A stretch of DNA of 64,000 bases, taken from assembly GCA_944376845.1 (NCBI GenBank), contig CALWDZ010000006.1, positions 964 through 64,963 on the forward strand, written 5' to 3'. Source of the DNA: an uncultured Clostridia bacterium. GTDB taxonomy: Bacteria > Bacillota > Clostridia > Christensenellales > UBA1242. Below the pieces are notes generated by a model that was given only the letters and a program-made list of their open reading frames with translations, did not search any database and was not told the DNA's origin. Shown here one piece after another: positions 1-64,000 of this stretch (position 1 is its first letter; each line of letters starts with the position of its first letter). Made by a program: the position numbers and the translations under genes.

Positions 1-41
1 TTTGCCGTGACTCTAAGGAAGAAATCCATCGGATTTCTTGG
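1..41 (-). repeat. Partial, inverse-oriented copy of an interspersed repeat module (AAGAAATCC-N4-GGATTTCTT hairpin plus ..AGAGTCACGGCA)
   Basis: The reverse complement of 1-41 matches 15989-16028 with a few mismatches and contains the hairpin aagaaatcc/ggatttctt. Confidence 0.6.
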
Positions 42-365
42 TTCTAAGGTTATTTAAATCTGCTTTGTTCTGCTCTCCTCGTAATATGGTCATTGCCAGA
101 ATTTGTAAATAATAATTTCTTTTTTTTGTTTTCAACACGAGCGGTGCTTGTGTTATTGTATAAGAAAATCTCGAGACTATCTCGGGGTTCAAAAGAGAAT
201 AATACATTTCATTGTAATTATTTGACAATTAAAATCTAATATGAAATAATAAAAAAAATTTAAAGTTATTGATTGTACATAATACAAAGTTAAAGTTAGA
301 CTTGTAAAGGAAATTTATAAAAATTACCACAACATAATTTATAATATAGGAGTGATGTAAATAGA

Positions 366-836
366 ATGGAAACAAATTATAAAATTAAAAGAATTACATG
401 GGAAGATTATGATAAACTTACAGATATTTTAGTAAAAAAATTAAGAAATATAAAAGTAGATGTCGTTTGTCCAATTTTAAGAGGAGGAGCCGTTATCGGA
501 TTATCTATTGCAAATTACTTTAGGTTGCCAACAGTATATATGAGAATTAAAAGAAGCTTAAGTAACGAACCAAATAGTGACTTTGGGAATCCTAAAATTA
601 TTATAAAGCCCTCAGACCAACTTGATTTAAAAGATAAAACTATTTTAATATGTGAAGACATAATAGATACCGAACAAACAATAAATGTAGCTATAAACTT
701 GTGTAAACAGTGTTCGCCGAAAAATATTTATGTAGCCACATTATATAATTTCAGTAAAAATAAATCGTATATTACAGGAAAACATATGAATAATCATGTT
801 TGGATAGAATTTCCTTGGGAAAGAACAGATAAATAA
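366..836 (+). CDS. Type I phosphoribosyltransferase family protein
   Basis: 156-aa ORF. The PRPP-binding loop 'ILICEDIIDTEQT' (hydrophobic run, acidic pair, T-x-x-T) is typical of type I PRTases. Confidence 0.7.
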   Translation: METNYKIKRITWEDYDKLTDILVKKLRNIKVDVVCPILRGGAVIGLSIANYFRLPTVYMRIKRSLSNEPNSDFGNPKIIIKPSDQLDLKDKTILICEDIIDTEQTINVAINLCKQCSPKNIYVATLYNFSKNKSYITGKHMNNHVWIEFPWERTDK

Positions 837-970
837 GATAATATGTTTAAAAATATCTTTATTTACAAAAATAAATTAAATAAACAATTGTTTCCATTTC
901 AGTATTAATATTGCGTATTAGTTATAATATAAAGAATTGGAGCAACTGATATTGCACTTTTAAAACATAA

Positions 971-1005
971 AAAATATCCAAAACTATAAGTTTTGGATAT
1001 TTTTT
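971..1005. terminator. Bidirectional rho-independent terminator
   Basis: Perfect 14-bp hairpin aaaatatccaaaac / gttttggatatttt (971-984 / 990-1003) flanked by A- and T-runs. It lies just downstream of the - strand ORF ending at 1014. Confidence 0.7.
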
Positions 1006-1013
1006 ATCGCTAT

Positions 1014-1259
1014 TTAGCAAAAGAATTTTGGTCTGCCCATAAAGATTGTGCAGATAAGGTCAAGAAGCCAGCAAATTACTGAACCAGGGATGATCCACAA
1101 AATACCAAACACAAGGGTGAGTACTTTGCCACCTGTTGCGCCCTTAACGATACGATAAATTGCCCAAACGATGTCAAGAACTGGTAAGCAAAGGATAAGT
1201 TTAACTATCCAAGGCAAATTGTCCATCGCTGCAACAAAACCGTTTTTATTTCTTGCCAT
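1014..1259 (-). CDS. Small integral membrane protein (two predicted TM helices), function unknown
   Basis: 81-aa ORF with two hydrophobic segments (WIVKLILCLPVLDIVWAIY; LTLVFGILWIIPGSVICWLLDLICTIF). GGAGGA RBS upstream and a terminator downstream. Confidence 0.5.
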   Translation of the reverse strand: MARNKNGFVAAMDNLPWIVKLILCLPVLDIVWAIYRIVKGATGGKVLTLVFGILWIIPGSVICWLLDLICTIFMGRPKFFC

Positions 1260-1401
1260 ATTGTCCTCCTATTTACAATTATACACATTTGTAGAAATTT
1301 ATCAAATAAATTCGACATTTAATTGATTTTGTCCAAAATAAACTCACAAAGTTTAGTTTACAATCTAATTATACTATTATATAATCTAATTTAGAACCAA
1401 A

Positions 1402-2259
1402 ATGAAAAAATTTGAACTTGTGGCGGATAAAAAAGTCCGATTATTAAAATTTTTGCAAGATAATGTTAATGGATATACTTATTCAAATTTTTCCCGAGCC
1501 CTTAGACAAAAAGATGTTAAAGTGGACGGCAAACGTACAAGTGAAAATATTATATTGCAAGGTGGCGAGAAAGTTGAAATATACTTGCCAGAGCCTAAAA
1601 ATGCCCTAAATATATACTATGAAGATGAAAATATTCTAGTTTTTAATAAACCTAAAAAAATCGAAGTTGTGGACGGAGAGTATAATCTTTGTGATGAGTA
1701 TTTTAAACGATTTGGTAAAAAAATTTATGCTGTTCACAGACTTGACCTTAACACAGAGGGGTTAGTTGTTTTTGCAAAGAACGAAGAAATTTTAAATATA
1801 CTAATTTCAGAATTTAAAAAACAACATGTAAAAAAATATTATCTTGCTGTGGTTTCTGGAGAGCCACAGCAGTGTGATGAATTTGTGGACTATCTAGTAA
1901 AATATGAAAGTTTTGTTAAAATTTATTATAAAAATATAAAAAATTCGCAAAAAATTATAACAAAATATAAATTATTGAAAAAAAATGATGTAATTTCTCT
2001 TTTGGAAGTGGAAATTGAAAATGGGAAAATGCATCAAATAAGGGCACATTTATCCTATCATAAATTACCTATTTTAGGGGATGAAAAATATGGTGACACA
2101 AAAATAAATAAATTATATAAACAAAAATCTCAATGTCTTATGGCATATAAAATTAAATTTTCTATTGAAAACAATAAACTTAAATATTTAAATAATATCA
2201 AGTTTGAAGTTGATGATTTTTCACACTTTTTAAATTTTTTTCATAATAAAGGTGTGTGA
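1402..2259 (+). CDS. RluA-family 23S rRNA/tRNA pseudouridine synthase with N-terminal S4-like domain
   Basis: 285 aa. The catalytic motif 'HRLDLNTEGLVVFAK' (HRLD..TSG-like), 'HQIRAHL' and an S4-like N-terminus are the standard RluA/RluD architecture. Confidence 0.85.
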   Translation: MKKFELVADKKVRLLKFLQDNVNGYTYSNFSRALRQKDVKVDGKRTSENIILQGGEKVEIYLPEPKNALNIYYEDENILVFNKPKKIEVVDGEYNLCDEYFKRFGKKIYAVHRLDLNTEGLVVFAKNEEILNILISEFKKQHVKKYYLAVVSGEPQQCDEFVDYLVKYESFVKIYYKNIKNSQKIITKYKLLKKNDVISLLEVEIENGKMHQIRAHLSYHKLPILGDEKYGDTKINKLYKQKSQCLMAYKIKFSIENNKLKYLNNIKFEVDDFSHFLNFFHNKGV

Positions 2260-2690
2260 ACAATTTTAAAATTTCACTGTTAAAAGATGCATATTGTGGA
2301 GAAACTAGCGAAATGTTTTGCATTTTGCAAATGTCTTATTTTGCCTACACCGCAAGTGGACTAGGTAGTGATTTTGCAGAAATTTTTTTAAATATTGTGG
2401 AAGATGAAGAAAGACATCAAAAAATTCTTGGAAAATTTATTGTCGAGCAGGGTGGAGATTTGGAATTTGATGTCGAAAATTTTAAACATTTGTATTTTAC
2501 AAAAAATATAAAAAATATGCTTGAAAAAGCAATAGATTTAAAAGAAAAATGCATAATAAATTATAAATTATTACTAACAAAAATTTTAGATGTACATACT
2601 AAAAATATAACAAAAAATATTGTCGCCGATGAACAAAAACACATACTTTGGCTTAGGGATGCACTAGAAAAATATACAAAAAATCATTGA
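2256..2690 (+). CDS. Ferritin-like / rubrerythrin-superfamily four-helix-bundle protein
   Basis: 144 aa. Two E-x-x-H metal-site motifs (EDEERHQ, ADEQKH) are spaced as in ferritin-like di-iron proteins. The GTG start overlaps the stop of the upstream gene. Confidence 0.5.
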   Translation: MNNFKISLLKDAYCGETSEMFCILQMSYFAYTASGLGSDFAEIFLNIVEDEERHQKILGKFIVEQGGDLEFDVENFKHLYFTKNIKNMLEKAIDLKEKCIINYKLLLTKILDVHTKNITKNIVADEQKHILWLRDALEKYTKNH

Positions 2691-3075
2691 GATTTTTCGC
2701 TAAATTTATAGTCTTTTTGTTATTCTGAGACACCACAAGGTGTTGCGAGAATCTCTAAGTGGAAGAGATGCTCCCCTTCCTTAAATATTTCAGAGTGTAG
2801 GACAAATAAATCAGATTGCCGAAAAACAAGTGAGGCGAGGCTCGCAAAATGCACAAAAGCAGGAGTTTAGTGACCTAAATGACTTCGTCGAAACTCTCGC
2901 TTTATGGCTTAAAATTGCCAAATTGGCAATTTTTATTGCCTTTGCACTCGGTTTCTCCTCTCCCCAAAAAGTTTCCATAGGTACTTTTTGGGGCACCCCT
3001 GAATAGCGTTTTGCAGTAAACGAAGCAAGAAAAAATTTCTTATTTTTTTCGTTCACGCAGTTTTTCGACAGTCTG
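2691..3075 (+). repeat. Intergenic mosaic repeat cluster (A-type unit 2719-2755; ~105-bp D-type unit 2905-3010)
   Basis: gttattctgag..gcgagaatctc matches the A-type family. 2905-3010 aligns with 16046-16150, including the hairpin ccccaaaaagt/actttttgggg (2962-2972 / 2983-2993). Confidence 0.8.
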
Positions 3076-3164
3076 AAATATTTATATATAAATATTTTTC
3101 TTTATTTCATTTGATAAAAATACTCTATTAGTGTTAAAATAAATCGAAAAGTGTAGGAGAAATT

Positions 3165-6100
3165 ATGAAAAAAATAACTTCATACATATTATCGATTTTT
3201 TGTATTTTCACAATGGTGGCATTTTTTGCATGTGGTGAAGAACATAATTTAAAATTGGAGCAAAACTATATTGAAATGTCAATCGGTGACGATTTTGACA
3301 TTTCTTCTATTTTAACGCTTGAAAATATAAATCAAGACGAAGTTTCGTTTCGAGCATTCGACCAAAATGTTGTAACGGTAGAAGACGGAGAGATAACAGC
3401 GGTTGGTGCAGGCACAACTTTTGTTGAAATATCTTGGGAAAATTTGGTGGACAACCTAGAAGTTAAAGTTCTTGGTGAGCCACTAACATTACCGCTTGTA
3501 AGCGGACTTGACTATGATACTCAGAGTGGACAAGTTGTTTGGAACAATGTTTTAGTAAATCAAGGTGGGCAGACCACAATTGCAAACTCCTACACAGTAC
3601 AAATCACAGATAAGCAGGGACAAGCAACAGAAGAAATTGTGTATACAAATTCTTTTGCATTTAACCGGGTTGGAGAATTTTCAATTTCAGTAAAAGCAAA
3701 TGACAATATTCAAAATGGAAATGTTGTTTATTATGGTTCAGAGTATTGCCAGCCAATAAAGGTAAATATTTTAAGTGCACCTTTTAACATAACCTATGAT
3801 GATGAAACAAACACGCTTTCTTGGGATGCCGATGAAAGCATAACAAACTTTAAAGTTATTGTTAACGGACTTTCAAGTGGCATTATATCCACAAATAGTT
3901 ATGTTGTTGACTTGACATCCACAAGTGATGACGCACAAACGATATATAACATACAAGTGCTTAGTACACTATCAACTTCTGAAGAAGATGTTATTTTGGT
4001 TGAAGGTCAAAGTGAGATTAGCACTTTCACAAGACTTTACTCACCAGCACTTTCCATTACAAATGGCTATATAACTTGGGAAAATAATCAAAGTGGAGAT
4101 TTCCACTATGAACTAAGTTATCAAAGTGCTAACGGTACAAATGGCACCGTAACCGTTACCGGCGGGAGATATGAACTTGCAAACATTCCAGCGGGCTTAT
4201 ACACACTTTCACTTAGTGTTGTTGCAAACGGAACGAATTATTTAACAAGTCAAACACCAAGTACACTTTCTGGGGTTGAAAAACTTGCAATTCCTGTACT
4301 TTTATTTGATTACACACAGCGTACTTTAAGTGTTACTGATTATGAGAACAAAGATATACAACTAGAGATTACATATGGTACAGAAACACAAAACATAACA
4401 CTTGAAAATGGCAAGTATGTATTATCTGATTTGCGTGCGGGGACATATACTGTTGTTGCTCGTTCACTAGCGGGTGAGAGTGAACTTGAACTTTCAAGTG
4501 ATTTATCTAATCAATTGACGATTATTCAACTTCCACAAGTTGATTTAGCAAATATAACTCAAAGTGTAGTTGAAGGTAAATATGTTGTAAATTTTGAAAA
4601 ACAAGAAGATTTAACATATACCTTGACATATTTTGACGGAGAAAACACATTTGATTTAAATTTTGACGGCGAAGGCTATGGCAATGTAGATGAAATTTTT
4701 GATGAAGCAAAAGAGTATACAATTACAATTACTACGTCAAAAGAAAATTCAGTACAAGGCACATACTATTTACCATCACAAACAAATATATATCTTGAAA
4801 GGCAGCCTGATGTAGTTTTAAGCGATAACAAGCATTCAAACAATTCTCACACTATAAGTTGGGATGCACAAAATTACGCTAGCGGATATAGTTATATAGT
4901 TACAAAAAACGGCGAACCATTTTATCAAGGTCAAACCAATTTAACATCACTTGACCTACAAAACCTTGAATATGGGCATTATAAAGTGTGTGTCAAAGCA
5001 CTTGGTGGCGATGTCGCAGGGAAATTATATCTTGATAGTTTAAATTATGGCGAATGCAGTTTTGATGTGACTTTACCACTTTCTGCTCCAGAGATTGAGT
5101 TTGATAGAGATAGTTTAACTGCTACAATTTCAAAAGTTGAAAATGCCACAAAATATCTTGTCACCTTAAATGAAGAAGAAATAGAATTTGTTGACAATGG
5201 TGAAACGCTTAGTTTGGACCTTTCAGAAAATTTGGCACTTGCGGGCTCATATGTTTTAAGTGTCACTGCACAAAATGAAGATGAACTGATTTTAGATAGT
5301 GCAGTTAGCACAATCACAATTGTTAAGCACATTGCTCCAAATAATTTCAACATTTCTCAAAGCGGAATAATTAGTATAAATACAGATGTGCCAGCAGAAC
5401 AACTATCGCAGGAAAAGTTTGAGATAAAAATTGGCGATGAAATAACAAATCAAATTGGAAATTTAGGCGAGTATAAAGTAGAAGGCAAACTGGTTGCCAC
5501 AGAACAAATAATAGACAACACATACTATCTTGATAGTGATTATAGCACATTCACGGTACAAAGAGTTCAAACTCCAGACAAACCAGTGCTTGACGAAACT
5601 ATACTTTCATGGCAAGGCATTGATTTACCAAACTTTGAATATTTAGTTTTGTTATACCAAAACGAAAATGTGGCAAGAATTCGTCTAAACACAACCACTC
5701 TTGATGTTCTCAGCGAACTTGTTTCTGGAAATCAAATTGACGCAGCACAAGACTTTAATGCAACCATTACTTATCAATTTACTGGCGCTGATGTTGTAGT
5801 AAATTCAGATACAATTGTGTACTTTACAAGTAGCGAAAGTGAAGCAACAACAGTACATAAAATAAAAAGTGATTTGGCTATGACGGTTTCGGAAAGTGAC
5901 GGAATTGTAACGGCAACTTGGGAAGCAAGCGAAACACCAGATGTCACATACGAACTTACAATTGACGATGATGTAGTTACAACTCAAAATACAACATCTT
6001 TTGGTATTACCACTTATGTTGCTCAGGCAGGGACTTACACACTTAGATTAAAAATAAGTAAACTAGGATACATCTCATCAGAATACATTCAAATTTATGT

Positions 6101-9100
6101 AACAAGACTTGAAAGCGTTGATGAAATTGCTATTGATGAAGATGAAAATGTTGAAGCCATAACAGATTATCAAGTTGACAATGAACTTCAAAATATTCAA
6201 ATTAGAGTAAATGATGAAGATATAACAAATTTATTTGAATTGTCAGGTAAGTTTGATGTTAAAGTTAAACTTATTGCAAAAGTATACAAAAGTGGAGAAA
6301 GATACTTTCTTGACAGTGCTGAAACCACATTTAGTTTTGAAAGAATAAATACTCTTAACACTCCTATGATAGATGAAAGTGGACTTATGTCTTTTGACAG
6401 TGTTAGAGAAATTGAAAGTTATATGCTGAAAATTGCCGCGCAGGACTTAGAGCAAGTTTATGAAACGGCACTTAGCCAAGTTTACATTGATAGCGAAGAT
6501 ATACTCACAATCATTGAAGCACTTGGTGGTTATGATTTCACTGCTAGTGTAAAGGCATATGTTGGAGAGTTTACTATTTCAGCAGGCGAAAGTCATTTCT
6601 TGTCATCATACTATAGTGATACTGTAGATTTCCATAAACTTTATTCGCCACAAAATGTAAAAGTTGTATCAAATGATAGTTCAGATTTCACGCAAGCAGA
6701 AATAAAAGTTTCTTGGGACTATGATTTTGAAAATGCTGATGTTTATGGCTTTAAAATTGATGTTGTAATGGGTGCATCTACAAACTCTTATGAAAGCGTT
6801 AGACAAAGTACTGAGTATATAATTTCAAACGCTCTTCTTAGCGGAGATTATTATGTAGTTATAACAGCACTTGGTCAAAATAACTACATTGATAGCATAG
6901 GCGTGCAATCTCAAACTTTCACACGTCTTAATGCACCACAGAGTTTAGCAATTTCACAAAATGCCGTACTTACATTTATGGGAGCAAATAATGCAAGCGG
7001 ATATGTAATCACTTATACAAACAATGCGGGAGTATCAGGGCAAGTAGAAAGCAGTTCAACAACTGTTGATTTGTCACAGAAACTATACGCAAATGCATTT
7101 AGTGGAAACATTAGTATAAATGTATATGCCAAAGGCAATGGCACATCAACATTTACAAGTCCAAGTAGCCAAACACTTACAGTAACAAAGGCTAAAGAAG
7201 GCGAAATTACTCTTTACACAGATAAACTTGTTGCTGGCTCAACTACAGCCGATACACAAAACTTTGATTATTTAATTACCATAACGCAAAATAATAGAAT
7301 AGTTAAAGAGTTAATTTTAAACTATAGTGATGAATACATATTTGAAGATTTTGCATATCAAGACAACAATCAAAAAGTCAATACAAACATTGATATGGAC
7401 TATGTTGTCACCGTCACAAGAAGATTGAATGATGTAAACTATATATTAAGTGATGAAACAACATATACATTCACAAAACTCGGAAGTGTGCAAAACTTAG
7501 GATTTTTAAAACTTGAAGAAGGCGAAGATGCAACTATATATTTCCGTGCAAACTCAGTCACAAATGCAACAGGCTACTTATTAAAAGTTGGCGATAATGA
7601 AATAACAGATTTGGTTTTCGACAACCAAAATGGATATATTCGTGTTGCAATTACAAATGACATATATACACTTCTTGGCAGCAACTTTACCTTTGAAATT
7701 TATGCAAAAGGTTTAATTGACCAAACGGGCAGCGGTGTAAACTATGTAAATAGTTCTATTACATCCATTTCAGGAACAGTGCTCCCACAGGTTACTGGTT
7801 TTATGGTATCAAATGGCGTACTTGTATGGGATAAAGTTGATGAAGCATTTGACTATGCATTAAATATTGATGGCGAAACCATTTTAACAGATTATGTAAA
7901 TAATGGCGTACACACCTTGACAGAAGACCTTTATGGCAAAAGCGGTGATTTTAAGCTAAACATTAAAGCACTGGGCAATGTTGAAACATCTTTGGTTAGT
8001 CAAAATGTTGTTTTAGACTCACTTTATACAGAAAATTTGGTTTGTTCAAAACTTGAAACAATAAACAATCTTGCCGTGACTAATGGATACATATCTTTCT
8101 CAAAACTTCAAGGTGAAAGTGTGTCATATCAAGGACTTATTAGTGGCAACATATATGACCTTACAGAACAGATGTTAGATGATAATCAACAGGCATTTTC
8201 AACATTCTATAGTGAAGAGATGTATAACTACTTTTCTGACAATGACGTTTATACACTTACAGTTAGGGCGGTTACAGACTTAGATAATGTACTATACAGT
8301 GATCAAAGTTCTTCTATCAAAGTAAAACTTTTGAACAACGATACGGTTGGAAGTTTAAAAGTTACTTTAAAGAAATTAAATAATACATATGACTATACAC
8401 AAAGTTATTTAACTTGGACAGATACACAAACAGCGGAGTTTGGTTATAATCTTCAAATTGACGACACATATCGACCAGTATTCACAACAGAATATCAACT
8501 TGACACCGAAGATGAACCACTTTCAGCAGGTACACATACGGCAAGGATATCTGTTATGGGAAGTGGAGAAGTTGACTCGGATGGAGTTTACAGTTTAAAT
8601 TCAAAACCAGCAGAAGTACTTACATTTACAAAACTTGACACACCAACACCAAGTTTGACAGACGGTCTTTTGTCTTGGGCAACAGTTGGTGGTGCAGGCG
8701 GATATCTATTATACCTAGATGGCAATTTGATTGTTGAAAGTCCGGTTACAAGCGGAAACACCTATAAGTTATCTCCAAAAGACCAAAATGACAACATAAC
8801 ATATGATAGATATGAGGTTCAAGCAGTACCAAGTGCTAACACAAACTATATTGCAAGTACAAAAGGTGTATACACCAATGAGGACGGCACAGATAAGCAA
8901 GTTACACAACTTAGTCCACCAGATATGTTTAGAATACAAGATGGTGCACTAACGTGGGATATAAATCTCGATACTTTTGGCGGACTTGGAGGAATATTAG
9001 GTGGGACAATAAAGGACTTTCTAGATGGAACTGGAACACTTAAATCGCCATTTACCGTAAGTATGGAGAGTTTACAAGATAACCTTCGTGATAGAATAAC

Positions 9101-12100
9101 ACTTAGATTAAGCGGTTCCAGCGGTGTATATGAATATATAGATAGAGCGGCATATTATTGTCTTTTAGATGAAGGACTTTTAACATATATACCTCAAAAT
9201 GTACAAGATATGCTTACTTTCTATGGCTGGCCAAGTTTAAACAACAACTACACAGACTTTGGTTCAGATATTCCAGCGGGACTATATAGTTTATCAATTA
9301 ACCAACTTGGAAATAGTGATGACCAACTTACATCTAATTTTGGTGGAACAAAACAAGTATATATTCCTTATGCACCTGTTGTTAAACTTGTTTACACAGA
9401 CAACAGTTATGTGCTTAGGTGGGATAAAATTACAATTCCAGCAGATTACTATTCAGACGAAGTTAAATACATTGTTTATGGTATCAAAGAAACCATAAAT
9501 GAGTATGAAGAAACTGTAATTGAAAGAGTAATGCTAACAGATGCAGCCGGCATTACAGCAACACAGTTTAATCTTACAGAACTTATACAAGATGGTACAA
9601 TTGACGAAAGTTTTACAAGTTTTGCAGTATATGTTCGTGGCGATAACAATATGGTTTTAAATGGAAAAGTTTCAAACTTTATAACCGTTAGCGTTCTTGA
9701 TGAAACAACAGCATATGTAAGAAATGGTGAACTTTATTGGAATCCACAACAAAGTGCTTCGTCCTATATCGTCACTTATGAAGAAGCGGGGACAGGTACA
9801 TCAAATCAAGTTGTGCTAACCGAAGCATATTGGGATACAAGTGAACTTTCAAGTGATGTTTCTTATTATAATATTTACATCCAAGCCACAGGAGATAGAA
9901 ACCCCGACGGTTCGACAACAAATGTGGTTCTCACTGGTCCAAAGACATTGGTTGGACAACTTACAAAACTTGTTTCACCAAGTCCAGTGGTTGAAAATGG
10001 TATATTCTATTGGGATAATATTGACAACAGCACCTCATACAATGTTTACATTACTCCACAAGATTCCGCTCAAAATATTGTATCAGTGTCAAATGCAGTT
10101 GATGAAAACAATAGAATAAGTTATCAGTCTATAACCTTAGGGCAAAATGTTGAATATACATTCAAGGCAATGGGTGATTTAGACGTTCAACTTTCAGACG
10201 GTGTAACCGCTTATGTAAATTCAGCAGAAAGTGACATAATTTATGCAACACTAGTACCAAGTGTTCAAGATGTGGTTGCAACAAGTGGTGAACTTGTTTG
10301 GGATAAAGTTACAAATTATAACAATGCACTTATAAAGTTTTATCGTGTTGTGCTTCAAAAGATTGATAACAATGGTACACCACTTGACAGTGAAATTATC
10401 TTGACAGGTGATTATACAAGCACAAGCGGTCAGGCGGTTTATAGTTGCTCGGGTCTTGATGCAGGAAGATATCAAGTTGAGGTTTCTGGTTACTTTACTA
10501 CAAGTGACAATTTAGGGAAATATGAGTATAATGGTGAAACTGCCTATTACTTAATGGGTGCTCCAAGCAGTGTTTATACTTTTGAGAAGTATGAAACTGT
10601 TGTAGGTTATGATGAGTCCGGTCTTGTAGACAACATAGTCATTCGTGACGGCGTACTATCTTGGACTTATGGTGGCAACATTGAGAATAGAAATTATGAC
10701 TATGAACTTAGGTTCACCACACCAACAAATGTATTCTCAATTGTAATTGATGAAGAAACTTATTCTGGAGCAATTGTTAATGCACTTGTAGTGCCTGGAA
10801 CAATTGAACTTGAAATAAGAGTGGTTGCAAGAGAAGGACTTGAAGGTCAAGGCTATGTAAATTCTGAATATTTACAGTTTGTAAATGTAAATCACAGCGA
10901 TTCACCTTATATCTATCAACTTGACGGAATTCAAGATAATCAAATTAGGCTTGGAACAGTAGGAGAAAGCGAAGACCTTCATATCATTTGGGATAGTTAT
11001 ACTGCTACTTCAAATTCAAATATTGCCGACATAGATGTTCAGTATTTGGTGACATACTACACCAGCCTAGACACAACACCACGCACTAAAATTATAGATA
11101 CACCTTACATAAGCACAACAGAATTTAACTATTCAATAAATGAGTCATACACACTTTATTATACAATAACTGTACTTCCACTTGGAGATGAAAGTTATGT
11201 TGCATCTTATCCTTCATCTGTTCGTGAAATACAAAAACCCGAATCAGTTGCAGAAGTTACATACAATGCTACAGAAATGTACTTTACATGGCCAACTGAG
11301 GGTACATCTACAGACCACGTATTTAGAATAAAAGATGAAGTGCTTGCAGTTGATGAAGATGGGGATATTATCTATCAAAATGGTGAACCTGTTGTACTTA
11401 GAACATATTTATTCACAACATCAGATAACACGACAAATAGATATTATCCAGTTGAAATGGGCGCACATAAAGTGTCAGTTGCTGTTGTTGTTAAAAATAG
11501 TACGGGCATTGACGGCAGTTTGACATCAGATTATACTTACTACTACGACCCAGTACTTGAACCAGACAATGAACTTGTTGGTACAGCGGTTACAATCAAC
11601 TTATTCAAAGTCACAGCAACATCAGTTGATGTATATGGCGGAATGGGAACAAGTGATAACCCATATTTAATAGAAACATCTCAGCATTTTGCAAATATTA
11701 TGTACAGGCTTAACAAACCTGAGTATGAAAATAGTTATACACTTACAGTAAACGACTCAGATACACATGTAACATTGACTGATGAAGATAGATATTTCCA
11801 TTTCAAACAAATTGCTGACCTTGCAGGTGTTGCACCACTTGGAGCGAATGAAATAATTGAATTTACAGCAATTTATGATGGTGATATGCATTCAATCACA
11901 TGGGAATACGATTTAAGAAATATTTCCACATCACAGTCTATGCGTCAATATGTTGCATTGTTTGGGAATATAGCAGAGCAGTCTGCGGTAAGAAATCTTA
12001 GAGTTTATGTAGACCTTGTAACACAAATGGTTACTGGTTCTACTGTATCGCTTGTAGCGTTTGAAAACTACGGAACTATCGACAATATAGTTTTGGGAGC

Positions 12101-12899
12101 AGAAGGCAGTTCACTTAGCATTCAAACCCAATATATAATCAGTGTTTATGGTGTTGCGTATACAAACCGTGGTACTATTTCAAATATTATAAATTACTAT
12201 AGCATGGATCTTAGAAATACAACAAGTTCAGCAGGTACACGAGCAAACTTTGCACTTGTTGGTACAAATTATGGTACAGTTGATATGGTCGCAAATTATG
12301 CAGATATTTATCTTCAAACCACTTTGACATCAAGTGCGGGTATAGTTGCTACAAATCGTGGTACTGTGCTAAGAGCGGTATTTACAGGCGATGTAACACT
12401 CAATATTGCTAGAGATAATCAAGGTTCAATAGATTTTGTATTCGGCGGAATTGTAGGAACAAACACTTCGGGAACAATCAGTTATGCATACACAATTTCA
12501 AATATGACCATTGCAAGAAGTGCACGTGCTACATCAAACGAAACGGTGAGAATAGCAGGACTTGTTGGCTCGTCCAACAACGGAAATATTACCTCTGCGT
12601 ATGTAAGTGTAGATATTTCGGCGACAACAACCATAGGCAGAACAGGTGATATTGCACTATTTATTGCAAATGTAACAACTGTTTCTTCATCACAAGAAAC
12701 TGTAACAAGATTTGCAAATTCGTCTAGTGAATATTCCGCAGTGCTTGGAACAAGTGCAACAAACTTCCAAGTTGACACATATCAAACAGTTCCTTCAGGG
12801 CTTGCACTCAATGGTTCATATCCATACTTTACAATGAATGAAAATAATTTCCCAGTTCTTGTATTTGAAGCATCGCTTAAAGGCTCGTGGGGACTATAA
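3165..12899 (+). CDS. Giant (3244 aa) lipoprotein-anchored surface protein: Big_2-like domain, roughly two dozen FN3/Ig-like modules, C-terminal GLUG-motif beta-helix-like region
   Basis: Signal peptide with lipobox (..MVAFFAC|GEE). The N-terminus has a Big_2-like segment (VVTVEDGEITAVGAGTTFVEISW). ~90-100-aa modules recur with the pattern 'L..P..i....g.isW......Y.v'. The C-terminal ~600 aa starts 'GTSDNPYLIETSQHFANI' and carries repeated G-L/I-V-G..N.G.I motifs (RIAGLVGSSNNGNITSAYV). AGGAG RBS upstream and a strong terminator after the stop. Confidence 0.85.
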   Translation: MKKITSYILSIFCIFTMVAFFACGEEHNLKLEQNYIEMSIGDDFDISSILTLENINQDEVSFRAFDQNVVTVEDGEITAVGAGTTFVEISWENLVDNLEVKVLGEPLTLPLVSGLDYDTQSGQVVWNNVLVNQGGQTTIANSYTVQITDKQGQATEEIVYTNSFAFNRVGEFSISVKANDNIQNGNVVYYGSEYCQPIKVNILSAPFNITYDDETNTLSWDADESITNFKVIVNGLSSGIISTNSYVVDLTSTSDDAQTIYNIQVLSTLSTSEEDVILVEGQSEISTFTRLYSPALSITNGYITWENNQSGDFHYELSYQSANGTNGTVTVTGGRYELANIPAGLYTLSLSVVANGTNYLTSQTPSTLSGVEKLAIPVLLFDYTQRTLSVTDYENKDIQLEITYGTETQNITLENGKYVLSDLRAGTYTVVARSLAGESELELSSDLSNQLTIIQLPQVDLANITQSVVEGKYVVNFEKQEDLTYTLTYFDGENTFDLNFDGEGYGNVDEIFDEAKEYTITITTSKENSVQGTYYLPSQTNIYLERQPDVVLSDNKHSNNSHTISWDAQNYASGYSYIVTKNGEPFYQGQTNLTSLDLQNLEYGHYKVCVKALGGDVAGKLYLDSLNYGECSFDVTLPLSAPEIEFDRDSLTATISKVENATKYLVTLNEEEIEFVDNGETLSLDLSENLALAGSYVLSVTAQNEDELILDSAVSTITIVKHIAPNNFNISQSGIISINTDVPAEQLSQEKFEIKIGDEITNQIGNLGEYKVEGKLVATEQIIDNTYYLDSDYSTFTVQRVQTPDKPVLDETILSWQGIDLPNFEYLVLLYQNENVARIRLNTTTLDVLSELVSGNQIDAAQDFNATITYQFTGADVVVNSDTIVYFTSSESEATTVHKIKSDLAMTVSESDGIVTATWEASETPDVTYELTIDDDVVTTQNTTSFGITTYVAQAGTYTLRLKISKLGYISSEYIQIYVTRLESVDEIAIDEDENVEAITDYQVDNELQNIQIRVNDEDITNLFELSGKFDVKVKLIAKVYKSGERYFLDSAETTFSFERINTLNTPMIDESGLMSFDSVREIESYMLKIAAQDLEQVYETALSQVYIDSEDILTIIEALGGYDFTASVKAYVGEFTISAGESHFLSSYYSDTVDFHKLYSPQNVKVVSNDSSDFTQAEIKVSWDYDFENADVYGFKIDVVMGASTNSYESVRQSTEYIISNALLSGDYYVVITALGQNNYIDSIGVQSQTFTRLNAPQSLAISQNAVLTFMGANNASGYVITYTNNAGVSGQVESSSTTVDLSQKLYANAFSGNISINVYAKGNGTSTFTSPSSQTLTVTKAKEGEITLYTDKLVAGSTTADTQNFDYLITITQNNRIVKELILNYSDEYIFEDFAYQDNNQKVNTNIDMDYVVTVTRRLNDVNYILSDETTYTFTKLGSVQNLGFLKLEEGEDATIYFRANSVTNATGYLLKVGDNEITDLVFDNQNGYIRVAITNDIYTLLGSNFTFEIYAKGLIDQTGSGVNYVNSSITSISGTVLPQVTGFMVSNGVLVWDKVDEAFDYALNIDGETILTDYVNNGVHTLTEDLYGKSGDFKLNIKALGNVETSLVSQNVVLDSLYTENLVCSKLETINNLAVTNGYISFSKLQGESVSYQGLISGNIYDLTEQMLDDNQQAFSTFYSEEMYNYFSDNDVYTLTVRAVTDLDNVLYSDQSSSIKVKLLNNDTVGSLKVTLKKLNNTYDYTQSYLTWTDTQTAEFGYNLQIDDTYRPVFTTEYQLDTEDEPLSAGTHTARISVMGSGEVDSDGVYSLNSKPAEVLTFTKLDTPTPSLTDGLLSWATVGGAGGYLLYLDGNLIVESPVTSGNTYKLSPKDQNDNITYDRYEVQAVPSANTNYIASTKGVYTNEDGTDKQVTQLSPPDMFRIQDGALTWDINLDTFGGLGGILGGTIKDFLDGTGTLKSPFTVSMESLQDNLRDRITLRLSGSSGVYEYIDRAAYYCLLDEGLLTYIPQNVQDMLTFYGWPSLNNNYTDFGSDIPAGLYSLSINQLGNSDDQLTSNFGGTKQVYIPYAPVVKLVYTDNSYVLRWDKITIPADYYSDEVKYIVYGIKETINEYEETVIERVMLTDAAGITATQFNLTELIQDGTIDESFTSFAVYVRGDNNMVLNGKVSNFITVSVLDETTAYVRNGELYWNPQQSASSYIVTYEEAGTGTSNQVVLTEAYWDTSELSSDVSYYNIYIQATGDRNPDGSTTNVVLTGPKTLVGQLTKLVSPSPVVENGIFYWDNIDNSTSYNVYITPQDSAQNIVSVSNAVDENNRISYQSITLGQNVEYTFKAMGDLDVQLSDGVTAYVNSAESDIIYATLVPSVQDVVATSGELVWDKVTNYNNALIKFYRVVLQKIDNNGTPLDSEIILTGDYTSTSGQAVYSCSGLDAGRYQVEVSGYFTTSDNLGKYEYNGETAYYLMGAPSSVYTFEKYETVVGYDESGLVDNIVIRDGVLSWTYGGNIENRNYDYELRFTTPTNVFSIVIDEETYSGAIVNALVVPGTIELEIRVVAREGLEGQGYVNSEYLQFVNVNHSDSPYIYQLDGIQDNQIRLGTVGESEDLHIIWDSYTATSNSNIADIDVQYLVTYYTSLDTTPRTKIIDTPYISTTEFNYSINESYTLYYTITVLPLGDESYVASYPSSVREIQKPESVAEVTYNATEMYFTWPTEGTSTDHVFRIKDEVLAVDEDGDIIYQNGEPVVLRTYLFTTSDNTTNRYYPVEMGAHKVSVAVVVKNSTGIDGSLTSDYTYYYDPVLEPDNELVGTAVTINLFKVTATSVDVYGGMGTSDNPYLIETSQHFANIMYRLNKPEYENSYTLTVNDSDTHVTLTDEDRYFHFKQIADLAGVAPLGANEIIEFTAIYDGDMHSITWEYDLRNISTSQSMRQYVALFGNIAEQSAVRNLRVYVDLVTQMVTGSTVSLVAFENYGTIDNIVLGAEGSSLSIQTQYIISVYGVAYTNRGTISNIINYYSMDLRNTTSSAGTRANFALVGTNYGTVDMVANYADIYLQTTLTSSAGIVATNRGTVLRAVFTGDVTLNIARDNQGSIDFVFGGIVGTNTSGTISYAYTISNMTIARSARATSNETVRIAGLVGSSNNGNITSAYVSVDISATTTIGRTGDIALFIANVTTVSSSQETVTRFANSSSEYSAVLGTSATNFQVDTYQTVPSGLALNGSYPYFTMNENNFPVLVFEASLKGSWGL

Positions 12900-12907
12900 A
12901 ATAAAAA

Positions 12908-12938
12908 AATCATACCTAAACAAAGGTATGATTTTTTT
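12908..12938 (+). terminator. Rho-independent terminator of the giant surface-protein gene
   Basis: Hairpin aatcatacct / aggtatgatt (12908-12917 / 12924-12933) followed by a T7 run. Confidence 0.8.
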
Positions 12939-12980
12939 GGATGGCTAGATGTCGAGTTTGGAAAAAATATCGATTGTTTT

Positions 12981-13547
12981 TTACTTTATGACCTTTAAGT
13001 CCTTAATATTTACTGAAATACAATTATCATTAAATTCCCCATGTTTATCTATTTCAGAGAAATCAACAAGAATTGAATTTGAAATTGCATAATCAATGGC
13101 GATATAGCCGATGGCTCCTTTATGTAAACCAAATTTAAGATATTTTTCATCTTCGGTGATTAACTCGACTTTATCACATTCTTTAAATTCCAAGTTTTCA
13201 AAGTTGTGTTTTTTGTTAATATTTTCTTTAGAAAGTTTATTGGAATTTTTTAGTTCATTTATAAAATCTAACGGAAGTGAAATGTCTTGTTTTTTGACAT
13301 CTATCTTATTTACAACGACCACGGCATAATCACCGACTATTTTGTCGTTTAAAAAAAGAACCTGTAATTTTTCATATGGTAAAACTTTTAAAATTATACC
13401 GTTTGTATTTAGATATAAGTTTTTATTTTTATAGTCTTGTCTAAGATTTATCAAGGTGACAATGTCATTCTCTTTCATTTTATCCAACTTATTATATACA
13501 AAATTTCCATCGTTATCAATTTTTATTAGGTCATCAAAGATACTCAT
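12981..13547 (-). CDS. Hypothetical protein (two tandem small beta-rich domains; no recognisable catalytic motif)
   Basis: 188-aa ORF with a GGAGA RBS. The internal halves are similar (..DIVTLINL..NGIILKVL.. / ..DKVELITE..GAIGYIAI..). Confidence 0.45.
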   Translation of the reverse strand: MSIFDDLIKIDNDGNFVYNKLDKMKENDIVTLINLRQDYKNKNLYLNTNGIILKVLPYEKLQVLFLNDKIVGDYAVVVVNKIDVKKQDISLPLDFINELKNSNKLSKENINKKHNFENLEFKECDKVELITEDEKYLKFGLHKGAIGYIAIDYAISNSILVDFSEIDKHGEFNDNCISVNIKDLKVIK

Positions 13548-13685
13548 ATTTTATCATATTCTCCCTTTTTATAAAAACTTTTTTATATAAAAAAGAGTAA
13601 CACTTAAAATTTCTATTTTTCAATGTTTTGTGACAGTCTTTTGTTATTTGGTTATATAAAATATTTTTACTTAATAAAATACAAT

Positions 13686-14375
13686 ATGAAAATTTTAATT
13701 GTTAAGAAAAAGACAATTTGCATATTTTTGGCAATTTTGTTAATATTTTGTTCTATTTTGGGTATTTTTTATGCAGTGAGTGCAACTTCTTCGCCAAAAC
13801 ATAATTACACAGTTGTGGTGGATGCTGGGCACGGTGGTATTGATAATGGCTCAATAGGCTATGCGGGAACACTTGAAAGTGAGATAAATTTATGGTATGC
13901 AAACACATTAAAAGACTATTTAAGTCAGTTTGGTTTTAAAGTGGTTATGACTCGCTCAGACGACAATGGGCTTTATAGCCCATTTGCTCAAAATAAGAAA
14001 AAAGATGATATGCAGGCAAGACAAAAGATAATTGAGAAATCTAAGCCTGATATGGTTATAAGTATACATATGAATAGTTTTTCTCAGGTTTCATCTCGCG
14101 GTGCACAAGTCTTCTACGCAAAAGACAGCACGCTCGGGGAACTTTTAGCACAAAAAATTCAAGAACAGTTTAAAAAAACCCTTGTTAAACCAAGAAGTAG
14201 TTGCCAAGTTGGAGATTATTTTATAGTCAACTGCACATCTTACCCAAGTGTTATTGTGGAGTGTGGTTTTATTTCCAATCCTGAAGAAGAACAACTACTC
14301 TTAACAGAAGATTATAAAAACCAAGTTTGTTATAGTGTGGTTTGTGGAGTACTTTCTTATCTTATGGAAACGTGA
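13686..14375 (+). CDS. cwlD: N-acetylmuramoyl-L-alanine amidase (Amidase_3), CwlD-like with N-terminal membrane anchor
   Basis: The motifs 'VVVDAGHGGIDNGSIG', 'ISIHMNSF', 'GAQVFY' and 'VIVECGFISNPEE' are the Amidase_3 zinc-site signature. Size and N-terminal TM match CwlD. The start was moved to the internal ATG at 13686 (MKILIV..); the track ORF begins at 13623. Confidence 0.8.
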   Translation: MKILIVKKKTICIFLAILLIFCSILGIFYAVSATSSPKHNYTVVVDAGHGGIDNGSIGYAGTLESEINLWYANTLKDYLSQFGFKVVMTRSDDNGLYSPFAQNKKKDDMQARQKIIEKSKPDMVISIHMNSFSQVSSRGAQVFYAKDSTLGELLAQKIQEQFKKTLVKPRSSCQVGDYFIVNCTSYPSVIVECGFISNPEEEQLLLTEDYKNQVCYSVVCGVLSYLMET

Positions 14376-14690
14376 TTTCTCGCTTACGCTCGAAATGACA
14401 CCCACTTGCTATTCTGGATGTACATTTTTTGTCATTCTTGGCTACCTTTTGTCATTCTGAGCGAAGCGAAGAATCTCTTTAACTCAAGAAATCCAGCGGA
14501 GTGCCGAAAGCGCAGTTTTTGCCCAGTGTCATTCTGAGCCGAAGGCGAAGAATCTCAGGAAAAGAGATCCTTCGTCAGCCGTCAGGGAAGCGGTTCTCAG
14601 GATGACACTACGCCCCTGGTCATTCTGAGCGTCAGCGAAGAATCTCAAGGCCCTTTGCTCCGCTCAGGGTGACAGAGTGATGATTTAATA
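14376..14690 (+). repeat. Intergenic cluster of A-type hairpin repeats (units at 14451-14477, 14526-14608, 14619-14673, plus degenerate arms)
   Basis: gtcattctgagc..gaagaatctc recurs three times. Long hairpins pair gtgtcattctgag with ctcaggatgacac or cgctcagggtgac. Confidence 0.85.
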
Positions 14691-14748
14691 GTTTTAATTT
14701 AGATATAAAATATTATTTTTTTTAATTTGTTTATGATATAATATAATT

Positions 14749-15684
14749 ATGACAGTGCTTGAAATTGTTTTTTTAAGTTTATTTTTAGTTGTCGCAACTA
14801 TTGTGATATATCTTTTTATTTCCAGCGAAATTAAATATTGGTTGACGCTTAAAAAAGGTTGCTTATTTGGAACAATTATATATCGATATACAATAAAAAC
14901 ACAAAAAAAGTATAAAATTGACCTTTCTTGGTGGGAAACTCAAAAAGTTGAAGAAATAAATATTATTTCACACGATAAACTTAAATTGCAAGGTTATTTT
15001 TTGCATAAAGACGATAAAAAAATTGCAGTCGTTGTGCATGGTTATGGCACCTGCGCTTTTGCTATGCAACAATATGTAAAAATGTTTTTTGACTTTGGCT
15101 ACTCCGTGCTTGCAATTGATAATCGTGCACATGGTAAAAGCCAAGGCAAGTGCATAACAATGGGATATTTTGAGCATAAAGACCTGGCTTTATGGGTGGA
15201 TTATTTAGTTAAAAGATATAAAGATAGTGAAATTGTTGTTTTTGGACTAAGTATGGGCGGGGCGACTGTTTGCCTATATAGTGGAGACAAAAAACCAAAA
15301 AATGTAAAGGCAATTATTAGTGATTGCGGTTATTATAACGCCTATGATGTTGTACAAAATTTATGTGAGCAAAGTATTATTTTAAACTTTTTTCCTTCGC
15401 TTTTTGTTTATAATCAATATTTAAAATTGCGTGCAAAGTTTAAGTTATCAGATATAGATGTAAAATCTTCAATACAAAAATGCAATGTACCAATTCTTTT
15501 AATTCATGGTAGCCGTGATAAATTTGTACCTTTTTATATGCAAGAAGTGTTATATAAAAATGCACCACCATCGCTTTGCCAAAAATATGTAGTGCAGGGA
15601 GCGGGGCATGCTGAAAGTATGACAGTGGCGGGAGAAGATTATATAAATGCGGTTAAAAAATTTTTATCACCTATTATAAAGTAA
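14749..15684 (+). CDS. Alpha/beta-hydrolase fold protein with N-terminal TM anchor
   Basis: 311 aa. The nucleophile elbow 'GLSMGG', 'HGSRDKFVP' (Asp region) and 'GAGHA' (His) give an S-D-H triad order typical of alpha/beta hydrolases. Confidence 0.8.
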   Translation: MTVLEIVFLSLFLVVATIVIYLFISSEIKYWLTLKKGCLFGTIIYRYTIKTQKKYKIDLSWWETQKVEEINIISHDKLKLQGYFLHKDDKKIAVVVHGYGTCAFAMQQYVKMFFDFGYSVLAIDNRAHGKSQGKCITMGYFEHKDLALWVDYLVKRYKDSEIVVFGLSMGGATVCLYSGDKKPKNVKAIISDCGYYNAYDVVQNLCEQSIILNFFPSLFVYNQYLKLRAKFKLSDIDVKSSIQKCNVPILLIHGSRDKFVPFYMQEVLYKNAPPSLCQKYVVQGAGHAESMTVAGEDYINAVKKFLSPIIK

Positions 15685-15708
15685 AATCTTGTTACGCATA
15701 CTAAAAAT

Positions 15709-15900
15709 ATGGGTTACTATAACTATCATGCCAAGATTAAGCAAAAAATAAAAGACGGTGAACTTGTAAGATTTGAATTTGTAGATAATTACAAAAATTA
15801 TTCACCGTGTTTGGTTTTATATTTTAGCGATGGCAAAGTCTATCCAATAAAAGAATATATGTTTGATGAGTATTTACAATTGTTAGACATCAAAGATTGA
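15709..15900 (+). CDS. Small hypothetical protein (63 aa)
   Basis: ORF only, with no clear RBS. It is wedged between the hydrolase gene and a repeat cluster. Confidence 0.3.
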   Translation: MGYYNYHAKIKQKIKDGELVRFEFVDNYKNYSPCLVLYFSDGKVYPIKEYMFDEYLQLLDIKD

Positions 15901-16375
15901 ACGTTCTGTCCCTTCGCCTTACCTTCTGTCTTTCTGAGCCTTACCTTCGTGATGTGTCATTCTGAGCGTAGCGAAGAATCTCTTTAAGTCAAGAAATCCA
16001 GCGGATTTCTTCCATAGAGTCACGGCATCGTCAGAACCTACGCATATGGGCTAAAAATTGCTAGACGCAATTTGTATCGCCTTAATGCTTGGTTCTTCCT
16101 CTCCCCAAAAAGTTTCCATAGGTACTTTTTGGGGGCCCCGAAAAAGCAACGCAGTGCGGTTTTCGTTTGGCCGTGAGAAAAAGGGCACAAAACAAGCAAC
16201 AAGCACTACATTTTGCCGTTACTAAGGCAAAATTGTGCCGAAAGCGCGGTTTTTGCCCAGTGTCATTCTGAGCCGAAGGCGAAGAATCTCGAGACCCTTC
16301 GCTTCGCTCAGGGTGACACGGATTTGTGTTATTTTACGCTCAGGGTGACATCGGGTTGATTTTTTAAATGCTTAA
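15901..16375 (+). repeat. Intergenic mosaic repeat cluster (A-type 15956-15982 and 16260-16319; B hairpin 15991-16011; D-type 16046-16150; C module 16234-16259)
   Basis: It shares modules with 1-41, 2905-3010 and 14451-14560. 16260-16319 is a ~25-bp-stem hairpin (gtgtcattctgagccgaaggcgaag .. cttcgcttcgctcagggtgacac). Confidence 0.85.
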
Positions 16376-16393
16376 TGTTATACTTTTTCCATA

Positions 16394-17860
16394 ATGTTAA
16401 ATAGCACTAGAAAAAGTATAAGAAGATATGTACTAATTGCACTAAGTATTGCAATTATGATTTTGTTTAAATTTGTAGAACCGCCAAGTGGGCTTTCTTC
16501 AAATGCCATGGCGGTTGTTGGCGTTTTTTTAGGTACACTTATTTTATGGCTTTTTGTATCAATTGATTGGCCAAGCCTACTTTGTATTTTGATGCTTGGA
16601 ATACTTGCAAATTTGGACTTTAAAACACTTTTTTCTGCAAGTTTTGGTAGTGACACTTTTGTATTTTTGCTTTGTACATTTATTTGCACTTATGCTTTAA
16701 GCAAAACAAATATTGTCAAAAATATCGCAATTTGGTTTGTGTCAAACCGCTTAGCCAAAAAAGGACCTTGGTGGTTTGTAACAATGTTCTTTTTTAGCGT
16801 AATCTTTTTAGGATGTTTTATGTCGCCATCTGTACTTTTTGTTGTACTTTTGCCCATACTTGAAAGTATTTATAAAATTGCAGGTATAGAAAAAAATTCA
16901 AAAGTTTCAAGTATGCTCATGATGGGGCTTGCGTTTTGTGTTTCAATTTCCTCGGGTATGACACCTATTGCTCATGTCTTTCCAGTCATAAGTTTTGGAA
17001 TTTATGAACAAATTACCGGGGCTTCAATAAATTATGCGTCATATATGGCTATGGCAATTCCAGTTGGCATTGTTGTTACTATACTTATGATTTTAATGTT
17101 TAGAGTTATACTAAGACCAGACGTTGAAAAACTTAAAAATATAGATATAGATGCTCTAAAGCAACAAAAGCAAAAACTAAACAAAAGGGACATCATAACA
17201 CTTATTATATTTTGTGTTATGATTACAATTTGGGTTTTGCCAAGTTTACTACAAAATGTTTGGAATGAGTTTTATACACTGTTTAATGGTTATACAACGG
17301 CTTTTGCATCACTTGTGGGCGTCGTGCTTATGTGCATAGTCCACATAAATGGCAAACCAATAGTCAGTATAAAAGAAGCGACAAGTGGTGGAGTGCCATT
17401 TTCAAGCATTATTATGTGTGCGGGCACACTTGCTCTTTCAAGTGCCTTAACCAGTGACAGTATTGGGCTTGTTACATACATAACTCAAAATCTTTCCACT
17501 GTTTTAAGTTCACTTTCGCCATACCTTCTTGTGTGTATTTTTGCATTTTGGGCATTGCTTCAAACCAACTTTTCATCAAATATGGTTACAGCCACAGTTG
17601 TCACAACAGTTGCAGTACCAATAATTTTTGCAGTATCGCAAAGCGGAACAATAAATGTAACTGCTACGGTTGCCGCCATTGTTGGTATGCTTTCCGCCTA
17701 TGCATTTATGACACCACCAAGTATGCCGCATATTGCCATTGCAAGTGCAAGTGGTTGGTCAAATACAAAACATTTTTTGGTATATGGTACGATTTTAGCG
17801 ATATTTTCCTTGATTTTATCGGTAACTTTGGGATATTTTATAGGAATAGCACTTTTTTAG
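16394..17860 (+). CDS. DASS/SLC13-type anion:sodium symporter family permease (ArsB/NhaD superfamily)
   Basis: 488 aa and polytopic (12 or more hydrophobic segments). A central hydrophilic loop and duplicated halves match di/tricarboxylate or sulfate symporters. Confidence 0.65.
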   Translation: MLNSTRKSIRRYVLIALSIAIMILFKFVEPPSGLSSNAMAVVGVFLGTLILWLFVSIDWPSLLCILMLGILANLDFKTLFSASFGSDTFVFLLCTFICTYALSKTNIVKNIAIWFVSNRLAKKGPWWFVTMFFFSVIFLGCFMSPSVLFVVLLPILESIYKIAGIEKNSKVSSMLMMGLAFCVSISSGMTPIAHVFPVISFGIYEQITGASINYASYMAMAIPVGIVVTILMILMFRVILRPDVEKLKNIDIDALKQQKQKLNKRDIITLIIFCVMITIWVLPSLLQNVWNEFYTLFNGYTTAFASLVGVVLMCIVHINGKPIVSIKEATSGGVPFSSIIMCAGTLALSSALTSDSIGLVTYITQNLSTVLSSLSPYLLVCIFAFWALLQTNFSSNMVTATVVTTVAVPIIFAVSQSGTINVTATVAAIVGMLSAYAFMTPPSMPHIAIASASGWSNTKHFLVYGTILAIFSLILSVTLGYFIGIALF

Positions 17861-17869
17861 GAGAAAAAT

Positions 17870-18142
17870 ATGGAATTATTAGATTTAAGAAAACAATTGG
17901 AAGATGTTGATAAAAAAATGGCTTCGCTTTTTGAACAGAGAATGGAGATTATTGAAAACGTAAGAAAATATAAAAATGCACACAAAATGGATGTCTATGA
18001 CTCCGTGCGCGAAAATGATATGCATAATAAATATAAAGATTATATAATAAACAAAGATTTAATGTCATATTATTTTATGTTTCTTGAAAGCACTCTTTTA
18101 ATTTCTAAAAATTATATGTATGATAAAAATCAAGATGTATAA
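17870..18142 (+). CDS. Chorismate mutase, AroQ class (CM_2)
   Basis: 90 aa. 'LLDLRKQLEDVDKKMASLFEQRMEIIENVRKYK' matches the AroQ helix-1 pattern L..lR..Id.iD..l..Ll..R. AGGAGA RBS. Confidence 0.7.
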   Translation: MELLDLRKQLEDVDKKMASLFEQRMEIIENVRKYKNAHKMDVYDSVRENDMHNKYKDYIINKDLMSYYFMFLESTLLISKNYMYDKNQDV

Positions 18143-18146
18143 TATC

Positions 18147-18176
18147 TTGAATTTTTATATGTATATGTGGTATAAT
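18147..18176 (+). promoter_or_regulatory. Sigma-A-type promoter upstream of typA (extended -10)
   Basis: TTGAAT (18147-18152), 18-nt spacer, TGgTATAAT (-10 at 18171-18176, TG at 18168-18169). Confidence 0.5.
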
Positions 18177-18203
18177 CTTTTGGTTAATTTTTAGGAGTAC
18201 TTT

Positions 18204-20039
18204 ATGAAGAATGAGAAAATAAGAAATATAGCAATAATAGCACACGTTGACCACGGCAAAACATCTCTTGTCAATGAGATGTTAAAGCAGGGCAATGTTT
18301 TTCGTGATAACCAAGTTGTAATGGATAGAGTTATGGACTCGGGCGCGCTTGAACGCGAAAGGGGTATAACCATTCTTTCCAAAAACTGTAGTTGTGTATA
18401 TAAAGGTGTCAAGATAAATATTGTTGACACTCCAGGACACGCTGATTTTGGTGGAGAAGTTGAACGCGTACTCAAAATGGTTGACGGCGTACTTTTGGTT
18501 GTTGATGCCTTTGAAGGCCCTATGCCACAAACTCGTTTTGTTCTAGAACATGCACTTAAACTTAACTTAAAAGTAGTTGTGGTAGTGAATAAAATAGATA
18601 GGCAAGATGCAAGAATTGGCGAAGTTGTGGATGAGGTTTTGGAATTGTTTATGGATTTAAACGCAAGTGATGAGCAACTTGATTCACCTTTTGTATATGC
18701 ATCCGCACGAACAGGCAAGGCAAGTCTTGACCCAAACAAAGAAGGTGAAAACTTTATTCCGCTTTTTGAAACAATACTTTCACACATACCAGCACCAGAG
18801 GGCGAACAAAATGCACCACTTAGAATGCTTGTTTCTTCTTGTGAACATAATGACTATGTCGGCAAACTTGCAATAGGCAAGGTGGAAAGGGGAAATGTCA
18901 AAGTTGGAGATAACATTGTACTTTGTAACTACCATGACAGTCAGAAAAACTCAAAAGGTAAAATTGTTTCACTTTTCACATATAGTGGACTAAAGAGAGA
19001 AACAGTTCAAAGTGCCGAAATGGGAGATATAGTTTGTATTGCTGGGCTTGAAGATGTTCAAATAGGTGATACAATATGTTCACCAGAAGATGTTACCCCA
19101 CTTGAATTTGTCAAGATTGCAGAGCCAAGTGTTGAAATGACATTTTTGGTCAACAATAGTCCATTTGCGGGCAAGGAAGGTAAGTATGTAACAAGTAGAC
19201 ACCTTCGCGAAAGATTGTATAAAGAAGCGGTAAAAGACCTATCTTTAAAAGTTGCGGACACACAAAGTTCTGAGGCATTTACAGTTTGTGGACGTGGAGA
19301 AATGCATCTTAGCATTTTGATAGAAAATATGCGCCGTGACGGTTACGAGTTTCAGGTAAGTATGCCAAGGGTTAGATTTCAACAAATAGACGGCAAAAAG
19401 TGTGAACCAATAGATATAGTCACCTTAGATGTTCCACAAGATAGCGTAGGAACTGTTATGAACAAAATGGCACAGCGAAAAGGCGAACTTATAAAAATGA
19501 CGCCAAAAGGTTCTAGAATGAAAATGGAGTTTTATATTCCAGAGCGTGGACTATTTGGCTATAAAAGTGAACTTTTGACCGACACAAAAGGTGAAGGCAT
19601 TATGGCATCAGTGTTCTATGATTATGAGCCATACAAAGGCGAAATAGATAGACGTGTCTATGGTTCGCTTATTGCCTATGAAGCAGGTGAGGCAATAGTG
19701 TATGGACTTTACAATGCACAGGAGCGTGGTGAATTATTTATAACACCTGGCACAAAAGTGTATGGTGGCATGGTTGTTGGAAGAAATCCTAAAGGCGAAG
19801 ACTTAGTGATAAATGTATGTAAGCGTAAACATCTTTCAAACACCCGTTCAAGTGCTTCCGATGACGCACTCAGACTTGAAACGCCAATTGTTATGAGCCT
19901 TGAAGATTGTCTAGAATTTTTGGCAGACGATGAATATTTGGAAGTTACACCACAAAATATTAGAATAAGAAAAATTATTCTTGACCACAATATGCGTCTT
20001 CGCGAGCGTGGCAAGATGTTAAGGGGTGAAAATGAGTAA
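18204..20039 (+). CDS. typA: Translational GTPase TypA/BipA
   Basis: 611 aa. G1 'AHVDHGKTS', G3 'DTPGHADF', G4 'NKID'. The EF-G-like domain order and length are characteristic of BipA. Confidence 0.95.
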   Translation: MKNEKIRNIAIIAHVDHGKTSLVNEMLKQGNVFRDNQVVMDRVMDSGALERERGITILSKNCSCVYKGVKINIVDTPGHADFGGEVERVLKMVDGVLLVVDAFEGPMPQTRFVLEHALKLNLKVVVVVNKIDRQDARIGEVVDEVLELFMDLNASDEQLDSPFVYASARTGKASLDPNKEGENFIPLFETILSHIPAPEGEQNAPLRMLVSSCEHNDYVGKLAIGKVERGNVKVGDNIVLCNYHDSQKNSKGKIVSLFTYSGLKRETVQSAEMGDIVCIAGLEDVQIGDTICSPEDVTPLEFVKIAEPSVEMTFLVNNSPFAGKEGKYVTSRHLRERLYKEAVKDLSLKVADTQSSEAFTVCGRGEMHLSILIENMRRDGYEFQVSMPRVRFQQIDGKKCEPIDIVTLDVPQDSVGTVMNKMAQRKGELIKMTPKGSRMKMEFYIPERGLFGYKSELLTDTKGEGIMASVFYDYEPYKGEIDRRVYGSLIAYEAGEAIVYGLYNAQERGELFITPGTKVYGGMVVGRNPKGEDLVINVCKRKHLSNTRSSASDDALRLETPIVMSLEDCLEFLADDEYLEVTPQNIRIRKIILDHNMRLRERGKMLRGENE

Positions 20040-20316
20040 AAAACCTACCGAACAGGATATAAAAAGGCAAAAAGCCCATGCAATGAAATTAAGCATTAAG
20101 CGCACATGGATATGTGTTGCCATTGTTGCGCCTGTGTTTATAATTTTAACATATGTATTTTCGCTTGTTCCATTGCCAGTTTGGCTTATTATGCTTTTAA
20201 ATGTCATAATAGGCGGTTTAATTTGTTTACTTGTTTATATCATTTCTGATAAAATAGAACAAAAGAAAAAAGCAAAAGAAATACTGGAACCACATGATGA
20301 TCCGTTTTCAGATTAA
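20032..20316 (+). CDS. Small membrane protein (two TM helices), function unknown
   Basis: ORF overlapping the typA stop. The ATG at 20032 is preceded by AAGGGG. Two hydrophobic helices. Confidence 0.45.
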   Translation: MSKKPTEQDIKRQKAHAMKLSIKRTWICVAIVAPVFIILTYVFSLVPLPVWLIMLLNVIIGGLICLLVYIISDKIEQKKKAKEILEPHDDPFSD

Positions 20317-20327
20317 AAGGGGAAAAT

Positions 20328-21800
20328 ATGGCACTAACAAATGTAAAAACAATGCCACACAGCATTGAGGCTGAGCAATCGGTACTTGGTTGTATGCTTA
20401 TTGATAACAATGTTGTTACAAAAATTACGGCAAGACTTTCACCGTCAGATTTTTATAGCGAGGCACATAAAAATATATATGAGTCTATGCTGGAACTAAA
20501 CAACATCAATCAGCCAATAGAATTTGTCACAGTTGTGGACAAACTGGAAAAAAACAACACTTTAAATGCCGTTGGCGGTGCTGATTACATCAACACGCTT
20601 ACAAACGCACTTCCAAGTGCAGCCAACTTTTCTATATACGTTGACATTGTTAAACGTGATAGTATGCTTAGGGCACTTATTTCGGTTTCAAATCAAATAG
20701 CAGAAATGGCGTACTCATCAGATGATGGGCAAAAAACACTTGAATATGCCGAGGGTCTTATATATAGCCTTGCTGAAAAACAGCAACAAAGTGACCTTGA
20801 GCACATTGCGCCAGCACTTAGCGAAGCAATTTCAAATATGGATGAAATTGCAAAAAATGGTGGAAAAATAAAGGGCATATCAACAGGTATTACAGAGTTT
20901 GACCAACTCACAAATGGACTACAAAACAGTGACCTTATTCTTCTTGCTGCACGTCCTGGTGTTGGTAAAACATCTTTTGCACTAAACATTGCAATAAACG
21001 CTTGCCTTGACCAAAATAAAACTTGCGCTATATTTTCGCTTGAAATGCCAAGAGTTCAACTTGCACAGCGTGCCATTTGTAGTGTAGCAAAGGTTAGTAT
21101 GAGTAAGGCTAAAAAAGGCACACTTACTACTGATGACTGGAAATATATTTGGACAGCCAATAAAAAACTAAGTGAAGCAAAAATTTACATAGATGACTCT
21201 TCAATGAACCGTCCAAATGACATCTTGGACAAGTGCCGTAGACTCAAACGTGAAAAAGGTCTTGATATTGTAGTTATTGACTATCTTCAACTTATGACTG
21301 GTATGACCAAAACAGATAATCGTCAACAGGAGATAAGCGAAATTACAAGATATCTAAAAATCACAGCCAAAGAACTTAATGTTCCAATCATTCTTTTGTC
21401 GCAACTTAGTCGTGCCATTGAACAGCGTAAAGACCATAAACCAATGCTTAGTGACCTTCGTGAGTCAGGTGCTATTGAGCAAGACGCAGATATAGTTTTG
21501 TTTATAGATAACCCAGATAAATACAACGATGTTGTCAATCCAAATGAGCCTGGAATATGCGAACTTGTTGTTGCTAAGCATAGAAATGGCGAAACTGGAA
21601 ATATTAAAATGCGATGGGTCCCAGAATATACGCTTTTTGTTGACCCAGACAAACGTCTTGAAAAGCGTGACTATGGCGATGCAGTTAAAGTTGTTCCAGA
21701 TGGTGCATATGGTGGTGCACCAGAAATTAGCGATGAAGACCTAAAGGACTTTAACTTTGACGAAATAGCCACTGCATTCGATGACAAAAAGTTAGATTAA
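20328..21800 (+). CDS. dnaB: Replicative DNA helicase DnaB
   Basis: 490 aa. N-terminal 'PHSIEAEQSVLGCML', Walker A 'ARPGVGKTSF', 'DYLQLM', 'SQLSRAIEQR', 'RESGAIEQDAD'. Confidence 0.95.
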   Translation: MALTNVKTMPHSIEAEQSVLGCMLIDNNVVTKITARLSPSDFYSEAHKNIYESMLELNNINQPIEFVTVVDKLEKNNTLNAVGGADYINTLTNALPSAANFSIYVDIVKRDSMLRALISVSNQIAEMAYSSDDGQKTLEYAEGLIYSLAEKQQQSDLEHIAPALSEAISNMDEIAKNGGKIKGISTGITEFDQLTNGLQNSDLILLAARPGVGKTSFALNIAINACLDQNKTCAIFSLEMPRVQLAQRAICSVAKVSMSKAKKGTLTTDDWKYIWTANKKLSEAKIYIDDSSMNRPNDILDKCRRLKREKGLDIVVIDYLQLMTGMTKTDNRQQEISEITRYLKITAKELNVPIILLSQLSRAIEQRKDHKPMLSDLRESGAIEQDADIVLFIDNPDKYNDVVNPNEPGICELVVAKHRNGETGNIKMRWVPEYTLFVDPDKRLEKRDYGDAVKVVPDGAYGGAPEISDEDLKDFNFDEIATAFDDKKLD

Positions 21801-21806
21801 ATTAAA

Positions 21807-22505
21807 ATGACAAAATTACAAGTTTATAACATTTTAAAAGTAAGTTTGGTTGCAGTTCTTTTTATGTTTGCATTTGAACTGCTGTTTAGTTTTGACTCCA
21901 TTACAGACGCAATTTCAAATTATATTGCCAGTATGCACGGATTTGTACTGTATCTTATCATATATCTAATTATGGTAATTCAAGTGTGCCTAATTCCAAT
22001 ACCGGTGTATGTAGTTGTAAATGCATGTATTCTTATTGATAGCATGAACTTGTCACTTACAAGCGCAGACGGCTGGATATTTATATTGGTCACCATGCTT
22101 GCATATATGACGGGCGTTGCACTTGCATATCTACTTGGACGAAAGTTTGGTAGCAAAGCAGTCAAATGGTGTGCAGGGAGCGAAGAGGACTATCAAAAAT
22201 GGGTGAACATATTTAACAACAAAGGTAAGTGGTATTATGCACTAACTGTGCTTTTGCCAATTTTCCCAGATGACATACTTTGTATTGTTGCTGGTGGCGT
22301 AAAAATGGACTTTACCTTTTTTATGATTGTAAACTTCATTTGTAGATTTTTGGGGCTTATTACAATGATTTACTCTCTTGGCTTTGCCCAAAGTCTAAAT
22401 GACGGCGGTTTCCCATGGACACTAATTGCATGGGGAGTTGCACTTGTTTTGAATGTAATCGCACTTATTGTGATGAAAATAATGCTTAAAAGAAAACAGG
22501 CGTAG
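21807..22505 (+). CDS. TVP38/TMEM64 (DedA-related, SNARE-associated) family membrane protein
   Basis: 232 aa and polytopic. The 'LLGRKFGSKAV' and 'LLPIFPDDILCIVAG' motifs are typical of this family. Confidence 0.65.
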   Translation: MTKLQVYNILKVSLVAVLFMFAFELLFSFDSITDAISNYIASMHGFVLYLIIYLIMVIQVCLIPIPVYVVVNACILIDSMNLSLTSADGWIFILVTMLAYMTGVALAYLLGRKFGSKAVKWCAGSEEDYQKWVNIFNNKGKWYYALTVLLPIFPDDILCIVAGGVKMDFTFFMIVNFICRFLGLITMIYSLGFAQSLNDGGFPWTLIAWGVALVLNVIALIVMKIMLKRKQA

Positions 22506-22517
22506 TCGCCCGTTTTT

Positions 22518-22937
22518 TTATTCAAAATCCATAAAATCATCTATATAACATTCAAGATATTTTGCAAGCATAATAAGAGTTTCAAATTTAGGTAATTTTC
22601 CATTTTTCCAATATGAAAAATTACTTCGACCAATACAAATATCTTTTGCAAGTTTTGCTTGTGATATATTTTTTTGTTGCATATTACTACAAAGTTTACT
22701 ATAAAAATTTATAGGCTTGTTTTTATATTGTTTAAAGTTGTTTTTATCACTTAAATGTGCTAAATAATCAAGAGAAATTTCTAAATAATTTGCAATTTTA
22801 ATAATTTGTGGCAAATAAGGCGTATAAATTTTATATTGATAAAATGTTCGTTCGCATATGATTCCAGCAAATTCCAAGTCTTTAAATGTTTTATTTTGTT
22901 CTAACAAAACATCATTAAGCATAGTAAAAAAATTCAT
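22518..22937 (-). CDS. XRE-family transcriptional regulator with two HTH domains
   Basis: 139 aa. Two Cro/C1-type HTH units (..FAGIICERTFYQYK.. and ..SQAKLAKDICIGRSNFSYWKNGK..). Divergent from the DUF1273-like gene. Confidence 0.7.
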   Translation of the reverse strand: MNFFTMLNDVLLEQNKTFKDLEFAGIICERTFYQYKIYTPYLPQIIKIANYLEISLDYLAHLSDKNNFKQYKNKPINFYSKLCSNMQQKNISQAKLAKDICIGRSNFSYWKNGKLPKFETLIMLAKYLECYIDDFMDFE

Positions 22938-23021
22938 AATTTTATTTTTCCCACTTAATGATATTTAAAAACATGCAATTTTTCTTGACATTCATAGGTA
23001 TTTAGCATAATAATTGAAACG

Positions 23022-23474
23022 ATGAATGCAAAAATATGTTGTTTTATTGGACATAGCAAGATTGAGAATAAAGCACAAGTAGAGGAAAAAGTTATAACGG
23101 TTGTGGAAAATCTAATCAACCAAGGTGTTGATGTCTTTTTGTTTGGTGGAAGTAGCGAATTTAATGATATATGCTTTTATATAGTATTTAATTTTAAGAA
23201 AAAATACCCATATATCAAACTTATAGACTATTATACAATTCAAAATTTATTAGAAAAAAATATAAATTTTACTAAAAAAATTTATATATCAAGAAATATT
23301 GAAATGATAAATGACAGTGATATATGTGTTTTTTATTATGATAAAAACTATTTGCCACCTGGGAGAAAAAAAGAAAAAAGGCATTTAACATCACATCAGT
23401 CTAATATTGTCACAAAAACAGCATATGAATATGCAAAAAATAAGAAGAAAATAATAAATATATTTAATATATAA
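23022..23474 (+). CDS. DUF1273/YpsA-like SLOG-domain protein (short variant)
   Basis: 150 aa. The N-terminal 'ICCFIGHSKI..' followed by 'VFLFGGSSEFNDICFYIVFNFKKKYPYIKL' matches the C-F-T-G-H-R ... G-x-A-x-G-x-D ... K-x-x-Y-P pattern of DUF1273 proteins. Paralog at 47306-47782. Confidence 0.5.
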   Translation: MNAKICCFIGHSKIENKAQVEEKVITVVENLINQGVDVFLFGGSSEFNDICFYIVFNFKKKYPYIKLIDYYTIQNLLEKNINFTKKIYISRNIEMINDSDICVFYYDKNYLPPGRKKEKRHLTSHQSNIVTKTAYEYAKNKKKIINIFNI

Positions 23475-23532
23475 AAAAAGTGGAATAAATTACATTATTC
23501 CACAATTTTTTATTTTTTCACTTTATTCTTTA

Positions 23533-23612
23533 GTCATTCTGAGTCCTACGCCAAAGCGTCGACTTACGAAGAATCTCTAGACGTTTCGTTTCGCTCGACA
23601 ACATGACACGGG
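23533..23612 (+). repeat. A-type interspersed repeat unit
   Basis: gtcattctgag..cgaagaatctc..gctcgacaacatgacac, between convergent genes. Confidence 0.75.
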
Positions 23613-23614
23613 GT

Positions 23615-25009
23615 TTAATATCTACATTTATCTAAAATATAGTCTTTCACTTGGTCAATTTTAAGTGTTATTTGTTCCATAGTGTCGCGGTCACGAATTG
23701 TAACTGTACCATTATTTAATGTTTCGTCATCAACGGTTATAGCAAAAGGTGTGCCGATTTCGTCTTCACGGCGATAGCGTTTACCTATGCTACCACTTTC
23801 GTCATAATCACACATAAAGTATTTTGAAAGTTCTTTTTGTAGTTTATGTGCTGTTTCTGCGTGAGTTTTTTTGACAAGTGGCAATACGCATGCCTTATAT
23901 GGAGCAAGCACAGGGGAAAGTGCAAGCACAACACGTGTTTCACCGTCGTCAAGTTTTTCTTCGCGATATGCGTTGCAAAGAACTGCAAGCATAAGACGGT
24001 CACAACCAATTGAGTATTCAACAACATAAGGAATATATTTTTCGTTTGTAACTGGGTCAAGATATTGCATATTTTTGCCAGAAAACTCTTGATGACGACT
24101 AAGGTCATAATTTGTGCGGTTGTGTATACCATTTAGTTCGCTAAATCCAAATGGGAATAAAAATTGGATGTCACAAGCATTTTTTGCATAGTGTGCTAGT
24201 TTGTCGTGGTCTTTAAATCTAAGTTTGTTTGCATCAATACCAATAGAAACAAGATAGTCCCAAGCCTTTTGTTTGTATTCGTTATAGAATTTATCATCAT
24301 CGCACTCTTTGCAAAATAGTTGGTGTTCCATTTGTTCAAATTCAATAGTGCGGAATATAAAGTTCCCTGGAGTTATTTCATTTCTAAATGCTTTACCAAT
24401 TTGAGCAATTCCAAAAGGAACTTTTGCACGCATAGAGCGCTGTACATTTAAAAAGTTTACAAATTCGCCTTGTGCTGTTTCTGGACGAAGATATATTTTA
24501 TCTGTATCATCTTCAGTTACTCCACGCCTTGTTTCAAACATAAGTTTAAATTGTCTTATTGGTGTAAAGTTGTGTTTACCGCAAACAGGGCAGGCGATTT
24601 TGTGCTCTTCTATAAAGTTTTCCATTTCTTCATTTGTCATTTTGTCAGGAATAACATTTTCAATATGGTGATGAGCACAATAATTTTCTATCAAATTGTC
24701 AGCGCGGTGCCTTGTCTTACATTCACGGCAGTCCATTTTTGGGTCAGAAAAAGAAGTTGTATGTCCGCTTGCATCCCAAACGCGTGGGTTCATAAGTATT
24801 GCTGCATCAACTCCAAAGGAATTGTCACTTTCTTGGACAAAACGTTTCCACCAAGTCCTTTTAATGTTATTTTTTATTTCCACACCAACAGGACCATAGT
24901 CCCAAGTGTTGCCCATACCACCATAAATTTCACTACCTTGGAATATAATTCCACGATTTTTGCATAGGGCAACCAGTTTGTCCATAGTTAGTTTTGTTAC
25001 ATCTTCCAT
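23615..25009 (-). CDS. glyQS: Glycine--tRNA ligase (homodimeric GlyQS type)
   Basis: 464 aa. 'RGIIFQGSEIYGG..NTWDYGPVGVEIKNN', the class II motifs 'FRNEITP' and 'GIDRL'-like 'GCDRLMLA', and an anticodon-binding C-terminus. Confidence 0.95.
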   Translation of the reverse strand: MEDVTKLTMDKLVALCKNRGIIFQGSEIYGGMGNTWDYGPVGVEIKNNIKRTWWKRFVQESDNSFGVDAAILMNPRVWDASGHTTSFSDPKMDCRECKTRHRADNLIENYCAHHHIENVIPDKMTNEEMENFIEEHKIACPVCGKHNFTPIRQFKLMFETRRGVTEDDTDKIYLRPETAQGEFVNFLNVQRSMRAKVPFGIAQIGKAFRNEITPGNFIFRTIEFEQMEHQLFCKECDDDKFYNEYKQKAWDYLVSIGIDANKLRFKDHDKLAHYAKNACDIQFLFPFGFSELNGIHNRTNYDLSRHQEFSGKNMQYLDPVTNEKYIPYVVEYSIGCDRLMLAVLCNAYREEKLDDGETRVVLALSPVLAPYKACVLPLVKKTHAETAHKLQKELSKYFMCDYDESGSIGKRYRREDEIGTPFAITVDDETLNNGTVTIRDRDTMEQITLKIDQVKDYILDKCRY

Positions 25010-25025
25010 TGTTTTCTCCTTAAAT

Positions 25026-26063
25026 TTATTGTTCTTGGCTTACGTCGCTATTATCAAAAAGCACTTCTTTTTCTTCCACAGGGTGATTTGCAAGTTCTTC
25101 TCGGCACAAATGAATAAGTTTTTCTTTTAAATCAGCCAAAAGTCCTTCATAGTGGAATGCTGCCACTTGTTCGTGACCGCCTCCGCCCATTTTGGTGGCG
25201 ATTTCGCTTACAGAAACGTCGCCTTTGCTTCTTAAACTCACTTGGTAAGAATTGTCTTCTTGTTTTATTGCAAGTATAGATATGTCAACACCTTTAATTT
25301 CTATTCCGTGGTTGACAATACCATAGGTGTCTTCAACTGTTGCATTGCAATCGGCTATGTCTTGTTTTGTGAGTTTCATAAAAGCAATTCTATCACCAGC
25401 ATAAAAAGTGAGTGAGTCAAGTGCTTGTTTTAAAAGAAACGCCTTGCTTTTTGTGTTATTTTTAAAGAAATGTTCATTTAATGCATCTAAATTTATCTTT
25501 CTTTGAACCATTTCAGTGATTATTTTGTGTGTGTTCACTGTTATAGTGCCTTGTGTTAAGTTGTTTGTGTCGGTGATTATTCCACTGTAAACAAGTTTGC
25601 AGACCTCATCACTTATTTCCATGTTATATATCTTTGCAATTCTGTAAAGCGCCTCACAAGTTGATGATGTGACAAAAACCAAATTGTTATCTGCAAATTT
25701 TTCGTTTGTAATGTGGTGGTCAATATTGATTGTGTTTTGCGTATTTTTAAAAAGTTCAGCATATTTGCCAAGCCTTGAAAGAGATGAACAATCCAAACTT
25801 ATTGCAAGTTCATATGAGTCAAGATGCTGATTATTAAGTTCCACACCATTTATAATTGCGCTATTTAGTTCGCTTATTTCGTCAGCGTCTACAAAAAGGT
25901 CAATTTGTTTTGGCGAATTTTCATCTGTAAAGTTTTGTTTGATAAGTTTTTTTAGTGCCACCATAGAAGCAAGTGCGTCTGCATCTGGCACGGTGTGGCA
26001 CATAATAGCGATACTTTTGCTGTTTTTTATGTCACTAATACATTTTTCCAGCGAGTGTATCAT
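25026..26063 (-). CDS. nrnA: DHH-family phosphoesterase, NrnA-like (oligoribonuclease / pAp phosphatase)
   Basis: 345 aa. 'HTVPDADALAS', 'NIDHHITN' (DHH), the DHHA1 motif 'GGGHEQVAAF'. Only 16 nt upstream of glyQS, so probably one operon. Confidence 0.8.
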   Translation of the reverse strand: MIHSLEKCISDIKNSKSIAIMCHTVPDADALASMVALKKLIKQNFTDENSPKQIDLFVDADEISELNSAIINGVELNNQHLDSYELAISLDCSSLSRLGKYAELFKNTQNTINIDHHITNEKFADNNLVFVTSSTCEALYRIAKIYNMEISDEVCKLVYSGIITDTNNLTQGTITVNTHKIITEMVQRKINLDALNEHFFKNNTKSKAFLLKQALDSLTFYAGDRIAFMKLTKQDIADCNATVEDTYGIVNHGIEIKGVDISILAIKQEDNSYQVSLRSKGDVSVSEIATKMGGGGHEQVAAFHYEGLLADLKEKLIHLCREELANHPVEEKEVLFDNSDVSQEQ

Positions 26064-26140
26064 ACATTATCTCCTTTTTAATTTAAACAAAGGGTAATAT
26101 ATCACAAGTGAGATTATTTGTCAAATCTTATATGCCTGTA

Positions 26141-26232
26141 TGTCTTTCTGAGTATGCTTGTATGTCATTCTGAGCCGAAGGCGAAGAATCCCTTAGATGT
26201 CTCACTTCACTTGACACAACACGAAGGGATTT
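26141..26232 (+). repeat. A-type interspersed repeat units (degenerate plus full copy 26164-26190) in a divergent promoter region
   Basis: tgtctttctgag.. then gtcattctgagccgaaggcgaagaatc..cacttgacacaac. Confidence 0.75.
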
Positions 26233-26271
26233 GAAATGACAGCACTTTCTATTAAAAAGAAAGCGATGTGG

Positions 26272-26300
26272 TTGCAAATCAATTTATTTTATGGTATACT
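26272..26300 (+). promoter_or_regulatory. Sigma-A-type promoter upstream of the ABC-F gene
   Basis: TTGCAA (26272-26277), 17-nt spacer, TGgTATACT (-10 at 26295-26300). Confidence 0.5.
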
Positions 26301-26352
26301 CCTGTAGTTTGTTAAAATAACACTTAATTAAATTATTAGACAAGGAGAAAAA

Positions 26353-27924
26353 ATGCTACAAGTAAGTAATGTAACGTTGCAGTTCGGTGGGAGAGTTTTG
26401 TTTAAAGATGTAAATCTAAAATTCACTAAAGGTAACTGCTATGGCATAATTGGTGCAAATGGCGCAGGCAAGTCCACATTTTTGAAAATACTTACTGGTG
26501 AACTTGAGCCAAACAAAGGCGAAGTCATACGTGACGAAAAAGAGCGTATGAGTGTTTTGATGCAAAATCAAAATGCTTATGATAACCATACTGTGCTTGA
26601 AACGGTGCTACTTGGTCATAAAAGACTTATGGAGATTGCTAAACAAAAAGAAGAACTATACTCAAAGCCAGACTTTTCAGAAGCAGATGGTATGCTTGCG
26701 GGCGAACTTGAAACAGAGTATGCGGAACTTGGCGGTTGGGAAGCAGATAGTGAAGCGAAAACTCTTCTTAAAAGTATAGGTATAGATGAAGATTGCTTTG
26801 AAAAAAAGATGAGTGAAATGGACTCAAAACAAAAAGTCAAAGTGTTGCTTGCTCAGGCACTGTTTTTGAATCCAGATATTCTTATTCTAGACGAACCAAC
26901 CAACAACCTTGACTTTAAAACTACAAGGTGGCTTGAAGAATATCTTTTGAACTTTGAGAACACAGTCATCATTGTGTCGCATAACCGTCACTTTTTAAAT
27001 AAAGTTTGTACGCATATTTGCGATGTCGACTATGGTCAAATAAATATGATGCTTGGTAACTATGACTTTTGGTACGAAACCAACCAACTTCTTCAAAAAC
27101 AAGCAAAGGACCAAAACAAAAAGGCGGAACAAAGGGCAAAAGAACTTAAAGACTTTATTGCACGTTTTAGTGCAAATGCCTCCAAAGCAAAACAGGCAAC
27201 AAGTAGAAAAAAAGAACTTGAAAAACTTACACTCGATGACTTCAAAATTTCTTCAAGACGTTATCCATACATTGATTTTAAATATGAACAAGAGATTGGC
27301 AAAGAAATTTTAATAGTAAAAAATCTCACAAAAAAAGGTTTTTTTGAAAATCTCAGTTTTTCTGTTGGGCGTGATGACAAAATAGTTTTTTTGGCAAACA
27401 ACAGTCTTGCAATTACCAAACTTTTTGATATACTCATGGGCAAAGAGGTGGCTGATAGTGGAACGGTCAATTGGGGCAAAACAATAAAAGCCACATATCT
27501 TCCACAAGATAACCGTGAATATTTTGAAGGCAAGTCGGAAAGTTTAGTCGATTGGCTTAGACAATATTCAAAAGAACAAAACGAAACATATATTCGTAGT
27601 TGGCTAGGACGTATGCTCTTTTCTGGTGAAGAAGCATTAAAACCAGTCAATGTACTTTCTGGTGGCGAAAAGGTTAGGTGTATGTTTGCCAAAATGATGC
27701 TTGAAAGTGGAAACTTTATAATTATGGATGAACCAACAAACCACCTAGACCTTGAGTCCATAACTGCACTCAATAAAGGTATGATAAACTTTAAAGGATG
27801 TATGCTCTTTACCACTCATGACCAAGAGATTGTTGAAACTGTTGCAAACAGGGTCATAGATATTGTTGATGAGCATACAATAAGGGATAAGATGATGACT
27901 TATTCCGAATACATGAATTTCTAG
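26353..27924 (+). CDS. ABC-F family ATPase (two ABC domains, no TM domain; ribosome-associated type)
   Basis: 523 aa. Two Walker A sites (GANGAGKST; second one degenerate), two signature motifs (MSEMDSKQK / LSGGEK), two Walker B sites (ILILDEPTN / FIIMDEPTN), and a charged inter-domain linker. Confidence 0.9.
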   Translation: MLQVSNVTLQFGGRVLFKDVNLKFTKGNCYGIIGANGAGKSTFLKILTGELEPNKGEVIRDEKERMSVLMQNQNAYDNHTVLETVLLGHKRLMEIAKQKEELYSKPDFSEADGMLAGELETEYAELGGWEADSEAKTLLKSIGIDEDCFEKKMSEMDSKQKVKVLLAQALFLNPDILILDEPTNNLDFKTTRWLEEYLLNFENTVIIVSHNRHFLNKVCTHICDVDYGQINMMLGNYDFWYETNQLLQKQAKDQNKKAEQRAKELKDFIARFSANASKAKQATSRKKELEKLTLDDFKISSRRYPYIDFKYEQEIGKEILIVKNLTKKGFFENLSFSVGRDDKIVFLANNSLAITKLFDILMGKEVADSGTVNWGKTIKATYLPQDNREYFEGKSESLVDWLRQYSKEQNETYIRSWLGRMLFSGEEALKPVNVLSGGEKVRCMFAKMMLESGNFIIMDEPTNHLDLESITALNKGMINFKGCMLFTTHDQEIVETVANRVIDIVDEHTIRDKMMTYSEYMNF

Positions 27925-28315
27925 ACTTTCAAAAATCGGCGTGATACTTTGTTCCTGTCGGGCAACTCTCACACAGTCACGTACGCTTTGTACGCTCCTG
28001 CGTGAGAGTACCCGCCGAGCCTCGTCTCACTTGTTTTTTGAAAGTCTATTTTTTAGATGTCTGTAAAAAGCGTCACAATACTTCGTTTGCTGTCAAGCAG
28101 GTTCACACAGTCATTTAGCAAACTAAACTCCTGCGTGAACCCACTTGCCGAGCCTCGTCTTGCTTGCTTTTTGCCAGTTTATAGCAAGTGGGGAAGCAAA
28201 ATTGTGGTTATGTATCCACGGCGTGATACTTTGTTCCTGTCGGGCAACTCTCACACAGTCATTTTTTGTCATTCTGAGTGTGGCTTCCTTGACGGCTGAC
28301 GAAGAATCTCATTTT
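27924..28315 (+). repeat. Intergenic mosaic repeat cluster: E-type long palindromic units (27924-28046, ~28066-28172, truncated 28222-28265) plus an A-type unit (28268-28310)
   Basis: ..ctgtcgggcaactctcacacagtca..ctcctgcgtgagagtacccgccgagcctcgtc.. recurs here and at 37668-37798 and 38168-38205. Unit 1 is closed by gactttcaaaaa / tttttgaaagtc. Confidence 0.85.
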
Positions 28316-28348
28316 TATTAAAAAAACACTTCTATGAAAGTGCTTTTT

Positions 28349-28543
28349 TTATTCTATCAAATCTTCAAATATAATTCCTAAAGTTTTGAGTATCTTCACA
28401 ATGTTAGAAAGTGTTGGTTCAATTTTGCCACACTCCCATTCACTTACTCTTTGCTGAGTTGTACCTATTTTTTTGGCAAACTCACTTTGACTTAATTTAT
28501 TTGCTATTCTTAATTGTTTCAAGTTTTCTGCGAAGTTATTCAT
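28349..28543 (-). CDS. XRE-family (Cro/C1-type) HTH transcriptional regulator
   Basis: 64 aa. 'LKQLRIANKLSQSEFAKKIGTTQQRVSEWECGKIEPTLSNIVKI' is a canonical HTH_3. Confidence 0.8.
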   Translation of the reverse strand: MNNFAENLKQLRIANKLSQSEFAKKIGTTQQRVSEWECGKIEPTLSNIVKILKTLGIIFEDLIE

Positions 28544-28554
28544 GCTTAAATTAT

Positions 28555-28623
28555 TACACTAAATTTAATGTATATGCTTGACATACACTAAAAAAAGTGT
28601 TATTAAACAATTGAATACACTAA
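28555..28623 (+). promoter_or_regulatory. Promoter with three TACACTAA boxes (candidate XRE operators)
   Basis: TACACTAA at 28555, 28584 and 28616. TTGACA (28578-28583), 17 nt, TATTAA (28601-28606), with box 2 filling the spacer. Near-palindrome tacactaaatttaatgta at 28555-28572. Confidence 0.45.
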
Positions 28624-28774
28624 TTATAGCTCCGCCTTCACTAGGCATTTGTTCCAAGCCAAAGTGTTGCATCTTATCAAAGTACATCGGGTTGGAGTGA
28701 ATACGCAGAAAAAATTAAAGCAATAGCGTAGAATTAAATTTTATAGTTTGTGCATACTAAATGCGGAGGGAACT

Positions 28775-28918
28775 ATGGATATAACGCATTGTAAAGTAAA
28801 TTGTGATGTAAATGATTGCATACACAATGAGAGTGGTTGTTTTTGTCAAAAAGAAGAAATAAATGTAACAAATAAAACTAAGAAACATCATTTTTGTGGA
28901 AGTTATAAACAAAAATAA
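28775..28918 (+). CDS. DUF1540-like small cysteine-rich protein (47 aa; below the ORF-track cutoff)
   Basis: The manual translation is MDITHCKVNCDVNDCIHNESGCFCQKEEINVTNKTKKHHFCGSYKQK. The C-x-V-x-x-C-x-(H/Y)-N...C-x-A/C..I pattern matches DUF1540. GGAGGG RBS 5 nt upstream and a terminator downstream. Confidence 0.55.
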   Translation: MDITHCKVNCDVNDCIHNESGCFCQKEEINVTNKTKKHHFCGSYKQK

Positions 28919-28921
28919 TGA

Positions 28922-28957
28922 TAAAAAAATCTGGCACGAAATGTGTCAGATTTTTTA
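28922..28957. terminator. Bidirectional terminator between convergent genes
   Basis: Hairpin aaatctggcac / gtgtcagattt (28927-28937 / 28943-28953) with an A-run before and a T-run after. Confidence 0.65.
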
Positions 28958-28967
28958 ATTTTTGTTA

Positions 28968-29666
28968 TTATTTACTTGCATTTTCACGTTTTTGGAATTT
29001 TCCGTCTTTTTTCTTAACGCTGATATTTAAGTCTTGACTATCAGCAAGTTTTTCTGCAACTTCCATTGCTTCTTTTTTAGTTTTGCATCTTTTTGAAGCA
29101 CGTGTTGCACCAGTCTTTTTTACAACCCAATCTTTATGTTCTTTGTCATAGGTTACCATATATTTTTGAGTTGTCTTTTTCTCTTCCATTTTTTCACCCT
29201 CTACTTCAGTATTTTCTTCTTCAACTGTTTCAGTTTGTTTAGGCTGTTCTGATGTTTGTTCTGATGTTGTTTCAGCTTCTTCTTTTGCAGGTTCATTTAT
29301 TGCTATGTCACTATTATCACTTTCAGCGACAACTTTTTCAGCCTTTTTGGTTTTTGCCTTTTTAGGCTTTTGTTGTTTTTCTTCAACTTTTTCTTTTGGC
29401 TTTTCTTCTGTAGGTTGTTCTTCTACTGGTTTAATTTCGTCTTCGCTTGGTGTTTCATTTGCGATTTCAGTTTCTTCTTTTTCTTTTGTCTCCTCAACTG
29501 GTTTTGCATCTTCTGTTTTATTTTCATCAACTGCTACATCAGAAGTTTTGTCTGCTTCAATATTTTTGTCTTCCGGCTTGTCCCTGAAAACAATAAGTAT
29601 GACGATTGCAACAATTATCAGCACTACACACACAAGAAGTGGCCAATATTCTTTTAAAAATTCCAT
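28968..29666 (-). CDS. Membrane-anchored protein with a long acidic low-complexity linker and a C-terminal DUF2188-like domain
   Basis: 232 aa. N-terminal TM (WPLLVCVVLIIVAIVILIVF), a ~140-aa E/K/P/T-rich region, and the C-terminus 'YMVTYDKEHKDWVVKKTGATRASKRCKTKKEAMEVAEKLA..ISVKKKDGKFQ', which matches the DUF2188 pattern. Confidence 0.55.
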   Translation of the reverse strand: MEFLKEYWPLLVCVVLIIVAIVILIVFRDKPEDKNIEADKTSDVAVDENKTEDAKPVEETKEKEETEIANETPSEDEIKPVEEQPTEEKPKEKVEEKQQKPKKAKTKKAEKVVAESDNSDIAINEPAKEEAETTSEQTSEQPKQTETVEEENTEVEGEKMEEKKTTQKYMVTYDKEHKDWVVKKTGATRASKRCKTKKEAMEVAEKLADSQDLNISVKKKDGKFQKRENASK

Positions 29667-29830
29667 AATTTCTCCTTAAAAATTTAATCTTACAATTATT
29701 GTACACTACAAAACGACAATTTTCAATGTTTTTTTCAAGATTTTTTTATTTTTTTACAGTTACTTGAAAAGTATACTATTTTATGATATATATATTTTGT
29801 ATATTTTAAATAAATTATTTAGGAGACATT

Positions 29831-30646
29831 ATGAAAGAATCTAGAAAAGTAGCATTTTTATATGACTTTGACCTTACACTCTCGCCAAGAAATATGCAGG
29901 AGTTTTCATTTCAAGACCTTATTGGTACAACCAAGGAAGAGTGGTGGGCAGATGTCAATGAGTTTGGAAGAAAGCACAATATGGATGGCGCACTTGCCAT
30001 GATGTATAAACTCATTACTGTAACGCGTGAAAAAAATATAACATTAAAAAGGCAAGATATTGTCAACCTTGGAAAAGATATTGAGTTTTTTGAAGGCGTT
30101 GAAACATTTTTTGAAAGGATGACTGCCTATGCTAAAAGTTTGGGGCTTGAACTTAAACATTACATAATTTCAAGTGGACTTAAAGAGATTATTGAAGGTA
30201 CAAAGATTGCGCATAACTTTGAACGTATTTTTGCATCACAGTTTGCTTATGATAAAAACGATATTCCATTTTGGCCATCACAGGCAGTAAACTATACAAC
30301 CAAAACACAGTATATCTATCGTGTAAGAAAGAACACTATGGATGATTTATGGAATGCTCGTAGTGTCAATGAATATATTGAGTGCAAAGATGACCTTGTG
30401 CCATACTCAAACTTTGTATATTTTGGTGATGGTGAAACAGATATCCCTTGCATGCGTACAGTAAGCAAAAAGGGTGGAAAGTCAATTTGTGTATATGCTC
30501 CAAACAAGGCAAAATATGATGAATGTCATAAATTATATCTTGAGCATCGCTCTGACTATCTTGCAGAAGCAGATTATCGCGAAGGCACAGAACTTGACAA
30601 AATATGTAAATCAATACTTGAAAAAATAGCATCATATATAAATTGA
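29831..30646 (+). CDS. HAD-superfamily-like hydrolase
   Basis: 271 aa. Motif I 'FLYDFDLTLS' (DxDxT), a late 'FGDGETDIPCM' (motif IV-like GDGxxD) and 'ISSGL'. Confidence 0.55.
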   Translation: MKESRKVAFLYDFDLTLSPRNMQEFSFQDLIGTTKEEWWADVNEFGRKHNMDGALAMMYKLITVTREKNITLKRQDIVNLGKDIEFFEGVETFFERMTAYAKSLGLELKHYIISSGLKEIIEGTKIAHNFERIFASQFAYDKNDIPFWPSQAVNYTTKTQYIYRVRKNTMDDLWNARSVNEYIECKDDLVPYSNFVYFGDGETDIPCMRTVSKKGGKSICVYAPNKAKYDECHKLYLEHRSDYLAEADYREGTELDKICKSILEKIASYIN

Positions 30647-30765
30647 TGTAAGATGCCTACTCTCCGTCAAGAAGGCAGTGGTCAGCAAGAGCACTCTACT
30701 ATGTCATTTCGAATACTCTATTTTGTCATTTCGAGCAAAGCGAGAAATCTTTCTGATAAAATAAT
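30647..30765 (+). repeat. A-type repeat units of the 'gtcatttcgag..gagaaatct' subfamily
   Basis: tgtcatttcgaatac (30702..) and gtcatttcgagcaaagcgagaaatct (30725-30750). The ATTTC/GAAAT stem covaries with ATTCT/AGAAT in the main subfamily. Confidence 0.75.
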
Positions 30766-30859
30766 TAAATATTGCTTATAATTTATTAAGACGAAAATTA
30801 GTTGCAAAAATTTTTAGATATATGCTAATATAATGTGTAACGGCTACTAGGAGGGAAAC

Positions 30860-33091
30860 TTGAATAATAAAAAGAAAAGTAGTTTTAGTTTTATCTATGC
30901 ACTCATAATACTACTCATTTGTATTTTGGCAATTTTTGCCTTTGTCGATTTAGGCTCAAATATTGACGAAACTCAGCCATCAAATGTCATTGAAATGATA
31001 CAAGATGGTCAAGTTGAAGAATTGTATTTTTATAATGGAGAAGGTAGAGTTCTCTTAACTGTTGATAACAGTAAGTTTAAAACAGAAGAAGAGCGTAATC
31101 GTTTTCCAGACAACGCTGACTTTTATTTTGAGTACACGTCTACATCACTTGAACTTATTTTAAACGCAGTTGACACATATAATGTCACAGCGGAAAATGA
31201 TATAGTTTGGGAAAATCCACCAGTAAGGTCAAGTTGGTTTGAAACACTTATGCCAATACTTTACATTGCTCTTGCTTGTGTTGCTGTATTTCTTATTTTC
31301 AGAATGTTTGCAAAAAGCAACAACAGTGCAATGCAGTTTGGTAAAAACAAGGCAAGGGTTACAAGTGATGTTAAAGTAAGATTTTCAGATATTGCCGGTG
31401 CTGATGAAGAAAAAGAAGAACTTCAAGAAATAGTTGAATTTTTAAAACATCCACAAAGATTTACAGAACTTGGAGCAAGAATACCAAAAGGAGTCTTGCT
31501 TGTTGGTAATCCAGGAACGGGTAAAACACTTCTCGCTCGTGCAGTTGCGGGTGAAAGTAATGTTCCATTTTTGTCAATAAGTGGTAGTGATTTTGTTGAA
31601 ATGTTTGTCGGTGTTGGTGCAAGTAGAGTTCGTGACCTATTTGACCAAGCAAAAAAATGCCAGCCATGTATTGTATTTATAGACGAAATTGACGCTGTAG
31701 GCCGTCAGCGTGGAGCAGGACTTGGTGGTGGCAATGATGAGCGTGAACAGACACTCAATCAACTTTTGGTTGAAATGGATGGTTTTGAAGCAAATGAAGG
31801 AATAATAGTTTTAGCGGCTACAAACCGTGCAGATGTACTTGACCCTGCACTTCTTCGTCCGGGAAGGTTTGATAGACAAATTTATGTCCATGTTCCAGAT
31901 GTAAAGGGTAGAGAAGGTATAATTAGAATTCATGCAAAAAACAAACCAATCTCTGATGATGTTGATTTTGTTACTTTGGCAAGAATAACCAGTGGTTTTA
32001 CTGGCGCTGATATTGAAAATATGCTAAATGAAGCAGCAATCATTGCAGCACGTAACCATAGACCAAAAATAATTATGCAAGACATAACCGAGGGTATAAA
32101 CAAAGTCATAATGGGACCACAAAAGAAAAGTTTGCTTATGACCGATAAAGACAAACTTATCACAGCATATCACGAAAGCGGTCACGCAATAGTTGGTAAA
32201 CTTATGGAGCATTGTGAAGATGTCCAAGAAGTATCAATCATCCCACGTGGTATGGCTGCGGGTTATACAATGTCAAGACCAGAAAGTGATGACAACCATA
32301 TGGGCAAACTTAAACTCAATGATGAAATTGCCATGATGATGGGCGGACGTCTTAGTGAAGAGTTATTTATGGACGACATTTCAACTGGCGCATCAAATGA
32401 CATTAAACGTGCAACCGAAGTTGCAAGAAAAATGGTTACCCTTTGGGGTATGAGTGATAAATTTGGCTTTATGAGTTTTGGTAGCGAAGAGGAAATTTTT
32501 GTTGGTAGAGATTATCAAAGCAAAAATGATTACAGCGAAACGGTGGCTGCTGAAATTGATGCCGAAGTTAAAAAGATTTTGGACTATAACTATGCCCGTG
32601 CAAAGAAAATTTTGCAAGAAAATAAAAAGTATGTAAAAGAAATGGCAGAGTTACTTCTTGAAAAGAACACCATTTATAAAGAAGAAGTAGATATGATTCT
32701 TGCAGGCAAGTCAAAAGAAGAAATAATCACTCATATGGATGAACAAGAAAAAATCAGACGTGAAGAGGAGCAAAAAGCAAGAATAGAAGGCGAAATTGCA
32801 AAAAAGATGAAAGAAATTGACCAAAAAGTCAAAACCGCTGAAATGTATCTCAAAGAGGGAATAATAACTCAAAAAGATTATGACTTGATTTTAAAAGAAC
32901 GTGATAACGCCTTAAAGAAACTTGAAGAAAACAAAAATGTTGGCGAACAAGAAATTAAGCCAAATGAGCAAGATAGTGAAAATCAAGATACAAAAGATAA
33001 AAAAACAACCAAAGATTTAGAGCAAAAAGAAGAACAATTGGACGAAACAAAAGAACAACAAAAGGAGAAAAAAGATGATAAAAAAGAATAG
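30860..33091 (+). CDS. ftsH: ATP-dependent zinc metalloprotease FtsH with a long charged C-terminal extension
   Basis: 743 aa. TTG start with GGAGGG RBS, two TM helices, Walker A 'GNPGTGKT', Walker B 'IVFIDEID', SRH '[19 protein letters not shown]', zinc site 'HESGHA'. Confidence 0.95.
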
Positions 33092-33674
33092 AACTTGGCT
33101 AATTGCCATATATGCGATAGTTGCAGTCCTTGTTGTTTTAATTATTGTTTCTTGCTTTATACCAGTAAATAAAAAACCAGAGATTCAAGATCCATATAGT
33201 TATGAATTAAGAATAGATGGGTCACTTGCTGAGTATCCACTTCTTGCAGATAAAGATAATAATAAAGAGAAATATGATGAAATAAATAAAGTTTTCAATG
33301 ACTCATTTAGTGAAAGTTTTATAGTATCATTGTTCTCTGGAAGAATTGGCTACAATAATCGTATAGAATCATCATCAAGCCCATCAACATCGGGTTATAC
33401 ACTTTATCTTGACTATGCAACACCACAAACGATAATGAGAAATGGCGAAATATACACTCAATCATCTTATAGCACTGATCCAATATATTTTGATAGAATC
33501 ATTGTTCAAGTCACCGAAGGTGAAGGCATGACAACACATTATTTCTACTACTCATGCGACCCTGATTTAAATGACAATTGGGGAACTGATTCTTCATCGT
33601 TTAGATATTATAGACAATCATTTGTTGCAAATTTTGATGCACTTTATGATTACTTAACTAAAACACAGGCGTAG
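33075..33674 (+). CDS. Membrane-anchored hypothetical protein
   Basis: 199 aa. N-terminal TM. It overlaps the ftsH 3' end by 17 nt, with GGAGAA RBS. Confidence 0.5.
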   Translation: MIKKNRTWLIAIYAIVAVLVVLIIVSCFIPVNKKPEIQDPYSYELRIDGSLAEYPLLADKDNNKEKYDEINKVFNDSFSESFIVSLFSGRIGYNNRIESSSSPSTSGYTLYLDYATPQTIMRNGEIYTQSSYSTDPIYFDRIIVQVTEGEGMTTHYFYYSCDPDLNDNWGTDSSSFRYYRQSFVANFDALYDYLTKTQA

Positions 33675-33680
33675 AGATTT

Positions 33681-33715
33681 AAAAAAATACTCGTAACAAT
33701 TACGAGTATTTTTTT
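33681..33715. terminator. Bidirectional rho-independent terminator
   Basis: Hairpin atactcgtaa / ttacgagtat (33687-33696 / 33700-33709) flanked by A7 and T7, between convergent genes. Confidence 0.8.
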
Positions 33716-33716
33716 C

Positions 33717-34316
33717 TTACCAACACCTAAGTTCGTCAGGTATCACAACCTCACAAACGCCTTGTTTTGCTTTGCAAAGTGGGCATTCTTCCCATGCTTC
33801 GTCCGAGAAACTTACATATCCACACGATGGACATATCCATCTTACTTTTTTTGCTTTTTTGTAAATAGTTTTGTCTTTAAATTGCTTATAAAGTTCATTA
33901 AATAGGTTTTTATGTCTAATTTCAACTTCCATAATCATTTCAAATAGATGTGCAATCTCATCAAAACCTTCTTCATTGGCGGTTTTAATAAACTCATCAT
34001 AGGCCTCGGCTTCAAGTTCTTCATCTTCGGCAAGAAGTTTAAGGTTATCAAGTAGTTCCCATTTTTCTTTAAAAGGGAAGCCAGCAGATATGTTTATATT
34101 ATCTATTTGCTTTGGTTCTGCTTCTTGAATTTTGGTATAAAGCATACGCGCATGGTTAAATTCTTGGTATGCAATGGTGTCAATAATTTGTGCAATCGCC
34201 TCATAACCATTGTATCTAAAACCATATTCAACAAACTCATACCTTGTCCTTGCTTGGCACTCGGCAGCATATGCTCGTGCCAAATTTTCATAAGTTAAAC
34301 TATCTTTTAATTTCAT
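33717..34316 (-). CDS. rbr: Rubrerythrin (di-iron four-helix bundle plus C-terminal rubredoxin-like CxxC..CxxC)
   Basis: 'NLARAYAAECQARTRYE', 'EFNHARM', 'EVEIRHKN' and the C-terminal 'CPSCGY...CPLCKA'. The start is set at ATG 34316 (MKLKD.., GGAGTG RBS); the track ORF extends to 34370. Confidence 0.85.
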   Translation of the reverse strand: MKLKDSLTYENLARAYAAECQARTRYEFVEYGFRYNGYEAIAQIIDTIAYQEFNHARMLYTKIQEAEPKQIDNINISAGFPFKEKWELLDNLKLLAEDEELEAEAYDEFIKTANEEGFDEIAHLFEMIMEVEIRHKNLFNELYKQFKDKTIYKKAKKVRWICPSCGYVSFSDEAWEECPLCKAKQGVCEVVIPDELRCW

Positions 34317-34435
34317 AATCACTCCTTTTTTACTTGTTTTATGTTGCCTAAAAAGTAAAATAATATACAATAATTGACCAAACTTCTTTTTGGTGATATA
34401 ATGCTTTCGTAAATTTTAAATTTAAAGGAATACTT

Positions 34436-36208
34436 ATGCAAAATCGTACACACAATTTAGGGGAATTGCGTCTTAGTGATGCTGGTAAAAAAGTGGAACT
34501 TTGTGGCTGGCTTGAAAATGTAAGACGCGTAAGCAAAAGTCTTGCCTTTTTGGTACTTCGAGATTTTTATGGTATCACACAGGCAGTTGTAAACAGCGAA
34601 GAGATGATGTCAAAGGTTGACAAAATCAACATTGAGTCCACAGTTAAAGTTTGTGGCACTGTTCGCGAAAGGTCCAATAAAAATAAGGACATTCCAACAG
34701 GAGATATAGAAGTTGTTTGTGAAAGTATTGAAGTTTTGGGAGAGTGCATTTATAACGAACTTCCATTCCAAATCAATTTTTCAAAAGATGCTGATGAAAA
34801 CACAAGATTAAAATATAGGTACTTAGATTTAAGAAATCCAAAAGTCAAACAAAAGATTGTACTTCGTAGTCAAATAGTGAATGAACTTAGACAGTCAATG
34901 ATAAATAACGGTTTTTTGGAGATAACCACTCCAATACTCACAAGTTCATCACCAGAAGGAGCCAGGGACTATTTGGTGCCTTCAAGAAATTATCCTGGAA
35001 AATTTTATGCGCTTCCACAAGCACCACAGCAATTTAAACAACTTTTGATGGCTTCTGGCTTTGATAGATATTTTCAAATAGCACCTTGTTTTCGTGATGA
35101 GGACGCCAGGGCAGACAGGTCACCAGGCGAATTTTATCAACTAGATATGGAAATGGCTTTTGCAAGTCAAGATGATGTATTTTCTGTTATTGAAAATGTT
35201 CTTCCTCCAGTGTTTGAAAAGTATGGAACATACAAAAAAGCATCAAAAGCACCTTTTGTAAGGATAAAATATGAAGATGCTATGGACACCTACGGTTCAG
35301 ATAAGCCAGACCTTAGAATAGATTTAAAAGTCACGGATTTCACCGAAATTGTAAAAAATATAGACTTTGAACCATTTAAAAGCAAAGTCACAAAAGCAGT
35401 TATTGTAGACAATTTCACACATTCAAGAAAAGTTATAGACAAACTTGTGGAAGATGTTTTTGTACAACTTGAGAAGCGTGTATATTGGTTTAAAATAGAC
35501 GAAAATGGCAATTTGGTTGGTGGTGTTTCTAAATTTTTACAAGATAAAAAGGCTGAAATAGATAAATTAAATTTAAAACCAAATACATTTATAGGACTTG
35601 CCTGTGGTGAAAAACGTGTTGCACAAAAGACGGCAGGACTTATGCTTAAAATGCTTGGTGAAATTTGCCCAGAGCATATGGACAAAGAAAAGTATGAATT
35701 TTGTTGGATAGTTGACTTCCCAATGTATGAAATTGGTGAAGAGTCGGGCAAACTTGAATTTTGTCACAACCCATTTTCTATGCCACAAGGCGGGCTTGAT
35801 GCATTAAACAAAGCAGAAGAAAGCACAGAAGAAGCACTTAAAGTACTTGCATATCAATATGACCTAGTTGTCAATGGCGTTGAACTTTCAAGTGGGGCTG
35901 TGCGTAATCATGACCCAAAACTTATGTGCAAGGCATTTGAAATTGTTGGACTTGGCGAAGAGGATGTCAGAGCTAAATTCCCCGCTATGTATAATGCGTT
36001 TTGCTATGGTGCTCCACCACATGCGGGTATTGCACCAGGAGTTGATAGAATGGTGATGCTATTAACGGGTGATGAAAGTATTCGTGAAGTCATAGCATTT
36101 CCAATGAACAAAAAGGCACAGGATGTGCTTATGGGTGCTCCAAGTGAAGTTGATGAAAAACAACTTCGTGAAGTGCATATAAAAGTTGATTTAAAGGAAG
36201 GAAATTAA
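34436..36208 (+). CDS. aspS: Aspartate--tRNA ligase
   Basis: 590 aa. An OB anticodon-binding N-terminus and class IIb motifs 'FRDEDARADR', 'GGVELSSGAVRNHD'-like and 'GIAPGVDRMVMLL'. Confidence 0.95.
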   Translation: MQNRTHNLGELRLSDAGKKVELCGWLENVRRVSKSLAFLVLRDFYGITQAVVNSEEMMSKVDKINIESTVKVCGTVRERSNKNKDIPTGDIEVVCESIEVLGECIYNELPFQINFSKDADENTRLKYRYLDLRNPKVKQKIVLRSQIVNELRQSMINNGFLEITTPILTSSSPEGARDYLVPSRNYPGKFYALPQAPQQFKQLLMASGFDRYFQIAPCFRDEDARADRSPGEFYQLDMEMAFASQDDVFSVIENVLPPVFEKYGTYKKASKAPFVRIKYEDAMDTYGSDKPDLRIDLKVTDFTEIVKNIDFEPFKSKVTKAVIVDNFTHSRKVIDKLVEDVFVQLEKRVYWFKIDENGNLVGGVSKFLQDKKAEIDKLNLKPNTFIGLACGEKRVAQKTAGLMLKMLGEICPEHMDKEKYEFCWIVDFPMYEIGEESGKLEFCHNPFSMPQGGLDALNKAEESTEEALKVLAYQYDLVVNGVELSSGAVRNHDPKLMCKAFEIVGLGEEDVRAKFPAMYNAFCYGAPPHAGIAPGVDRMVMLLTGDESIREVIAFPMNKKAQDVLMGAPSEVDEKQLREVHIKVDLKEGN

Positions 36209-37669
36209 ATGGAACAACAACTTTCAAATGAAATAGATGTAAGAAGAAATAAAATCGAAACTCTAAAAAAAGAAGGAGTTATTGTATACAAAGACAAGTT
36301 TGAACGCACTCATAAGATAAGCGAAGCAAGAAAACTTTCTGACGGCGAAAAAGTAAAAGTTTGTGGAAGAATGGTTTTTCGCAGAGTTATGGGTAAGTTC
36401 GGTTTTATGCAAATTCGCGATTTAGAAGATAAAATTCAAGTTAGTGTTGGTATAAATGAATTAAATGATGTGGACTATGACTTTTATAAAAAAATGATAG
36501 ACATTGGCGATTTTGTCGGCGTGGAAGGCGAAATATACCACACTCAAACAGGCGAAATAACTGTAAAAGCATACAGTGTGACACTGCTTAGTAAGGCACT
36601 TCGCCCACTACCAGAAAAGTTCCATGGGCTTGTTGACCAGGAAGCAAAATATAGGCAAAGATATCTTGACCTTATATCAAATCAAACCGCTCGCGATGTT
36701 TTCTTGGGCAGAAGCAAAGTGCTTGCATTCATTAGAAAATTTTTAGGCGAAAATGGCTTTTTGGAAGTTGAAACCCCAATTCTTCAATCGGCAGTTTGTG
36801 GTGCTTCGGCAAAACCTTTTATGACACATCACAATGCACTTGACAAACAGTGTAATCTTCGTATTGCACCAGAAACTTATTTAAAACAGGTTATTGCAGG
36901 TGGTTTTGATAGAGTTTTTGAAGTTGCAAAATGTTTTAGGAATGAAGGTATGGACACACAGCACTTGCAAGAATTTACAATGGTTGAGTGGTATGCATCA
37001 TATTGGAATTTTGAGGATAATATCCGTCTTTATACTAAATTTATTCAAGAACTTTTAATGGAAGTTAAAGGCAGTCTTGAAATTGAATATCAAGGTCAAA
37101 AACTTGATTTTTCTGGTGAGTGGAAGAGAATAAACTATGTTGAAGAAATGCAAAAGGTTTTAGGTTTTGACTTCTTAAAGTGCGAAACTCGTGACGAACT
37201 TGTTACAGAAGTTGTAAATCGTAAACTTTTTGAAGCCTCAGATTTTGAAGGAATAAACACACTTGGCGGAGTTATAGATTATATTTATAAACGTAAAATT
37301 CGTGAAAATATTATTCAGCCAACTATTTTATATAACTATCCAGCGTGTCTAATTCCGCTTGCAAGAAGAAATGATAAAAACAATAAAATAATAGATGTTT
37401 TCCAAGTGCTTTGCATGGGTAGTGAACTTTGCAAGGCTTACAGCGAACTTGTTGACCCAATAGTCCAGCGCGAAGAACTTGAAAAACAAGCCAGAGCAAA
37501 ACTTGGCGGAGATGACGAGGCGATGGAACTAGATGAAGATTTTGTTCTTGCCATGGAACATGGTATGCCACCAATTTCAGGTCTTGGCTTTGGTGTTGAT
37601 AGGCTTATGATGTTCCTCTTTAATCAGGAATCTATAAGGGATGTAGTTCTCTTCCCCCTCATGAAGTAA
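36209..37669 (+). CDS. lysS: Lysine--tRNA ligase (class II)
   Basis: 486 aa. 'RQRYLDLI', 'FLEVETPIL', 'CFRNEGMDTQHLQEFTMVEWY', 'GLGFGVDRLMMF'. It starts 1 nt after the aspS stop. Confidence 0.95.
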   Translation: MEQQLSNEIDVRRNKIETLKKEGVIVYKDKFERTHKISEARKLSDGEKVKVCGRMVFRRVMGKFGFMQIRDLEDKIQVSVGINELNDVDYDFYKKMIDIGDFVGVEGEIYHTQTGEITVKAYSVTLLSKALRPLPEKFHGLVDQEAKYRQRYLDLISNQTARDVFLGRSKVLAFIRKFLGENGFLEVETPILQSAVCGASAKPFMTHHNALDKQCNLRIAPETYLKQVIAGGFDRVFEVAKCFRNEGMDTQHLQEFTMVEWYASYWNFEDNIRLYTKFIQELLMEVKGSLEIEYQGQKLDFSGEWKRINYVEEMQKVLGFDFLKCETRDELVTEVVNRKLFEASDFEGINTLGGVIDYIYKRKIRENIIQPTILYNYPACLIPLARRNDKNNKIIDVFQVLCMGSELCKAYSELVDPIVQREELEKQARAKLGGDDEAMELDEDFVLAMEHGMPPISGLGFGVDRLMMFLFNQESIRDVVLFPLMK

Positions 37670-38447
37670 AAAACACAAAATTGTGGGCGTCTGCGTCGTT
37701 TGCTGTCGGGCAACCCTCACACAGTCATTTGGGTGACCAAACTCCTGCGTGAGGGTACCCGCCGAGCCTAGCATCCGCCACGCAATTTTGTGTTTTTTGT
37801 TAGATTGAGCCTCGTTGTCGGGGCTATTATTGTATTTTATGAATAAGTACAGAGTACACTCAAGTTGGTTCGCACCGTTCTTTTTTGCCTTTTCCGCTTA
37901 CTTTTGCCTATTTTTTCTAGTTTTTATGATTATTTTAGTATTATTTTGTCATTCTGAGGCACCAAAGGTGCCGTGAGAATCTCAACATTTATAAATTTTA
38001 CGTGGCTTGATACCCCGAGCCTAGCATCCGTCACACAATTTTGTGTTTTTTGTTAGATTGAGCCTCGTTATCGGGGCTATTTTTGTGTTTTACTATTATG
38101 TACTCCTACTTTATCTATTTTGTATATTATTTTAATTTCTATAAACTCAACAGTTATTCATAATAGCCAAACTCCTGCGTGAGGGTACCCGCCGAGCCTA
38201 GCATCCGCCACACAATTTTGTGTTTTTTGTTAGATTGAGCCTCGTTATCGGGGCTATTTTTGTGTTTTACTGTTATGTACTCCTACTTTGGTCTATTTTT
38301 TCTAGTCTTTATGGTTATTTTAGTATTATTTTGTCATTCTGAGGCACCAAAGGTGCCGTGAGAATCTCAACTGATTTGAGTTGGTATTTTGCTTTTTGTT
38401 TAAAACACTTGCTAAATAATTCTAGATGTTTTATACTAACTATGTTA
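37668..38447 (+). repeat. Mosaic/tandem repeat region (E-type 37668-37798 and 38168-38205; F-type 37762-37828, 38015-38081, 38192-38258; A-type 37948-37983 and 38333-38368)
   Basis: There are three copies of ccgagcctagcatccg(c/t)cac(g/a)caattttgtgttttttgttagattgagcctcgtt(g/a)tcggggctatt. There are two copies of ..ttttctagt(t/c)tttatg(a/g)ttattttagtattattttgtcattctgaggcaccaaaggtgccgtgagaatctcaac. Confidence 0.9.
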
Positions 38448-38523
38448 GGGCAATTAACTCAGTTGGTAGAGTGTCACTTTGACGTAGTGGAAGTCAGGAG
38501 TTCGAGTCTCTTATTGCCCACCA
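38448..38523 (+). tRNA. tRNA-Val (anticodon GAC), CCA encoded
   Basis: Manual cloverleaf fold. Acceptor GGGCAAT/ATTGCCC is perfect, D stem ACTC/GAGT, anticodon stem TCACT/AGTGG with loop TTGACGT, T stem AGGAG/CTCTT with loop TTCGAGT, then A-CCA. Confidence 0.85.
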
Positions 38524-38530
38524 AATATAA

Positions 38531-38559
38531 AAACCGATTGCAAAAGCAATCGGTTTTTT
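38531..38559 (+). terminator. Rho-independent terminator after tRNA-Val
   Basis: Hairpin aaaccgattgc / gcaatcggttt followed by a T-run. Confidence 0.8.
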
Positions 38560-38611
38560 AATCAATATTTGTTTTTGTGTAAACTGTAAAAATTTTATTT
38601 TTTGTATAATT

Positions 38612-38646
38612 GTCATTCTGAGGCACTTTAGTGCCGTGAGAATCTC
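38612..38646 (+). repeat. A-type repeat unit
   Basis: gtcattctgaggcactttagtgccgtgagaatctc, with inner hairpin ggcac/gtgcc. Confidence 0.8.
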
Positions 38647-38757
38647 AAAAGATGCCTTGCCATCCCTAGATGCAACGCCACTAATGTTTAAGTTTGTAAA
38701 ATCATTTTATATTGTTTTTTATTGTATTTTTATATAGATTTATGATACTTTAAAGTT

Positions 38758-39432
38758 ATGGATAAATATATTGAACAAGTTTTTAAAAACAAAAAAGCAA
38801 ATATTGCAAAACTCCAAAAATATGGTTTTGTTTTGAATAATAATGTGTACATATATAAAAAATCAATATTAAATAACCAATTTGAAGTACAAATATCTAT
38901 TTCTGAAAAAGATATTGCTGGTGACATTAAAGAAATAGAAACCAATGAAGAATATACCTTACATCTTGCGCAAGATTATGTAGGTAGTTTTGTTGGAGAT
39001 GTCCGAAAAGCATACTCTGAGGTTTTGGAAGATATCTCTATAAATTGTTTTGATGATGATGTATTTAAAGGTGAAAAAGCAAAAGATATAATTGAATATA
39101 TATTCAATCGTTATGGTGATAAACTTGAATTCTTGTGGCCAAAGTTTTCTAACAATGCAATAGCAAGGAGAAAGGAAACGAGTAAGTGGTATTTGGTTTT
39201 GGTCAATATACAATTGAATAAACTTTCAACCTTATTTAAAAATAATAATGAATATAAAGATGTTTTGGTACTAAGAACAAGTGATGCAAAAAATTTAATT
39301 GATAACACTAAATTTTTTCCAGCGTATCATATGAACAAAAAAAATTGGATAAGCGTGCTACTTGACAGTGATGTTGATATAAATTTTGTTTATTCACTAA
39401 TAGACGATAGTTTTAATCTGGCAGTGAAATAG
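38758..39432 (+). CDS. MmcQ/YjbR-family (DUF419-like) DNA-binding protein with an extra N-terminal domain
   Basis: 224 aa. The C-terminal half '..WYLVLVNI....VLVLRTS.....FFPAYHMNKKNWISVLLD......VYSLIDDSFNL' follows the YjbR family pattern. Confidence 0.55.
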   Translation: MDKYIEQVFKNKKANIAKLQKYGFVLNNNVYIYKKSILNNQFEVQISISEKDIAGDIKEIETNEEYTLHLAQDYVGSFVGDVRKAYSEVLEDISINCFDDDVFKGEKAKDIIEYIFNRYGDKLEFLWPKFSNNAIARRKETSKWYLVLVNIQLNKLSTLFKNNNEYKDVLVLRTSDAKNLIDNTKFFPAYHMNKKNWISVLLDSDVDINFVYSLIDDSFNLAVK

Positions 39433-40324
39433 ATATTTCATCTACAAGGTTGGTGTGAATTATCTTTGAAAGGTCAGTAGATAGATATTTTTTATTGTCG
39501 TCAGCAAATACCGTGGCGACATTTTTATAACCAGAGAGCACACAACCTAAAAAATTTGCACCACCAGAAATGCCACAAGGAATACCCATACTGTTTAATT
39601 TTTGTGCCATTGCAATTGCATCATCGTCTGTTATTGGTATAATTTTATCTACAATACTCTCATCGTAAAGTTTTGGTATAAGTCCATCGGACAATCCTTG
39701 AATTTTATGTTCACCTTTGCTATAGCCAAGGGTTAAAATTGATGCAGAAGCAGGGTCTATGGCAATAATTTTTACACATTTTTGTTTTAAATATCCACCA
39801 GCACCGGAAAGTGTACCGCCCGTTCCCACACCACTTACAAAAGCATCGGGAGTGACTATTTTTAAGATTTCTTTTCCAATATTTTCTTGTGCGATTTTAT
39901 TATTTTCATTTTCAAACTGGCGAATATATGTGGCTTTATGTTCTATTGCATATTTTTGTGCTTGGTCAAAACACTCTTTAAAGTCATTGCATAAAACTAA
40001 CTTTGCACCATAAAGTGTTATAAGTTTTTTACGCTCATCACTCATATTTTTGGGCATAAAAATTGTGACCTTTAAACCTAAAAATGCGCCAAGACTTGCA
40101 AGTGAAATCCCCATATTTCCGCTCGTTACTTCTACAATTTCGTCACCACTTTCAAGGTTTGCCGCTTTTAACATCAAAAGTGCAGCACGGTCCTTGACTG
40201 AGCCTGAAAAATTATACCACTCACATTTTGCATAAATATTGCTTGTCTTGCCTTTGTAAAGGGTTTTTACATGTAATGTTGGAGTATTCCCAACAAAAGT
40301 TTTCAAATAATCATAGTGTTTCAT
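39413..40324 (-). CDS. cysK: PLP-dependent cysteine synthase family protein (CysK/CysM-like)
   Basis: 303 aa. The PLP-lysine motif 'GSVKDRAAL', 'TSGNMGISLA' and 'GVGTGGTLSGAG'. Confidence 0.75.
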   Translation of the reverse strand: MKHYDYLKTFVGNTPTLHVKTLYKGKTSNIYAKCEWYNFSGSVKDRAALLMLKAANLESGDEIVEVTSGNMGISLASLGAFLGLKVTIFMPKNMSDERKKLITLYGAKLVLCNDFKECFDQAQKYAIEHKATYIRQFENENNKIAQENIGKEILKIVTPDAFVSGVGTGGTLSGAGGYLKQKCVKIIAIDPASASILTLGYSKGEHKIQGLSDGLIPKLYDESIVDKIIPITDDDAIAMAQKLNSMGIPCGISGGANFLGCVLSGYKNVATVFADDNKKYLSTDLSKIIHTNLVDEISISLPD

Positions 40325-40419
40325 ATCACTTATGTTATGCCAAAATTTAAAATTTTGTCAAATTATTAAATTACTTGTATTTGTGCCCGGTTTGTTGTAT
40401 AATTTATTCAAATGGAGGA

Positions 40420-40902
40420 ATGATGGAAAAAGAATTTTTGAAAGTTTTCAAACCTAAAGAAGGTTGGATAGAAATAGATAAATCTTTATATTCAGTTTAT
40501 GGGCTTGATAAAAATTCACAAGCAAAAGTGGTTAGTGCTTATAAAATTGGGAATTTTTTGGAGGCAGAAAACACACTTACAATATACGATTACGGCAAAC
40601 AAAAGTCGCTTCTTGATGATATTGATGCAGAATATAAGGACTTACAACTTGATATTAAACTTCAAGATGAATATGGTGCTTTTCCAGAACATTGGGAACA
40701 TAAAGGCAATATGCTTTATAGTGTACTAAGACTAGTAAAATCTCCAAATATTCGTATGATTGATATTTTCTTAAATAATAATGGCAATATTTATTGTGTA
40801 CACACCTATCTTGATAAGTCTGATAAAGATTTGTCACTTGATGCAATTTGTAAAAAGTATAAGGATATAGGTTATATCTTAGATGAAATCGGGAATTTAT
40901 AA
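40420..40902 (+). CDS. Hypothetical protein
   Basis: The ORF start is set at the ATG preceded by GGAGGA (the track ORF begins at 40375). No recognisable motifs. Confidence 0.4.
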   Translation: MMEKEFLKVFKPKEGWIEIDKSLYSVYGLDKNSQAKVVSAYKIGNFLEAENTLTIYDYGKQKSLLDDIDAEYKDLQLDIKLQDEYGAFPEHWEHKGNMLYSVLRLVKSPNIRMIDIFLNNNGNIYCVHTYLDKSDKDLSLDAICKKYKDIGYILDEIGNL

Positions 40903-41500
40903 ACATAACTATGACATTTTGATGCAACAGCAGATAAATGGGTTAAAAAATAAGCCTAAAATTTTGCTTCATAGTTGTTGTGGACCCTGTTCATCTACAT
41001 GCATTGAAAGGCTTAAACCTTACTTTGATGTCACTGTGTTTTATTATAATCCAAACATCTATCCAAAAGAAGAATTTATAAAACGTCTTGAAACTCAAAA
41101 TAAAGTTTTAAGTTATTTTGATGTAGATTTAAAATATCTAGAATATAACGAGGAAGAATATTTGTCCAAAGTTCAAGGTCTTGAACTCGAAAAAGAGGGT
41201 GGCGAGCGTTGCAAAAAGTGTTTTTATTTGCGTCTTAAGAAAACTGCCGAATTTGCAAAACAAAATGGCTATGATTATTTCGGTACAACCCTAACTGTTA
41301 GTTCGCACAAAGATGAACAAATAATAAATAAAATTGGTGAAGAAATTTCTAATCAACTTAATATACCTTTCTTATATTCAGATTTTAAAAAACATGACGG
41401 CTACAAAAGAAGCATTGAACTTTCAAAACAATTAAATTTGTATAGACAAAATTATTGTGGATGCAGGTTTTCGTTAAGGAGAGATTTTGAAATACGCTAA
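40883..41500 (+). CDS. queH: Epoxyqueuosine reductase QueH (DUF208)
   Basis: 205 aa. The hallmark 'LLHSCCGPCSS' and C-terminal 'YRQNYCGC' cysteines of QueH. Confidence 0.85.
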   Translation: MKSGIYKHNYDILMQQQINGLKNKPKILLHSCCGPCSSTCIERLKPYFDVTVFYYNPNIYPKEEFIKRLETQNKVLSYFDVDLKYLEYNEEEYLSKVQGLELEKEGGERCKKCFYLRLKKTAEFAKQNGYDYFGTTLTVSSHKDEQIINKIGEEISNQLNIPFLYSDFKKHDGYKRSIELSKQLNLYRQNYCGCRFSLRRDFEIR

Positions 41501-42218
41501 ATATGTAAAACCTAAAAAAAATAAAGATTTAATCGGCACCATATCTTCTATTGTACTGTTAGTTGCATTTTTGGTGCTTGCTTTTTTTGTTGGTGTAATG
41601 TTTTATTGCAATGTTGCACTTGGATATTATCCAATATCGGGAACTAGTATGCAACCACTCATAAACGCAAGCGGGTTAAATACTGATTATGTTTATGCTA
41701 CTTATGATGTATCAAATGTCACTTATGGTGATGTCATCATTTTTCATCATCCAGATGCCACACAAGCAAGTGGTTATAGACAAGTTATAAAACGCGTTAT
41801 CGCACTTGGCGGTGACAATGTGATGATTAAAAATACATTTCGTCTAGTTGAAAATACCGACCAGACCTATTATGCACTTTACATTCAGTATGGTGGTGAA
41901 GGTGAGTTCGTTGAAGTTGATGAAGATTATGTGATTGACAAAACATCATATCGTTCACTATACTTTGGTGATTTTTATGTAGATGATGACCACGATAAGA
42001 CATTTCTTTTTGATGAATATGGCAATCCTTACATTCATTTAGAAGAAGGACAAATCTTTTATGCGGGTGATAATAGATTAAACTCAAACGATTGCTTTGA
42101 TTATGGTCCTCAAGAAGTTTCAAATATCGTTGCTGAAGTTAGGTATATAATTTATGGGGGAACAAACAGAATTTGGCAAGTAATACTGCAAATGCTAGGA
42201 ATATATAAATGGAACTAG
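41487..42218 (+). CDS. lepB: Signal peptidase I (S26 family)
   Basis: 243 aa. N-terminal TM, catalytic Ser box 'ISGTSMQPLI', Lys box 'VIKRVIALGGDNV', 'GDNRLNSNDCFDYG'. TTG start with AAGGAGAG RBS. Confidence 0.8.
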   Translation: MKYAKYVKPKKNKDLIGTISSIVLLVAFLVLAFFVGVMFYCNVALGYYPISGTSMQPLINASGLNTDYVYATYDVSNVTYGDVIIFHHPDATQASGYRQVIKRVIALGGDNVMIKNTFRLVENTDQTYYALYIQYGGEGEFVEVDEDYVIDKTSYRSLYFGDFYVDDDHDKTFLFDEYGNPYIHLEEGQIFYAGDNRLNSNDCFDYGPQEVSNIVAEVRYIIYGGTNRIWQVILQMLGIYKWN

Positions 42219-43303
42219 AAAAAATAGAACTTTATAACTTTCGCAATTACAAAAGCGCAAGCATAAGTTTTGATAGTGGCTTAAATGTTATCTGTGCAGA
42301 AAACGCACAGGGAAAAACCAATTTACTTGAAGCCATCTATTTTTGTGTTGTCGGAAAAAGTTTTCGTGCAACTAGAGAACGTGAAGTCATAAATATGCAA
42401 AGTGATATTGCAAAAATAAAAGTTTTTATTAAAAAGAATGTTGGAAAAAGCATAATTGAAATCATTTTTTCAAGAAAAGAAAAGAAAACTGTAAAAATTG
42501 ATGGCATTCCTATTAAAAGGCTTAGCGGATTACTTGGTGAGTTTAATGGTGTTTTTTTTGCGCCTGATGAACTAAAACTTATAAAAGAAAGTCCAGAAGA
42601 TAGACGACGATTTATGGACATAGATATTTCGCAAACAACCAAACAATATGTTTATATACTTTCACGCTATAATGAAATTTTGGCGAATAGAAACAAACAA
42701 TTAAAACAAAATATATCACGCCATGACCTTGAAAATATTATAAGTATTTGGGATGAACAACTTGCTGATTACGCACAAAAAATCAAAAAATATAGGCAAA
42801 ATTTTGTAATTTCGCTTTTGCCATATGCAAAAAAAGCACACGAATTTATTACCGACGGGAAAGAAGACCTTCGTGTTGAATATGTTACCATTAAAGAAAA
42901 CACAAAAGAAGAGATAATAAATAAACTAAAAACCAATTTAGAAAAAGATATTGCACTTGGTTACACAACCTATGGTGTGCATCGCGATGATATAAAGGTT
43001 ACAATAAATGGTGTTGATGTAAGGTCATATGGTTCACAAGGACAACAACGAACCGCGGCACTTTCGTTAAAACTTGCAGAACTTAGTATTATTGAAGAGA
43101 TAACACATACAAGGCCAGTACTACTACTTGATGATGTTTTAAGTGAACTTGACGATTCAAGAAAAAAACGTCTTCTAAAATATTGCCAGGGAACACAAAC
43201 GTTTATAACCTGTACAGCATTTAATTATCCCGATATAAAATGTAATAAGATAGAAATAAAAAATGGTGAGTGGAGTAAAATCGAACAATCTCAAAGTGTA
43301 TGA
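42209..43303 (+). CDS. recF: DNA replication and repair protein RecF
   Basis: 364 aa. 'LYNFRNY', Walker A 'AENAQGKTNLLEA', signature 'GSQGQQRTAALSLKLAE', Walker B 'VLLLDDVLSELD'. Confidence 0.9.
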   Translation: MELEKIELYNFRNYKSASISFDSGLNVICAENAQGKTNLLEAIYFCVVGKSFRATREREVINMQSDIAKIKVFIKKNVGKSIIEIIFSRKEKKTVKIDGIPIKRLSGLLGEFNGVFFAPDELKLIKESPEDRRRFMDIDISQTTKQYVYILSRYNEILANRNKQLKQNISRHDLENIISIWDEQLADYAQKIKKYRQNFVISLLPYAKKAHEFITDGKEDLRVEYVTIKENTKEEIINKLKTNLEKDIALGYTTYGVHRDDIKVTINGVDVRSYGSQGQQRTAALSLKLAELSIIEEITHTRPVLLLDDVLSELDDSRKKRLLKYCQGTQTFITCTAFNYPDIKCNKIEIKNGEWSKIEQSQSV

Positions 43304-43365
43304 GATGCTTCGTCAGCCGTCAGGAGAGCAAATCTCAGCATGACACATTTAAGTCATTCTGAGGA
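43304..43365 (+). repeat. Interspersed repeat modules (G-type cttcgtcagccgtcagg; A-type arms)
   Basis: gatgcttcgtcagccgtcaggagagcaaatctcagcatgacac resembles 14568-14608. gtcattctgagg (43353-43364) overlaps the stop of the - strand acyltransferase gene. Confidence 0.7.
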
Positions 43366-44205
43366 ATTTGAAGTATTTTGGTGCATATTTTCAAATTCTT
43401 CTTTGGATACATAATGGTAATATTCAAAACTACCATACTTATCTAACGTATCTTGCATCGCTTTTTGAGCACGGTTGCATAAATCTTCATTCCTTTCACG
43501 AATGTTTAGTGACAAGTCGGGGTAGATTGGGTCACAAATATACACACTTATTTTTGGACGTTTTTTGACAAGTCTTCTTAGTCCTTTGGTTTTTCTAAAA
43601 AGCAATATGTATGGAATAACTGGCACATTGTTTTTTGATGCAAAGTGGAAAGCACCGCTTTTAAAAGGTCTAAGGCGATTATAATATGGCCACATACTAC
43701 CTTCAGGGAAAACATGTACAAATCTATTTTTCTTTAAATAACAAGTTATTTGTCGATAAAAGTTCATATGTGCCTTTGGAGTTTCTGGAAGAGGCATAAC
43801 ACCAAAAGCGGACATAAGTTTGCCAACATATGGCACATCAAAATTTTCTTTTCTTGACACAATGTGAGAGCGGCGGAAGCGTTTTACAAAAGTTGTTGCA
43901 ATCATAAAGTCAACATAATGCACGTGATTTGAAATTGTTATTGCGCCACCTTTCACGTTTTTAAGTTTTTTCTTGCCATAAACTTTTATTCCAAGTCCAA
44001 TTTTCCCATATAGGAAAAATATTGGACGAGCGATAAAATGATAAAAAATAAATTGAAAAGTTCTAAAAAACCAACTTTTTTGATATTTATATTTATCATC
44101 AACAACAAGTTTGTTATGTTTTTTTGTGGTATTTTCAACAACAATGCCATCAGGAAACTCTGGCATTATCGCAATCTTTTCTTTTGAAAATATCATTTGT
44201 TGCAT
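43354..44205 (-). CDS. 1-acyl-sn-glycerol-3-phosphate acyltransferase family protein (PlsC-like)
   Basis: 283 aa. The HX4D motif 'SNHVHYVDF', 'FPEGS' and 'VPVIP' are the standard lysophospholipid acyltransferase blocks. Confidence 0.75.
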   Translation of the reverse strand: MQQMIFSKEKIAIMPEFPDGIVVENTTKKHNKLVVDDKYKYQKSWFFRTFQFIFYHFIARPIFFLYGKIGLGIKVYGKKKLKNVKGGAITISNHVHYVDFMIATTFVKRFRRSHIVSRKENFDVPYVGKLMSAFGVMPLPETPKAHMNFYRQITCYLKKNRFVHVFPEGSMWPYYNRLRPFKSGAFHFASKNNVPVIPYILLFRKTKGLRRLVKKRPKISVYICDPIYPDLSLNIRERNEDLCNRAQKAMQDTLDKYGSFEYYHYVSKEEFENMHQNTSNSSE

Positions 44206-44317
44206 GGTAATATAAGTATATCAAATTTTAACAAGTTGTCAAACACAAACCAATAAATGTTTGACTTTATGTCGCACATATATTATTATATTTAATAAGA
44301 TATTTAAGGAGAAAATT

Positions 44318-45442
44318 ATGGGTCTTTTTAATTTTATAAAAAAACAATTACTTGAAGTCATTGAGTGGAAAGATAGTTCAAAGGATACAATCGTTTATCG
44401 TTTTCCATTAACTGATAGAGATGAAATAATGACATCATCTACTTTGGTTGTTCGTGAAAGCCAAGTGGCAATATTTGTCCATAAAGGTGAAGTGGCAGAT
44501 GTTTTTCAGCCAGGTACATACAAACTTTCAACCGAGAACATACCATTTTTAACAAAAATTTTATCACTTCCAACAGGGTTTGAATCACCAATAAAGGCAG
44601 AAGTATATTTTGTCAACACAAAGCAGTTTGTTGGGCAAAAGTGGGGCACACAAAACCCAATAATGATGCGTGATAGCGAGTTTGGAACGGTTAGACTTCG
44701 TGGCTTTGGTGTTTATTCATTTAGAGTTAGTGATGCAAAACTTTTTATGAAAGAAGTTTTTGGTACAAATGAAGTTTATAAAGTTGAAGATGTTGCAACC
44801 CAAATCAAACCTATGCTCATTCAAGCAGTAACTGATGCAATTGCAGAAAGCAAAATTTCCGCCATTGACCTTGCTGCAAACTATAGAGAGTTTTCAAATG
44901 AAATTTTGAAATCTAGCGAACTTGAATTTTCAAAGTACGGGCTTAAACTTTGTAGCGTTGTAATTGAAAATCTTTCACTTCCAGAAGATGTTGAAAAGGC
45001 TCTTGACGAAAGGACAAAACTTGGAGTGCTTGAAGATAAAATGGGTACATACACTCAATATCAAGCGGCACAAGCAATACGTGATGCTGCACAAAATGAA
45101 AGCGGTGGAAATCTTGCTGGGCTTGGTGTAGGACTTGGTGCGGGTACAACCATTGGCGGAGTTTTTGCAAATAACATAACAACAGAAAATAAGCCAAAGG
45201 AAAAAACCACAACTTGTGAAAAATGCGGTGCCAAAATGCGTGAAGGTGCAAAGTTCTGCCCAGAGTGTGGAGCACCTCAAGGTGCTGTTTGTCCAAAATG
45301 TGGAAAGGCGGTTTCCAAAAATGCAAAGTTCTGCCCAGAATGCGGTGAGAATTTGAAAAAAGAAATAGTGTGCAAAAAGTGTGGTGCAAAAATTAAAAAA
45401 GGTGCAAAGTTCTGTCCAGAATGTGGCACAAAAGTGGAATAA
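44318..45442 (+). CDS. SPFH/band-7-like protein with three C-terminal zinc-ribbon repeats (YdjI/COG4260-like)
   Basis: The start is set at MGLFNFIKKQ.. with AAGGAGAA RBS (the track ORF begins at 44261). The N-terminal ~300 aa resemble YdjI-type SPFH proteins. The C-terminus has 3x 'C.KCG...(K/R).(G/N)AKFCPECG'. Confidence 0.7.
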   Translation: MGLFNFIKKQLLEVIEWKDSSKDTIVYRFPLTDRDEIMTSSTLVVRESQVAIFVHKGEVADVFQPGTYKLSTENIPFLTKILSLPTGFESPIKAEVYFVNTKQFVGQKWGTQNPIMMRDSEFGTVRLRGFGVYSFRVSDAKLFMKEVFGTNEVYKVEDVATQIKPMLIQAVTDAIAESKISAIDLAANYREFSNEILKSSELEFSKYGLKLCSVVIENLSLPEDVEKALDERTKLGVLEDKMGTYTQYQAAQAIRDAAQNESGGNLAGLGVGLGAGTTIGGVFANNITTENKPKEKTTTCEKCGAKMREGAKFCPECGAPQGAVCPKCGKAVSKNAKFCPECGENLKKEIVCKKCGAKIKKGAKFCPECGTKVE

Positions 45443-45445
45443 AAA

Positions 45446-46519
45446 ATGGCGGATACACAGTTTGAAACTATAATTAAAGGAACTCAAGACAAATGTTCTT
45501 CTTGCGGAGGACATTTGTATTTTTCACCTGAGGACCAATCACTTAAATGTGAATCTTGTGGCGGGCTTGAAAAGATTGTGTTTGACCATAACAACGAAAA
45601 GCACAATTATGAAGTAAATAGTGAAATAAAAGAAGAACATAAAAAATTCGCCGAAGAAAATAAAGTCTTTAAATGCTCTTCTTGTGGTGCAAATGTTGTA
45701 TTAAATAAATTAGATGTTGCTACTCGTTGCCCATATTGTGACAGTAGTATAGCAATTGCAGAAGATGTTGAAATAGGGCTTAGACCAGACTCTATTATAC
45801 CTTTTAAATTTGGGGCGGAAAAAGCATCCAAACTTTACAAAGACGGGCTCAAAAAGAAGTGGTTTTTGCCTAGTATTTTCAAAAAAAGTCCACCTATGGA
45901 CGAGATAAAAGGTGTATATGTTCCTTGTTTTAGTTTTGATGCAAAATCACACACGGTATATCGTGGTAGGCTTGGAAGAAATTATACTACGACGTCAAGA
46001 AATGGGCACACAAGAACACATACCACATATTTTTCAATTTCTGGTGCACGCGACTTTGAGCATCACGATATTTTGGTGGAAACAAGTTCGCATATCGACC
46101 AAATTGTTTTCAACGGTATAAAACCATATAATTTAAAAGAACTTGTGGTGTATAACGATGCGTTTATTCGTGGTTACAGTTTGGAGCATTATGACCAAGC
46201 ACTTGAAAATTGCAAAAAAGTTGCAAATAGCATAATGGAACAAACTATTCGCAATCAAATTTTGTCATCGTATACATATTCTTTTGTAGAAAGTTATAGC
46301 CAAAATGTAAGTTTAAGCGAAGAAAAGTATTCTTACTACATAGTTCCGACATATAGCGTAAAATATAAGTACAAAGGCAAAGACTACTTGACATATATGA
46401 ATGGGCAAACAGGTAAAGTTGGTGGAGGGCTTCCAAAATCGCCAGTCAAAATTACATTTTTTGTACTTATGTTAATTGCAATACTTGCAGGCATAATATT
46501 ATTGTTTTATTATTTCTAA
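45446..46519 (+). CDS. Double zinc-ribbon protein with C-terminal TM anchor (YdjG-like partner of the SPFH protein)
   Basis: 357 aa. 'CSSCGGHLYF...CESCGG' and 'CSSCGANV...CPYCDS', with the C-terminal TM 'ITFFVLMLIAILAGIILLFYYF'. It starts 3 nt after the upstream stop. Confidence 0.55.
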   Translation: MADTQFETIIKGTQDKCSSCGGHLYFSPEDQSLKCESCGGLEKIVFDHNNEKHNYEVNSEIKEEHKKFAEENKVFKCSSCGANVVLNKLDVATRCPYCDSSIAIAEDVEIGLRPDSIIPFKFGAEKASKLYKDGLKKKWFLPSIFKKSPPMDEIKGVYVPCFSFDAKSHTVYRGRLGRNYTTTSRNGHTRTHTTYFSISGARDFEHHDILVETSSHIDQIVFNGIKPYNLKELVVYNDAFIRGYSLEHYDQALENCKKVANSIMEQTIRNQILSSYTYSFVESYSQNVSLSEEKYSYYIVPTYSVKYKYKGKDYLTYMNGQTGKVGGGLPKSPVKITFFVLMLIAILAGIILLFYYF

Positions 46520-46600
46520 AATAAAATTTTGTATATCTAATGACACCGTTGTGTCTTGTCGAGCCATAGGCGAGATTCTTTTACAGTCATAAGTTTCCTT
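46520..46600 (-). repeat. Partial interspersed repeat in inverse orientation
   Basis: The reverse complement (..aaagaatctcgcctatggctcgacaagacac..) resembles 23568-23609. Confidence 0.55.
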
Positions 46601-46840
46601 TTAATACACATCTTCTGTGCTGTTAAAGTAATCTCGTGCAAAAAATTGCTCAAGAGTTATATTTGCACCAGCACATATCTTTTTTATTGTTATAACTTTT
46701 GGACATTTAATTTTTCCATACATAAAATCAAATATTGTGGATGGCGTTAGATTAGAATTTAAACAAAGTGATGTTAAATTGGTTTTATTTTCTTCCACAA
46801 GTTCTAAAATTCTTTTTTTTATTGCATCGTTTATGGTCAT
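46601..46840 (-). CDS. HTH-domain protein (XRE-like, divergent)
   Basis: 79 aa. '..NLTSLCLNSNLTPSTIFDFMYGK...ITIKKICAGANITLEQFF' resembles a Cro/C1 HTH. It starts 4 nt after the upstream XRE gene's stop. Confidence 0.5.
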   Translation of the reverse strand: MTINDAIKKRILELVEENKTNLTSLCLNSNLTPSTIFDFMYGKIKCPKVITIKKICAGANITLEQFFARDYFNSTEDVY

Positions 46841-46844
46841 ATAT

Positions 46845-47144
46845 TTATTTCTTTATAAATTCAATTAAATTTTTCTTTTTGTTCAGTGGCAAATTTTCAA
46901 TCAGAGTTTGCAATTCTAAATCTATTTCATAATCTTCAATATTTGAACTAAAAAATCTATCAATAGGGAATTCACAAACTTCTAAAATTTGTAATAGTTT
47001 TTCAACAGTGAGAACTATTCTGCCACTTTCAAGTTGTGCAACATATTGCGGGCTCATACCAATTCTTAAACTTACTTCTCTTGCAGAAAGCCCGGCTTTA
47101 TTTCTAATATATCCAATTCTTGATAAAATTTCTTTTACAGTCAT
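46845..47144 (-). CDS. XRE-family HTH transcriptional regulator
   Basis: 99 aa. 'IRNKAGLSAREVSLRIGMSPQYVAQLESGRIVLTVEKLLQILEV'. Confidence 0.75.
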   Translation of the reverse strand: MTVKEILSRIGYIRNKAGLSAREVSLRIGMSPQYVAQLESGRIVLTVEKLLQILEVCEFPIDRFFSSNIEDYEIDLELQTLIENLPLNKKKNLIEFIKK

Positions 47145-47305
47145 AGATTCCTCAGTAAAATTATAAGTTATTATTCATCTTTTACTGTGCACGGTGAGAC
47201 ATAAAATATTTTAAAAAAAGTCCAAAATGAATACTCAAAAACATAAATATATGTTATTATTATTAGCGATAGTATTCAATATATTTATTTTTGGAGTTTT
47301 TATTT

Positions 47306-47782
47306 ATGGAAATACATAAGATTTGTTCATTTTTTGGTCATAGGCATATTGAAATTAGTGAAGATTTGCGAATAAAGTTAAAGACCTTATTGGAAATGTT
47401 AATCATGGAACACAATTATACAACTTTTTATTTTGGTGGTTTTGGTGAGTTTGATGATTTGTGTTGGCAAATAATTACAGAGTTAAAACAAAAATATTGT
47501 TTCATTAAAAGAGTTTATGTTTGTGAAGATTTTAAATTTGTAGACAGACCACATAAACGCCCTGCTTGGCTAAAAGACAGTGATTATGAAGAATTTATTT
47601 ATTTAGATATGGACTACAAAGGATTTTATAAAAGAATATATTTTCGTAATTGTGAAATTATTAAGCAAAGTGATTGTGTTATTTTTTACGTTGAAAGGTT
47701 TGAAAATAGCAATGCCTATAAAGCATTGAAATTTGCAATAATAAAAAGGGTAAAATGTATTAACATCGCCAACTATATTTAA
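47306..47782 (+). CDS. DUF1273/YpsA-like SLOG-domain protein (paralog of 23022-23474)
   Basis: 'ICSFFGHRHI....YTTFYFGGFGEFDDLCWQIITELKQKYCFIKRVYV' shows the same motif order as the other copy. The start is set at ATG 47306 (the track ORF begins at 47291). Confidence 0.5.
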   Translation: MEIHKICSFFGHRHIEISEDLRIKLKTLLEMLIMEHNYTTFYFGGFGEFDDLCWQIITELKQKYCFIKRVYVCEDFKFVDRPHKRPAWLKDSDYEEFIYLDMDYKGFYKRIYFRNCEIIKQSDCVIFYVERFENSNAYKALKFAIIKRVKCINIANYI

Positions 47783-47786
47783 ACAT

Positions 47787-47803
47787 AATATTTTTACTAT
47801 GTT
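47787..47803 (+). repeat. Left copy of the 17-bp direct repeat AATATTTTTACTATGTT (candidate attL / target duplication)
   Basis: Exact match to 59999-60015. The next 7 nt, GTAAAGT (47804-47810), are the inverted complement of ACTTTAC (59992-59998). Confidence 0.6.
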
Positions 47804-47875
47804 GTAAAGTCAAGTAAATTTAAGCAAAAAGTTTAAAAAAATTTTTAAAAATGTAAAATAATGCTTGAATGACAC

Positions 47876-47905
47876 AAAATACCACTCTTGCAAGAGTGGT
47901 ATTTT
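47876..47905. terminator. Perfect 30-bp palindrome / bidirectional terminator
   Basis: aaaataccactcttg|caagagtggtatttt. It lies downstream of the - strand transposase gene. Confidence 0.6.
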
Positions 47906-47982
47906 GCTAAAAAGACTGAGATAAGCATATTTGTTGTAGCAAGAAAAAGCGTGCAAATGCAAGCCTATTTTACCAATATAAA

Positions 47983-49002
47983 TTATGCTATCGCTTTAAG
48001 ATAAGTATCAAATAATTGCCCTGATGTTGCATAACCTAGAACTTGACGCGGGTAATTATTTACCCAATCTTCAACTTTCTGAATATCATCAGCGGAGTAT
48101 TTAGACAAATCACGCCCTTTTGGAATAAGTCGGCGAATTTCACGATTAAGCCGTTCATTTGTGCCACGCTCACAAGAGCAATAAGGATGACAATAGTATA
48201 CACTTGTGCGTTTACTTTTTCCATAAATAGATTTCTCTAAGCCAACGAAATCAGCAAACTCACTACCATTGTCAACCGTTATAGACTTAAACACTTGTTT
48301 GAATTTTTTGCCAAAGCGTCTTTCAAGTTTGTTCAAACACTGTACAACACTTTCAGCCTTTTGATTTTCCATTTTAAAAATTATTTCTTTTCGAGTAAGA
48401 CGTTCACTCAAAACCAACAAAGCAGACTTTGTAGAACCACACACACAGTCCATTTCCCAATGCCCAAATGTTTTACGTTCTTTTATATCAATAGGGCGTT
48501 TCTCAATAGAAGTGCCTTTTGGTGCACGTTTAATTACTTTACGATAAGTTTTTTGTTTTCGTTTACCAAGTTTTAAGTTTGAAAAAATACCAATTTGAAT
48601 ATATCTATAAAGCGTTGTTTTGCTAATTGAAGTTTTAAAGTTAAGTTTATCGTGTTTAATTTGCCCAAGAACAGCACAAGCAGAAATCTTATCTTTTTTG
48701 ACACGATTTTCAACATAACGAACAAACTCAAAGTCATTACCAACTTTGAGCGGTCTACCTTTCCCAGTACATAAGTTATTATATCGTTGTTGTGCAACAT
48801 CCGCACCATAAGAAATATAATAGTCCCAAGTACTACCATTCAATTTCTTATATGCACCACGTTTTAATTCATAGTAGAGTGTACGAAGTCCAATTCCTAC
48901 AGTTGAAGCAATCTCTTTTTTATCAACTTTGGCATTCATTAGTGTTTCAATTTTAACACGCTGAGTGTATGTCAAATTTTTATGACCTTTTCTATTGTTC
49001 AT
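47983..49002 (-). CDS. IS30-family DDE transposase
   Basis: 339 aa. N-terminal HTH (..RTLYYELKRG..) and a DDE core with 'HWEMDCV', 'ITVDNGSEF' and 'YYCHPYCSCERGTNERLNREIRRLIPKG', the IS30 signature spacing. Confidence 0.9.
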   Translation of the reverse strand: MNNRKGHKNLTYTQRVKIETLMNAKVDKKEIASTVGIGLRTLYYELKRGAYKKLNGSTWDYYISYGADVAQQRYNNLCTGKGRPLKVGNDFEFVRYVENRVKKDKISACAVLGQIKHDKLNFKTSISKTTLYRYIQIGIFSNLKLGKRKQKTYRKVIKRAPKGTSIEKRPIDIKERKTFGHWEMDCVCGSTKSALLVLSERLTRKEIIFKMENQKAESVVQCLNKLERRFGKKFKQVFKSITVDNGSEFADFVGLEKSIYGKSKRTSVYYCHPYCSCERGTNERLNREIRRLIPKGRDLSKYSADDIQKVEDWVNNYPRQVLGYATSGQLFDTYLKAIA

Positions 49003-49090
49003 TGTTATGTTCTCCTAAAAATAAAATAACATAAAAAATTTTACAAATCAAACAGGTTATTGTACAATATTTGACAAGGAGATATAAAAA

Positions 49091-49837
49091 ATGGCAGAGA
49101 AACAAAACGACAAACATACCTGTATTTTATGTGGGAAAAAAATAAGAAGTAATTATACATATTGTAAAGATTGCTATTACAATGTTCAAGAGAGAATACT
49201 AGAACTAGACGGACAAAATCAATCACCAATAAAATTAAGAGATTATTACTATAATGCAAAAGACTATGCACTAAGAACAAATAACGAAAACAAAGTTTAT
49301 TACCAAAAACTAACAATGTCTGCGATAGCAAATCTCTTAGTAGAAGTAAGTGATGATGACGATTTGAAATGCAGATTAGAAAAAGACTTCAAAACAATAG
49401 ATAAAAGTATCGTTGAAAAACAACAAAGACCACAAACAAAAGAAAAAATTAATATTGAAACAAAAGAACAGCCAAATAAAAGGACACAAGATGGACACTA
49501 TGTGATGAGCGACCTAGAAGTACGAGTTGATGACGCTATCTACAGTTTAGGCTACGCACACGCCTACGACATTAAAGTCGCAGAAATAACAGAACGTGCC
49601 GTTCAATGTGATTGGTATATACCTGTAACATTTACTGACGGAATATATATTGAATTATGGGGAGTCAACAATGACAGTAAATACGAAAGGAATAAAGAAG
49701 AAAAAATTGAATTGTACCAAAAACACAAACTTCACCTAATACAAATAGAATACGATGAAGCAAAAAACGATACGTCCAGACTGATGAGTATGTTAAAAGC
49801 CAGAATAAAAGAAGAAATAAACGAAATAAAAAAGTGA
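49091..49837 (+). CDS. Zinc-ribbon protein with a C-terminal PD-(D/E)xK-nuclease-like domain (putative)
   Basis: 248 aa. N-terminal 'CILCGKKI....CKDCYY'. The C-terminus '..SDLEVRVDDAIYSLGY....CDWYIP....GIYIELWGV....Y..NKEEKIELYQKHKLHLIQIE' resembles the S..E / D-(F/W)-Y / E-x-W-G nuclease pattern. GGAGAT RBS. Confidence 0.45.
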   Translation: MAEKQNDKHTCILCGKKIRSNYTYCKDCYYNVQERILELDGQNQSPIKLRDYYYNAKDYALRTNNENKVYYQKLTMSAIANLLVEVSDDDDLKCRLEKDFKTIDKSIVEKQQRPQTKEKINIETKEQPNKRTQDGHYVMSDLEVRVDDAIYSLGYAHAYDIKVAEITERAVQCDWYIPVTFTDGIYIELWGVNNDSKYERNKEEKIELYQKHKLHLIQIEYDEAKNDTSRLMSMLKARIKEEINEIKK

Positions 49838-49858
49838 TAAACTATGCTTAAGAGTATT

Positions 49859-49917
49859 AGGCGACCCCTTGTCATATAACAAGTGCCACGCGGTGCGTGG
49901 CAGACAAGGGGTCGCCT
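49859..49917. other. GC-rich two-tier stem-loop (candidate origin / recombination site)
   Basis: Perfect 15-bp outer stem aggcgaccccttgtc / gacaaggggtcgcct (49859-49873 / 49903-49917). It encloses atataacaag plus a perfect 8-bp inner hairpin tgccacgc-ggt-gcgtggca (49884-49902). There is no adjacent U-tract. Confidence 0.6.
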
Positions 49918-49952
49918 TTGCACAAGCAGAATTGAGCCCAAAAACAAAAAAG

Positions 49953-49999
49953 AAAGGGGTGTTCACACTAAACCGTTTGTGAAACACCCCTTTTTTAAT
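49953..49999. terminator. Bidirectional terminator between the nuclease-like gene and Rep
   Basis: Hairpin aaaggggtgttcaca / tgtgaaacacccctttt with T-runs on both strands. Confidence 0.6.
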
Positions 50000-50098
50000 C
50001 TTTATTTTAAATTTTTTCACACTCAAAAGAAATGGCAAAAACACCTATTAAAAATAGGCGTCATACCTTTAAACAACATAAAAGTTTATACAAAAAAA

Positions 50099-51082
50099 TT
50101 AAACCGCTATTCCATAATCATATAAAGTTTGTTGTCTATACTTATACCGAATATGCAAAATATCTCGTTCGTAATCTATCACATCATCAAATAACACAAA
50201 TTTCAAAACAAAGTCCTGCATTACAGTTGCAACATCACTATGATGTAATTTCAAGATAACACAATCTGGTATTCCACGACTATACAATATTTTTTCATTA
50301 GTTTTAGAAATGTATTTAGTAATATAGTCAATAGCGTTACCATTTTTTACTTCAAATTCACTCAATTGAGCAAAATCATTACGCCCAAAAGCATCAGCAA
50401 AAAAGGTGTTTTGATGTGTAATTTGCATTTTGTGTTGTGCAGTAGAATAGTCTTTACATTCTTCAATTTGTCCAACCATTTCATCCTTTGGAATATACAT
50501 TAAAGCGTGAAAATGTAAACGCTTTGTTTCAGGAGCATACTCAAAAACACCCATATACTTCCAACCACGACGAGTATGGAAGTTTGAGAGTGTTCGTTTT
50601 AGTTTCTGACGAAAAGAAATGGCGTCGTGCTTTTTATTATCATAAGTAATTGTTACAAAATGTGTCCATTTATTCAAGCGTGCTTTTCTTCGAAAAAGTT
50701 TAAGGCGTTTATGCAAATTAGAAATCTTTCTGTCAATACCAGTTTGGACATAATTGTCAATATCGTCAATCTGCCCAAATTCATCAATAATAGTGTCTTT
50801 CACGAACTCAAACATATTTTTACGTAAAACGCCACTTTTGATTGCAGTAAAATAAACATAATCAAAAAAGTAGTCCAATTTGCTCTTCATTTTCTTTCTA
50901 GGTAACACTGACTGATATTTCTTAAGCACACTTGCAACATAATGTCCACCGTCATTGTATACTTTGAAATATTGCTCTTCGTTGACTTTACGGTTGTTAT
51001 CATAAAAAACACCACTATCAGTGAAGTAAGAATACATATTATCAAAAGGTGTCAATTCAAAACTTCTTGCACAACCTTGCAT
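50099..51082 (-). CDS. HUH-superfamily rolling-circle replication initiator (two-tyrosine type)
   Basis: 327 aa. Motif I 'HFVTITYD', motif II 'RLHFHALMYIP' (H-u-H) and motif III 'IDYITKYISKT' (Y-x-x-K-Y-x-x-K, like phiX174 gpA-type Reps), in canonical order and spacing. Confidence 0.75.
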   Translation of the reverse strand: MQGCARSFELTPFDNMYSYFTDSGVFYDNNRKVNEEQYFKVYNDGGHYVASVLKKYQSVLPRKKMKSKLDYFFDYVYFTAIKSGVLRKNMFEFVKDTIIDEFGQIDDIDNYVQTGIDRKISNLHKRLKLFRRKARLNKWTHFVTITYDNKKHDAISFRQKLKRTLSNFHTRRGWKYMGVFEYAPETKRLHFHALMYIPKDEMVGQIEECKDYSTAQHKMQITHQNTFFADAFGRNDFAQLSEFEVKNGNAIDYITKYISKTNEKILYSRGIPDCVILKLHHSDVATVMQDFVLKFVLFDDVIDYERDILHIRYKYRQQTLYDYGIAV

Positions 51083-51146
51083 AAAAACTCCTATTTAGAA
51101 ACAAAAATTAGGTTAAATGGTGTCTAAAAAGACACCATTACCCAAA

Positions 51147-53795
51147 CTAATTTTTAACAACTTCGAATTCTATCATCTCTAATTGATAATTATCGCCGTA
51201 ATCTTTTTCTCCGCCAGTTTGTTCACCAGAAATACTTACATATTCCCAACTATCAGAAGTTTCATTGTATTGAAAAATGATATTAAAATTAAACGAACCG
51301 TATAATGTAGAACCAACTAAACCAACATTATTGGGATGAGAATAAGCAAATACATATACAATTTGATTATTTTCATTCATAGTCAACTCATCATATGTAT
51401 CATCAAAAAGTACAGTTTCAATCTTCGCAACTTTGTCATTAAAAACTTCCAAAGTAAAATTTTTAGTTAAAGCAACATCTAGGGTTTCGGCACCACCACT
51501 CGATGTAATTCTAAAAGACATAGAAACATCATAAGAAGAAAATTCATCCAAAATTATACCATCGGTATTAGCCTCACGATTAAACGTAGCAACATATGAA
51601 GTAGCATCATTTCCAATAGTAATTGTATAACGTAAACGCCAACAATCATTAAAAACACTGTAAATCATTTCAGTATAGTTATAAGTTACATTATTTGCAC
51701 TTGAAAAATCTGCATTCATAGATATAGTATCAACATCTTGAACATTTACAGATTGATAACCAGCAAAAGTTGTATAATATGGAGACGAACTTGTTATATT
51801 CCCATTTTCATCAATATAAAATTGTTTCATACTTGAAGGGAAAATTAGAGTATCGTCAGTTACAAAATAACCAGAATACAAATACTCAAATTTTGCGTAG
51901 TATGTTCTATCGGTATTTATTTTCAATTCCGAAAGTTCTTCATTGGTATAAACATTATTATAATTCTTATTCTGCCAACCTACAAAACGCATAAGTGTAG
52001 GTGTTGAAACTTCTGGAATAGTTACATAAGGTGTATCTTTTGGAACTATAACAGTCGAAATTAAATCAACTTCAGAATTATAGAAAGACACAACATATTC
52101 AACCTGTTCATAATATGATATAAAGGAAACATTGGAAGTAACAACATAAGTAGATAAATCTACTTGCTGTGGTATTAAACCAGAAGTTTGCCAATACTTA
52201 AACTCATAATGTTCTTTTGTTGGTATATCAAAATCTAAATCGCCAACAACTTCACCATAATTGACTTGTTTTGTACCAATAATTTGACCCATTATCCACG
52301 ATGTAGTAAATGTAACTGTAAATGTCTGTATCTCATATTTTGCCACAAATGTCACACTACTATTTACTTGATAAGTCGAAAAATCAATTATATCAGTACC
52401 ATTTATTGTCCAGCCCAAGAAATCGTAACCAGTTTTTGCAGGGGCAACCTGTTCAGTGACATAAGAACCCTGTTTTAATATTTCTGTATAGATATCTTCA
52501 TCATCAACACTAAAAACAACATCATAATAGTAGGTTATATCTGCAACAAAAGTTGTATCTGCCCAAATACGCTGAGAAGAAATATCTACCAAACTACCAC
52601 TAAGTGTCCAGCCATTGAATACTTTGTATGTAGTATCTTCAATATCAACATCCGTTGCATATTCGCCATTTCTAACTTGCTGTGTTTCCTTAACTCCGTT
52701 TTCATACATAAACGTTACCGTATGAAGTTTAGTAAATACTGGAAGATATGTGGTGTCTGAAGTAATAGCCTTAGAAGAAACATCTACAACATTAACACCG
52801 TCCAATGACCAACCGTCAAACTCATAACCAGCCTTTGATGGTGTACTTGGAAGTGTTGCAAAACCATTTTCAACTACTATTTGACTGTCATATTCTGCGT
52901 TATCTACCATAAATTTAACATCATATTTCTTTGTTACGTTAGCAACAAATGTTGTATTCTCAGAAACTTGATAAGTAGACAAATCAACCCGTTCACCATT
53001 TACAGTCCAGTAATTAAAAATCACATACTCTGTAGATGTTGGCTCAGTTACAGTAACAGTAGAGTTTTTGTCTACAATTTGAATGTTATATAACACACCG
53101 TTAAAGTCAAAACGTGCAACAACCTTGCCTTCAAAAACGATGTCTGAGATAAAATCATCATAATAAGCCAAAGCCTTTTCTAATTCATCAATTCTTTGAT
53201 TTAAGTCAACTATAGTTGACGCATTACTTTGAACCAAAGCACTCATTTCAGATATTTGAGAGTTCAAGGTCTTAATTTGACTTTGCAAAATATCTATAGT
53301 ATCAATATTATTCTTAATAACGGTTTGTAACTCACTGTTTACATTACGCAAATCAGAAATTATACCATTCAAGTTCAATATTTGCTCAGCAAAACTACCA
53401 TTACTATTTTCCAAATTTTTTATCTGGACTTCAAGCGAAGAAATAGTACTTTCATTGTCTTTAATAGTCTTTTCATTATCAGCATTTATTTGTGTCAAAT
53501 TATCAACTTGCTGTTGAAGTGAAGACTTATCAGACTCTAAACTTTCAATTTGTTTTTGCTTTGTATCATTATCTTGCGTTAATGTATCAACTTGACTTTT
53601 TAAACTATTTAGAAGTTCATCATTCTTTATGGCGTCATTATAACCTTCATTATACTTGTCTTCTAAATCCTGCTGAGTGTATAAATTTTCCGTATCACTA
53701 ACTTGAAACGCCAAAGGAAGAGCCAAGCAAAGCATTAAAACTAAAATGACAATAATAAAAACAAATTTACTAGAACTTTTAGTTTTATTCTTCAT
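51147..53795 (-). CDS. Secreted/anchored 882-aa protein: signal anchor, ~170-aa coiled coil, six Listeria-Bacteroides-type (Flg_new) repeats, unique C-terminal domain
   Basis: N-terminal 'FVFIIVILVLMLCLALPLAF', heptad-rich region 40-210, six ~70-aa repeats ending in '(G)Y.F.GW......vd.s...v....tf.a.y', and a ~270-aa C-terminus with no motif I recognise. Confidence 0.7.
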   Translation of the reverse strand: MKNKTKSSSKFVFIIVILVLMLCLALPLAFQVSDTENLYTQQDLEDKYNEGYNDAIKNDELLNSLKSQVDTLTQDNDTKQKQIESLESDKSSLQQQVDNLTQINADNEKTIKDNESTISSLEVQIKNLENSNGSFAEQILNLNGIISDLRNVNSELQTVIKNNIDTIDILQSQIKTLNSQISEMSALVQSNASTIVDLNQRIDELEKALAYYDDFISDIVFEGKVVARFDFNGVLYNIQIVDKNSTVTVTEPTSTEYVIFNYWTVNGERVDLSTYQVSENTTFVANVTKKYDVKFMVDNAEYDSQIVVENGFATLPSTPSKAGYEFDGWSLDGVNVVDVSSKAITSDTTYLPVFTKLHTVTFMYENGVKETQQVRNGEYATDVDIEDTTYKVFNGWTLSGSLVDISSQRIWADTTFVADITYYYDVVFSVDDEDIYTEILKQGSYVTEQVAPAKTGYDFLGWTINGTDIIDFSTYQVNSSVTFVAKYEIQTFTVTFTTSWIMGQIIGTKQVNYGEVVGDLDFDIPTKEHYEFKYWQTSGLIPQQVDLSTYVVTSNVSFISYYEQVEYVVSFYNSEVDLISTVIVPKDTPYVTIPEVSTPTLMRFVGWQNKNYNNVYTNEELSELKINTDRTYYAKFEYLYSGYFVTDDTLIFPSSMKQFYIDENGNITSSSPYYTTFAGYQSVNVQDVDTISMNADFSSANNVTYNYTEMIYSVFNDCWRLRYTITIGNDATSYVATFNREANTDGIILDEFSSYDVSMSFRITSSGGAETLDVALTKNFTLEVFNDKVAKIETVLFDDTYDELTMNENNQIVYVFAYSHPNNVGLVGSTLYGSFNFNIIFQYNETSDSWEYVSISGEQTGGEKDYGDNYQLEMIEFEVVKN

Positions 53796-53797
53796 TT

Positions 53798-56002
53798 TTA
53801 CTCCTTTTTATTTTTCTCATTCAATTCGCTTACAAAATAACTATTTTGCATTTTAAGTTCATCAAAACTAGCCTTTTCGGTGATATATTCGGGTAAATCA
53901 CCAATACCCACACTTGAACGCAAAGACTTTAAATTAAAGTAATCACTAAAACAGTCAGTAGAAAAGCGTTTACTATATATCTTTTTGTTCATTAAATAAT
54001 ATTTTTTATCATCCACAGCACTATCTTGAGTACCTTTTTCAACTTGCAAATTAAGTACAGAATAACCAAAAATGTTATGAATGTTTGTATAATGTTTAAA
54101 AAAGAAATTGACAATTTGTTTTATTAAATAAATAGGGAGAGAGTTATCACCACGATTATATCTATACTTAACATACAAATTTTGAAATTTATCAATAACA
54201 AAACCATAAACAAGTTCAAACAATGAAAATAATGGCATTGCCAAACGCTCATCGCCAGTACTTTCAATATGGACAATATCAAGCAAATCACGAGCGTCAG
54301 CACCCCAACTTTCAGGTCGTTGTTCATCTGTAATCACTTTTACAAAAGGGAAATAGTCTACTGTTGCTGAGTGCCTAACCATTTTAAGCCAGTCATTAAA
54401 ACCATCATTTTTTTGATTAGTAATATCTTCATTCTTTTTTATTTCTTTAAGTTCAAGATTATTTTTTCGTTCTTTGCCTATCTCTGTTATATTCACAACG
54501 CCAAATTCAAAACTATCTTTATTGATATTGTCCGCAATAAGTTTTTTACCAAGTCGCAGACTATCGAAGTCCAAAATATGTGAGTGTCTTGAAAAACTAT
54601 CTATAAATCTACTATCTCGTTTAAAAAAATCTTCATTCCAAACGGGAAAATTACCAATGTCATCAATTAAATTGTCTACACGAATTGAATAGTTTGACAA
54701 AATCAAACTACTTTGAACTATGTAAATAAAGTATAATTGAGAATATGTTTCCAGCACATCCCAAATATTAGTCATTTTGAGTTTGTCATCATACCAAACA
54801 CCGTAGAGTGTGAATTCGTAATCAAAGATAAAATTTTTAAAGTTATACCCAAACAACTTTTTTAAGTGCCTTAAACAAGATTTTTCAACTGCGATATCTT
54901 GCGTTTGAATACTCCAAAAATATTCAATATGCTGAATAAACTTTCTGCAAGTCGCCAAATTATATATCAGGTGTCTATTTATTGCTTGTTTTAAAGTATT
55001 TTCTAAGTTTACCCACGGGAAATTTGGAAACTTCAAATCATTCAAAAGTAGTTTTTCAAATGCTTTATCTCTAAACATACACTCTTGACTAAGCGACATA
55101 TCTGTAATAACCGTTGTTTTCTTTTTGCCCATTGTTCCACAAACCATAAGCACAATAGGGCGTTCATTTATAAAACCACAGTTCCTACGCTCAAAATGGT
55201 GCAATCGTGCATAACCAATTTTTCTACACATTTTGTATACAATCACACAAATTATTAAAAGCCAAACTGGAAGTGGCACAGTGGCAAACATTACGCTTAA
55301 ATCACAAAATAATTTATAAATTTGTATATAAATATTTGAAATATCAAATGACAAAACAAAGTACAAATAAAATGCAATAAATTCAATTATTATTGAAAAT
55401 ATATTAAAATTAAAAGCAAAGATAACTAGCCATATTGTAATAAAATGTGAATTTTTCAAATACTGCCAAAATGTTAAACTCCAATTTTTTATAGGCATTA
55501 CAACACTAGACAAAAATTTTTTATAGCACTTCAAAGGTTTTGTATCTTTGTTGTAATCATTGTTTTGTACAGTCATATATCTACGAAAATAAACATACAA
55601 TAGCAAAACAGCAGGCATTCCAACAAGAAGTAGTATTTTTGAAAAAGATAACAAAGCATTGCCTATAAAATTAAAATATGCTTGTAAATTGTTTAGTGTA
55701 AAAAATGTATTCCAATAATTTGACCAAGCAAGTGTAAACTCTTCCCAAGTTGCAGGCAAATTCAAAAATGGCGTAAATGGTATAGAACTAAGATTTGTTA
55801 CAGTAATATCAATGTTAGCATCAATACCAAACAAAGTACAAAAATAATATTTTATACTATTCCAAAGGTCAACAAAACTTTCACCAATTCGAATAAATGC
55901 ACTAGGGAAGAACAATACAGAAACGATTACAAAACACGCAGTAATAACAAGACATATATAAAATCTATAATCAATGCTTTTTATCTTTTCCCAAACTTTC
56001 AT
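53798..56002 (-). CDS. Polytopic membrane protein (about 7-8 TM) fused to a cytoplasmic P-loop-like NTPase domain
   Basis: 734 aa. The N-terminal 260 aa are hydrophobic, followed by 'RPIVLMVCGTMGKKKTTV', a deviant Walker A (G-x-x-G-K-K-K-T). AGGTG RBS. It starts 9 nt after the upstream small ORF. Confidence 0.6.
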   Translation of the reverse strand: MKVWEKIKSIDYRFYICLVITACFVIVSVLFFPSAFIRIGESFVDLWNSIKYYFCTLFGIDANIDITVTNLSSIPFTPFLNLPATWEEFTLAWSNYWNTFFTLNNLQAYFNFIGNALLSFSKILLLVGMPAVLLLYVYFRRYMTVQNNDYNKDTKPLKCYKKFLSSVVMPIKNWSLTFWQYLKNSHFITIWLVIFAFNFNIFSIIIEFIAFYLYFVLSFDISNIYIQIYKLFCDLSVMFATVPLPVWLLIICVIVYKMCRKIGYARLHHFERRNCGFINERPIVLMVCGTMGKKKTTVITDMSLSQECMFRDKAFEKLLLNDLKFPNFPWVNLENTLKQAINRHLIYNLATCRKFIQHIEYFWSIQTQDIAVEKSCLRHLKKLFGYNFKNFIFDYEFTLYGVWYDDKLKMTNIWDVLETYSQLYFIYIVQSSLILSNYSIRVDNLIDDIGNFPVWNEDFFKRDSRFIDSFSRHSHILDFDSLRLGKKLIADNINKDSFEFGVVNITEIGKERKNNLELKEIKKNEDITNQKNDGFNDWLKMVRHSATVDYFPFVKVITDEQRPESWGADARDLLDIVHIESTGDERLAMPLFSLFELVYGFVIDKFQNLYVKYRYNRGDNSLPIYLIKQIVNFFFKHYTNIHNIFGYSVLNLQVEKGTQDSAVDDKKYYLMNKKIYSKRFSTDCFSDYFNLKSLRSSVGIGDLPEYITEKASFDELKMQNSYFVSELNEKNKKE

Positions 56003-56010
56003 AACAACAC

Positions 56011-56100
56011 CTATTTACCAATAGTGAATATAAAATAACCAACAACAAGCAAAACAAATATACCTAAAATAACCTTTAAAACTAACTTAAACTTTTTCAT
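56011..56100 (-). CDS. 29-aa single-TM peptide (below the ORF-track cutoff)
   Basis: The manual translation is MKKFKLVLKVILGIFVLLVVGYFIFTIGK. Its ATG overlaps the upstream TGA (ATGA coupling). Confidence 0.4.
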   Translation of the reverse strand: MKKFKLVLKVILGIFVLLVVGYFIFTIGK

Positions 56101-56345
56101 ACTTTGCCTTTACAAAAACGTTGCAACTTTTCTTTTTTACTCTTGTCATACTTTTTAAAAAGTTTTCCACCTTTTAAAAACCCATTTAAAAAACTTGCAG
56201 TTTCTTTTTCATTTTTTAAACTTACAAACTCTTTTTCAGAATAACCGTCAAAGTATGAAGAACCAGTTATTCCAACACCAAAGCCTTTATAATACGCTCG
56301 TTTTTCTTTTGAAGAGTATTGTTTCTTAGATTTTGCCATTTCCAC
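56097..56345 (-). CDS. Small basic protein (82 aa)
   Basis: Lys-rich ORF in the operon with a GGAGTG RBS. No recognisable motif. Confidence 0.45.
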   Translation of the reverse strand: MEMAKSKKQYSSKEKRAYYKGFGVGITGSSYFDGYSEKEFVSLKNEKETASFLNGFLKGGKLFKKYDKSKKEKLQRFCKGKV

Positions 56346-56443
56346 TCCTAATTATTTAAAAACTTTGTTAAAAACATTGACTTTTATTTTAAAATAAATA
56401 TACTAATTATAGTCGGTTAGATAAACAGCCTTAATTGAGCAGT

Positions 56444-56779
56444 TCATCGCCGACTTTTTTCATTCTTATTTAAGATTTCGCAAACCTTAATTTTATCTTT
56501 TTTAGAGAATTTCCAGCCTTTACGCACACTTATATTAGACTTTTTATCAACATATTTACGGTTAATCAAATATACTTGTTTGGTTGATTTTGGATTTGGA
56601 TGTTTCTCTAATGGCACATTATTAAAAATTTTGGTTTTACCTTTTCTTTTTACTCTAACAACTGGCTTGGTAGAAATTAAAAGATTTTTTCTAAATTTAT
56701 CATCACCATCATAAACATAGGAATAATGTTTACGATGACGATTATAACCAAAATAATTTTTACGTTTGTCTTTGCTCAT
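56444..56779 (-). CDS. Highly basic protein (111 aa), possible nucleic-acid binder
   Basis: K/R-rich throughout. ATGA overlap with the upstream gene. Confidence 0.45.
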   Translation of the reverse strand: MSKDKRKNYFGYNRHRKHYSYVYDGDDKFRKNLLISTKPVVRVKRKGKTKIFNNVPLEKHPNPKSTKQVYLINRKYVDKKSNISVRKGWKFSKKDKIKVCEILNKNEKSRR

Positions 56780-58173
56780 TTCTTACCCCTTTTACTAAAC
56801 AGTGATTTTATCAACTTAAAAGGCAAAGAAACTACAAACCATACCACTTGAAATATTGCTTTTATTATTGTGCCTAGTACACTTAATATCGTAGGGAGTA
56901 TAGGCAACAAAAGGAAAATCAAAAGAATAAGCAATATAGTGCCCATCAATCGTTGCAACCAAGTTAATTGATTAGGGTTGTTTGCAGGTGTCATACTGCC
57001 AGATTGCTTATTATCAACAACACCGAGATTATAAACTTCTCCGTCTGTTTCAAACTTCAAACGAAGTAAAGTCACTTCTTCAACCCGAGTACCAGTTTCA
57101 TAATTAGTGATTGCAACACTACCAATACTATCAGCCCACTTTTGATAATCACTAGCAAAAAAATTTAACACCCACTGCTTACCATTCAAATTTCGTTTTG
57201 CAGTATCAGATAAATTTTTGCCATCCATAAATTCCGCAACAGTTTCAATTTGTTTCCAAGAATATTCAGTTTTAAAAAACAAGCCAACTTGTACTTCAGT
57301 TGTTTCGTTACTGTAAAGTGTATCAGTCACTTGTTGTTCTTCGCCATACTCATATGTTGGAAATGTTATTTGAGAAGGGTTTAATATGCCTGTATCTTCA
57401 GTCATTTTGTATATTTTATATATATAAGATATATCGACTTCAAAAAGCCTATCAATATCATAGTCAGTTGAAAAAGCAACAAAATGACTATCACAAGCCT
57501 TACCAGACCAATTTATAGCAGTTGTATATCTATAAAAACCAACATATTTTTCTGTAACTTCAACAACCTGTGTTGATTGACAATCATAATGAACCTGTCC
57601 ATTATCATCAGTTACAGCGGTGTAAAGTTTTGCAACAGAATAGGAAACTTCATCAATAGTATTATCGCTATAAACAGGAACATCTTCATCAAAATTTTCA
57701 TTCCAAGCACGGAATATTGACGAAATATCATATTGTCTTATACCTGCATTTTGCACGTAAAGATTTTCAACCCTATATTTAAAAAACACACCATTTTCAC
57801 TAACCAAAGTTAAAGCATAATTTCTATAACTTAAACTGTCAGTTAGCAAAGATATATTGATTGAAGTGGCATATAGGTTATTTACCGAAACAAAATCAAT
57901 ACCACCCGACTGGTAAACATAAATAAAAAGTTCGTTATTTTCACTTTCAGCAATTTGAATAACTTGTAAAGATGTAACATTTTCAATCAAAGGGAAATCC
58001 TTTTCTGAAAAGTTTTCATCTTTATGCAAATCTTCTAATACATCTGAATAACTTATAGTAGACTCATCATCTGCATAAGTAATCATATTGTTTAAAGGTA
58101 TAGTTAGAAAGATAAAGAGAAAAGACAAAAAGACACAACATACCAACAATAAACTATTTATCTTTCTTGTCAT
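56776..58173 (-). CDS. Secreted 465-aa protein with N-terminal signal/anchor and C-terminal double TM anchor
   Basis: 'LLLVCCVFLSFLFIFLTIPL' at the N-terminus and 'GTILLILLIFLLLPILPTILSVLGTIIKAIFQVVWFVVSLPF' at the C-terminus. The ectodomain is beta-rich. Confidence 0.55.
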   Translation of the reverse strand: MTRKINSLLLVCCVFLSFLFIFLTIPLNNMITYADDESTISYSDVLEDLHKDENFSEKDFPLIENVTSLQVIQIAESENNELFIYVYQSGGIDFVSVNNLYATSINISLLTDSLSYRNYALTLVSENGVFFKYRVENLYVQNAGIRQYDISSIFRAWNENFDEDVPVYSDNTIDEVSYSVAKLYTAVTDDNGQVHYDCQSTQVVEVTEKYVGFYRYTTAINWSGKACDSHFVAFSTDYDIDRLFEVDISYIYKIYKMTEDTGILNPSQITFPTYEYGEEQQVTDTLYSNETTEVQVGLFFKTEYSWKQIETVAEFMDGKNLSDTAKRNLNGKQWVLNFFASDYQKWADSIGSVAITNYETGTRVEEVTLLRLKFETDGEVYNLGVVDNKQSGSMTPANNPNQLTWLQRLMGTILLILLIFLLLPILPTILSVLGTIIKAIFQVVWFVVSLPFKLIKSLFSKRGKK

Positions 58174-58201
58174 AATTCCACCTTATTAAAGTAGAGTGAA
58201 A

Positions 58202-58681
58202 TTATTTATTAAATGTAACAGTTAATTGATTAGCATATGTAGGTATATCAAAGACAGACATTGTAACATCTTCTTCTTCAACTTGATTTGGTGTTATTTC
58301 AACACGGAATAGAGTTGCGTTTTCTGGAATAGTTTCAACATCAAAATTTTCATTTAATGCTTCAGTTGTTGAAATATATTCTTCATTTTCATTATAAAAC
58401 GCAAGTCTGTATGTTATATTAGCGTCATCGCTTATTTCAACAACAATTCCGTCAACTGTATAAATATCTTTTGACACAATTGATGTATTAGCGTCGACAA
58501 CAATTCCAGTTTCGTTAATTTTACCAAGACCATAATCTAAACTTGACAATGTTTTAGTAGTGGTCAATTTATCTACATTTACAAATAGGGCAACAACCGC
58601 ACCGATGATTAAAATCATAGCAACTAAAGTTAAAGCCCATTTCCATTTATCACTTTTTATATGCTTTCCTAAATTACTCAT
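58202..58681 (-). CDS. N-terminally anchored 159-aa protein
   Basis: The TM 'WALTLVAMILIIGAVVALFV' followed by a beta-rich domain. GGAGTG RBS. Confidence 0.5.
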   Translation of the reverse strand: MSNLGKHIKSDKWKWALTLVAMILIIGAVVALFVNVDKLTTTKTLSSLDYGLGKINETGIVVDANTSIVSKDIYTVDGIVVEISDDANITYRLAFYNENEEYISTTEALNENFDVETIPENATLFRVEITPNQVEEEDVTMSVFDIPTYANQLTVTFNK

Positions 58682-58743
58682 TTTTCACTCCTTAAAAATT
58701 AAATTAAAAATTTTGTCTTTTCTCTATCTATACCCAAAGAAGA

Positions 58744-58944
58744 TTACACACAATATTTTTCAACTTGCTGTAATATGTCTTGATAACTTTCCTTAATGAA
58801 AAATCCAAGACTATCGCCATTTTTATCAACGCCAGTTTCTACAAAACAAAGACCGTTAACATTTACGATGGAATATATTTTTGCTAGTGGTAATAAAACA
58901 GTTTTTTCTTCATCCAGCAGGTGAAGTTCAATAAAATTAAACAT
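58744..58944 (-). CDS. Hypothetical 66-aa protein
   Basis: ORF in the operon. It starts 1 nt after the stop of the upstream 40-aa ORF. Confidence 0.4.
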   Translation of the reverse strand: MFNFIELHLLDEEKTVLLPLAKIYSIVNVNGLCFVETGVDKNGDSLGFFIKESYQDILQQVEKYCV

Positions 58945-58945
58945 C

Positions 58946-59068
58946 TTAACCCCCTGTTGAAATAGGAAAATTTAATACTTCTTCAACACTAAAACCTTTT
59001 GCTAATAGTTCGTCAAACATCTTACGAACATCATTAAAGGTTAGTTCTGCACCGACACTTATCTTCAT
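58946..59068 (-). CDS. Hypothetical 40-aa protein (below the ORF-track cutoff)
   Basis: The manual translation is MKISVGAELTFNDVRKMFDELLAKGFSVEEVLNFPISTGG. GGTGG RBS. It fills the gap between neighbouring ORFs. Confidence 0.3.
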   Translation of the reverse strand: MKISVGAELTFNDVRKMFDELLAKGFSVEEVLNFPISTGG

Positions 59069-59080
59069 AATCCACCGCCT

Positions 59081-59539
59081 TTATGCCTTAACTTTTAATG
59101 TGTTAATGAGCATACCAAGAAGTGCTTTATCACTATCTCTCGATGGTTTAACACCACAAACATATTCTGAACCATCAGTATCAACAGTTTTGAGAGTATA
59201 AGTTGAATATGTTGATTTCTTGCCAGTAATATTGTCGGTCATTTCTTCTTTACCGATTATAAGTTGTGCTTTTGGTTGAACATCGAACAAAATATCTAGA
59301 GGTTCATAACCGCCTTTATCTTTTGGTGAAAAGTCAACTTTGACATCACGGTTTCTTACTTTGCCTTTAACAAAATAACTCCAATATTCCTTACCGTCAT
59401 TTCCGACAAAACTTTCACGCTCAACATACAATGTTGGTACAACAGTTTTTTCTTCTTTTACTTCCGTTTCTGCAACTTCATTTTTTACAATTTCATTTTC
59501 TTTCTTTTCCATAATTTCAATTCCTTTTAATACTTTCAA
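59081..59539 (-). CDS. Hypothetical 143-152-aa protein (possible OB-fold/ssDNA-binding candidate, unproven)
   Basis: Acidic N-terminus followed by a beta-rich core. An alternative ATG start at 59512 has an AAGGA RBS. Confidence 0.45.
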   Translation of the reverse strand: MKVLKGIEIMEKKENEIVKNEVAETEVKEEKTVVPTLYVERESFVGNDGKEYWSYFVKGKVRNRDVKVDFSPKDKGGYEPLDILFDVQPKAQLIIGKEEMTDNITGKKSTYSTYTLKTVDTDGSEYVCGVKPSRDSDKALLGMLINTLKVKA

Positions 59540-59623
59540 AAATTTTTTTGCTAAACTTTAACTATTCAGCCAGTGCTTGTCTAAACGCCAAGGCTTACAG
59601 TATTATTAAAAATAAAAAATAAA

Positions 59624-59914
59624 TTACTTATACTTTTCGTAATGCCTAATCGATGAACGCAACCAGCCACGACTATCTGCACGATACAAGTCACTTAAAG
59701 CCTTAGTTGCAGATGGATAACCAGTCGTAACACTGGCACATCCAGACCCTAACGAATTTTTTCGCCATTTAGGTTTATTCTTGCAACGTTTACCTGTCAA
59801 CACAATTTGATAACCACCATAAGCACGGTCAATATCTAAATAATTTTTGGTGTTCTTGCAATATTTACGATTAAGCCTAGATACTTCATCTTTTAAATCC
59901 CTAAATGTAGCCAA
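59624..59914 (-). CDS. Basic 96-aa protein, first gene of the element operon
   Basis: TTG start with AAGGAGG RBS 8-9 nt upstream. K/R-rich with no motif I recognise. Confidence 0.45.
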   Translation of the reverse strand: MATFRDLKDEVSRLNRKYCKNTKNYLDIDRAYGGYQIVLTGKRCKNKPKWRKNSLGSGCASVTTGYPSATKALSDLYRADSRGWLRSSIRHYEKYK

Positions 59915-59998
59915 TACAAATGCCTCCTTTTAATAAAGTGTTAAAAAGTACAACAAAAAAAAGTTCTACTCTTTACGCTTATAAGAGTAAAACTTTAC

Positions 59999-60015
59999 AA
60001 TATTTTTACTATGTT
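59999..60015 (+). repeat. Right copy of the 17-bp direct repeat AATATTTTTACTATGTT (candidate attR / target duplication)
   Basis: Exact match to 47787-47803. It lies 10 nt upstream of the -35 of the tRNA-His promoter. Confidence 0.6.
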
Positions 60016-60025
60016 AAAATAATAA

Positions 60026-60054
60026 TTGACAAATTTTTCTCTTTATATTATATT
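60026..60054 (+). promoter_or_regulatory. Sigma-A-type promoter of tRNA-His
   Basis: TTGACA (60026-60031), 17 nt, TATATT (60049-60054). The tRNA starts at 60067. Confidence 0.5.
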
Positions 60055-60066
60055 TGTATATGCTAT

Positions 60067-60144
60067 GGTGGATATAGCGTAGTTGGCTAACGCGCCAGAT
60101 TGTGGCTCTGGAGACCATGGGTTCAAGTCCCATTATTCACCCCA
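60067..60144 (+). tRNA. tRNA-His (anticodon GTG) with encoded G-1 and CCA
   Basis: Manual fold. G-1 plus acceptor GTGGATA/TATTCAC (one G:U), D stem GCGT/ACGC, anticodon stem CCAGA/TCTGG with loop TTGTGGC, T stem ATGGG/CCCAT with loop TTCAAGT, discriminator C, CCA. The extra 5' G opposite C73 is the tRNA-His hallmark. Confidence 0.9.
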
Positions 60145-60148
60145 TAAT

Positions 60149-60177
60149 GCTCGCATATTTTTGCGGGCTTTTTTTTA
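60149..60177 (+). terminator. Rho-independent terminator after tRNA-His
   Basis: Hairpin gctcgca / tgcgggc followed by T9. Confidence 0.65.
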
Positions 60178-60281
60178 TTTAATTTTTTGTCTACTTTTTT
60201 TAAAAAAATGCTTTAATATATAATTATAGTATGTTATAATACTAATAGTATATTAAGGCTTTTTTTGTGCAATAATTTTAG

Positions 60282-62234
<1,953 letters not shown>

Positions 62235-62243
62235 AGGTGAATT

Positions 62244-64000
62244 ATGGAAGAAAAGAAAGAATTACACGAGTTATTTAAAAATACAAAAATTCGTCAGGTA
62301 GAAGCCACTGACGAGTTAAAAAAATCATTCATTTCATATGCAATGGCGGTTAATGTTTCGCGTGCCATTCCAGATGTAAGAGATGGTTTAAAACCAGTCC
62401 ATAGGCGTATTTTATACTCCATGGGTGAACTTGGAAACTTTAGCGATAAACCATATAAAAAGTGTGCAAGAATTGTTGGTGAAGTTATGGGTAAATATCA
62501 CCCACACGGCGACAGTTCTGTGTATGATGCATTAGTTCGTCTTGCGCAAGACTTTTCAATAAGGTATCCACTAATTGACGGACACGGAAACTTTGGTTCT
62601 GTCGACGGTGACAGCCCTGCTGCTATGCGTTACACCGAAGCAAGACTTAGTAAAATTGCTGAGTATATGCTTGAAGATATAGATAAAGAAACCGTTGATT
62701 TTTATCCAAACTTTGATGATACACTTATGCAACCAAGAGTGCTTCCTGCAAAATTTCCAAACCTACTTGTAAATGGTGCAGATGGTATTGCTGTTGGTAT
62801 GGCAACAAACATTCCACCACACAATTTAAGTGAAGTTATAAGCGGTGTCCAAGCACTTATCAAAAATCCTGAAATAACCATTGACGAACTTATGGAATAT
62901 ATTCCAGCACCAGATTTTCCAACTGGTGGCATAATTATGGGCAGAAATGCCGTACGCCTTGCCTACACTACAGGCCGTGGCGGAATAGTTGTTCGTGGTA
63001 AAGCAGAAATTGAAGAAACACCAAGCGGAAGATATAAAATAGTTATAACTGAACTTCCATATGGCGTAAATAAAGCCCGATTTATTATGCAAATGGCGGA
63101 TATGGTCAAGAATAAAAAACTTGAAGGCATTTCCGATATAAAGGAAGAGTCTGACCGTGACGGACTTAGAGTTGTTGTTGAGGTCAAAAAAGATGCCAAT
63201 GCACAAGTAGTACTCAATACGCTTTATAAAAAGACAATGCTTCAACAAAGTGAAGGTATAATAATGCTTGCACTTGTTGACGGCGAACCAAAGGTTTTGA
63301 ACTTAAAGCAAATTTTGTATTATTATCTTGAACATCAAAAAGATGTGCTAATCCGCAAAACAAAGTTTGACCTTAAAAAAGCCGAAGAGCGTATGCATAT
63401 TGTGCTTGGACTCAAAATCGCCCTTGCAAACATTGACGAAGTCATCAAGATTATAAAAGAAGCGGACGATAAAGAAGATGCTAAGAACAAACTTACCACA
63501 AACTTTGAACTTGACGAAATTCAAGCAAATGCAATACTTGATATGAGACTCAGCAAACTTACAAGTTTGGAAGTTGAAAAACTTAACGAAGAATATGCTG
63601 AACTTGAAAAGACTATCAATGAATTAAATAGCATCCTTTCAAGCGAAGAAAAAGTTCTATCAATTATAAATGACAATCTTGAAGCAATTAAAAATCAGTT
63701 TGGCGATGCAAGGAAGACAGAACTTAGCCACGATTCAAGCGATATAAATATTGCCGACCTAATAAAGAAAGAAGATGTTGTTGTTTCAATGACAAATCTT
63801 GGCTATATCAAACGTATGAGTATGAGTGAATACAAGGCTCAAAAGCGTGGCGGTGTGGGAATTAGCGCGCACAAGACAAAGGAAGAAGATTTTGTTAAAG
63901 ATATATTTATTGTCAACTCTCATGACGATTTGATGTTCTTTACAAACTTTGGAAAAGTCTACACCATAAAAACATACGAAATTCCAGAGGCACAGCGTCA
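62244..64000 (+). CDS. gyrA: DNA gyrase subunit A (5' portion; runs off the window, so absent from the ORF track)
   Basis: The manual translation from ATG 62244 gives MEEKKELHE..SFISYAMAVNVSRAIPDVRDGLKPVHRRILYSM..KYHPHGDSSVYDALVRLAQDFS..AAMRYTEARL (active-site Tyr region). The frame stays open to 64000. Confidence 0.95.
   Translation, partial: MEEKKELHELFKNTKIRQVEATDELKKSFISYAMAVNVSRAIPDVRDGLKPVHRRILYSMGELGNFSDKPYKKCARIVGEVMGKYHPHGDSSVYDALVRLAQDFSIRYPLIDGHGNFGSVDGDSPAAMRYTEARLSKIAEYMLEDIDKETVDFYPNFDDTLMQPRVLPAKFPNLLVNGADGIAVGMATNIPPHNLSEVISGVQALIKNPEITIDELMEYIPAPDFPTGGIIMGRNAVRLAYTTGRGGIVVRGKAEIEETPSGRYKIVITELPYGVNKARFIMQMADMVKNKKLEGISDIKEESDRDGLRVVVEVKKDANAQVVLNTLYKKTMLQQSEGIIMLALVDGEPKVLNLKQILYYYLEHQKDVLIRKTKFDLKKAEERMHIVLGLKIALANIDEVIKIIKEADDKEDAKNKLTTNFELDEIQANAILDMRLSKLTSLEVEKLNEEYAELEKTINELNSILSSEEKVLSIINDNLEAIKNQFGDARKTELSHDSSDINIADLIKKEDVVVSMTNLGYIKRMSMSEYKAQKRGGVGISAHKTKEEDFVKDIFIVNSHDDLMFFTNFGKVYTIKTYEIPEAQR

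Follow-up and report, generated by a model that had tools for sequence, protein, structure and literature searches.

Hairpins of the SRM (Ssn-related motif) or NTS type flank ssnA, a 94-aa GIY-YIG gene (Chenal et al., Nat Commun 2025, PMC11893778), NTS being the Neisseria Transformation Sequence, an oriented subset of dRS3 repeats (PMC11893778). The enzyme SsnA binds and cuts the sense strand of single-stranded DNA (ssDNA) only, and neither RNA nor double-stranded DNA is bound; cleavage depends critically on the trinucleotide GTC that precedes the palindrome and binding on the C that follows it, the identity of the loop is not essential, and substrates with extensions at the loop position, assembled from two oligonucleotides in split form, were still cleaved (PMC11893778). 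Sense-strand-specific binding of ssDNA, with the cut a few nucleotides upstream, is documented biochemically only for the Ssn proteins from N. meningitidis, N. elongata, N. wadsworthii and Wolbachia pipientis, and among genomes with >200 SRMs, 81% carry ssnA and 19% have no detectable ssnA homologue (PMC11893778).

Related features are found in three further settings. REP, BIME and REPIN elements with RAYT are short GC-rich extragenic palindromes which fold in ssDNA (Nunvar et al. 2010, PMC2817692; Bertels et al. 2017, PMC5581495); they also share with the repeats described here the inverted doublets with two arm variants and a small single-copy nuclease/transposase gene flanked by repeats, thought to be domesticated or selfish, whereas the partner enzyme is an HUH/Y1 transposase for REPs and a GIY-YIG nuclease for the present modules. 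In IS200/IS605 elements, the enzyme likewise recognises imperfect ssDNA hairpins near the ends and cuts a short distance 5' (comparison in PMC11893778); in contrast, the present repeats come with no TnpA/TnpB gene, and their two ends are one and the same module in opposite orientations, where those elements have separate left and right ends. Finally, d(GCGNAGC)/d(GCGNNAGC) is the consensus of an extraordinarily stable DNA mini-hairpin (PMC13037366), the same consensus as that of the inner element of most short modules; mini-hairpin DNA as such is a physical-chemistry observation without a repeat family, whereas here it lies inside a larger, oriented and protein-linked module.

The window, i.e. 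the whole stretch of 64,000 nucleotides that was analysed, contains a real repeat family with 18 solid copies, all of them intergenic (18/18 in the ~15% of the window outside ORFs ≥ 100 aa). The motif GTCATTCTGAG occurred exactly 12 times on the + strand and 0 times on the − strand, and with ≤2 mismatches 27 matches were obtained vs. 13.0 ± 3.3 in shuffles, a number reached by 0/100 shuffles. A search with model R1, built almost entirely from non-window sequences, gave 13 matches at E < 0.02 in the window. The copies were distributed over ten intergenic regions as inverted pairs, solitary modules and 5' half-modules, some clusters flanking a gene on both sides. The original prediction for this DNA had spoken of a REP/MITE-like interspersed hairpin family, which is a fair description, and had placed the units in intergenic DNA and called them GC-richer than their surroundings, both of which were borne out (GC of 0.41–0.63 vs. 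~0.33 for the window). Each start position that it listed was found to hold a copy or partial copy; the one at 30703 is a truncated 5' half-module, as are further ones at 14431, 15928 and 26142. At 46520–46600, where an inverted partial unit had been suspected, no R1 match was obtained at E ≤ 10.

The unit was delimited as a 27–45 nt module of the form (T)GTC-A-NNNN-GA-(small GC hairpin, often GCGNAGC)-GA-N'N'N'N'-T-CTC. GTCA followed by T/C formed the 5' flank in 17/18 solid window modules (GTTA in one), T stood at position −1 in 16/21 window modules (18 solid plus 3 degenerate), and all solid window modules ended in A/G-T-C, then T/C. Window modules comprised five stem types, with GCGAAGC, GCGTAGC, GCGTCAGC and GCGTAAGC as inner elements of the mini-hairpin type. 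What had been taken for 3' arms (CTCAGGGTGAC and similar) proved to be complete modules in − orientation with self-complementary stems of their own (ACCCT/AGGGT, ATCCT/AGGAT, ATGCT/AGCAT), so that the long hairpins are head-to-head module pairs with the architecture TGTCA...TGACA. The long arm-to-arm hairpin had thus been mis-parsed as the unit; it consists of two opposed modules, and variation with preserved complementarity is seen in the hairpin inside each module, not in the one that joins the arms. The reported change from ATTCT/AGAAT to ATTTC/GAAAT is a genuine compensatory one. Contrary to a reading with all units on the + strand, full − modules were located at 14372–14399, 14564–14606, 14647–14673, 16291–16317 and 43302–43344 and further degenerate ones at 16336–16349, 23578–23607 and 26226–26240. 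In total, 13 (+) vs. 5 solid (−) copies were counted; the 8 vs. 2 split of the solitary modules was judged not significant.

The copy at 2719–2755 (+) is a variant with GTT for GTC, an inner hairpin ACACC-ACAA-GGTGT and an internal loop GAG/TGCG (R1 14.6 bits, E = 0.32). A module in − orientation was located at 14372–14399 (sense strand GTCATTTCGAGCGTAAGCGAGAAATCAC, stem ATTTC/GAAAT, inner element GCGTAAGC of the GCGNNAGC type; R1 30.4 bits, E = 8e-5); it has a 4-nt overlap with the stop codon of the amidase gene 13623–14375. The canonical 27-nt module GTCATTCTGAGCGAAGCGAAGAATCTC at 14451–14477 (+), consisting of a 5-bp stem, tandem G.A/A.G and a GCGAAGC mini-hairpin with the predicted fold ...(((((..((...))..)))))..., was the top R1 match (48.8 bits, E = 5.5e-9) and is preceded, 20 nt upstream, by the truncated 5' half-module GTCATTCTTGG (14431–14441, +), which recurs in other phyla. 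Two inverted pairs follow. The left arm at 14528–14556 (+, 3-bp inner helix GCCGAAGGC; R1 36.4 bits; families D15, D16) is paired with the right arm at 14564–14606 (−, stem ATCCT/AGGAT, 25-nt inner insert with the end CCTGACGGCTGAC; R1 12.2 bits, partial; family D20, common to 43302), and the left arm at 14619–14646 (+, inner element GCGTCAGC of the GCGNNAGC type; R1 38.5 bits, E = 1e-6) is directly abutted by its right arm at 14647–14673 (−, stem ACCCT/AGGG(C); R1 20.1 bits, E = 0.018). Module clusters lie on both sides of the hydrolase gene 14749–15684. The truncated 5' half-module GTCTTTCTGAG at 15928–15938 (+) stands 28 nt upstream of the module GTCATTCTGAGCGTAGCGAAGAATCTC at 15956–15982 (+; R1 47.2 bits). 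The cleanest inverted pair is formed by a left arm at 16262–16290 (+, stem ATTCT/AGAAT; R1 36.4 bits) and the right arm GTCACCCTGAGCGAAGCGAAGGGTCTC at 16291–16317 (−, stem ACCCT/AGGGT; R1 46.5 bits, E = 1.8e-8), and an isolated 5' half of a module, GTCACCCTGAGCGT, was located at 16336–16349 (−).

Between convergent genes, the left arm at 23533–23577 (+) has the exact GTCATTCTGAG...CGAAGAATCTC frame and a 27-nt inner insert, because of which no R1 match was obtained; its right arm at 23578–23607 (−) is degenerate (R1 8.5 bits, E = 7.9; family D11). Between divergent genes, the left arm at 26164–26192 (+; R1 33.8 bits) has a truncated 5' half-module GTCTTTCTGAG 22 nt upstream (26142–26152, +) and a degenerate right arm at 26226–26240 (−; the + strand reads GGGATTTGAAATGAC; R1 11.6 bits, E = 1.6). 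A module at 28268–28310 (+, 25-nt inner insert with the end TTGACGGCTGAC; R1 15.9 bits) is located directly after a truncated B-type repeat, and the truncated 5' half-module GTCATTTCGA at 30703–30712 (+) stands 22 nt upstream of the module at 30725–30751 (+, stem ATTTC/GAAAT, inner element GCAAAGC; R1 38.6 bits). A sub-family with the inner hairpin GCACC-AAA-GGTGC is represented at 37948–37983 (+; R1 22.9 bits; DNA fold of −7.5 kcal/mol, z = −3.8), within a ~385-nt duplicated block, and by a second copy at 38333–38368 (+; R1 22.9 bits), both assigned to family D5 (95% identity over 88 nt); its third module, with GCAC-TTTA-GTGC, lies at 38612–38646 (+; R1 23.0 bits), downstream of the tRNA 38448–38520. 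Also between convergent genes, the module at 43302–43344 (−, stem ATGCT/AGCAT, insert with the end CCTGACGGCTGAC; R1 10.7 bits, partial; family D20) overlaps the stop codon of gene 42209–43303, and GTCATTCTGAG recurs as an isolated 5' half-module at 43353–43363 (+; R1 9.8 bits). The sequence itself supported, beside R1, the assignments at 2719, 14372, 14564, 28268, 43302 and 43353, and was the basis of those at 14431, 15928, 16336, 26142 and 30703.

The first 28 nt are identical in the modules at 14528, 16261 and 26163 (family D15), which suggests recent copying or conservation, and some copies are part of longer duplications (families D5 and D16, and the ~385-nt one at 37.7–38.4 kb). Truncated 5' half-modules 18–24 nt upstream of full modules were recurrent in this window and in many phyla, and could be a footprint of the copying of a module–ssn–module unit, left by a cut upstream of GTC and aberrant repair or template switching. 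A hammerhead-like reading of the module (GUC, CUGA, GAA) was rejected by eye for wrong core spacing and a missing stem I; a K-turn (3-nt bulge absent) and an integron attC site (R''/R' boxes absent) were rejected as well.

The pattern GTCANNNNGAGCGNAGCGANNNNTCTC was run on one-genome-per-species contigs and gave at least 120 loci from many phyla. Among the matches listed, the four free stem pairs were all Watson–Crick in 135/157 copies, with at least 12 stem types. Changes on both sides of the stem were counted in 41 cells vs. 9.8 ± 3.9 in shuffles (40 distinct sequences; 0/500 shuffles reached this number), and the signal collapsed in slid controls of the covariation test. In 705 distinct modules, position −1 was T in 88%, C in 9% and G in 2%, followed by GTC-A, and the stem was followed by T-C, a requirement of the module finder, then by T (90%) and C (79%). 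The inner element was exactly GCGNAGC or GCGNNAGC in 74/109 Ssn-anchored modules with a 7–8 nt inner element. A single 27-nt module was calculated with nearest-neighbour models to fold at −1.9 kcal/mol as DNA with z ~0, and RNA parameters were likewise not significant; the structural case therefore rests on covariation.

For the association with protein-coding genes, 80 metagenomic loci (178 kb) were anchored on a ~92-aa single-domain GIY-YIG gene. They contained 258 modules of the G.A type vs. 0 in shuffles. Flanking sequence was sufficient at either end in 66 of these loci, 61 of which had a module ≤150 nt from the GIY-YIG gene (on both sides in 40/66). Usually the gene was accompanied by two inward-facing modules, one per side: in one locus (L093), a (+) and a (−) module exactly bracket a 96-aa GIY-YIG gene, and in another (L069), the end of the GIY-YIG gene falls inside a module. 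The link emerged only with loci anchored on the protein; an all-against-all blastp of 4,119 ORFs from the 120 loci listed gave no recurrent neighbour gene, transposase-like ones included. Partner proteins were assigned as single-domain GIY-YIG by PF01541 (E = 5e-15), the published Ssn being cd10448. Their profile matched GIY-YIG ORFs located 20–42 nt from canonical NTS repeats over the full length (E = 1e-27 to 1e-31), with 52% identity between the partner proteins and the NTS-adjacent (Neisseria) ones. In the 64-kb window, no ssn homologue was detected (best profile match E = 0.13; tblastn also negative). Simple-stem "B-type" modules (GTCA-5 bp-loop-5 bp-CTC) were not enriched near this Ssn clade (1 match/80 loci).

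The modules share with SRM/NTS the oriented hairpin in the frame H-GTC-W-Y...stem...R-N-C-Y, with GTC 5' and C directly after the stem, the multi-copy intergenic occurrence, often in clusters bracketing genes, and, in the related loci only, the 90–96 aa single-domain GIY-YIG gene flanked on both sides by inverted modules, whose proteins are full-length homologues of the NTS-adjacent ones. They differ in the stem, which is broken by a conserved tandem G.A/A.G loop whereas that of NTS is a continuous 8–9 bp, in the cap, which unlike that of NTS is either a mini-hairpin of the GCGNAGC type or an insert that is long and variable, and in the 3' tail (TCTC vs. TCYRG in NTS); the nuclease gene, flanked by SRM in the published system, is absent from this window. 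With the published string HGTCWYN(0-2)YYVSBRHN(0-5)WNVSBRGN(0-2)RNCYNB, 0 matches were obtained in the window; tested individually, three window modules failed and a canonical NTS passed. In the 80 ssn loci, the string found 3 sites (1 by chance) vs. 258 G.A modules. The cause of the mismatch is the internal G.A/A.G loop, not the flanks, which in the 705 distinct modules agree with the outer parts HGTCWY...RNCYNB of the string. Since the published string misses the window copies, it is the common frame and the link to the gene that place them among the SRMs, rather than the motif as published. No cleavage test of the G.A sub-type was found in the literature searched, and searching with the literal repeat sequence returned primer coincidences only.

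The repeats probably represent the hairpin module that goes with Ssn GIY-YIG ssDNA nucleases (SRM, generalised NTS/dRS3), in copies that lack the gene, and are best read as an SRM sub-type, not as a new structured RNA. This reading draws on the observed motif, the covariation of its stem, its occurrence across phyla, its close linkage to ssn-like genes and the homology between these and NTS-adjacent genes; ssDNA-only binding and cleavage would apply by analogy, from the literature on the characterised enzymes. The module would self-fold in single-stranded DNA, e.g. at replication forks, during recombination or DNA uptake, and the hairpin would be bound in sense orientation by a cognate Ssn nuclease that recognises the GTC at its 5' side and the C just after the stem. 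Elsewhere, the full unit is module(+) – ssn gene – module(−), with an insertion-sequence-like look, and the window copies would be derivatives of it without the ssn gene. Three points are inferred: the G.A sub-type would have a dedicated Ssn that cuts it, the module–ssn–module unit would be mobile or selfish, and this genome would carry a gene for the nuclease.

A role in transcripts, as a 3'-end stabiliser, terminator, processing site or small structured RNA, had been proposed originally and is very improbable. Hairpins of the REP type are known to have a secondary stabilising effect on upstream mRNA, window modules are mostly in + sense where the genes are mostly +, the long pairs fold as RNA at −29 to −36 kcal/mol (z −4.3 to −5.8), and the covarying stems would suit RNA just as well. 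RNA-level selection found no support, however, because module orientation relative to neighbouring genes in other genomes is random: in the 120 loci listed, the sense strand agreed in 72 and disagreed in 70 cases with the gene whose 3' end precedes the module (24 vs. 25 for solitary modules). In the window, copy 26164 sits between divergent genes. The G:U strand asymmetry that had been put forward did not hold for the best pair, 16261–16318, which folds at −31.4 kcal/mol as RNA and −16.5 as DNA, the same on both strands; for the other two long pairs, the strands differ by 3–7 kcal/mol as RNA. T-tract terminators did not coincide with the hairpins, no terminator-like site (GC stem plus T-tract) being found on the + strand hairpins in 14300–16450. 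The statement that no named Rfam motif is involved was correct: a scan at gathering thresholds returned only two tRNAs in the window, and a permissive scan of 14300–16450 gave chance-level matches only (≤17 bits). Furthermore, many inner loops conform to GCGNAGC/GCGNNAGC, the consensus of a DNA mini-hairpin (PMC13037366), and the consistently linked gene is a nuclease whose characterised relative ignores RNA (PMC11893778). The original prediction had named two outcomes as speaking against it, and both have essentially come about: the orientation is random, and the modules match a repeat described before (SRM, NTS/dRS3-type).

Mobilisation as REP/REPIN by RAYT (an IS200/IS605-like tyrosine transposase), or as a classical MITE by a DDE transposase acting on terminal inverted repeats, is extremely unlikely. 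The inverted doublets with alternative arms do resemble REPIN/BIME, the copies are intergenic, GC-rich and numerous, and the TGTCA...TGACA pairs look like terminal inverted repeats. However, GTAG is the defining head of REPs, and these are species-specific, whereas the modules have the conserved 5' flank (T)GTC-A, no GTAG head, and a sequence conserved across phyla. In the 120 loci listed, no transposase family recurs beside the modules, while the GIY-YIG gene does; target-site duplications were not seen by eye, and a DDE transposase offers no reason for covariation within an arm. It is somewhat easier to conceive, but still unlikely, that the copies are inert relics of Ssn-type descent in a genome that has lost, or never had, a cognate nuclease; they would then be decaying, without function and spread solely by local duplication and recombination. 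The window is devoid of an ssn gene, degenerate or truncated copies occur at 16336, 23578, 26226 and 43353 in addition to the half-modules, copies lie inside larger duplicated blocks (D5, D16, ~385 nt at 37.7–38.4 kb), and ssnA is undetectable in 19% of the genomes with >200 SRMs (PMC11893778). Against this, stems and frame are perfect in many copies, the 28-nt start is identical in three (D15), 64 kb cover only a little of a genome, and ssnA is present in 81% of SRM-rich genomes (PMC11893778).

Within the preferred reading as an SRM sub-type, the G.A-type module (tandem sheared G.A plus GCGNAGC mini-hairpin, inserts to ~43 nt) was found in well over ten phyla, one Nanoarchaeota MAG included. 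It is possible, at somewhat less than even chance, that it constitutes a major class of Ssn target in its own right, so far undescribed and paired with a separate Ssn clade (consensus ...REKQIKGWLRAKK...). As the published SRM string systematically misses the G.A type, the number of Ssn/SRM pairs in the published census would be too low. The conspicuous, assembly-breaking repeats of an AT-rich uncultured organism are thereby no longer candidates for a new structured RNA but are assigned to the Ssn system, as its DNA component, and a very widespread variant that escapes the published motif definition is given a simple searchable signature, with a freely variable stem but invariant flanks and an invariant G.A/mini-hairpin core. 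This signature is useful when mining Ssn/hairpin pairs for programmable ssDNA-cutting tools, and to annotators, since the repeats are currently translated as spurious small ORFs. For the organism itself, the clusters around the hydrolase gene 14749–15684 present the repeat–gene–repeat layout that has been proposed to modulate recombination in Neisseria.

The hairpin repeats originally noticed at 14376–14690 and at dispersed sites are real and were well spotted: GTCATTCTGAG occurred in the window in 12 exact copies on the + strand and none on the − strand, and with up to two mismatches in 27 copies, compared with 13.0 ± 3.3 in shuffles. Module copies had a GC content of 41–63%, in an AT-rich window of about 33%. 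All 18 well-formed ("solid") modules were intergenic, distributed over ten separate intergenic regions, where intergenic refers to the roughly 15% of the window without an ORF of ≥100 aa. Two public short-read Logan contigs of the same sequence (sample ERR4096478) ended in or beside repeat regions, one spanning exactly 14528–16018 (L001) and another ending at 37699 (L122). Breaks at such sites are the usual assembly behaviour of multi-copy repeats, and from these break points we conclude that the repeats fragment assemblies of this organism.

Side-by-side comparison of the copies gave a basic unit of 27–45 nt, (T)GTC-A-NNNN-GA-[inner GC helix and loop]-GA-N'N'N'N'-T-CTC, exemplified by GTCATTCTGAGCGAAGCGAAGAATCTC with the predicted fold ...(((((..((...))..))))).... 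The tandem G·A/A·G that interrupts the stem was invariant and is capped by the small helix; some modules carried inner inserts of up to 43 nt. Among 705 distinct modules, position −1 was T in 88%, followed by GTC-A-Y, the stem was followed by T-C and then T (90%) and C (79%), and positions −2 to −9 were pyrimidine-rich. What had been read as 3' arms, mere pairing partners of + strand 5' arms, proved to be the same module on the opposite strand with different self-complementary stems, namely ACCCT/AGGGT (16291–16317 and 14647–14673, both (−)), ATCCT/AGGAT (14564–14606, (−)), ATGCT/AGCAT (43302–43344, (−)) and ATTTC/GAAAT (14372–14399, (−), and 30725, (+)). Each long hairpin is accordingly a pair of modules placed head to head, and the T-opposite-G pairs in its outer stem result from an ATTCT module facing one of the ACCCT type. 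These pairs exist as originally predicted; their strand specificity was not borne out in the cleanest pair (16261–16318), whose two strands had the same predicted energy (−31.4 kcal/mol as RNA, −16.5 as DNA), and the other two long pairs differed modestly between strands. In ATTCT/ACCCT pairs, the inner half carries A-opposite-C on the same strand as the outer T-opposite-G. Nor do all units lie on the + strand, since 13 solid modules were (+) and 5 (−), and at 46520, where an inverted unit had been proposed, the covariance model gave no recognition. The + bias is partly an artefact of naming inverted modules "arms" and is confounded with the orientation of the window's genes, which is likewise skewed to +; among solitary modules the skew (8 (+), 2 (−)) was judged not significant.

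The module occurs well beyond this genome. Scanning one genome per species with GTCANNNNGAGCGNAGCGANNNNTCTC returned at least 120 loci, the matches listed coming from Chloroflexota, Acidobacteriota, Bacteroidota, Nitrospirota, Omnitrophota, Saccharibacteria, Verrucomicrobiota, Planctomycetota, Gemmatimonadota, Proteobacteria, Bacillota and one Nanoarchaeota MAG. Although eight N positions were left free, all pairs were Watson–Crick in 135 of the 157 matches listed, which comprised at least twelve stem types. Across 40 distinct sequences, both-side changes filled 41 cells versus 9.8 ± 3.9 in shuffles (0 of 500 reached 41), and pairing dropped from 97% to 11–54% in slid controls. The usual layout outside the window was a (+) module, a spacer of 8–85 nt and a (−) module; in 18 such pairs, pairing within arms (137/144) was preserved no less well than pairing between arms (123/144), and in 7 of them the arms had different stems, each fully self-complementary. 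Window copies were also recovered by a covariance model trained almost entirely on foreign sequences: 13 had E < 0.02, and the long-insert and degenerate copies scored weaker.

Several arrangements in these genomes were recorded separately. A Bacteroidaceae MAG (L009, 3563–4219) contained a perfect tandem array of seven identical modules with a 105-nt period. In a Bacteroidales MAG (L037, 2764–2840), a module pair lay apparently in frame inside a sigma-54-activator-like ORF (...RELQNCIEKAVILSEAKNL...), the module's GTCATTCTGAGC coinciding with the conserved AVILS motif of that family; sigma-54 activators were the most recurrent neighbours (8 loci) among those listed of the at least 120 loci. 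Five Acidobacteriota loci (L007, L011, L015, L044, L053) shared a conserved block ending in ...caggctgcggaaaaa about 8–13 nt upstream of the module, which suggests a larger lineage-specific composite repeat.

Truncated 5' halves (GTCWYYCTGAG plus about 8–10 pyrimidine-rich nt) were located in the window at 14431, 15928, 26142 and 30703, each 20–28 nt upstream of a full module. Half-modules 18–24 nt upstream of a full module, most often at 21 nt, were found in the window and across many phyla (L005, L006, L013, L025, L033, L035, L065, L075, L082, L102–L104, L123, L136, L144, L146, L152) and were repeated several times ("stuttered") in L035; their excess over the distance control was modest (36 vs 19 of 465). 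They could be traces left by copying, or by cleavage followed by repair.

The window also holds a second, "B-type" repeat, GTCA-[5-bp stem]-[4–5 nt loop]-[stem']-CTCC, at 27963–28012, 28102–28142 and 37712–37755 (+) and 2863–2883 (−), which has the GTCA...CTC frame in common with the A-type. The three + strand copies each lie inside an outer stem C.CTCACAC...GCGTGAG.G, and changes between copies were compensatory in inner (CGTAC/GTACG, TTTAG/CTAAA, TTTGG/CCAAA) and outer stems (CTCTCAC/GTGAGAG, GGTTCAC/GTGAACC, CCCTCAC/GTGAGGG). A segmental tandem duplication between lysS and a tRNA (37685–38370, period about 385–430 nt) contains B-type fragments, A-type modules and the families D1 (three 114-nt copies) and D5 (two 88-nt copies, 95% identity). 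A further GC-rich intergenic repeat of 73 nt (2926–2998 and 16067–16139, 85% identity), both copies near A-type clusters, contains CTCCCCAAAAAGTTTCCATAGGTACTTTTTGGGG, itself a hairpin. Inside the protein-coding ORF 44261–45442, three tandem repeats of about 75–80 nt (45219–45426) encode CxxC...CPxC zinc-ribbon-like units.

The original prediction had proposed selection at the RNA level. Among the 120 foreign loci listed, however, the sense strand agreed with the gene whose 3' end the module follows in 72 cases and disagreed in 70 (24 versus 25 for solitary modules), and no terminator-like site was found on the + strand hairpins in 14300–16450. The Rfam scan was likewise without a match, as anticipated. 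The repeats do not constitute a novel structured RNA; they may influence transcripts secondarily.

A closer parallel is the Neisseria Transformation Sequence (NTS), an oriented 28-nt hairpin, CGTCATTCCCGCGMAVGCGGGAATCYRG, that makes up about half of Neisseria dRS3 repeats (Chenal et al. 2025, PMC11893778). According to that work, ssnA, a single-domain GIY-YIG gene of 94 aa, is flanked in various phyla by NTS-like hairpins termed Ssn-related motifs (SRM). Its product, SsnA, recognises the hairpin and cleaves a few nt upstream of it, on sense-strand ssDNA only, being inactive on dsDNA, RNA and the reverse strand; cutting depends most on the three nt before the palindrome and binding most on the C after it, loop identity is dispensable, and loop-position extensions in a split two-oligonucleotide substrate still permit cleavage. 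NTS-ssnA-NTS was likened to an insertion sequence, and the system reduces transformation by NTS-bearing DNA (PMC11893778). Window modules share with SRM the 5' frame GTC-A-Y, mostly with T at −1 (H in the published string), and the C after the stem; module clusters on both sides of a hydrolase gene (14749–15684) and a small ORF reproduce the repeat-gene-repeat layout discussed for Neisseria. The published string assumes a continuous stem, whereas that of window modules is broken by G·A/A·G and capped by a small helix; the string had 0 matches in the window, and in 80 ssn loci it matched just 3 sites, with 1 expected by chance. We assign the window repeats to the class reported in 2025, within which they form a sub-type that the published string misses.

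No recurrent protein family adjoined the module in the 120 loci listed; two of these loci had small GIY-YIG genes, both touching modules, and in L093 a 96-aa GIY-YIG gene lay exactly between one (+) and one (−) module. A metagenome search anchored on this type of protein confirmed 571 relatives among 600 candidate stretches. In the 80 loci kept (178 kb), a strict finder located 258 modules versus 0 in dinucleotide shuffles; simple-stem modules of B-type form were not enriched there (1 match in 80 loci). Sufficient flank on both sides was available in 66 loci; in 61 of them a module lay no more than 150 nt from the gene, and in 40 a module lay on each side (median gap 32 nt), and many ssn-anchored loci also carried gene-less module pairs in tandem arrays. 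Of the 109 Ssn-anchored modules whose inner element is 7–8 nt long, 74 conform exactly to the consensus of "mini-hairpin DNA", GCGNAGC or GCGNNAGC (PMC13037366). The partner proteins are single-domain GIY-YIG (PF01541), with a weak match to UPF0213 protein 1ZG2 as nearest solved structure. A profile of the 80 proteins matched NTS-adjacent GIY-YIG ORFs from IMG/VR over the full length (E = 1e-27 to 1e-31, 52% identity), these ORFs lying 20–42 nt from canonical NTS copies; by sequence, both sets are the same family. IMG/VR contigs (L203–L442), which may be genuine phage genomes or host DNA within predicted proviruses, yielded at least 120 loci each for canonical NTS and the G·A-type pattern; one G·A locus (L425) also encodes an Ssn homologue, separated from a module by 56 nt.

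The analysis itself establishes the motif, its covariation and distribution, its association with the gene and the homology of the proteins; recognition restricted to ssDNA and upstream cleavage would carry over by analogy with PMC11893778. The 64-kb window itself contained no ssn gene (best profile match E = 0.13), so a state in which its modules are inert relics, now without an active partner nuclease, is a real possibility, if rather an unlikely one. Most probably, the window copies derive from module-ssn-module units but lack the gene, and any function they have would be as ssDNA hairpins targeted by an Ssn nuclease. The G·A sub-type would then be cleaved by its own Ssn, presumably encoded elsewhere in this genome, and the module-ssn-module unit may be mobile or selfish.

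Follow-up and report, generated by a model that had tools for sequence, protein, structure and literature searches.

Extragenic, multi-copy imperfect palindromes that lie in mosaic arrays at gene 3′ ends and whose hairpin is maintained by compensatory changes are known from Enterobacteria and Pseudomonas as REP/BIME sequences and REPINs. A REP is an imperfect palindrome of ~20–40 nt that follows a conserved GTAG-like tetranucleotide, two inverted REPs make up a REPIN, and both are mobilised by RAYT, a Y1 HUH transposase. REP/BIME sequences are thought to stabilise the upstream mRNA, to terminate transcription weakly and to bind DNA-level factors. ERIC/IRU sequences (127-bp imperfect palindromes), pneumococcal BOX elements and RUP are long imperfect hairpins of transcribed intergenic regions, modular and without a gene of their own, while the Correia elements (CREE) of Neisseria are hairpins of 100–150 nt that are co-transcribed with their neighbours and can act as terminators and RNase III substrates. 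Integron attC sites are imperfect palindromes of 57–141 nt directly 3′ of ORFs and co-oriented with them, in which conservation acts on structure, not sequence, and the active strand is identified by unpaired bases; they have outer boxes, R″ (RYYYAAC) and R′ (GTTRRRY), around a variable centre, with intI and a cassette array nearby. IS200/IS605 elements carry subterminal hairpins at both ends, on the same strand, and have a TnpA/TnpB partner.

Three full copies of a long hairpin repeat, here called E-type units, were found in the window, the whole 64,000-nucleotide stretch of an uncultured Clostridia contig that was analysed; all lie on the + strand (Table 1). The original prediction had located them correctly, together with their core and outer stems: ctctcac/gtgagag (27966–72/28002–08) with cggg/cccg in unit 1, ggttcac/gtgaacc (28100–06/28135–41) with caag/cttg in unit 2, and ccctcac/gtgaggg (37714–20/37749–55) with cggg/cccg in unit 3. 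Its count of three stands for full units but left out the 5′ half-copy, the orphan 3′ fragment, the copy with a decayed 5′ half and the reversed partial copy. It had also described a different outermost inverted pair for each unit, and exact inverted repeats do close unit 1 (TAGACTTTCAAAAA/TTTTTGAAAGTCTA at 27922–35/28035–48, followed by TTTTTT) and unit 3 (AAAAAACACAAAATTG/CAATTTTGTGTTTTTT at 37668–83/37783–98). Since the ABC-F and lysS ORFs end where Table 1 gives them, their stop codons lie within or touch the hairpin bases of units 1 and 3, as had been claimed; the TAG of the ABC-F gene (27922–27924) provides the first three bases of the unit 1 hairpin.

Table 1. Genes, hairpin units, partial copies and terminators of the window
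Feature	Position	Strand	Evidence
ABC-F family ATPase gene	26353–27924	+	ORF list; Pfam ABC_tran x2 + ABC_tran_Xtn
Unit 1, full long hairpin	27922–28048	+	−51.8 kcal/mol, z = −6.8; inverted repeat I21; model R2 100.8 bits
Unit 2, full long hairpin, different subfamily	28066–28172	+	fold test; model R2 106.2 bits
5′ half-copy	28219–28261	+	100% identity to 27937–27979 (repeat family D8)
Canonical bidirectional terminator, A-run/stem/loop/stem/T-run	28316–28346	.	sequence
lysS (lysine–tRNA ligase)	36209–37669	+	ORF list; TAA stop overlaps first bases of unit 3
Unit 3, full long hairpin	37668–37798	+	−66.9 kcal/mol, z = −8.4; inverted repeat I11; 103.9 bits
Short terminator-like hairpin AGCCTCG-TTGT-CGGGGCT	37808–37825	+	5′ arm is the reused GAGCCTCG block of the repeat family
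Orphan 3′ fragment (CCCGAGCCTAGCATCCGTCACACAATTTTGTGTTTTTT)	~38014–38053	+	repeat family D1, block counts
Copy, 5′ half decayed, 3′ half intact	38137–38230	+	covariance model 22.4 bits
Degenerate partial copy, reversed	~2800–2890	−	covariance-model search, block counts

Unit 2 is 92.6% identical to a unit from another MAG (L012). The 5′ half-copy breaks after CACAGTCA, where a TGTCATTCTGAG...GAATCTC mini-repeat starts, and the ABC-F 3′ region is closed by the bidirectional terminator, which is shared with a convergent HTH gene (28349–28543). The short terminator-like hairpin recurs at 38061–38078 and 38238–38255, and the copy with the decayed 5′ half is also present in a relative with 99% identical lysS (L021, 11597–11700). 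The reversed copy begins AGTCA-mini-hairpin-CTCC and ends in the GCGAGCCTCGCCTCACTTGTTTTT 3′ block.

A full unit is a single hairpin rod of ~105–130 nt. At its periphery an A-run and a T-run surround an outer stem that varies by locus or subfamily; two conserved internal-loop blocks, AAYACTTYGTTTNCTG on the 5′ side and YGAGCCTYGTYTT on the 3′ side, accompany a middle stem that covaries freely. The apex is nearly invariant: its 8-bp stem contains a fixed A.C mismatch and is accompanied by a 3x3 TCA/CTC internal loop and a mini-hairpin of 5 bp. In type B copies nothing but this apex remains, as a simple interrupted hairpin. The conserved blocks are TCACACAGTCA/CTCCTGCGTGA and the ACTTCGTTT/GAGCCT loops, and the 5′ end has no conserved tetranucleotide. 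The flanking blocks had been described as single-stranded-looking, which is true of TCA and CTC, the only unpaired parts, but not of CACAG and CTGCG, which pair as the apex stem with its one A.C mismatch. The supposedly constant aaactcctgc reads cgctcctgc in unit 1, because AAA belongs to the variable mini-hairpin. Across 27 core copies, A17.C46, TCA and CTC are invariant.

None of 200 shuffles folded as well as the units, whose z-scores ranged from −3.7 to −8.4 on the + strand and from −6.9 to −9.3 on the − strand, the antisense strand folding 7–16 kcal/mol better than the sense strand. The conserved blocks were commoner in the window than in any of 100 shuffles. Among the 27 core copies, 95.8% of cells were paired and 14 of 16 pairs showed double-sided changes, values that 0 of 500 shuffles attained; for 18 long copies RNAalifold predicted 35 pairs, of which 26 were compensated. 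Pairing is thus maintained by double substitutions, and with more copies included there is strong support for the proposed view that structure, not just sequence, is kept.

Structure conservation is by itself no proof of RNA function, and the strand evidence from wobbles is contradictory. Two invariant U.G pairs in the GUUU/GAGC helix pair on the sense strand only, whereas the fixed A.C mismatch would be a G.U on the antisense strand only. The variable stems have hardly any G-U pairs (1 of 426 cells), and the variable arms show G.T mismatches about as often as A.C mismatches. These patterns bear on one alternative, in which the unit is a dedicated cis-acting 3′-UTR RNA motif, a sense rod with an invariant apex and internal loops to be bound or processed in trans. 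The trans factor, for instance an RNA-binding protein or an RNase, would control stability, processing or termination of the upstream mRNA. Invariant unpaired nucleotides between covarying stems and the sense-only U.G pairs speak for such a motif; the scarcity of G-U pairs is unusual for an RNA family and, like the antisense-leaning mismatch, argues against it.

Beyond the window's own units, ~35 copies were found in gut MAGs that carry the label uncultured Clostridia or 'Christensenella sp. UBA'. The exact core is present at 14 loci in MAGs of gut Clostridia/'Christensenella sp. UBA', to which covariance-model searches added >20 divergent copies. No copy was found in viral contigs, INPHARED phages or PLSDB plasmids, and a scan of metagenome contigs yielded one further real locus and three chance hits. 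The multi-copy hairpin repeat is limited to related uncultured gut Christensenellales-like MAGs. Full-text searches of the literature for the core strings or for hairpin repeats in Christensenellales found no relevant paper.

In a scan of the window against Rfam, two tRNAs passed the gathering threshold and neither lay on a unit; even at E <= 10 no family, hammerhead, twister, pistol, hatchet, HEARO and IS605-associated RNAs included, overlapped the units. This counts against the 3′-UTR motif and also against a self-cleaving small ribozyme or an sRNA family with its own transcription. The latter is suggested by conserved unpaired nucleotides between covarying helices and several copies per genome, which give the alignment the look of small ribozymes. 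No promoter-like site is conserved across the units, however, the lone 9-of-12 match, in unit 2, being at shuffle-background level, and the apex-only type B copies hold too few conserved positions for a known catalytic core. We consider a ribozyme or sRNA family very improbable, and the small ncRNA family offered by the original prediction, for which no signal of an independent transcription unit was seen either, has no support. Promoter mimicry in the apex was rejected as well, with a weak match in unit 2 only.

Of 19 loci next to a gene, 17 have a first unit that runs in the direction of the upstream gene and adjoins its stop codon, which bears out the suspected tie to gene 3′ ends; the stop-to-core distance is mostly 45–55 nt (range 33–55 nt). 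This strict sense co-orientation and stop-codon adjacency also speak for the 3′-UTR motif. The canonical terminators of the same genome are A-run/stem/T-run palindromes 4–7 nt past stops, and the first units occupy their usual site. A sense-oriented hairpin with a T-run adjoins the stops; a simple terminator scanner flags only the short GAGCC-type hairpins. Arrays of 3′ fragments trail the units, several of them folding into short terminator-like hairpins, and array members are all in direct orientation; two copies are reversed. The covariance model R2 forced matches to full length, so its truncation points are uninformative, and conserved blocks were counted in their place. Orphan blocks numbered ~23 for the 3′ side against ~4 for the 5′ side, and ~9 of the ~23 form GAGCC-N8-10-GGCTC hairpins followed by a T-run. 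Position, orientation and terminator-like 3′ fragments all fit the earlier suggestion of an elaborate 3′-UTR or terminator element. Units also occur within the rpsG-fusA-tuf cluster of three species, where efficient termination would need a downstream promoter.

Two coding roles were rejected. Stop-codon readthrough with in-frame translation, as in Rickettsia palindromic elements, did not fit the element frames (0/1/2 in 7/9/3 loci) or the readthrough peptides, which are unrelated. An antisense mini-ORF with a Shine-Dalgarno-like AGGAG, seen by eye, is not conserved in divergent copies.

Unit content is gained, lost or swapped between strains with identical or near-identical flanking genes. 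In a relative whose LysS is 99% identical, a different long hairpin occupies the lysS stop, relatives at 94% and 91% have no E-type unit, and the ABC-F gene of the 91% relative is followed by a plain terminator; two samples with identical LysS differ in their first units. E-type units are also found behind lysS in lineages with only 80–83% LysS identity, which could mean long-term site retention rather than mobility. Units occupy the same sites (rpsG-fusA, lysS) in several species, with overall divergence at about the third-codon-position rate and conserved blocks intact. These shared sites favour the 3′-UTR motif, but close strains lacking a unit at the same gene, or carrying another hairpin family there, and copies that are truncated, tandemly duplicated, mosaic or, in two cases, reversed do not. 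Taken with the wobble and Rfam evidence, we regard a dedicated RNA motif as unlikely.

The strain-level gain and loss favours a strict non-autonomous transposable element (MITE, REPIN or IS200/IS605-type), for which an enzyme encoded elsewhere would recognise the apex hairpin in single-stranded DNA and insert the unit into terminator hairpins. Several other findings point in this direction. First, one element, complete with its ends (GTCAAAAATGGGG..CCCCATTTTTGAC), is common to loci L006 and L008 and sits there in different short palindromes, TTCGTAA/TTACGAA and CCAACC/GGTTGG. Second, in one array every unit is followed by a repeat of the locus-specific 3′ flank, TTTGCCGAATTATAT, which is no duplication of fixed length. 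Third, several partial copies begin at one point, (A)GTCA. Lastly, the missing G-T pairs fit DNA-level pairing, and the asymmetric mismatches could mark an active strand, as in attC sites and IS608 hairpins.

Other results speak against it. Whereas the centre is conserved, the outermost arms are entirely different from copy to copy and between subfamilies, which leaves a DDE transposase no conserved terminal inverted repeats to recognise, and the flanks of units 1–3 and of the other loci showed no consistent target-site duplication. No cognate transposase or other mobilising enzyme was found in the window or the annotated loci: Y1/HUH transposases and RAYT were absent from the 64-kb window and the Pfam-annotated loci, Y1_Tnp and OrfB had no match among the window proteins scanned, and no tyrosine recombinase was found in the window, nor intI near the units. 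A link to the window's rve transposase or rolling-circle Rep was rejected; both are located in a separate island, which contains no E-like hairpin and shares no ends with the units. Each unit also has a single recognition hairpin, which sets it apart from IS200/IS605 ends and REPIN doublets. We find a strict transposable element rather doubtful. The original idea of a MITE that targets terminator hairpins survives in the turnover between strains and in the two copies inside different short palindromes, but not in terminal repeats, target-site duplication or a transposase.

On balance we lean towards the units being lineage-restricted modular extragenic palindromic repeats, similar to REP/BIME, ERIC, BOX and Correia elements, at the terminator position behind genes. 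A hairpin repeat directly behind stops, at the usual terminator site, makes them a new family of a familiar kind of element. They may spread by insertion into, or by recombination or gene conversion between, terminator-like hairpins, and would be transcribed as 3′ UTR. Such units could persist if the sense-oriented hairpin with its T-run terminates transcription or protects the 3′ end, an inferred RNA-level role, and the hairpin would be maintained by selection on propagation and/or on this terminator or 3′-end function. A pure terminator role leaves the invariant A.C mismatch and the pyrimidine loop unexplained; both weaken the sense hairpin. The reading also has against it that no mobilising enzyme, consistent target-site duplication or conserved terminal inverted repeats were found, that units lie within the rpsG-fusA-tuf cluster, and that they stand behind lysS in lineages at 80–83% LysS identity. 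On this reading the invariant apex would be the binding site of a factor. A bolder reading, which we consider unlikely, takes the apex for the recognition site of a novel strand-specific enzyme or RNA-binding protein, as it is kept while every flanking pair covaries and several partial copies start at one point in it; the family would then be either a new mobile-element class homing to terminator hairpins or a new widespread 3′-UTR RNA signal in Christensenellales-like gut bacteria.

If extragenic palindromic repeats are the right reading, uncultured AT-rich gut Clostridia have filled their terminator sites with a structured, fast-turnover repeat. In practice the repeat interrupts short-read assemblies precisely where genes end, with short-read contigs stopping 30–42 nt inside units, and it could serve as a strain marker. 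Conceptually, it is a clear example from nature of evolution that preserves a hairpin. Its invariant, asymmetric apex suggests a putative binding factor, transposase-like enzyme or RNA-binding protein, and identifying this factor would show how the repeats spread and why they are located behind stop codons.

The units share with the intrinsic terminators of the same genome the site (0–10 nt after the stop) and the A-run/stem/T-run frame, and their orphan 3′ modules form ordinary short terminators; they differ by at least 100 extra nt, by conserved loops and invariant apex, and by a stem beside the T-run that is often AT-rich. Compared with the paired ends of IS200/IS605 elements, they have one central recognition-type hairpin per unit. 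Like attC sites, they are co-oriented imperfect palindromes directly 3′ of ORFs whose structure is kept, but attC keeps the outer R″/R′ boxes and varies the centre, the reverse of what the units do, and their neighbours are housekeeping genes (rpsG, fusA, lysS) rather than cassettes, with no intI near. The likeness to REP/BIME lies in being extragenic, multi-copy and arrayed at gene 3′ ends with a hairpin kept by compensatory changes. REPs and REPINs differ in that an E-type unit is a single 105–130-nt hairpin with no GTAG-type 5′ tetranucleotide and no RAYT found, and REP/BIME in that the units adjoin the stop codon and stand in arrays of direct members only. The units lack both the conserved 26-bp terminal inverted repeats and the TA target duplication that characterise Correia elements. 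ERIC, BOX and RUP resemble the units in length, modularity and lack of an own gene and differ in host clade, the units belonging to Christensenellales-like gut MAGs; this comparison is by description, and a sequence relationship is not expected. RUP and MITE-like elements have conserved ends, whereas E-type units show the opposite arrangement, a near-invariant apex and variable ends.

Re-reading of the sequence bore out the positions and quoted strings that the original prediction gave for three full E-type units, ~105-130-nt palindromic intergenic repeats. Every unit formed a single long interrupted hairpin that was much more stable than shuffled controls (z-scores of -3.7 to -8.4 on the plus strand and -6.9 to -9.3 on the minus strand), and the conserved E-type blocks were commoner in the window than in any shuffle. 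In units 1 and 3, the arms furthest out formed perfect inverted repeats of 14 and 16 nt, which contained or adjoined the stop codons of ABC-F (ORF end 27924) and lysS (ORF end 37669). No match to the units was found in Rfam at gathering thresholds or at E <= 10; that they form a ribozyme or sRNA family is highly improbable.

Positions of E-type copies, other repeats, terminators and mobility genes (window coordinates unless a locus is named)
Feature	Position	Strand or orientation	Remarks
Unit 1	27922-28048	+	full E-type hairpin
Unit 2	28066-28172	+	full E-type hairpin
Unit 3	37668-37798	+	full E-type hairpin
E-type 5' half-copy	28219-28261		identical to unit 1; interrupted at CACAGTCA by unrelated mini-repeat
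E-type 3' fragment	~38014-38053		
E-type copy	38137-38230		decayed 5' half
E-type copy	~2800-2890	reversed	degenerate
Ordinary terminators (examples)	12903-12938; 33681-33715		
Second mini-repeat	14450, 14527, 15955, 16261, 26163, 28264-28312, 37946-37986, 38331-38371		
Second mini-repeat	14564; 43302	reversed	
73-nt repeat	2926-2998; 16067-16139		
Other long-hairpin family	L021 11462-11585; L022 11462-11585		full copies
Other long-hairpin family	37846-37915		remnant, 3' half only
rve/DDE transposase	47983-49002	minus-strand block	phrog_4646, E = 1e-107
Rolling-circle Rep-like protein	50099-51082	minus-strand block	Pfam REP_ORF2-G2P/Phage_GPA

In GTDB representative genomes, an exact-core pattern returned 14 loci, all hosted by gut MAGs (uncultured Clostridia, 'Christensenella sp. 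UBA1242/UBA5893' and one uncultured Lachnospiraceae). Viral contigs held no exact-core locus, phage and plasmid collections had no E-type match, and JGI metagenomes contained one genuine E-type locus, sampled twice. Covariance models of the core (R1) and the long form (R2), applied to the exact-core loci and to loci fetched via lysS relatives, recovered over 20 more divergent copies; literature searches found no account of this repeat family. Two Logan short-read contigs from sample ERR4096478 (L001 and L026), with LysS and ABC-F exactly as in the window, broke inside E-type units, 30 and 42 nt past the stop codons, as expected from the effect of a multi-copy repeat on an assembly graph; the repeat fragments short-read assemblies right at gene ends. 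A stretch of ~17 G close to the end of one MAG contig (L009, 6840-6860), directly past an E-type array, is probably a sequencing or assembly artefact.

The claim that a structure is being maintained grew stronger with added copies, since pairs covaried in both the core and the long form. Across 27 core copies, Watson-Crick pairing was present in 95.8% of cells and 14/16 pairs showed double-sided changes (94 cells), values reached by 0/500 shuffles, with the caveat that G-U pairs were nearly missing (1/426 cells); pairing fell to 22-44% in slid registers. RNAalifold predicted 35 pairs from 18 long-form copies, 26 of them compensated. Divergent copies replaced the core stem TCAC/GTGA by CTAG/CTAG, CTCC/GGAG or TTGC/GCAA, and CAG/CTG by TAG/CTA or CAC/GTG. 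At the apex, all copies of the 27-copy set had the same A.C mismatch and the same loops, TCA (5') and CTC (3'); one copy found later had TTA/CGC. Flanks were of two types: type A, to which all window copies belong, has conserved loop blocks 5' AAYACTTYGTTTNCTG and 3' YGAGCCTYGTYTT, and type B has another 3' block, TTATTCTTTGYCTGA. Evidence on the active strand was contradictory. Read on the antisense strand, which folds better by 7-16 kcal/mol, the fixed A.C and TCA/CTC loop become G.U and tandem G.A; two invariant U.G pairs occur on the sense strand only, and in the variable arms G.T mismatches are about as frequent as A.C.

The first unit was co-oriented with the upstream gene in 17 of 19 gene-adjacent loci, and in clear cases of convergent genes it adjoined the co-oriented one. 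The core lay 45-55 nt past the stop in most loci (range 33-55 nt), so the hairpin base mostly begins within a few to ~10 nt of the stop codon, in agreement with the predicted adjacency. Two copies departed from this orientation: at L029 a full copy lies reversed past a normal terminator, 5' of an SLT-domain gene, and in the window the degenerate copy at ~2800-2890 is reversed. The latter lies in a 470-nt repeat-rich spacer ahead of a single ORF of 3244 aa (3165-12899). Readthrough translation was rejected because the frame of the units relative to the upstream ORF was random (7/9/3). In this genome an ordinary terminator is an A-run/stem/loop/stem/T-run palindrome 4-7 nt past the stop, a frame and location that E-type units share. 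A dedicated 3'-UTR RNA signal is an unlikely explanation of the units.

Arrays of partial copies trailed the first units, with ~23 real orphan 3' blocks (GAGCCTHG) to ~4 orphan 5' blocks. About 9 of the former contribute their GAGCC as 5' arm to a short hairpin of the form GAGCC-N8-10-GGCTC, or a variant of it, with a T-run behind, the shape of an ordinary terminator; three such hairpins stand behind lysS in the window. A role in termination or at the 3' end is preferred for the retained parts mainly because of the 3'-block excess and the sense orientation.

Content behind the same genes was variable. Among lysS relatives, L021 (LysS 99% identical) had another long-hairpin family right at the stop and then the degenerate E copy, L022 (94%) had just that other family, and L024 (91%) lacked a repeat after lysS and had a plain short terminator after ABC-F; an E unit stood directly behind lysS in lineages with only 83% and 80% LysS identity. 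Two samples with identical LysS (L027 and L028) differed in their first units and had rearranged arrays. In the rpsG-fusA spacer, a unit was present in three species, its conserved blocks and pairing kept despite a spacer identity of 64-69%, about that of third codon positions (63-73%). Subfamily-specific variants reappeared at unrelated loci of different MAGs: unit 2 is 92.6% identical to L012, and L004 and L014 have the same mini-hairpin. The picture suggested by these comparisons is of certain gene ends as long-lived repeat nests with quickly exchanged content, a pattern that recombination, gene conversion or re-insertion fits better than slow in-place evolution.

Two type B copies, L006 and L008, had the entire element in common, with the ends GTCAAAAATGGGG...CCCCATTTTTGAC included. 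Each is enclosed by a different palindrome of 6-7 bp, as though the element had entered the loop of a short hairpin already there. One array had the same locus-specific 3' flank after each unit, and several partial copies started at one common point, (A)GTCA. Against classical transposition, outer ends varied between copies and there was no consistent target-site duplication. The search for a cognate transposase was negative in the window and annotated loci, where Y1/HUH transposases, RAYTs and integron integrases were all absent. A strict non-autonomous transposon, moved by a putative single-stranded-DNA enzyme, is unlikely, somewhat more so than the dedicated RNA signal. The window's rve-type transposase and Rep-like gene were rejected as movers, lying in a separate island (48-60 kb, adjoining tRNA-His) with no E-like hairpin or shared ends. 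That minus-strand gene block (47900-59600, by tRNA-His at 60068-60144) has reversed GC skew and lower G+C. Its other genes include one for a large coiled-coil protein bearing Listeria-Bacteroides repeats, as well as several ORFs without family match, and the block resembles an integrated plectrovirus/inovirus-like prophage or other integrative element.

Several other repeats were observed. First, a very abundant second mini-repeat of ~30-50 nt, TGTCATYCTGAG-(variable hairpin)-(C)GAAGRATCTC, had compensatory changes of its own (ATTCT/AGAAT vs ATCCT/AGGAT), cut off the third E-type copy at a common GTCATT microhomology and filled the lysS-tRNA-Val spacer of L022. Second, the other long-hairpin family, AATAGGCAAAATTAGG...GCCTTTTCCGC..TTTTGCCTATT, took up the place right after the lysS stop in sister strains. 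Third, the 73-nt intergenic repeat (85% identical, hairpin arms CCCCAAAAAGT...ACTTTTTGGGG) is a further family. Lastly, three in-frame 52-nt direct repeats within a coding region (45219-45426) probably encode repeated zinc-ribbon (CxxC) modules, because the syntenic L022 gene, which we take to be its orthologue, has Band_7/DZR/Zn_Ribbon domains.

On balance, we favour a new modular palindromic repeat family akin to REP, BIME, ERIC and BOX. Its units would be embedded at terminator sites, form part of the transcribed 3' UTR, and be tolerated or kept because a hairpin and T-run in the sense orientation ends transcription or shields the 3' end; a putative factor is predicted to bind the invariant apex. 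Should a new enzyme or RNA-binding protein be found to target the apex, interest would be considerably greater. Elements of this kind are already known; new are the family, its host clade, the abutment on stop codons and the inverted conservation pattern, in which the centre is fixed and the ends are free.

What the first reader, a model, noticed from the sequence alone, without database searches (positions are those of the whole stretch)
47787..60015. 12.2-kb element flanked by a 17-bp direct repeat: IS30-type transposase, HUH Rep and an all-membrane 'morphogenesis-like' operon, with no capsid, terminase or tail genes
Seen: AATATTTTTACTATGTT occurs exactly twice, at 47787-47803 and 59999-60015. 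Immediately inside the two copies are inverted 7-mers, GTAAAGT (47804-47810) and ACTTTAC (59992-59998), with weaker inverted similarity over ~28 bp. The left repeat starts 5 nt after the stop of the DUF1273-like gene. The right repeat ends 10 nt before the -35 of the tRNA-His promoter, so the insertion does not damage either gene. Between the repeats lie an IS30-family transposase, a Zn-ribbon/nuclease-like gene, a GC-rich two-tier hairpin and a two-Tyr HUH Rep. There are also 11 further co-oriented ORFs with ATGA or 1-9-nt junctions. Five or more of these have signal or TM segments, one is a polytopic protein with a P-loop, and three are small and very basic. No tyrosine or serine recombinase and no capsid, portal, terminase or tail-like ORF is present. 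Known: rolling-circle Rep plus small membrane proteins plus a P-loop ATPase plus a large adsorption or spike protein is the gene logic of filamentous (Inoviridae/Plectroviridae) and pleomorphic (plasmavirus/pleolipovirus-type) viruses. IS30-like transposases have been proposed as the integrases of Spiroplasma SpV1 plectroviruses. From memory (to be verified), some Mollicutes IS30-family elements make unusually long target duplications. Inference: the whole unit is one mobile genome whose integration is driven by the DDE transposase, and it may be an undescribed lineage. Caveat: in a 64-kb AT-rich window a chance 17-mer match is not vanishingly rare (my rough estimate is order 0.1-1). The position-specific context carries the argument, not the match alone.
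Basis: partly seen in the sequence, partly recalled or inferred. Interest (0 to 1): 0.85.

Follow-up and report, generated by a model that had tools for sequence, protein, structure and literature searches.

The report
Transposase-integrated filamentous-phage-like element of gut Clostridia
The 12.2-kb block is a real, recently mobile genome that a domesticated IS30-type transposase inserted between a host gene and tRNA-His, and it belongs to a very large, unannotated family of small tail-less, filamentous-phage-like elements in gut Clostridia that I did not find described in the literature I searched.

Summary

**Mobility**
- Conspecific contigs with an identical GyrB carry the empty site: one 17-mer, with the flanks exactly 17 bp apart.
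- Copies of the element that are 95-98% identical sit at two other chromosomal sites.
- About 20 diverged relatives (10.4-18.5 kb) are flanked by unrelated 15-17-bp duplications. These abut conserved terminal inverted repeats that co-vary between the two ends.
- Circular and tandem forms join the two ends with a 2-bp spacer, as in IS30 minicircles.

**Family**
- The constant core is a 734-aa membrane-fused P-loop ATPase. It has at least 2,982 homologs in 1,013 clusters at 50% identity, found in at least 450 species genomes. None has a Pfam domain, and IMG/VR holds almost none.
- Other modules swap. Integration uses IS30 or a tyrosine integrase with a cI-like repressor. Replication uses a phiX/G2P-type Rep or a Rep with an SF3 helicase.

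**Affinities**
- A sister circle shares four genes and the same ends but has a stand-alone Zot where ATP734 sits. ATP734 aligns colinearly with it (hhalign probability 43%).
- A co-varying hairpin follows Rep and may be the origin.

Virion formation is inferred, not shown. I classify it as a new variant of a known kind.

The parts
47787..47803 (.). Left copy of the 17-bp target-site duplication
   Evidence: Exact repeat. A single copy is present in the empty sites of L089, L092 and L093.
59999..60015 (.). Right copy of the 17-bp target-site duplication
47804..47831 (.). Terminal inverted repeat at the transposase end (GTAAAGTCAAGTAAATTTAAGC...)
   Evidence: The boundary is exact against L001, where the sequence diverges right after ...GACTTTAC. 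The end is conserved across the family as (T/C)GAAAAGTCAAG....
59971..59998 (.). Terminal inverted repeat at the distal end (reverse complement GTAAAGTTTTACTCTTATAAGCG...)
   Evidence: Conserved as YGTAAAGTTTTA... across the family. An internal block co-varies with the other end.
47983..49002 (-). IS30-family DDE transposase (339 aa), transcribed outward. Acts as the element's integrase.
   Evidence: NCBIfam IS30 equivalog, 214 bits. Co-oriented downstream of ATPase-Rep in about 48 of 80 relatives. 40-53% identical to transposases of the gut Clostridia phages FP_Lagaffe, Saumur and nd12.
49091..49837 (+). Cargo: CxxC Zn-ribbon plus PD-(D/E)xK nuclease, resembling a candidate anti-phage defence gene
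   Evidence: PADLOC PDC-S69, E 4.7e-24. An 813-bp indel removes it from L001 and L007.
49860..49916 (-). Conserved GC-rich hairpin with an asymmetric bulge (CTTGTTATATG here; CTCGTWTWR in the family). Candidate origin or packaging signal.
   Evidence: DNA fold z = -9.2. Present 190-280 nt after Rep in about 28 relatives, including the tyrosine-integrase circle L004. 95% paired, 15 of 20 pairs compensatory, 0 of 500 shuffles reach this. No Rfam family.
49941..49990 (-). Terminator-like hairpin plus T-run that closes the Rep operon
50099..51082 (-). Rolling-circle Rep (327 aa) with HUH (HFHALMY) and two-Tyr (YITKYISK) motifs
   Evidence: PF23343 REP_ORF2-G2P, 1.6e-10, and Phage_GPA.
51147..53795 (-). 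Variable cassette: 882-aa protein with a signal anchor, coiled coil and Listeria-Bacteroides repeats
   Evidence: Flg_new, 6e-24. Found only in the window and L001, swapped in L007, absent in most relatives.
53798..56002 (-). Family hallmark: 734-aa protein with an N-terminal polytopic helical membrane domain (about residues 1-280) and a P-loop ATPase (GTMGKKKTT; ITE; RH; DEQRPES)
   Evidence: At least 2,982 homologs and 1,013 clusters. AF2 pLDDT 93.5. Colinear hhalign match to the Clostridial Zot-like family, probability 43%. Weak Foldseek hits to FtsK/HerA-type packaging NTPases.
56011..56100 (-). Conserved 29-aa single-TM micro-protein (MKKFKLVLKVILGIFVLLVVGYFIFTIGK), abutting the ATPase start
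   Evidence: Conserved as ...LGIV..IGYFIYTG in about 65 of 82 loci.
56097..56345 (-). Small basic protein b82 (net charge +12)
56444..56779 (-). Small basic protein b111 (net charge +26)
56776..58173 (-). p465: N-terminal signal or TM segment plus a C-terminal TM anchor. Topology like pIII or a spike protein. Conserved but fast-evolving.
58202..58681 (-). p159: N-terminal TM segment plus an acidic ectodomain. Conserved.
58744..59068 (-). p66 and p40, small soluble proteins. p66 is shared with the Zot-type circle L104.
59081..59539 (-). p152 (probably 143 aa, starting at 59512): conserved soluble protein with OB-like topology. Candidate ssDNA-binding protein.
   Evidence: 269 homologs. AF2 topology is beta1-3, alpha, beta4-6, alpha. 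Foldseek hits to SSBs and nsp9 are weak, all E > 0.05. 56% identical in L104.
59624..59914 (-). b96: basic first ORF at the distal end. Not an IS30 remnant.
60026..60144 (+). Host tRNA-His with its promoter, left intact by the insertion

Best explanation
Window 47804-59998 is the integrated copy of a small temperate, tail-less mobile genome. It is related to the filamentous-phage-like (Tubulavirales-type) elements of gut Clostridia. Each step below is marked as shown or inferred.

**Shown**
- The whole 12.2-kb unit moved as one piece.
- It is bounded by imperfect terminal inverted repeats and duplicated 17 bp of target.

**Shown in relatives, inferred for this copy**
- The element also exists as a closed circle, or as a head-to-tail tandem, in which the two ends are joined with a 2-bp spacer. 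This is the IR-IR junction that IS30-type transposases use as their substrate for integration.

**Inferred**
- The outward-facing IS30-family transposase is the element's integrase. It pastes the circle into AT-rich intergenic targets with a stagger of about 16-17 bp.
- The circle replicates by rolling circle, from the two-Tyr HUH Rep acting at or near the conserved bulged hairpin downstream of rep.
- p152 coats ssDNA.
- The constant morphogenesis module assembles and exports particles through the membrane without lysis. This module comprises the 29-aa TM protein, p159, p465, the basic proteins and the 734-aa membrane-fused Zot-derived ATPase.

The nuclease gene and the 882-aa surface protein are exchangeable cargo.
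For: **Mobility and integration**
- Empty site in three contigs with identical GyrB.
- Copies 95-98% identical in nucleotide sequence at two other sites.
- 15-17-bp duplications of unrelated sequence next to conserved, co-varying ends in about 20 relatives, against 10-14 nt in controls.
- Closed circles L062 (141-nt overlap), L104 (43-nt) and L004 (30-nt).
- Eight IR-IR junctions with a 2-bp spacer.
- IS30 biology of IR-IR junctions (PMC9333248) and IS1630's 16-26-bp duplications (PMC3317919).
- No private IS ends and no second IS30 copy in the window.

**Virus-like nature**
- Alternative lysogeny module of tyrosine integrase plus cI-like HTH repressor in L003 and L004.
- The Rep family is that of plectrovirus ORF2 and inovirus gpII.
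- The sister circle L104 and bajarodino virus 74 (deposited as Inoviridae) have the order Zot, Rep, x, IS30.
- ATP734 aligns colinearly with the Zot-like family over six motifs.
- The hairpin co-varies and travels with Rep.
- Integration and replication modules swap while the ATPase module stays constant.
Against: - No virion, VLP or ssDNA evidence exists for this family.
- No Pfam or PHROG family matches any structural candidate.
- No inovirus-type major coat protein (TM segment plus basic C-terminus) is evident.
- ATP734's homology to Zot rests on a 43% hhalign probability. Foldseek instead ranks FtsK/HerA-type packaging NTPases first, though weakly.
- The p152 fold matches are not significant.
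- Size (12.2 kb here, up to 18.5 kb in relatives) exceeds that of classical inoviruses.
- IMG/VR holds only 2 members.
- The circular junction was not observed for this exact element.
- A 17-bp TSD together with a 2-bp junction spacer has no worked-out mechanism.
Confidence: 0.7

Rival explanations
1. It is a non-viral integrative rolling-circle plasmid or 'giant IS'. On this reading the membrane ATPase and membrane proteins mediate contact-dependent DNA transfer, as in actinomycete AICEs (Rep, FtsK-like TraB, small Spd membrane proteins, integrase). No particle is formed.
For: - ATP734 has the layout of FtsK, SpoIIIE and TraB: N-terminal TM segments followed by a motor domain. Its best Foldseek hits are in the FtsK/HerA superfamily.
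- No capsid-like protein was found.
- The family is almost absent from IMG/VR.
- It carries surface-adhesin-like cargo.
Against: - No relaxase, T4CP, VirB4 or FtsK family hit in Pfam or NCBIfam.
- The sister genomes carry a bona fide Zot in the same position.
- The Rep belongs to the phage G2P/ORF2 family.
- Gene order is colinear with inoviruses.
- Some members have a cI-like repressor with a tyrosine integrase.
Confidence: 0.15
2. It is a virus, but with a pleomorphic enveloped (budding) virion of the plasmavirus or pleolipovirus type rather than a filament. On this reading the basic proteins condense DNA inside a vesicle studded with p465 and p159.
For: - Three soluble, very basic proteins.
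- A spike-like p465 with a signal segment and a C-terminal anchor.
- No coat protein with a basic C-terminus.
- Genome size is close to L2's 11,965 bp.
- Foldseek hits to packaging NTPases of membrane-containing viruses.
Against: - No sequence or profile similarity to any L2 ORF tested.
- The nearest relatives encode Zot.
- The hosts named for the related loci are Clostridia, which are normally walled, monoderm bacteria. Budding through a wall has no known precedent in such hosts. This point rests on my own knowledge.
Confidence: 0.12
3. It is a chance 17-mer. On this reading an ordinary IS30 copy happens to lie beside an unrelated, vertically inherited host operon, such as a cell-envelope or secretion system.
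For: A 17-mer pair is expected by chance about 0.8 times per window.
Against: - Empty site with exactly one 17-mer in conspecific strains.
- The same block at other sites.
- Family-wide TSDs and shared ends.
- Circles.
- No internal IS end.
Confidence: 0.01

Closest known systems
Zot-encoding inovirus-like genomes of gut Clostridia that carry an IS30-type transposase. Examples: circular contig ULVV01036025.1 (L104); bajarodino virus 74, PQ006121, deposited as Inoviridae; compare the 'Clade-1' gut inoviruses of Sugimoto et al. 2021, PMC8530359.
   Same: - Circular genomes of about 10-12 kb with all genes on one strand.
- Gene order: small ORFs, large signal/TM protein, ATPase, Rep, then an outward-facing IS30 transposase.
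- L104 shares p152 (56%), p66, Rep (44%) and IS30 (52%) with the window element. It also has the same termini, joined by a 2-bp spacer.
   Different: - They have a stand-alone Zot of 245-272 aa with no TM segment.
- This family has instead a 734-aa protein with a polytopic N-terminal domain of about 280 aa, an insertion of about 120 aa between Walker A and Walker B, and a C-terminal extension.
- Pfam Zot does not detect it.
- The structural genes also differ.
IScream phages (Wirbel, Hickey et al., Nature 2025, PMC12823448)
   Same: - Prophages of gut Clostridia mobilised by a domesticated, outward-facing IS30 transposase.
- The window's transposase is 40-53% identical to those of the gut Clostridia tailed phages FP_Lagaffe, Saumur and nd12. 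The paper does not name these phages, so I have not shown that they are IScream members.
- Circular forms coexist with integrated copies.
   Different: - IScream phages are tailed, with capsid and tail-fibre genes. They are 'sandwiched' by a second, degenerate, inward-facing IS30 and were described as like composite transposons.
- This element has one transposase and a bare inverted repeat at the far end.
- It has no caudoviral genes and carries a rolling-circle Rep.
- TSD length, terminal repeats and the junction spacer were not reported for IScream phages.
Spiroplasma plectroviruses (SpV1 group, Plectroviridae)
   Same: - Rep of the ORF2/G2P family (PF23343).
- An IS30-like transposase. I recall from my own knowledge that it has been proposed as the SpV1 integrase; I did not check a paper. 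Spiroplasma phage records are among the 46 phage records that match the window's transposase.
- Small genome with genes on one strand, no lysis genes, and integrated copies in the host.
   Different: - Host is Mollicutes, and genomes are about 8 kb.
- The Spiroplasma matches fall below the top 30 hits to the window's transposase, so they are more distant than the gut-phage transposases.
- No 734-aa ATPase homolog is present in any deposited phage except one uncultured faecal record.
IS30 and IS1630 insertion sequences
   Same: - Transposase is an IS30-family equivalog.
- Terminal inverted repeats of about 26-28 bp.
- Circle and tandem-dimer IR-IR junction (PMC9333248). The 2-bp spacer of IS30 itself is from my own knowledge.
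- Long duplications in IS1630, 16-26 bp (PMC3317919).
   Different: - The 'IS' here is 10-18 kb and carries its own replicon and a morphogenesis module.
- The duplication is 15-17 bp, against 2 bp for IS30.

Membership tests
IS30-family transposable element | DDE transposase of the IS30 family | tested here: met
   NCBIfam NF033563, 214 bits against a cutoff of 80. Pfam rve above its gathering score.
IS30-family transposable element | Terminal inverted repeats that define the mobile unit | tested here: met
   Ends conserved across about 20 relatives, with an internal block that co-varies between the two ends. The boundary is exact against L001 and the empty site.
IS30-family transposable element | Short (2-3 bp) target duplication | tested here: not met
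   17 bp here and 15-17 bp across the family. Precedent: IS1630, 16-26 bp.
IS30-family transposable element | Circular or dimer intermediate with abutted IRs (IR-IR junction) | tested here: met
   Eight relatives show a 2-bp spacer. Not observed for the window's own copy.
IScream phages | Outward-facing IS30 transposase at one prophage end, in a gut Clostridia host | tested here: met
IScream phages | Second, degenerate, inward-facing IS30 at the other end | tested here: not met
   b96 shows no similarity to IS30. No rve or HTH_38 hit at the distal end.
IScream phages | Tailed-phage structural genes (capsid, tail fibre) | tested here: not met
   No such hit in Pfam, PHROGs or NCBIfam.
Tubulavirales (Inoviridae, Plectroviridae, Paulinoviridae) | pI/Zot-like morphogenesis ATPase | tested here: inconclusive
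   - Pfam Zot does not hit ATP734.
- hhalign against the Clostridial Zot-like family gives probability 43%, E 2.5e-4, colinear over Walker A, S.NY, RLG, ITE, (R/Q)H and D(E/T)QRP..R.L.
- ATP734 occupies the position that Zot holds in the sister genomes.
Tubulavirales (Inoviridae, Plectroviridae, Paulinoviridae) | Rolling-circle Rep of the gpII/ORF2 type | tested here: met
   PF23343, 41.6 bits against a gathering score of 27.8. HUH and YxxKY motifs present.
Tubulavirales (Inoviridae, Plectroviridae, Paulinoviridae) | Small TM major coat protein | tested here: inconclusive
   A conserved 29-aa TM micro-protein exists. Its basic residues are N-terminal, and no coat-protein family matches it.
Tubulavirales (Inoviridae, Plectroviridae, Paulinoviridae) | Filamentous virion with circular ssDNA of 5.5-10.6 kb | not testable with these tools
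   Genome is 12.2 kb here and 10.4-18.5 kb across the family. Virion type and nucleic-acid type are unknown.
Plasmaviridae (Acholeplasma phage L2) | Homology to L2 proteins | tested here: not met
   tblastn against the phage collection did not return L2. hhalign of A1 against ORF13 and ORF1 gave probability below 1%.
Conjugative or mobilisable element (ICE, IME, AICE) | Relaxase, coupling protein, VirB4 or FtsK-type translocase | tested here: not met
   No such Pfam or NCBIfam hit on any ORF. Only weak Foldseek resemblance to the HerA/B204 class.
Membrane-containing icosahedral phages (PM2-like and PRD1-like, Varidnaviria) | Jelly-roll major capsid protein | tested here: not met
   The only conserved soluble non-basic protein, p152, models with OB-like topology rather than a jelly roll. 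The other ORFs were not modelled.

The most novel reading that the evidence does not exclude
This may be the founding example of a major unrecognised lineage of chronic, tail-less viruses of Gram-positive gut anaerobes.
- Its genome behaves as a replicating IS30 'minicircle': the IR-IR junction is the attachment site, and target duplications are 15-17 bp.
- Its export machine is a new membrane-fused descendant of the filamentous-phage pI/Zot ATPase.
- The family is present in at least 450 species-level genomes, yet current virus-detection catalogues miss it almost entirely.
Probability: 0.5. Interest if true: 0.8.

Novelty: new variant of a known kind. Interest (0 to 1): 0.7.

Why it matters
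- It extends transposase-mediated lysogeny, recently reported for tailed 'IScream' phages, to a tail-less class of rolling-circle elements.
- It supplies the missing molecular anatomy. This covers exact ends, 15-17-bp duplications, 2-bp IR-IR junction circles, and a single transposase rather than a composite-transposon arrangement.
- It exposes a very large protein family with no annotation (1,013 clusters at 50% identity). This family marks abundant mobile genomes in Christensenellales-like gut bacteria that virus catalogues almost completely lack.
- The 734-aa ATPase could serve as a new hallmark gene for finding such elements.
- It may show how filamentous-phage-type export is adapted to bacteria that lack an outer membrane.
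- The related element in a cultured strain (Pumilibacter intestinalis CLA-AA-M10) makes all of this directly testable.

Tried and rejected
1. **Plasmavirus L2 kinship.** L2 ORF13 is 738 aa, but hhalign found nothing.
2. **Direct Zot membership.** Pfam Zot is negative for ATP734. Bajarodino Zot matches only at the P-loop. Only the profile of the Clostridial Zot-like family gives a colinear match.
3. **Structure search for ATP734.** The model is excellent (pLDDT 93.5), but no PDB or BFVD hit has E <= 0.001. The best are STIV2 B204, HerA, A32-like ATPases and an unnamed 269-aa viral protein.
4. **p152 as a capsid protein.** The model is OB-like. The SSB and nsp9 hits are all weak. A PDB sequence profile search found nothing.
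5. **N-terminal membrane domain of ATP734 as a separate gene in Zot-type relatives.** Not found.
6. **b96 as an inward-facing IS30 remnant.** No similarity.
7. **A private IS end upstream of the transposase, or other IS30 copies in the window.** None.
8. **Rfam families in the element.** Only the flanking tRNA.
9. **IMG/VR.** Only 2 loci with the ATPase, and 1 irrelevant junction hit.
10. **Literature searches for a prior description of the 734-aa family or module.** None found. The supplements of the IScream paper are not held.
11. **Exact-protein look-up of the upstream host gene.** Nothing on record.
12. **Junction pattern scan of metagenome contigs.** 4 of the 17 hits were family members. 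The rest were chance matches.

Full report
**1. Observation**

The 17-mer AATATTTTTACTATGTT is present exactly at 47787-47803 and 59999-60015. The inverted 7-mers lie just inside the two copies. The left copy starts 5 nt after the stop of the 47291-47782 ORF. The right copy ends 10 nt before a near-consensus promoter (TTGACA-17-TATATT, 60026-60054) of tRNA-His at 60068-60144.

GC skew turns negative from about 48 kb to 60 kb. This fits a block of genes that lie almost entirely on the minus strand.

The 17-mer by itself is not improbable. Dinucleotide shuffles of the window contain on average 0.77 exact direct pairs of at least 17 nt.

**2. Is it an insertion?**

Yes. Six contigs that encode exactly the same GyrB as window 60309-62234 were retrieved. 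In three of them (L089, L092 = GCA_949294485.1, L093) the sequence reads CGCCAACTATATTTAAACAT|AATATTTTCACTATGTT|AAAATAATAATTGACAAA. That is the left flank, one copy of the 17-mer with one SNP, and the right flank, with the flanks exactly 17 bp apart. The 12,195 bp between the repeats are absent. This is the empty site, and the 17-mer is a target-site duplication.

**3. Is it mobile as a unit?**

Two copies with 95-98.6% nucleotide identity lie at other sites.
- In L001 the sequence diverges immediately after ...TTACTTGACTTTAC into a RadC gene. This fixes the boundary at window 47804.
- In L007 the whole element is flanked by a different 17-bp repeat, CAATTTGTATATGATTT.

Neither copy's flanks occur in the window. 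The 813 bp that hold the plus-strand Zn-ribbon gene are missing from both copies. In L007 the 882-aa gene is replaced. Both genes are therefore cargo.

**4. The family**

The 734-aa P-loop membrane protein has no Pfam, PHROG, PADLOC or meaningful NCBIfam match. Its homologs are nevertheless very numerous:
- at least 2,982 homologs at 90% clustering;
- 1,013 clusters at 50% identity, 496 of them with E <= 1e-30, and nearly all full length;
- at least 450 hits among GTDB species-representative genomes.

The hosts are gut Clostridia MAGs: Ca. Caccovivens, Scatosoma, Onthoplasma, Coproplasma, Pelethenecus, Gallimonas and Christensenellaceae. One is a cultured strain, Pumilibacter intestinalis CLA-AA-M10.

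IMG/VR holds only two loci. The INPHARED phage collection holds one uncultured record.

Synteny across 86 loci gives this core order: p152, (p40, p66), p159, p465, basic protein(s), ATP734, a variable region, Rep, a variable region, integrase.

A 29-31-aa single-TM ORF lies directly upstream of the ATPase in about 65 of 82 loci. Its consensus is MKTFKRLLKVLLGIV..IGYFIYTG, and in the window it lies at 56011-56100.

**5. Integration module**

An IS30-family transposase lies co-oriented at the downstream end in about 48 of 80 genome loci.

In about 20 loci, exact direct repeats of 15-17 bp (mostly 16-17 bp) flank elements of 10.4-18.5 kb. Their sequences are unrelated and often not low-complexity, for example AAGTCGTCCGTCTTGT and CGCCCTGCACTTACGC. 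Control regions give 10-14 nt.

The repeats abut conserved termini: YGTAAAGTTTTA... at the distal end and YGAAAAGTCAAG... at the transposase end. A second block at about positions 17-27 differs between elements but matches between the two ends of each element. This is what is expected if one DNA-binding protein recognises both ends.

In the window the transposase has no private inverted repeat upstream of its gene, and there is no second copy.

Other members (L003, L004, L063, L071, L083) carry a tyrosine integrase with a divergent cI-like HTH repressor instead.

**6. Circular and tandem forms**

Three contigs are closed circles:
- L004, tyrosine-integrase type, 30-nt terminal overlap;
- L062, IS30 type, 141-nt overlap;
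- L104, 43-nt overlap.

In L062, L102, L104, L107 and L108, and at the tandem or graph junctions of L009, L011 and L084/85, the two ends are joined as ...CTTGACTTTTCA|NN|YGTAAAGTTTTA.... The spacer is 2 bp (AA, TT, AA, GT, TA, TA, AA, TT), never a 17-bp core.

This is the IR-IR junction through which IS30 transposes, via minicircles and (IS30)2 dimers (PMC9333248). That the IS30 spacer is 2 bp is my own knowledge. Long duplications have an IS30-family precedent in IS1630, at 16-26 bp (PMC3317919).

**7. Replication module**

Rep has HUH (HFHALMY) and a phiX-type two-tyrosine motif (YITKYISK). It matches PF23343 REP_ORF2-G2P above threshold.

Two hairpins follow it (z = -9.2).
- The first is terminator-like, with a T-run after the stem.
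- The second lies at 49860-49916 (-). It recurs 190-280 nt after Rep in about 28 relatives, including the tyrosine-integrase circle L004 and L013.

The second hairpin has a lower stem GCGACACCTTG/CAAGGTGTCGC, a variable GC-rich upper stem, a conserved 3' bulge CTCGTWTWR, and a TAATR flank. On 22 sequences, 95.2% of cells pair and 15 of 20 pairs show compensatory changes. No shuffle out of 500 reaches this, and slid controls collapse. Rfam has no such family.

It travels with Rep rather than with the transposase. I infer that it is the origin (a nick site displayed in the bulge), or else a single-strand origin or packaging signal.

In the cultured-host copy (L042), Rep is replaced by a Rep_OBD plus SF3-helicase protein at the other end of the element. 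Replication modules are therefore exchanged, while the ATPase module is constant.

**8. What kind of element is it?**

Two circular genomes point to filamentous-phage-type elements.
- L104 (11.8 kb) shares p152 (56%), p66, Rep (44%), IS30 (52%) and the same termini with the window element. Where ATP734 sits, it has a 272-aa protein of the Zot family. Pfam Zot is matched by 13 of 27 family members, best E 5.9e-18.
- Bajarodino virus 74 (circular, 10.2 kb, deposited as Inoviridae) has the order Zot, Rep, x, IS30.

The ATP734 model is very confident (pLDDT 93.5). It has a helical membrane domain of about 280 residues followed by a P-loop domain. Foldseek gives only weak hits, led by FtsK/HerA-type packaging NTPases and an unnamed 269-aa viral protein.

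Profile-profile comparison of the ATPase domain with the Clostridial Zot-like family gives probability 43%, E 2.5e-4. The relaxed alignment is colinear over Walker A, S.NY, RLG, the unusual I-T-E Walker B, (R/Q)H and D(E/T)QRP..R(E/D)L. An insertion of about 120 aa lies between Walker A and Walker B.

No separate homolog of the membrane domain exists in the Zot-type genomes.

I conclude, as an inference, that ATP734 is a pI/Zot-derived assembly ATPase fused to a new membrane domain.

p152 models with OB-like topology, and its hits to SSBs and nsp9 are weak. This is compatible with a gpV-like ssDNA-binding role but does not prove it. It is not a jelly roll.

No similarity to plasmavirus L2 was found. 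There are no conjugation genes.

**9. Comparison with the literature**

IScream phages (Nature 2025, PMC12823448) established that gut Clostridia prophages use a domesticated, outward-facing IS30 transposase. They are tailed phages with a second, degenerate IS30 at the other end. No TSDs, terminal repeats or junctions were reported for them.

The window's transposase is 40-53% identical to those of the gut Clostridia tailed phages FP_Lagaffe, Saumur and nd12. The paper does not name these phages, so their IScream membership is not shown. The far end of this element is a bare inverted repeat, and b96 is not an IS30 remnant.

Roux et al. 2019 noted transposases in inovirus-like genomes but could not tell domesticated from selfish ones. 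Sugimoto et al. 2021 described gut Clostridial inoviruses of 5.6-9.4 kb, all with a stand-alone Zot. I found no description of the 734-aa family or of this module.

**10. Verdict**

The integration principle is known. The following appear to be new:
- the body of the element, meaning the membrane-fused ATPase family, the micro-TM protein and the co-varying origin-like hairpin;
- its defined transposition anatomy, meaning a single transposase, 15-17-bp duplications and 2-bp junction circles.

Whether particles are made, and of what shape and nucleic acid, remains inference. Interest 0.7. Novelty: new variant of a known kind.

Noticed in passing
window 49091-49837 (+): The Zn-ribbon gene ends in a PD-(D/E)xK nuclease domain that matches the candidate anti-phage system PDC-S69 (E 4.7e-24). 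It is an 813-bp indel relative to the 96-98% identical copies. Homologs recur at the same spot, on the opposite strand, in many relatives. This suggests a defence-cargo hotspot between Rep and the integrase.
   Followed up: partly
window 51147-53795 (-): The 882-aa protein (signal anchor, coiled coil, Listeria-Bacteroides repeats) is a swappable cassette. It is 93% identical in L001, replaced in L007 and absent in most relatives. L042 has a different Flg_new protein elsewhere in its element.
   Followed up: partly
window 56011-56100 (-): A 29-aa single-TM ORF is conserved family-wide directly upstream of the ATPase, with a GYFIFTG motif. An ORF list with a 40-aa minimum length does not show it.
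   Followed up: yes
L042 2926-4092 (Pumilibacter intestinalis CLA-AA-M10): The copy in the cultured host lacks the G2P-type Rep and the hairpin. It carries a Rep_OBD plus SF3-helicase Rep at the distal end instead. This shows replication-module exchange within the family.
   Followed up: partly
L009, L011, L084/L085: Head-to-tail tandem copies, or assembly-graph links, of the element have a 2-bp spacer between the ends. This is reminiscent of (IS30)2 dimers and IR-targeting.
   Followed up: partly
window 14465-16290, 26163, 37737-38650: Host DNA contains a family of short repeats built around TGTCATTCTGAG-(hairpin)-GAGAATCTC. Longer repeats spaced 250-430 bp apart lie around tRNA-Val (38448-38523). 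They look like REP or MITE elements.
   Followed up: no
window 22521-22934 (-): A cI-like HTH hit lies at 22521-22679. A 2-mismatch copy of the 17-mer lies at 22918-22934 on the minus strand. This may be coincidence or another mobile region.
   Followed up: no
Its called length differs among conspecific contigs (156-163 aa).
   Followed up: partly
MT835493.1 (57 kb 'Bacteriophage sp.', human faeces): This is the only record in the deposited-phage collection with homologs of ATP734 (45%) and the adjacent Rep (39%). At 57 kb it is far larger than the elements seen here, so the relative may lie inside a larger host or prophage fragment.
   Followed up: no
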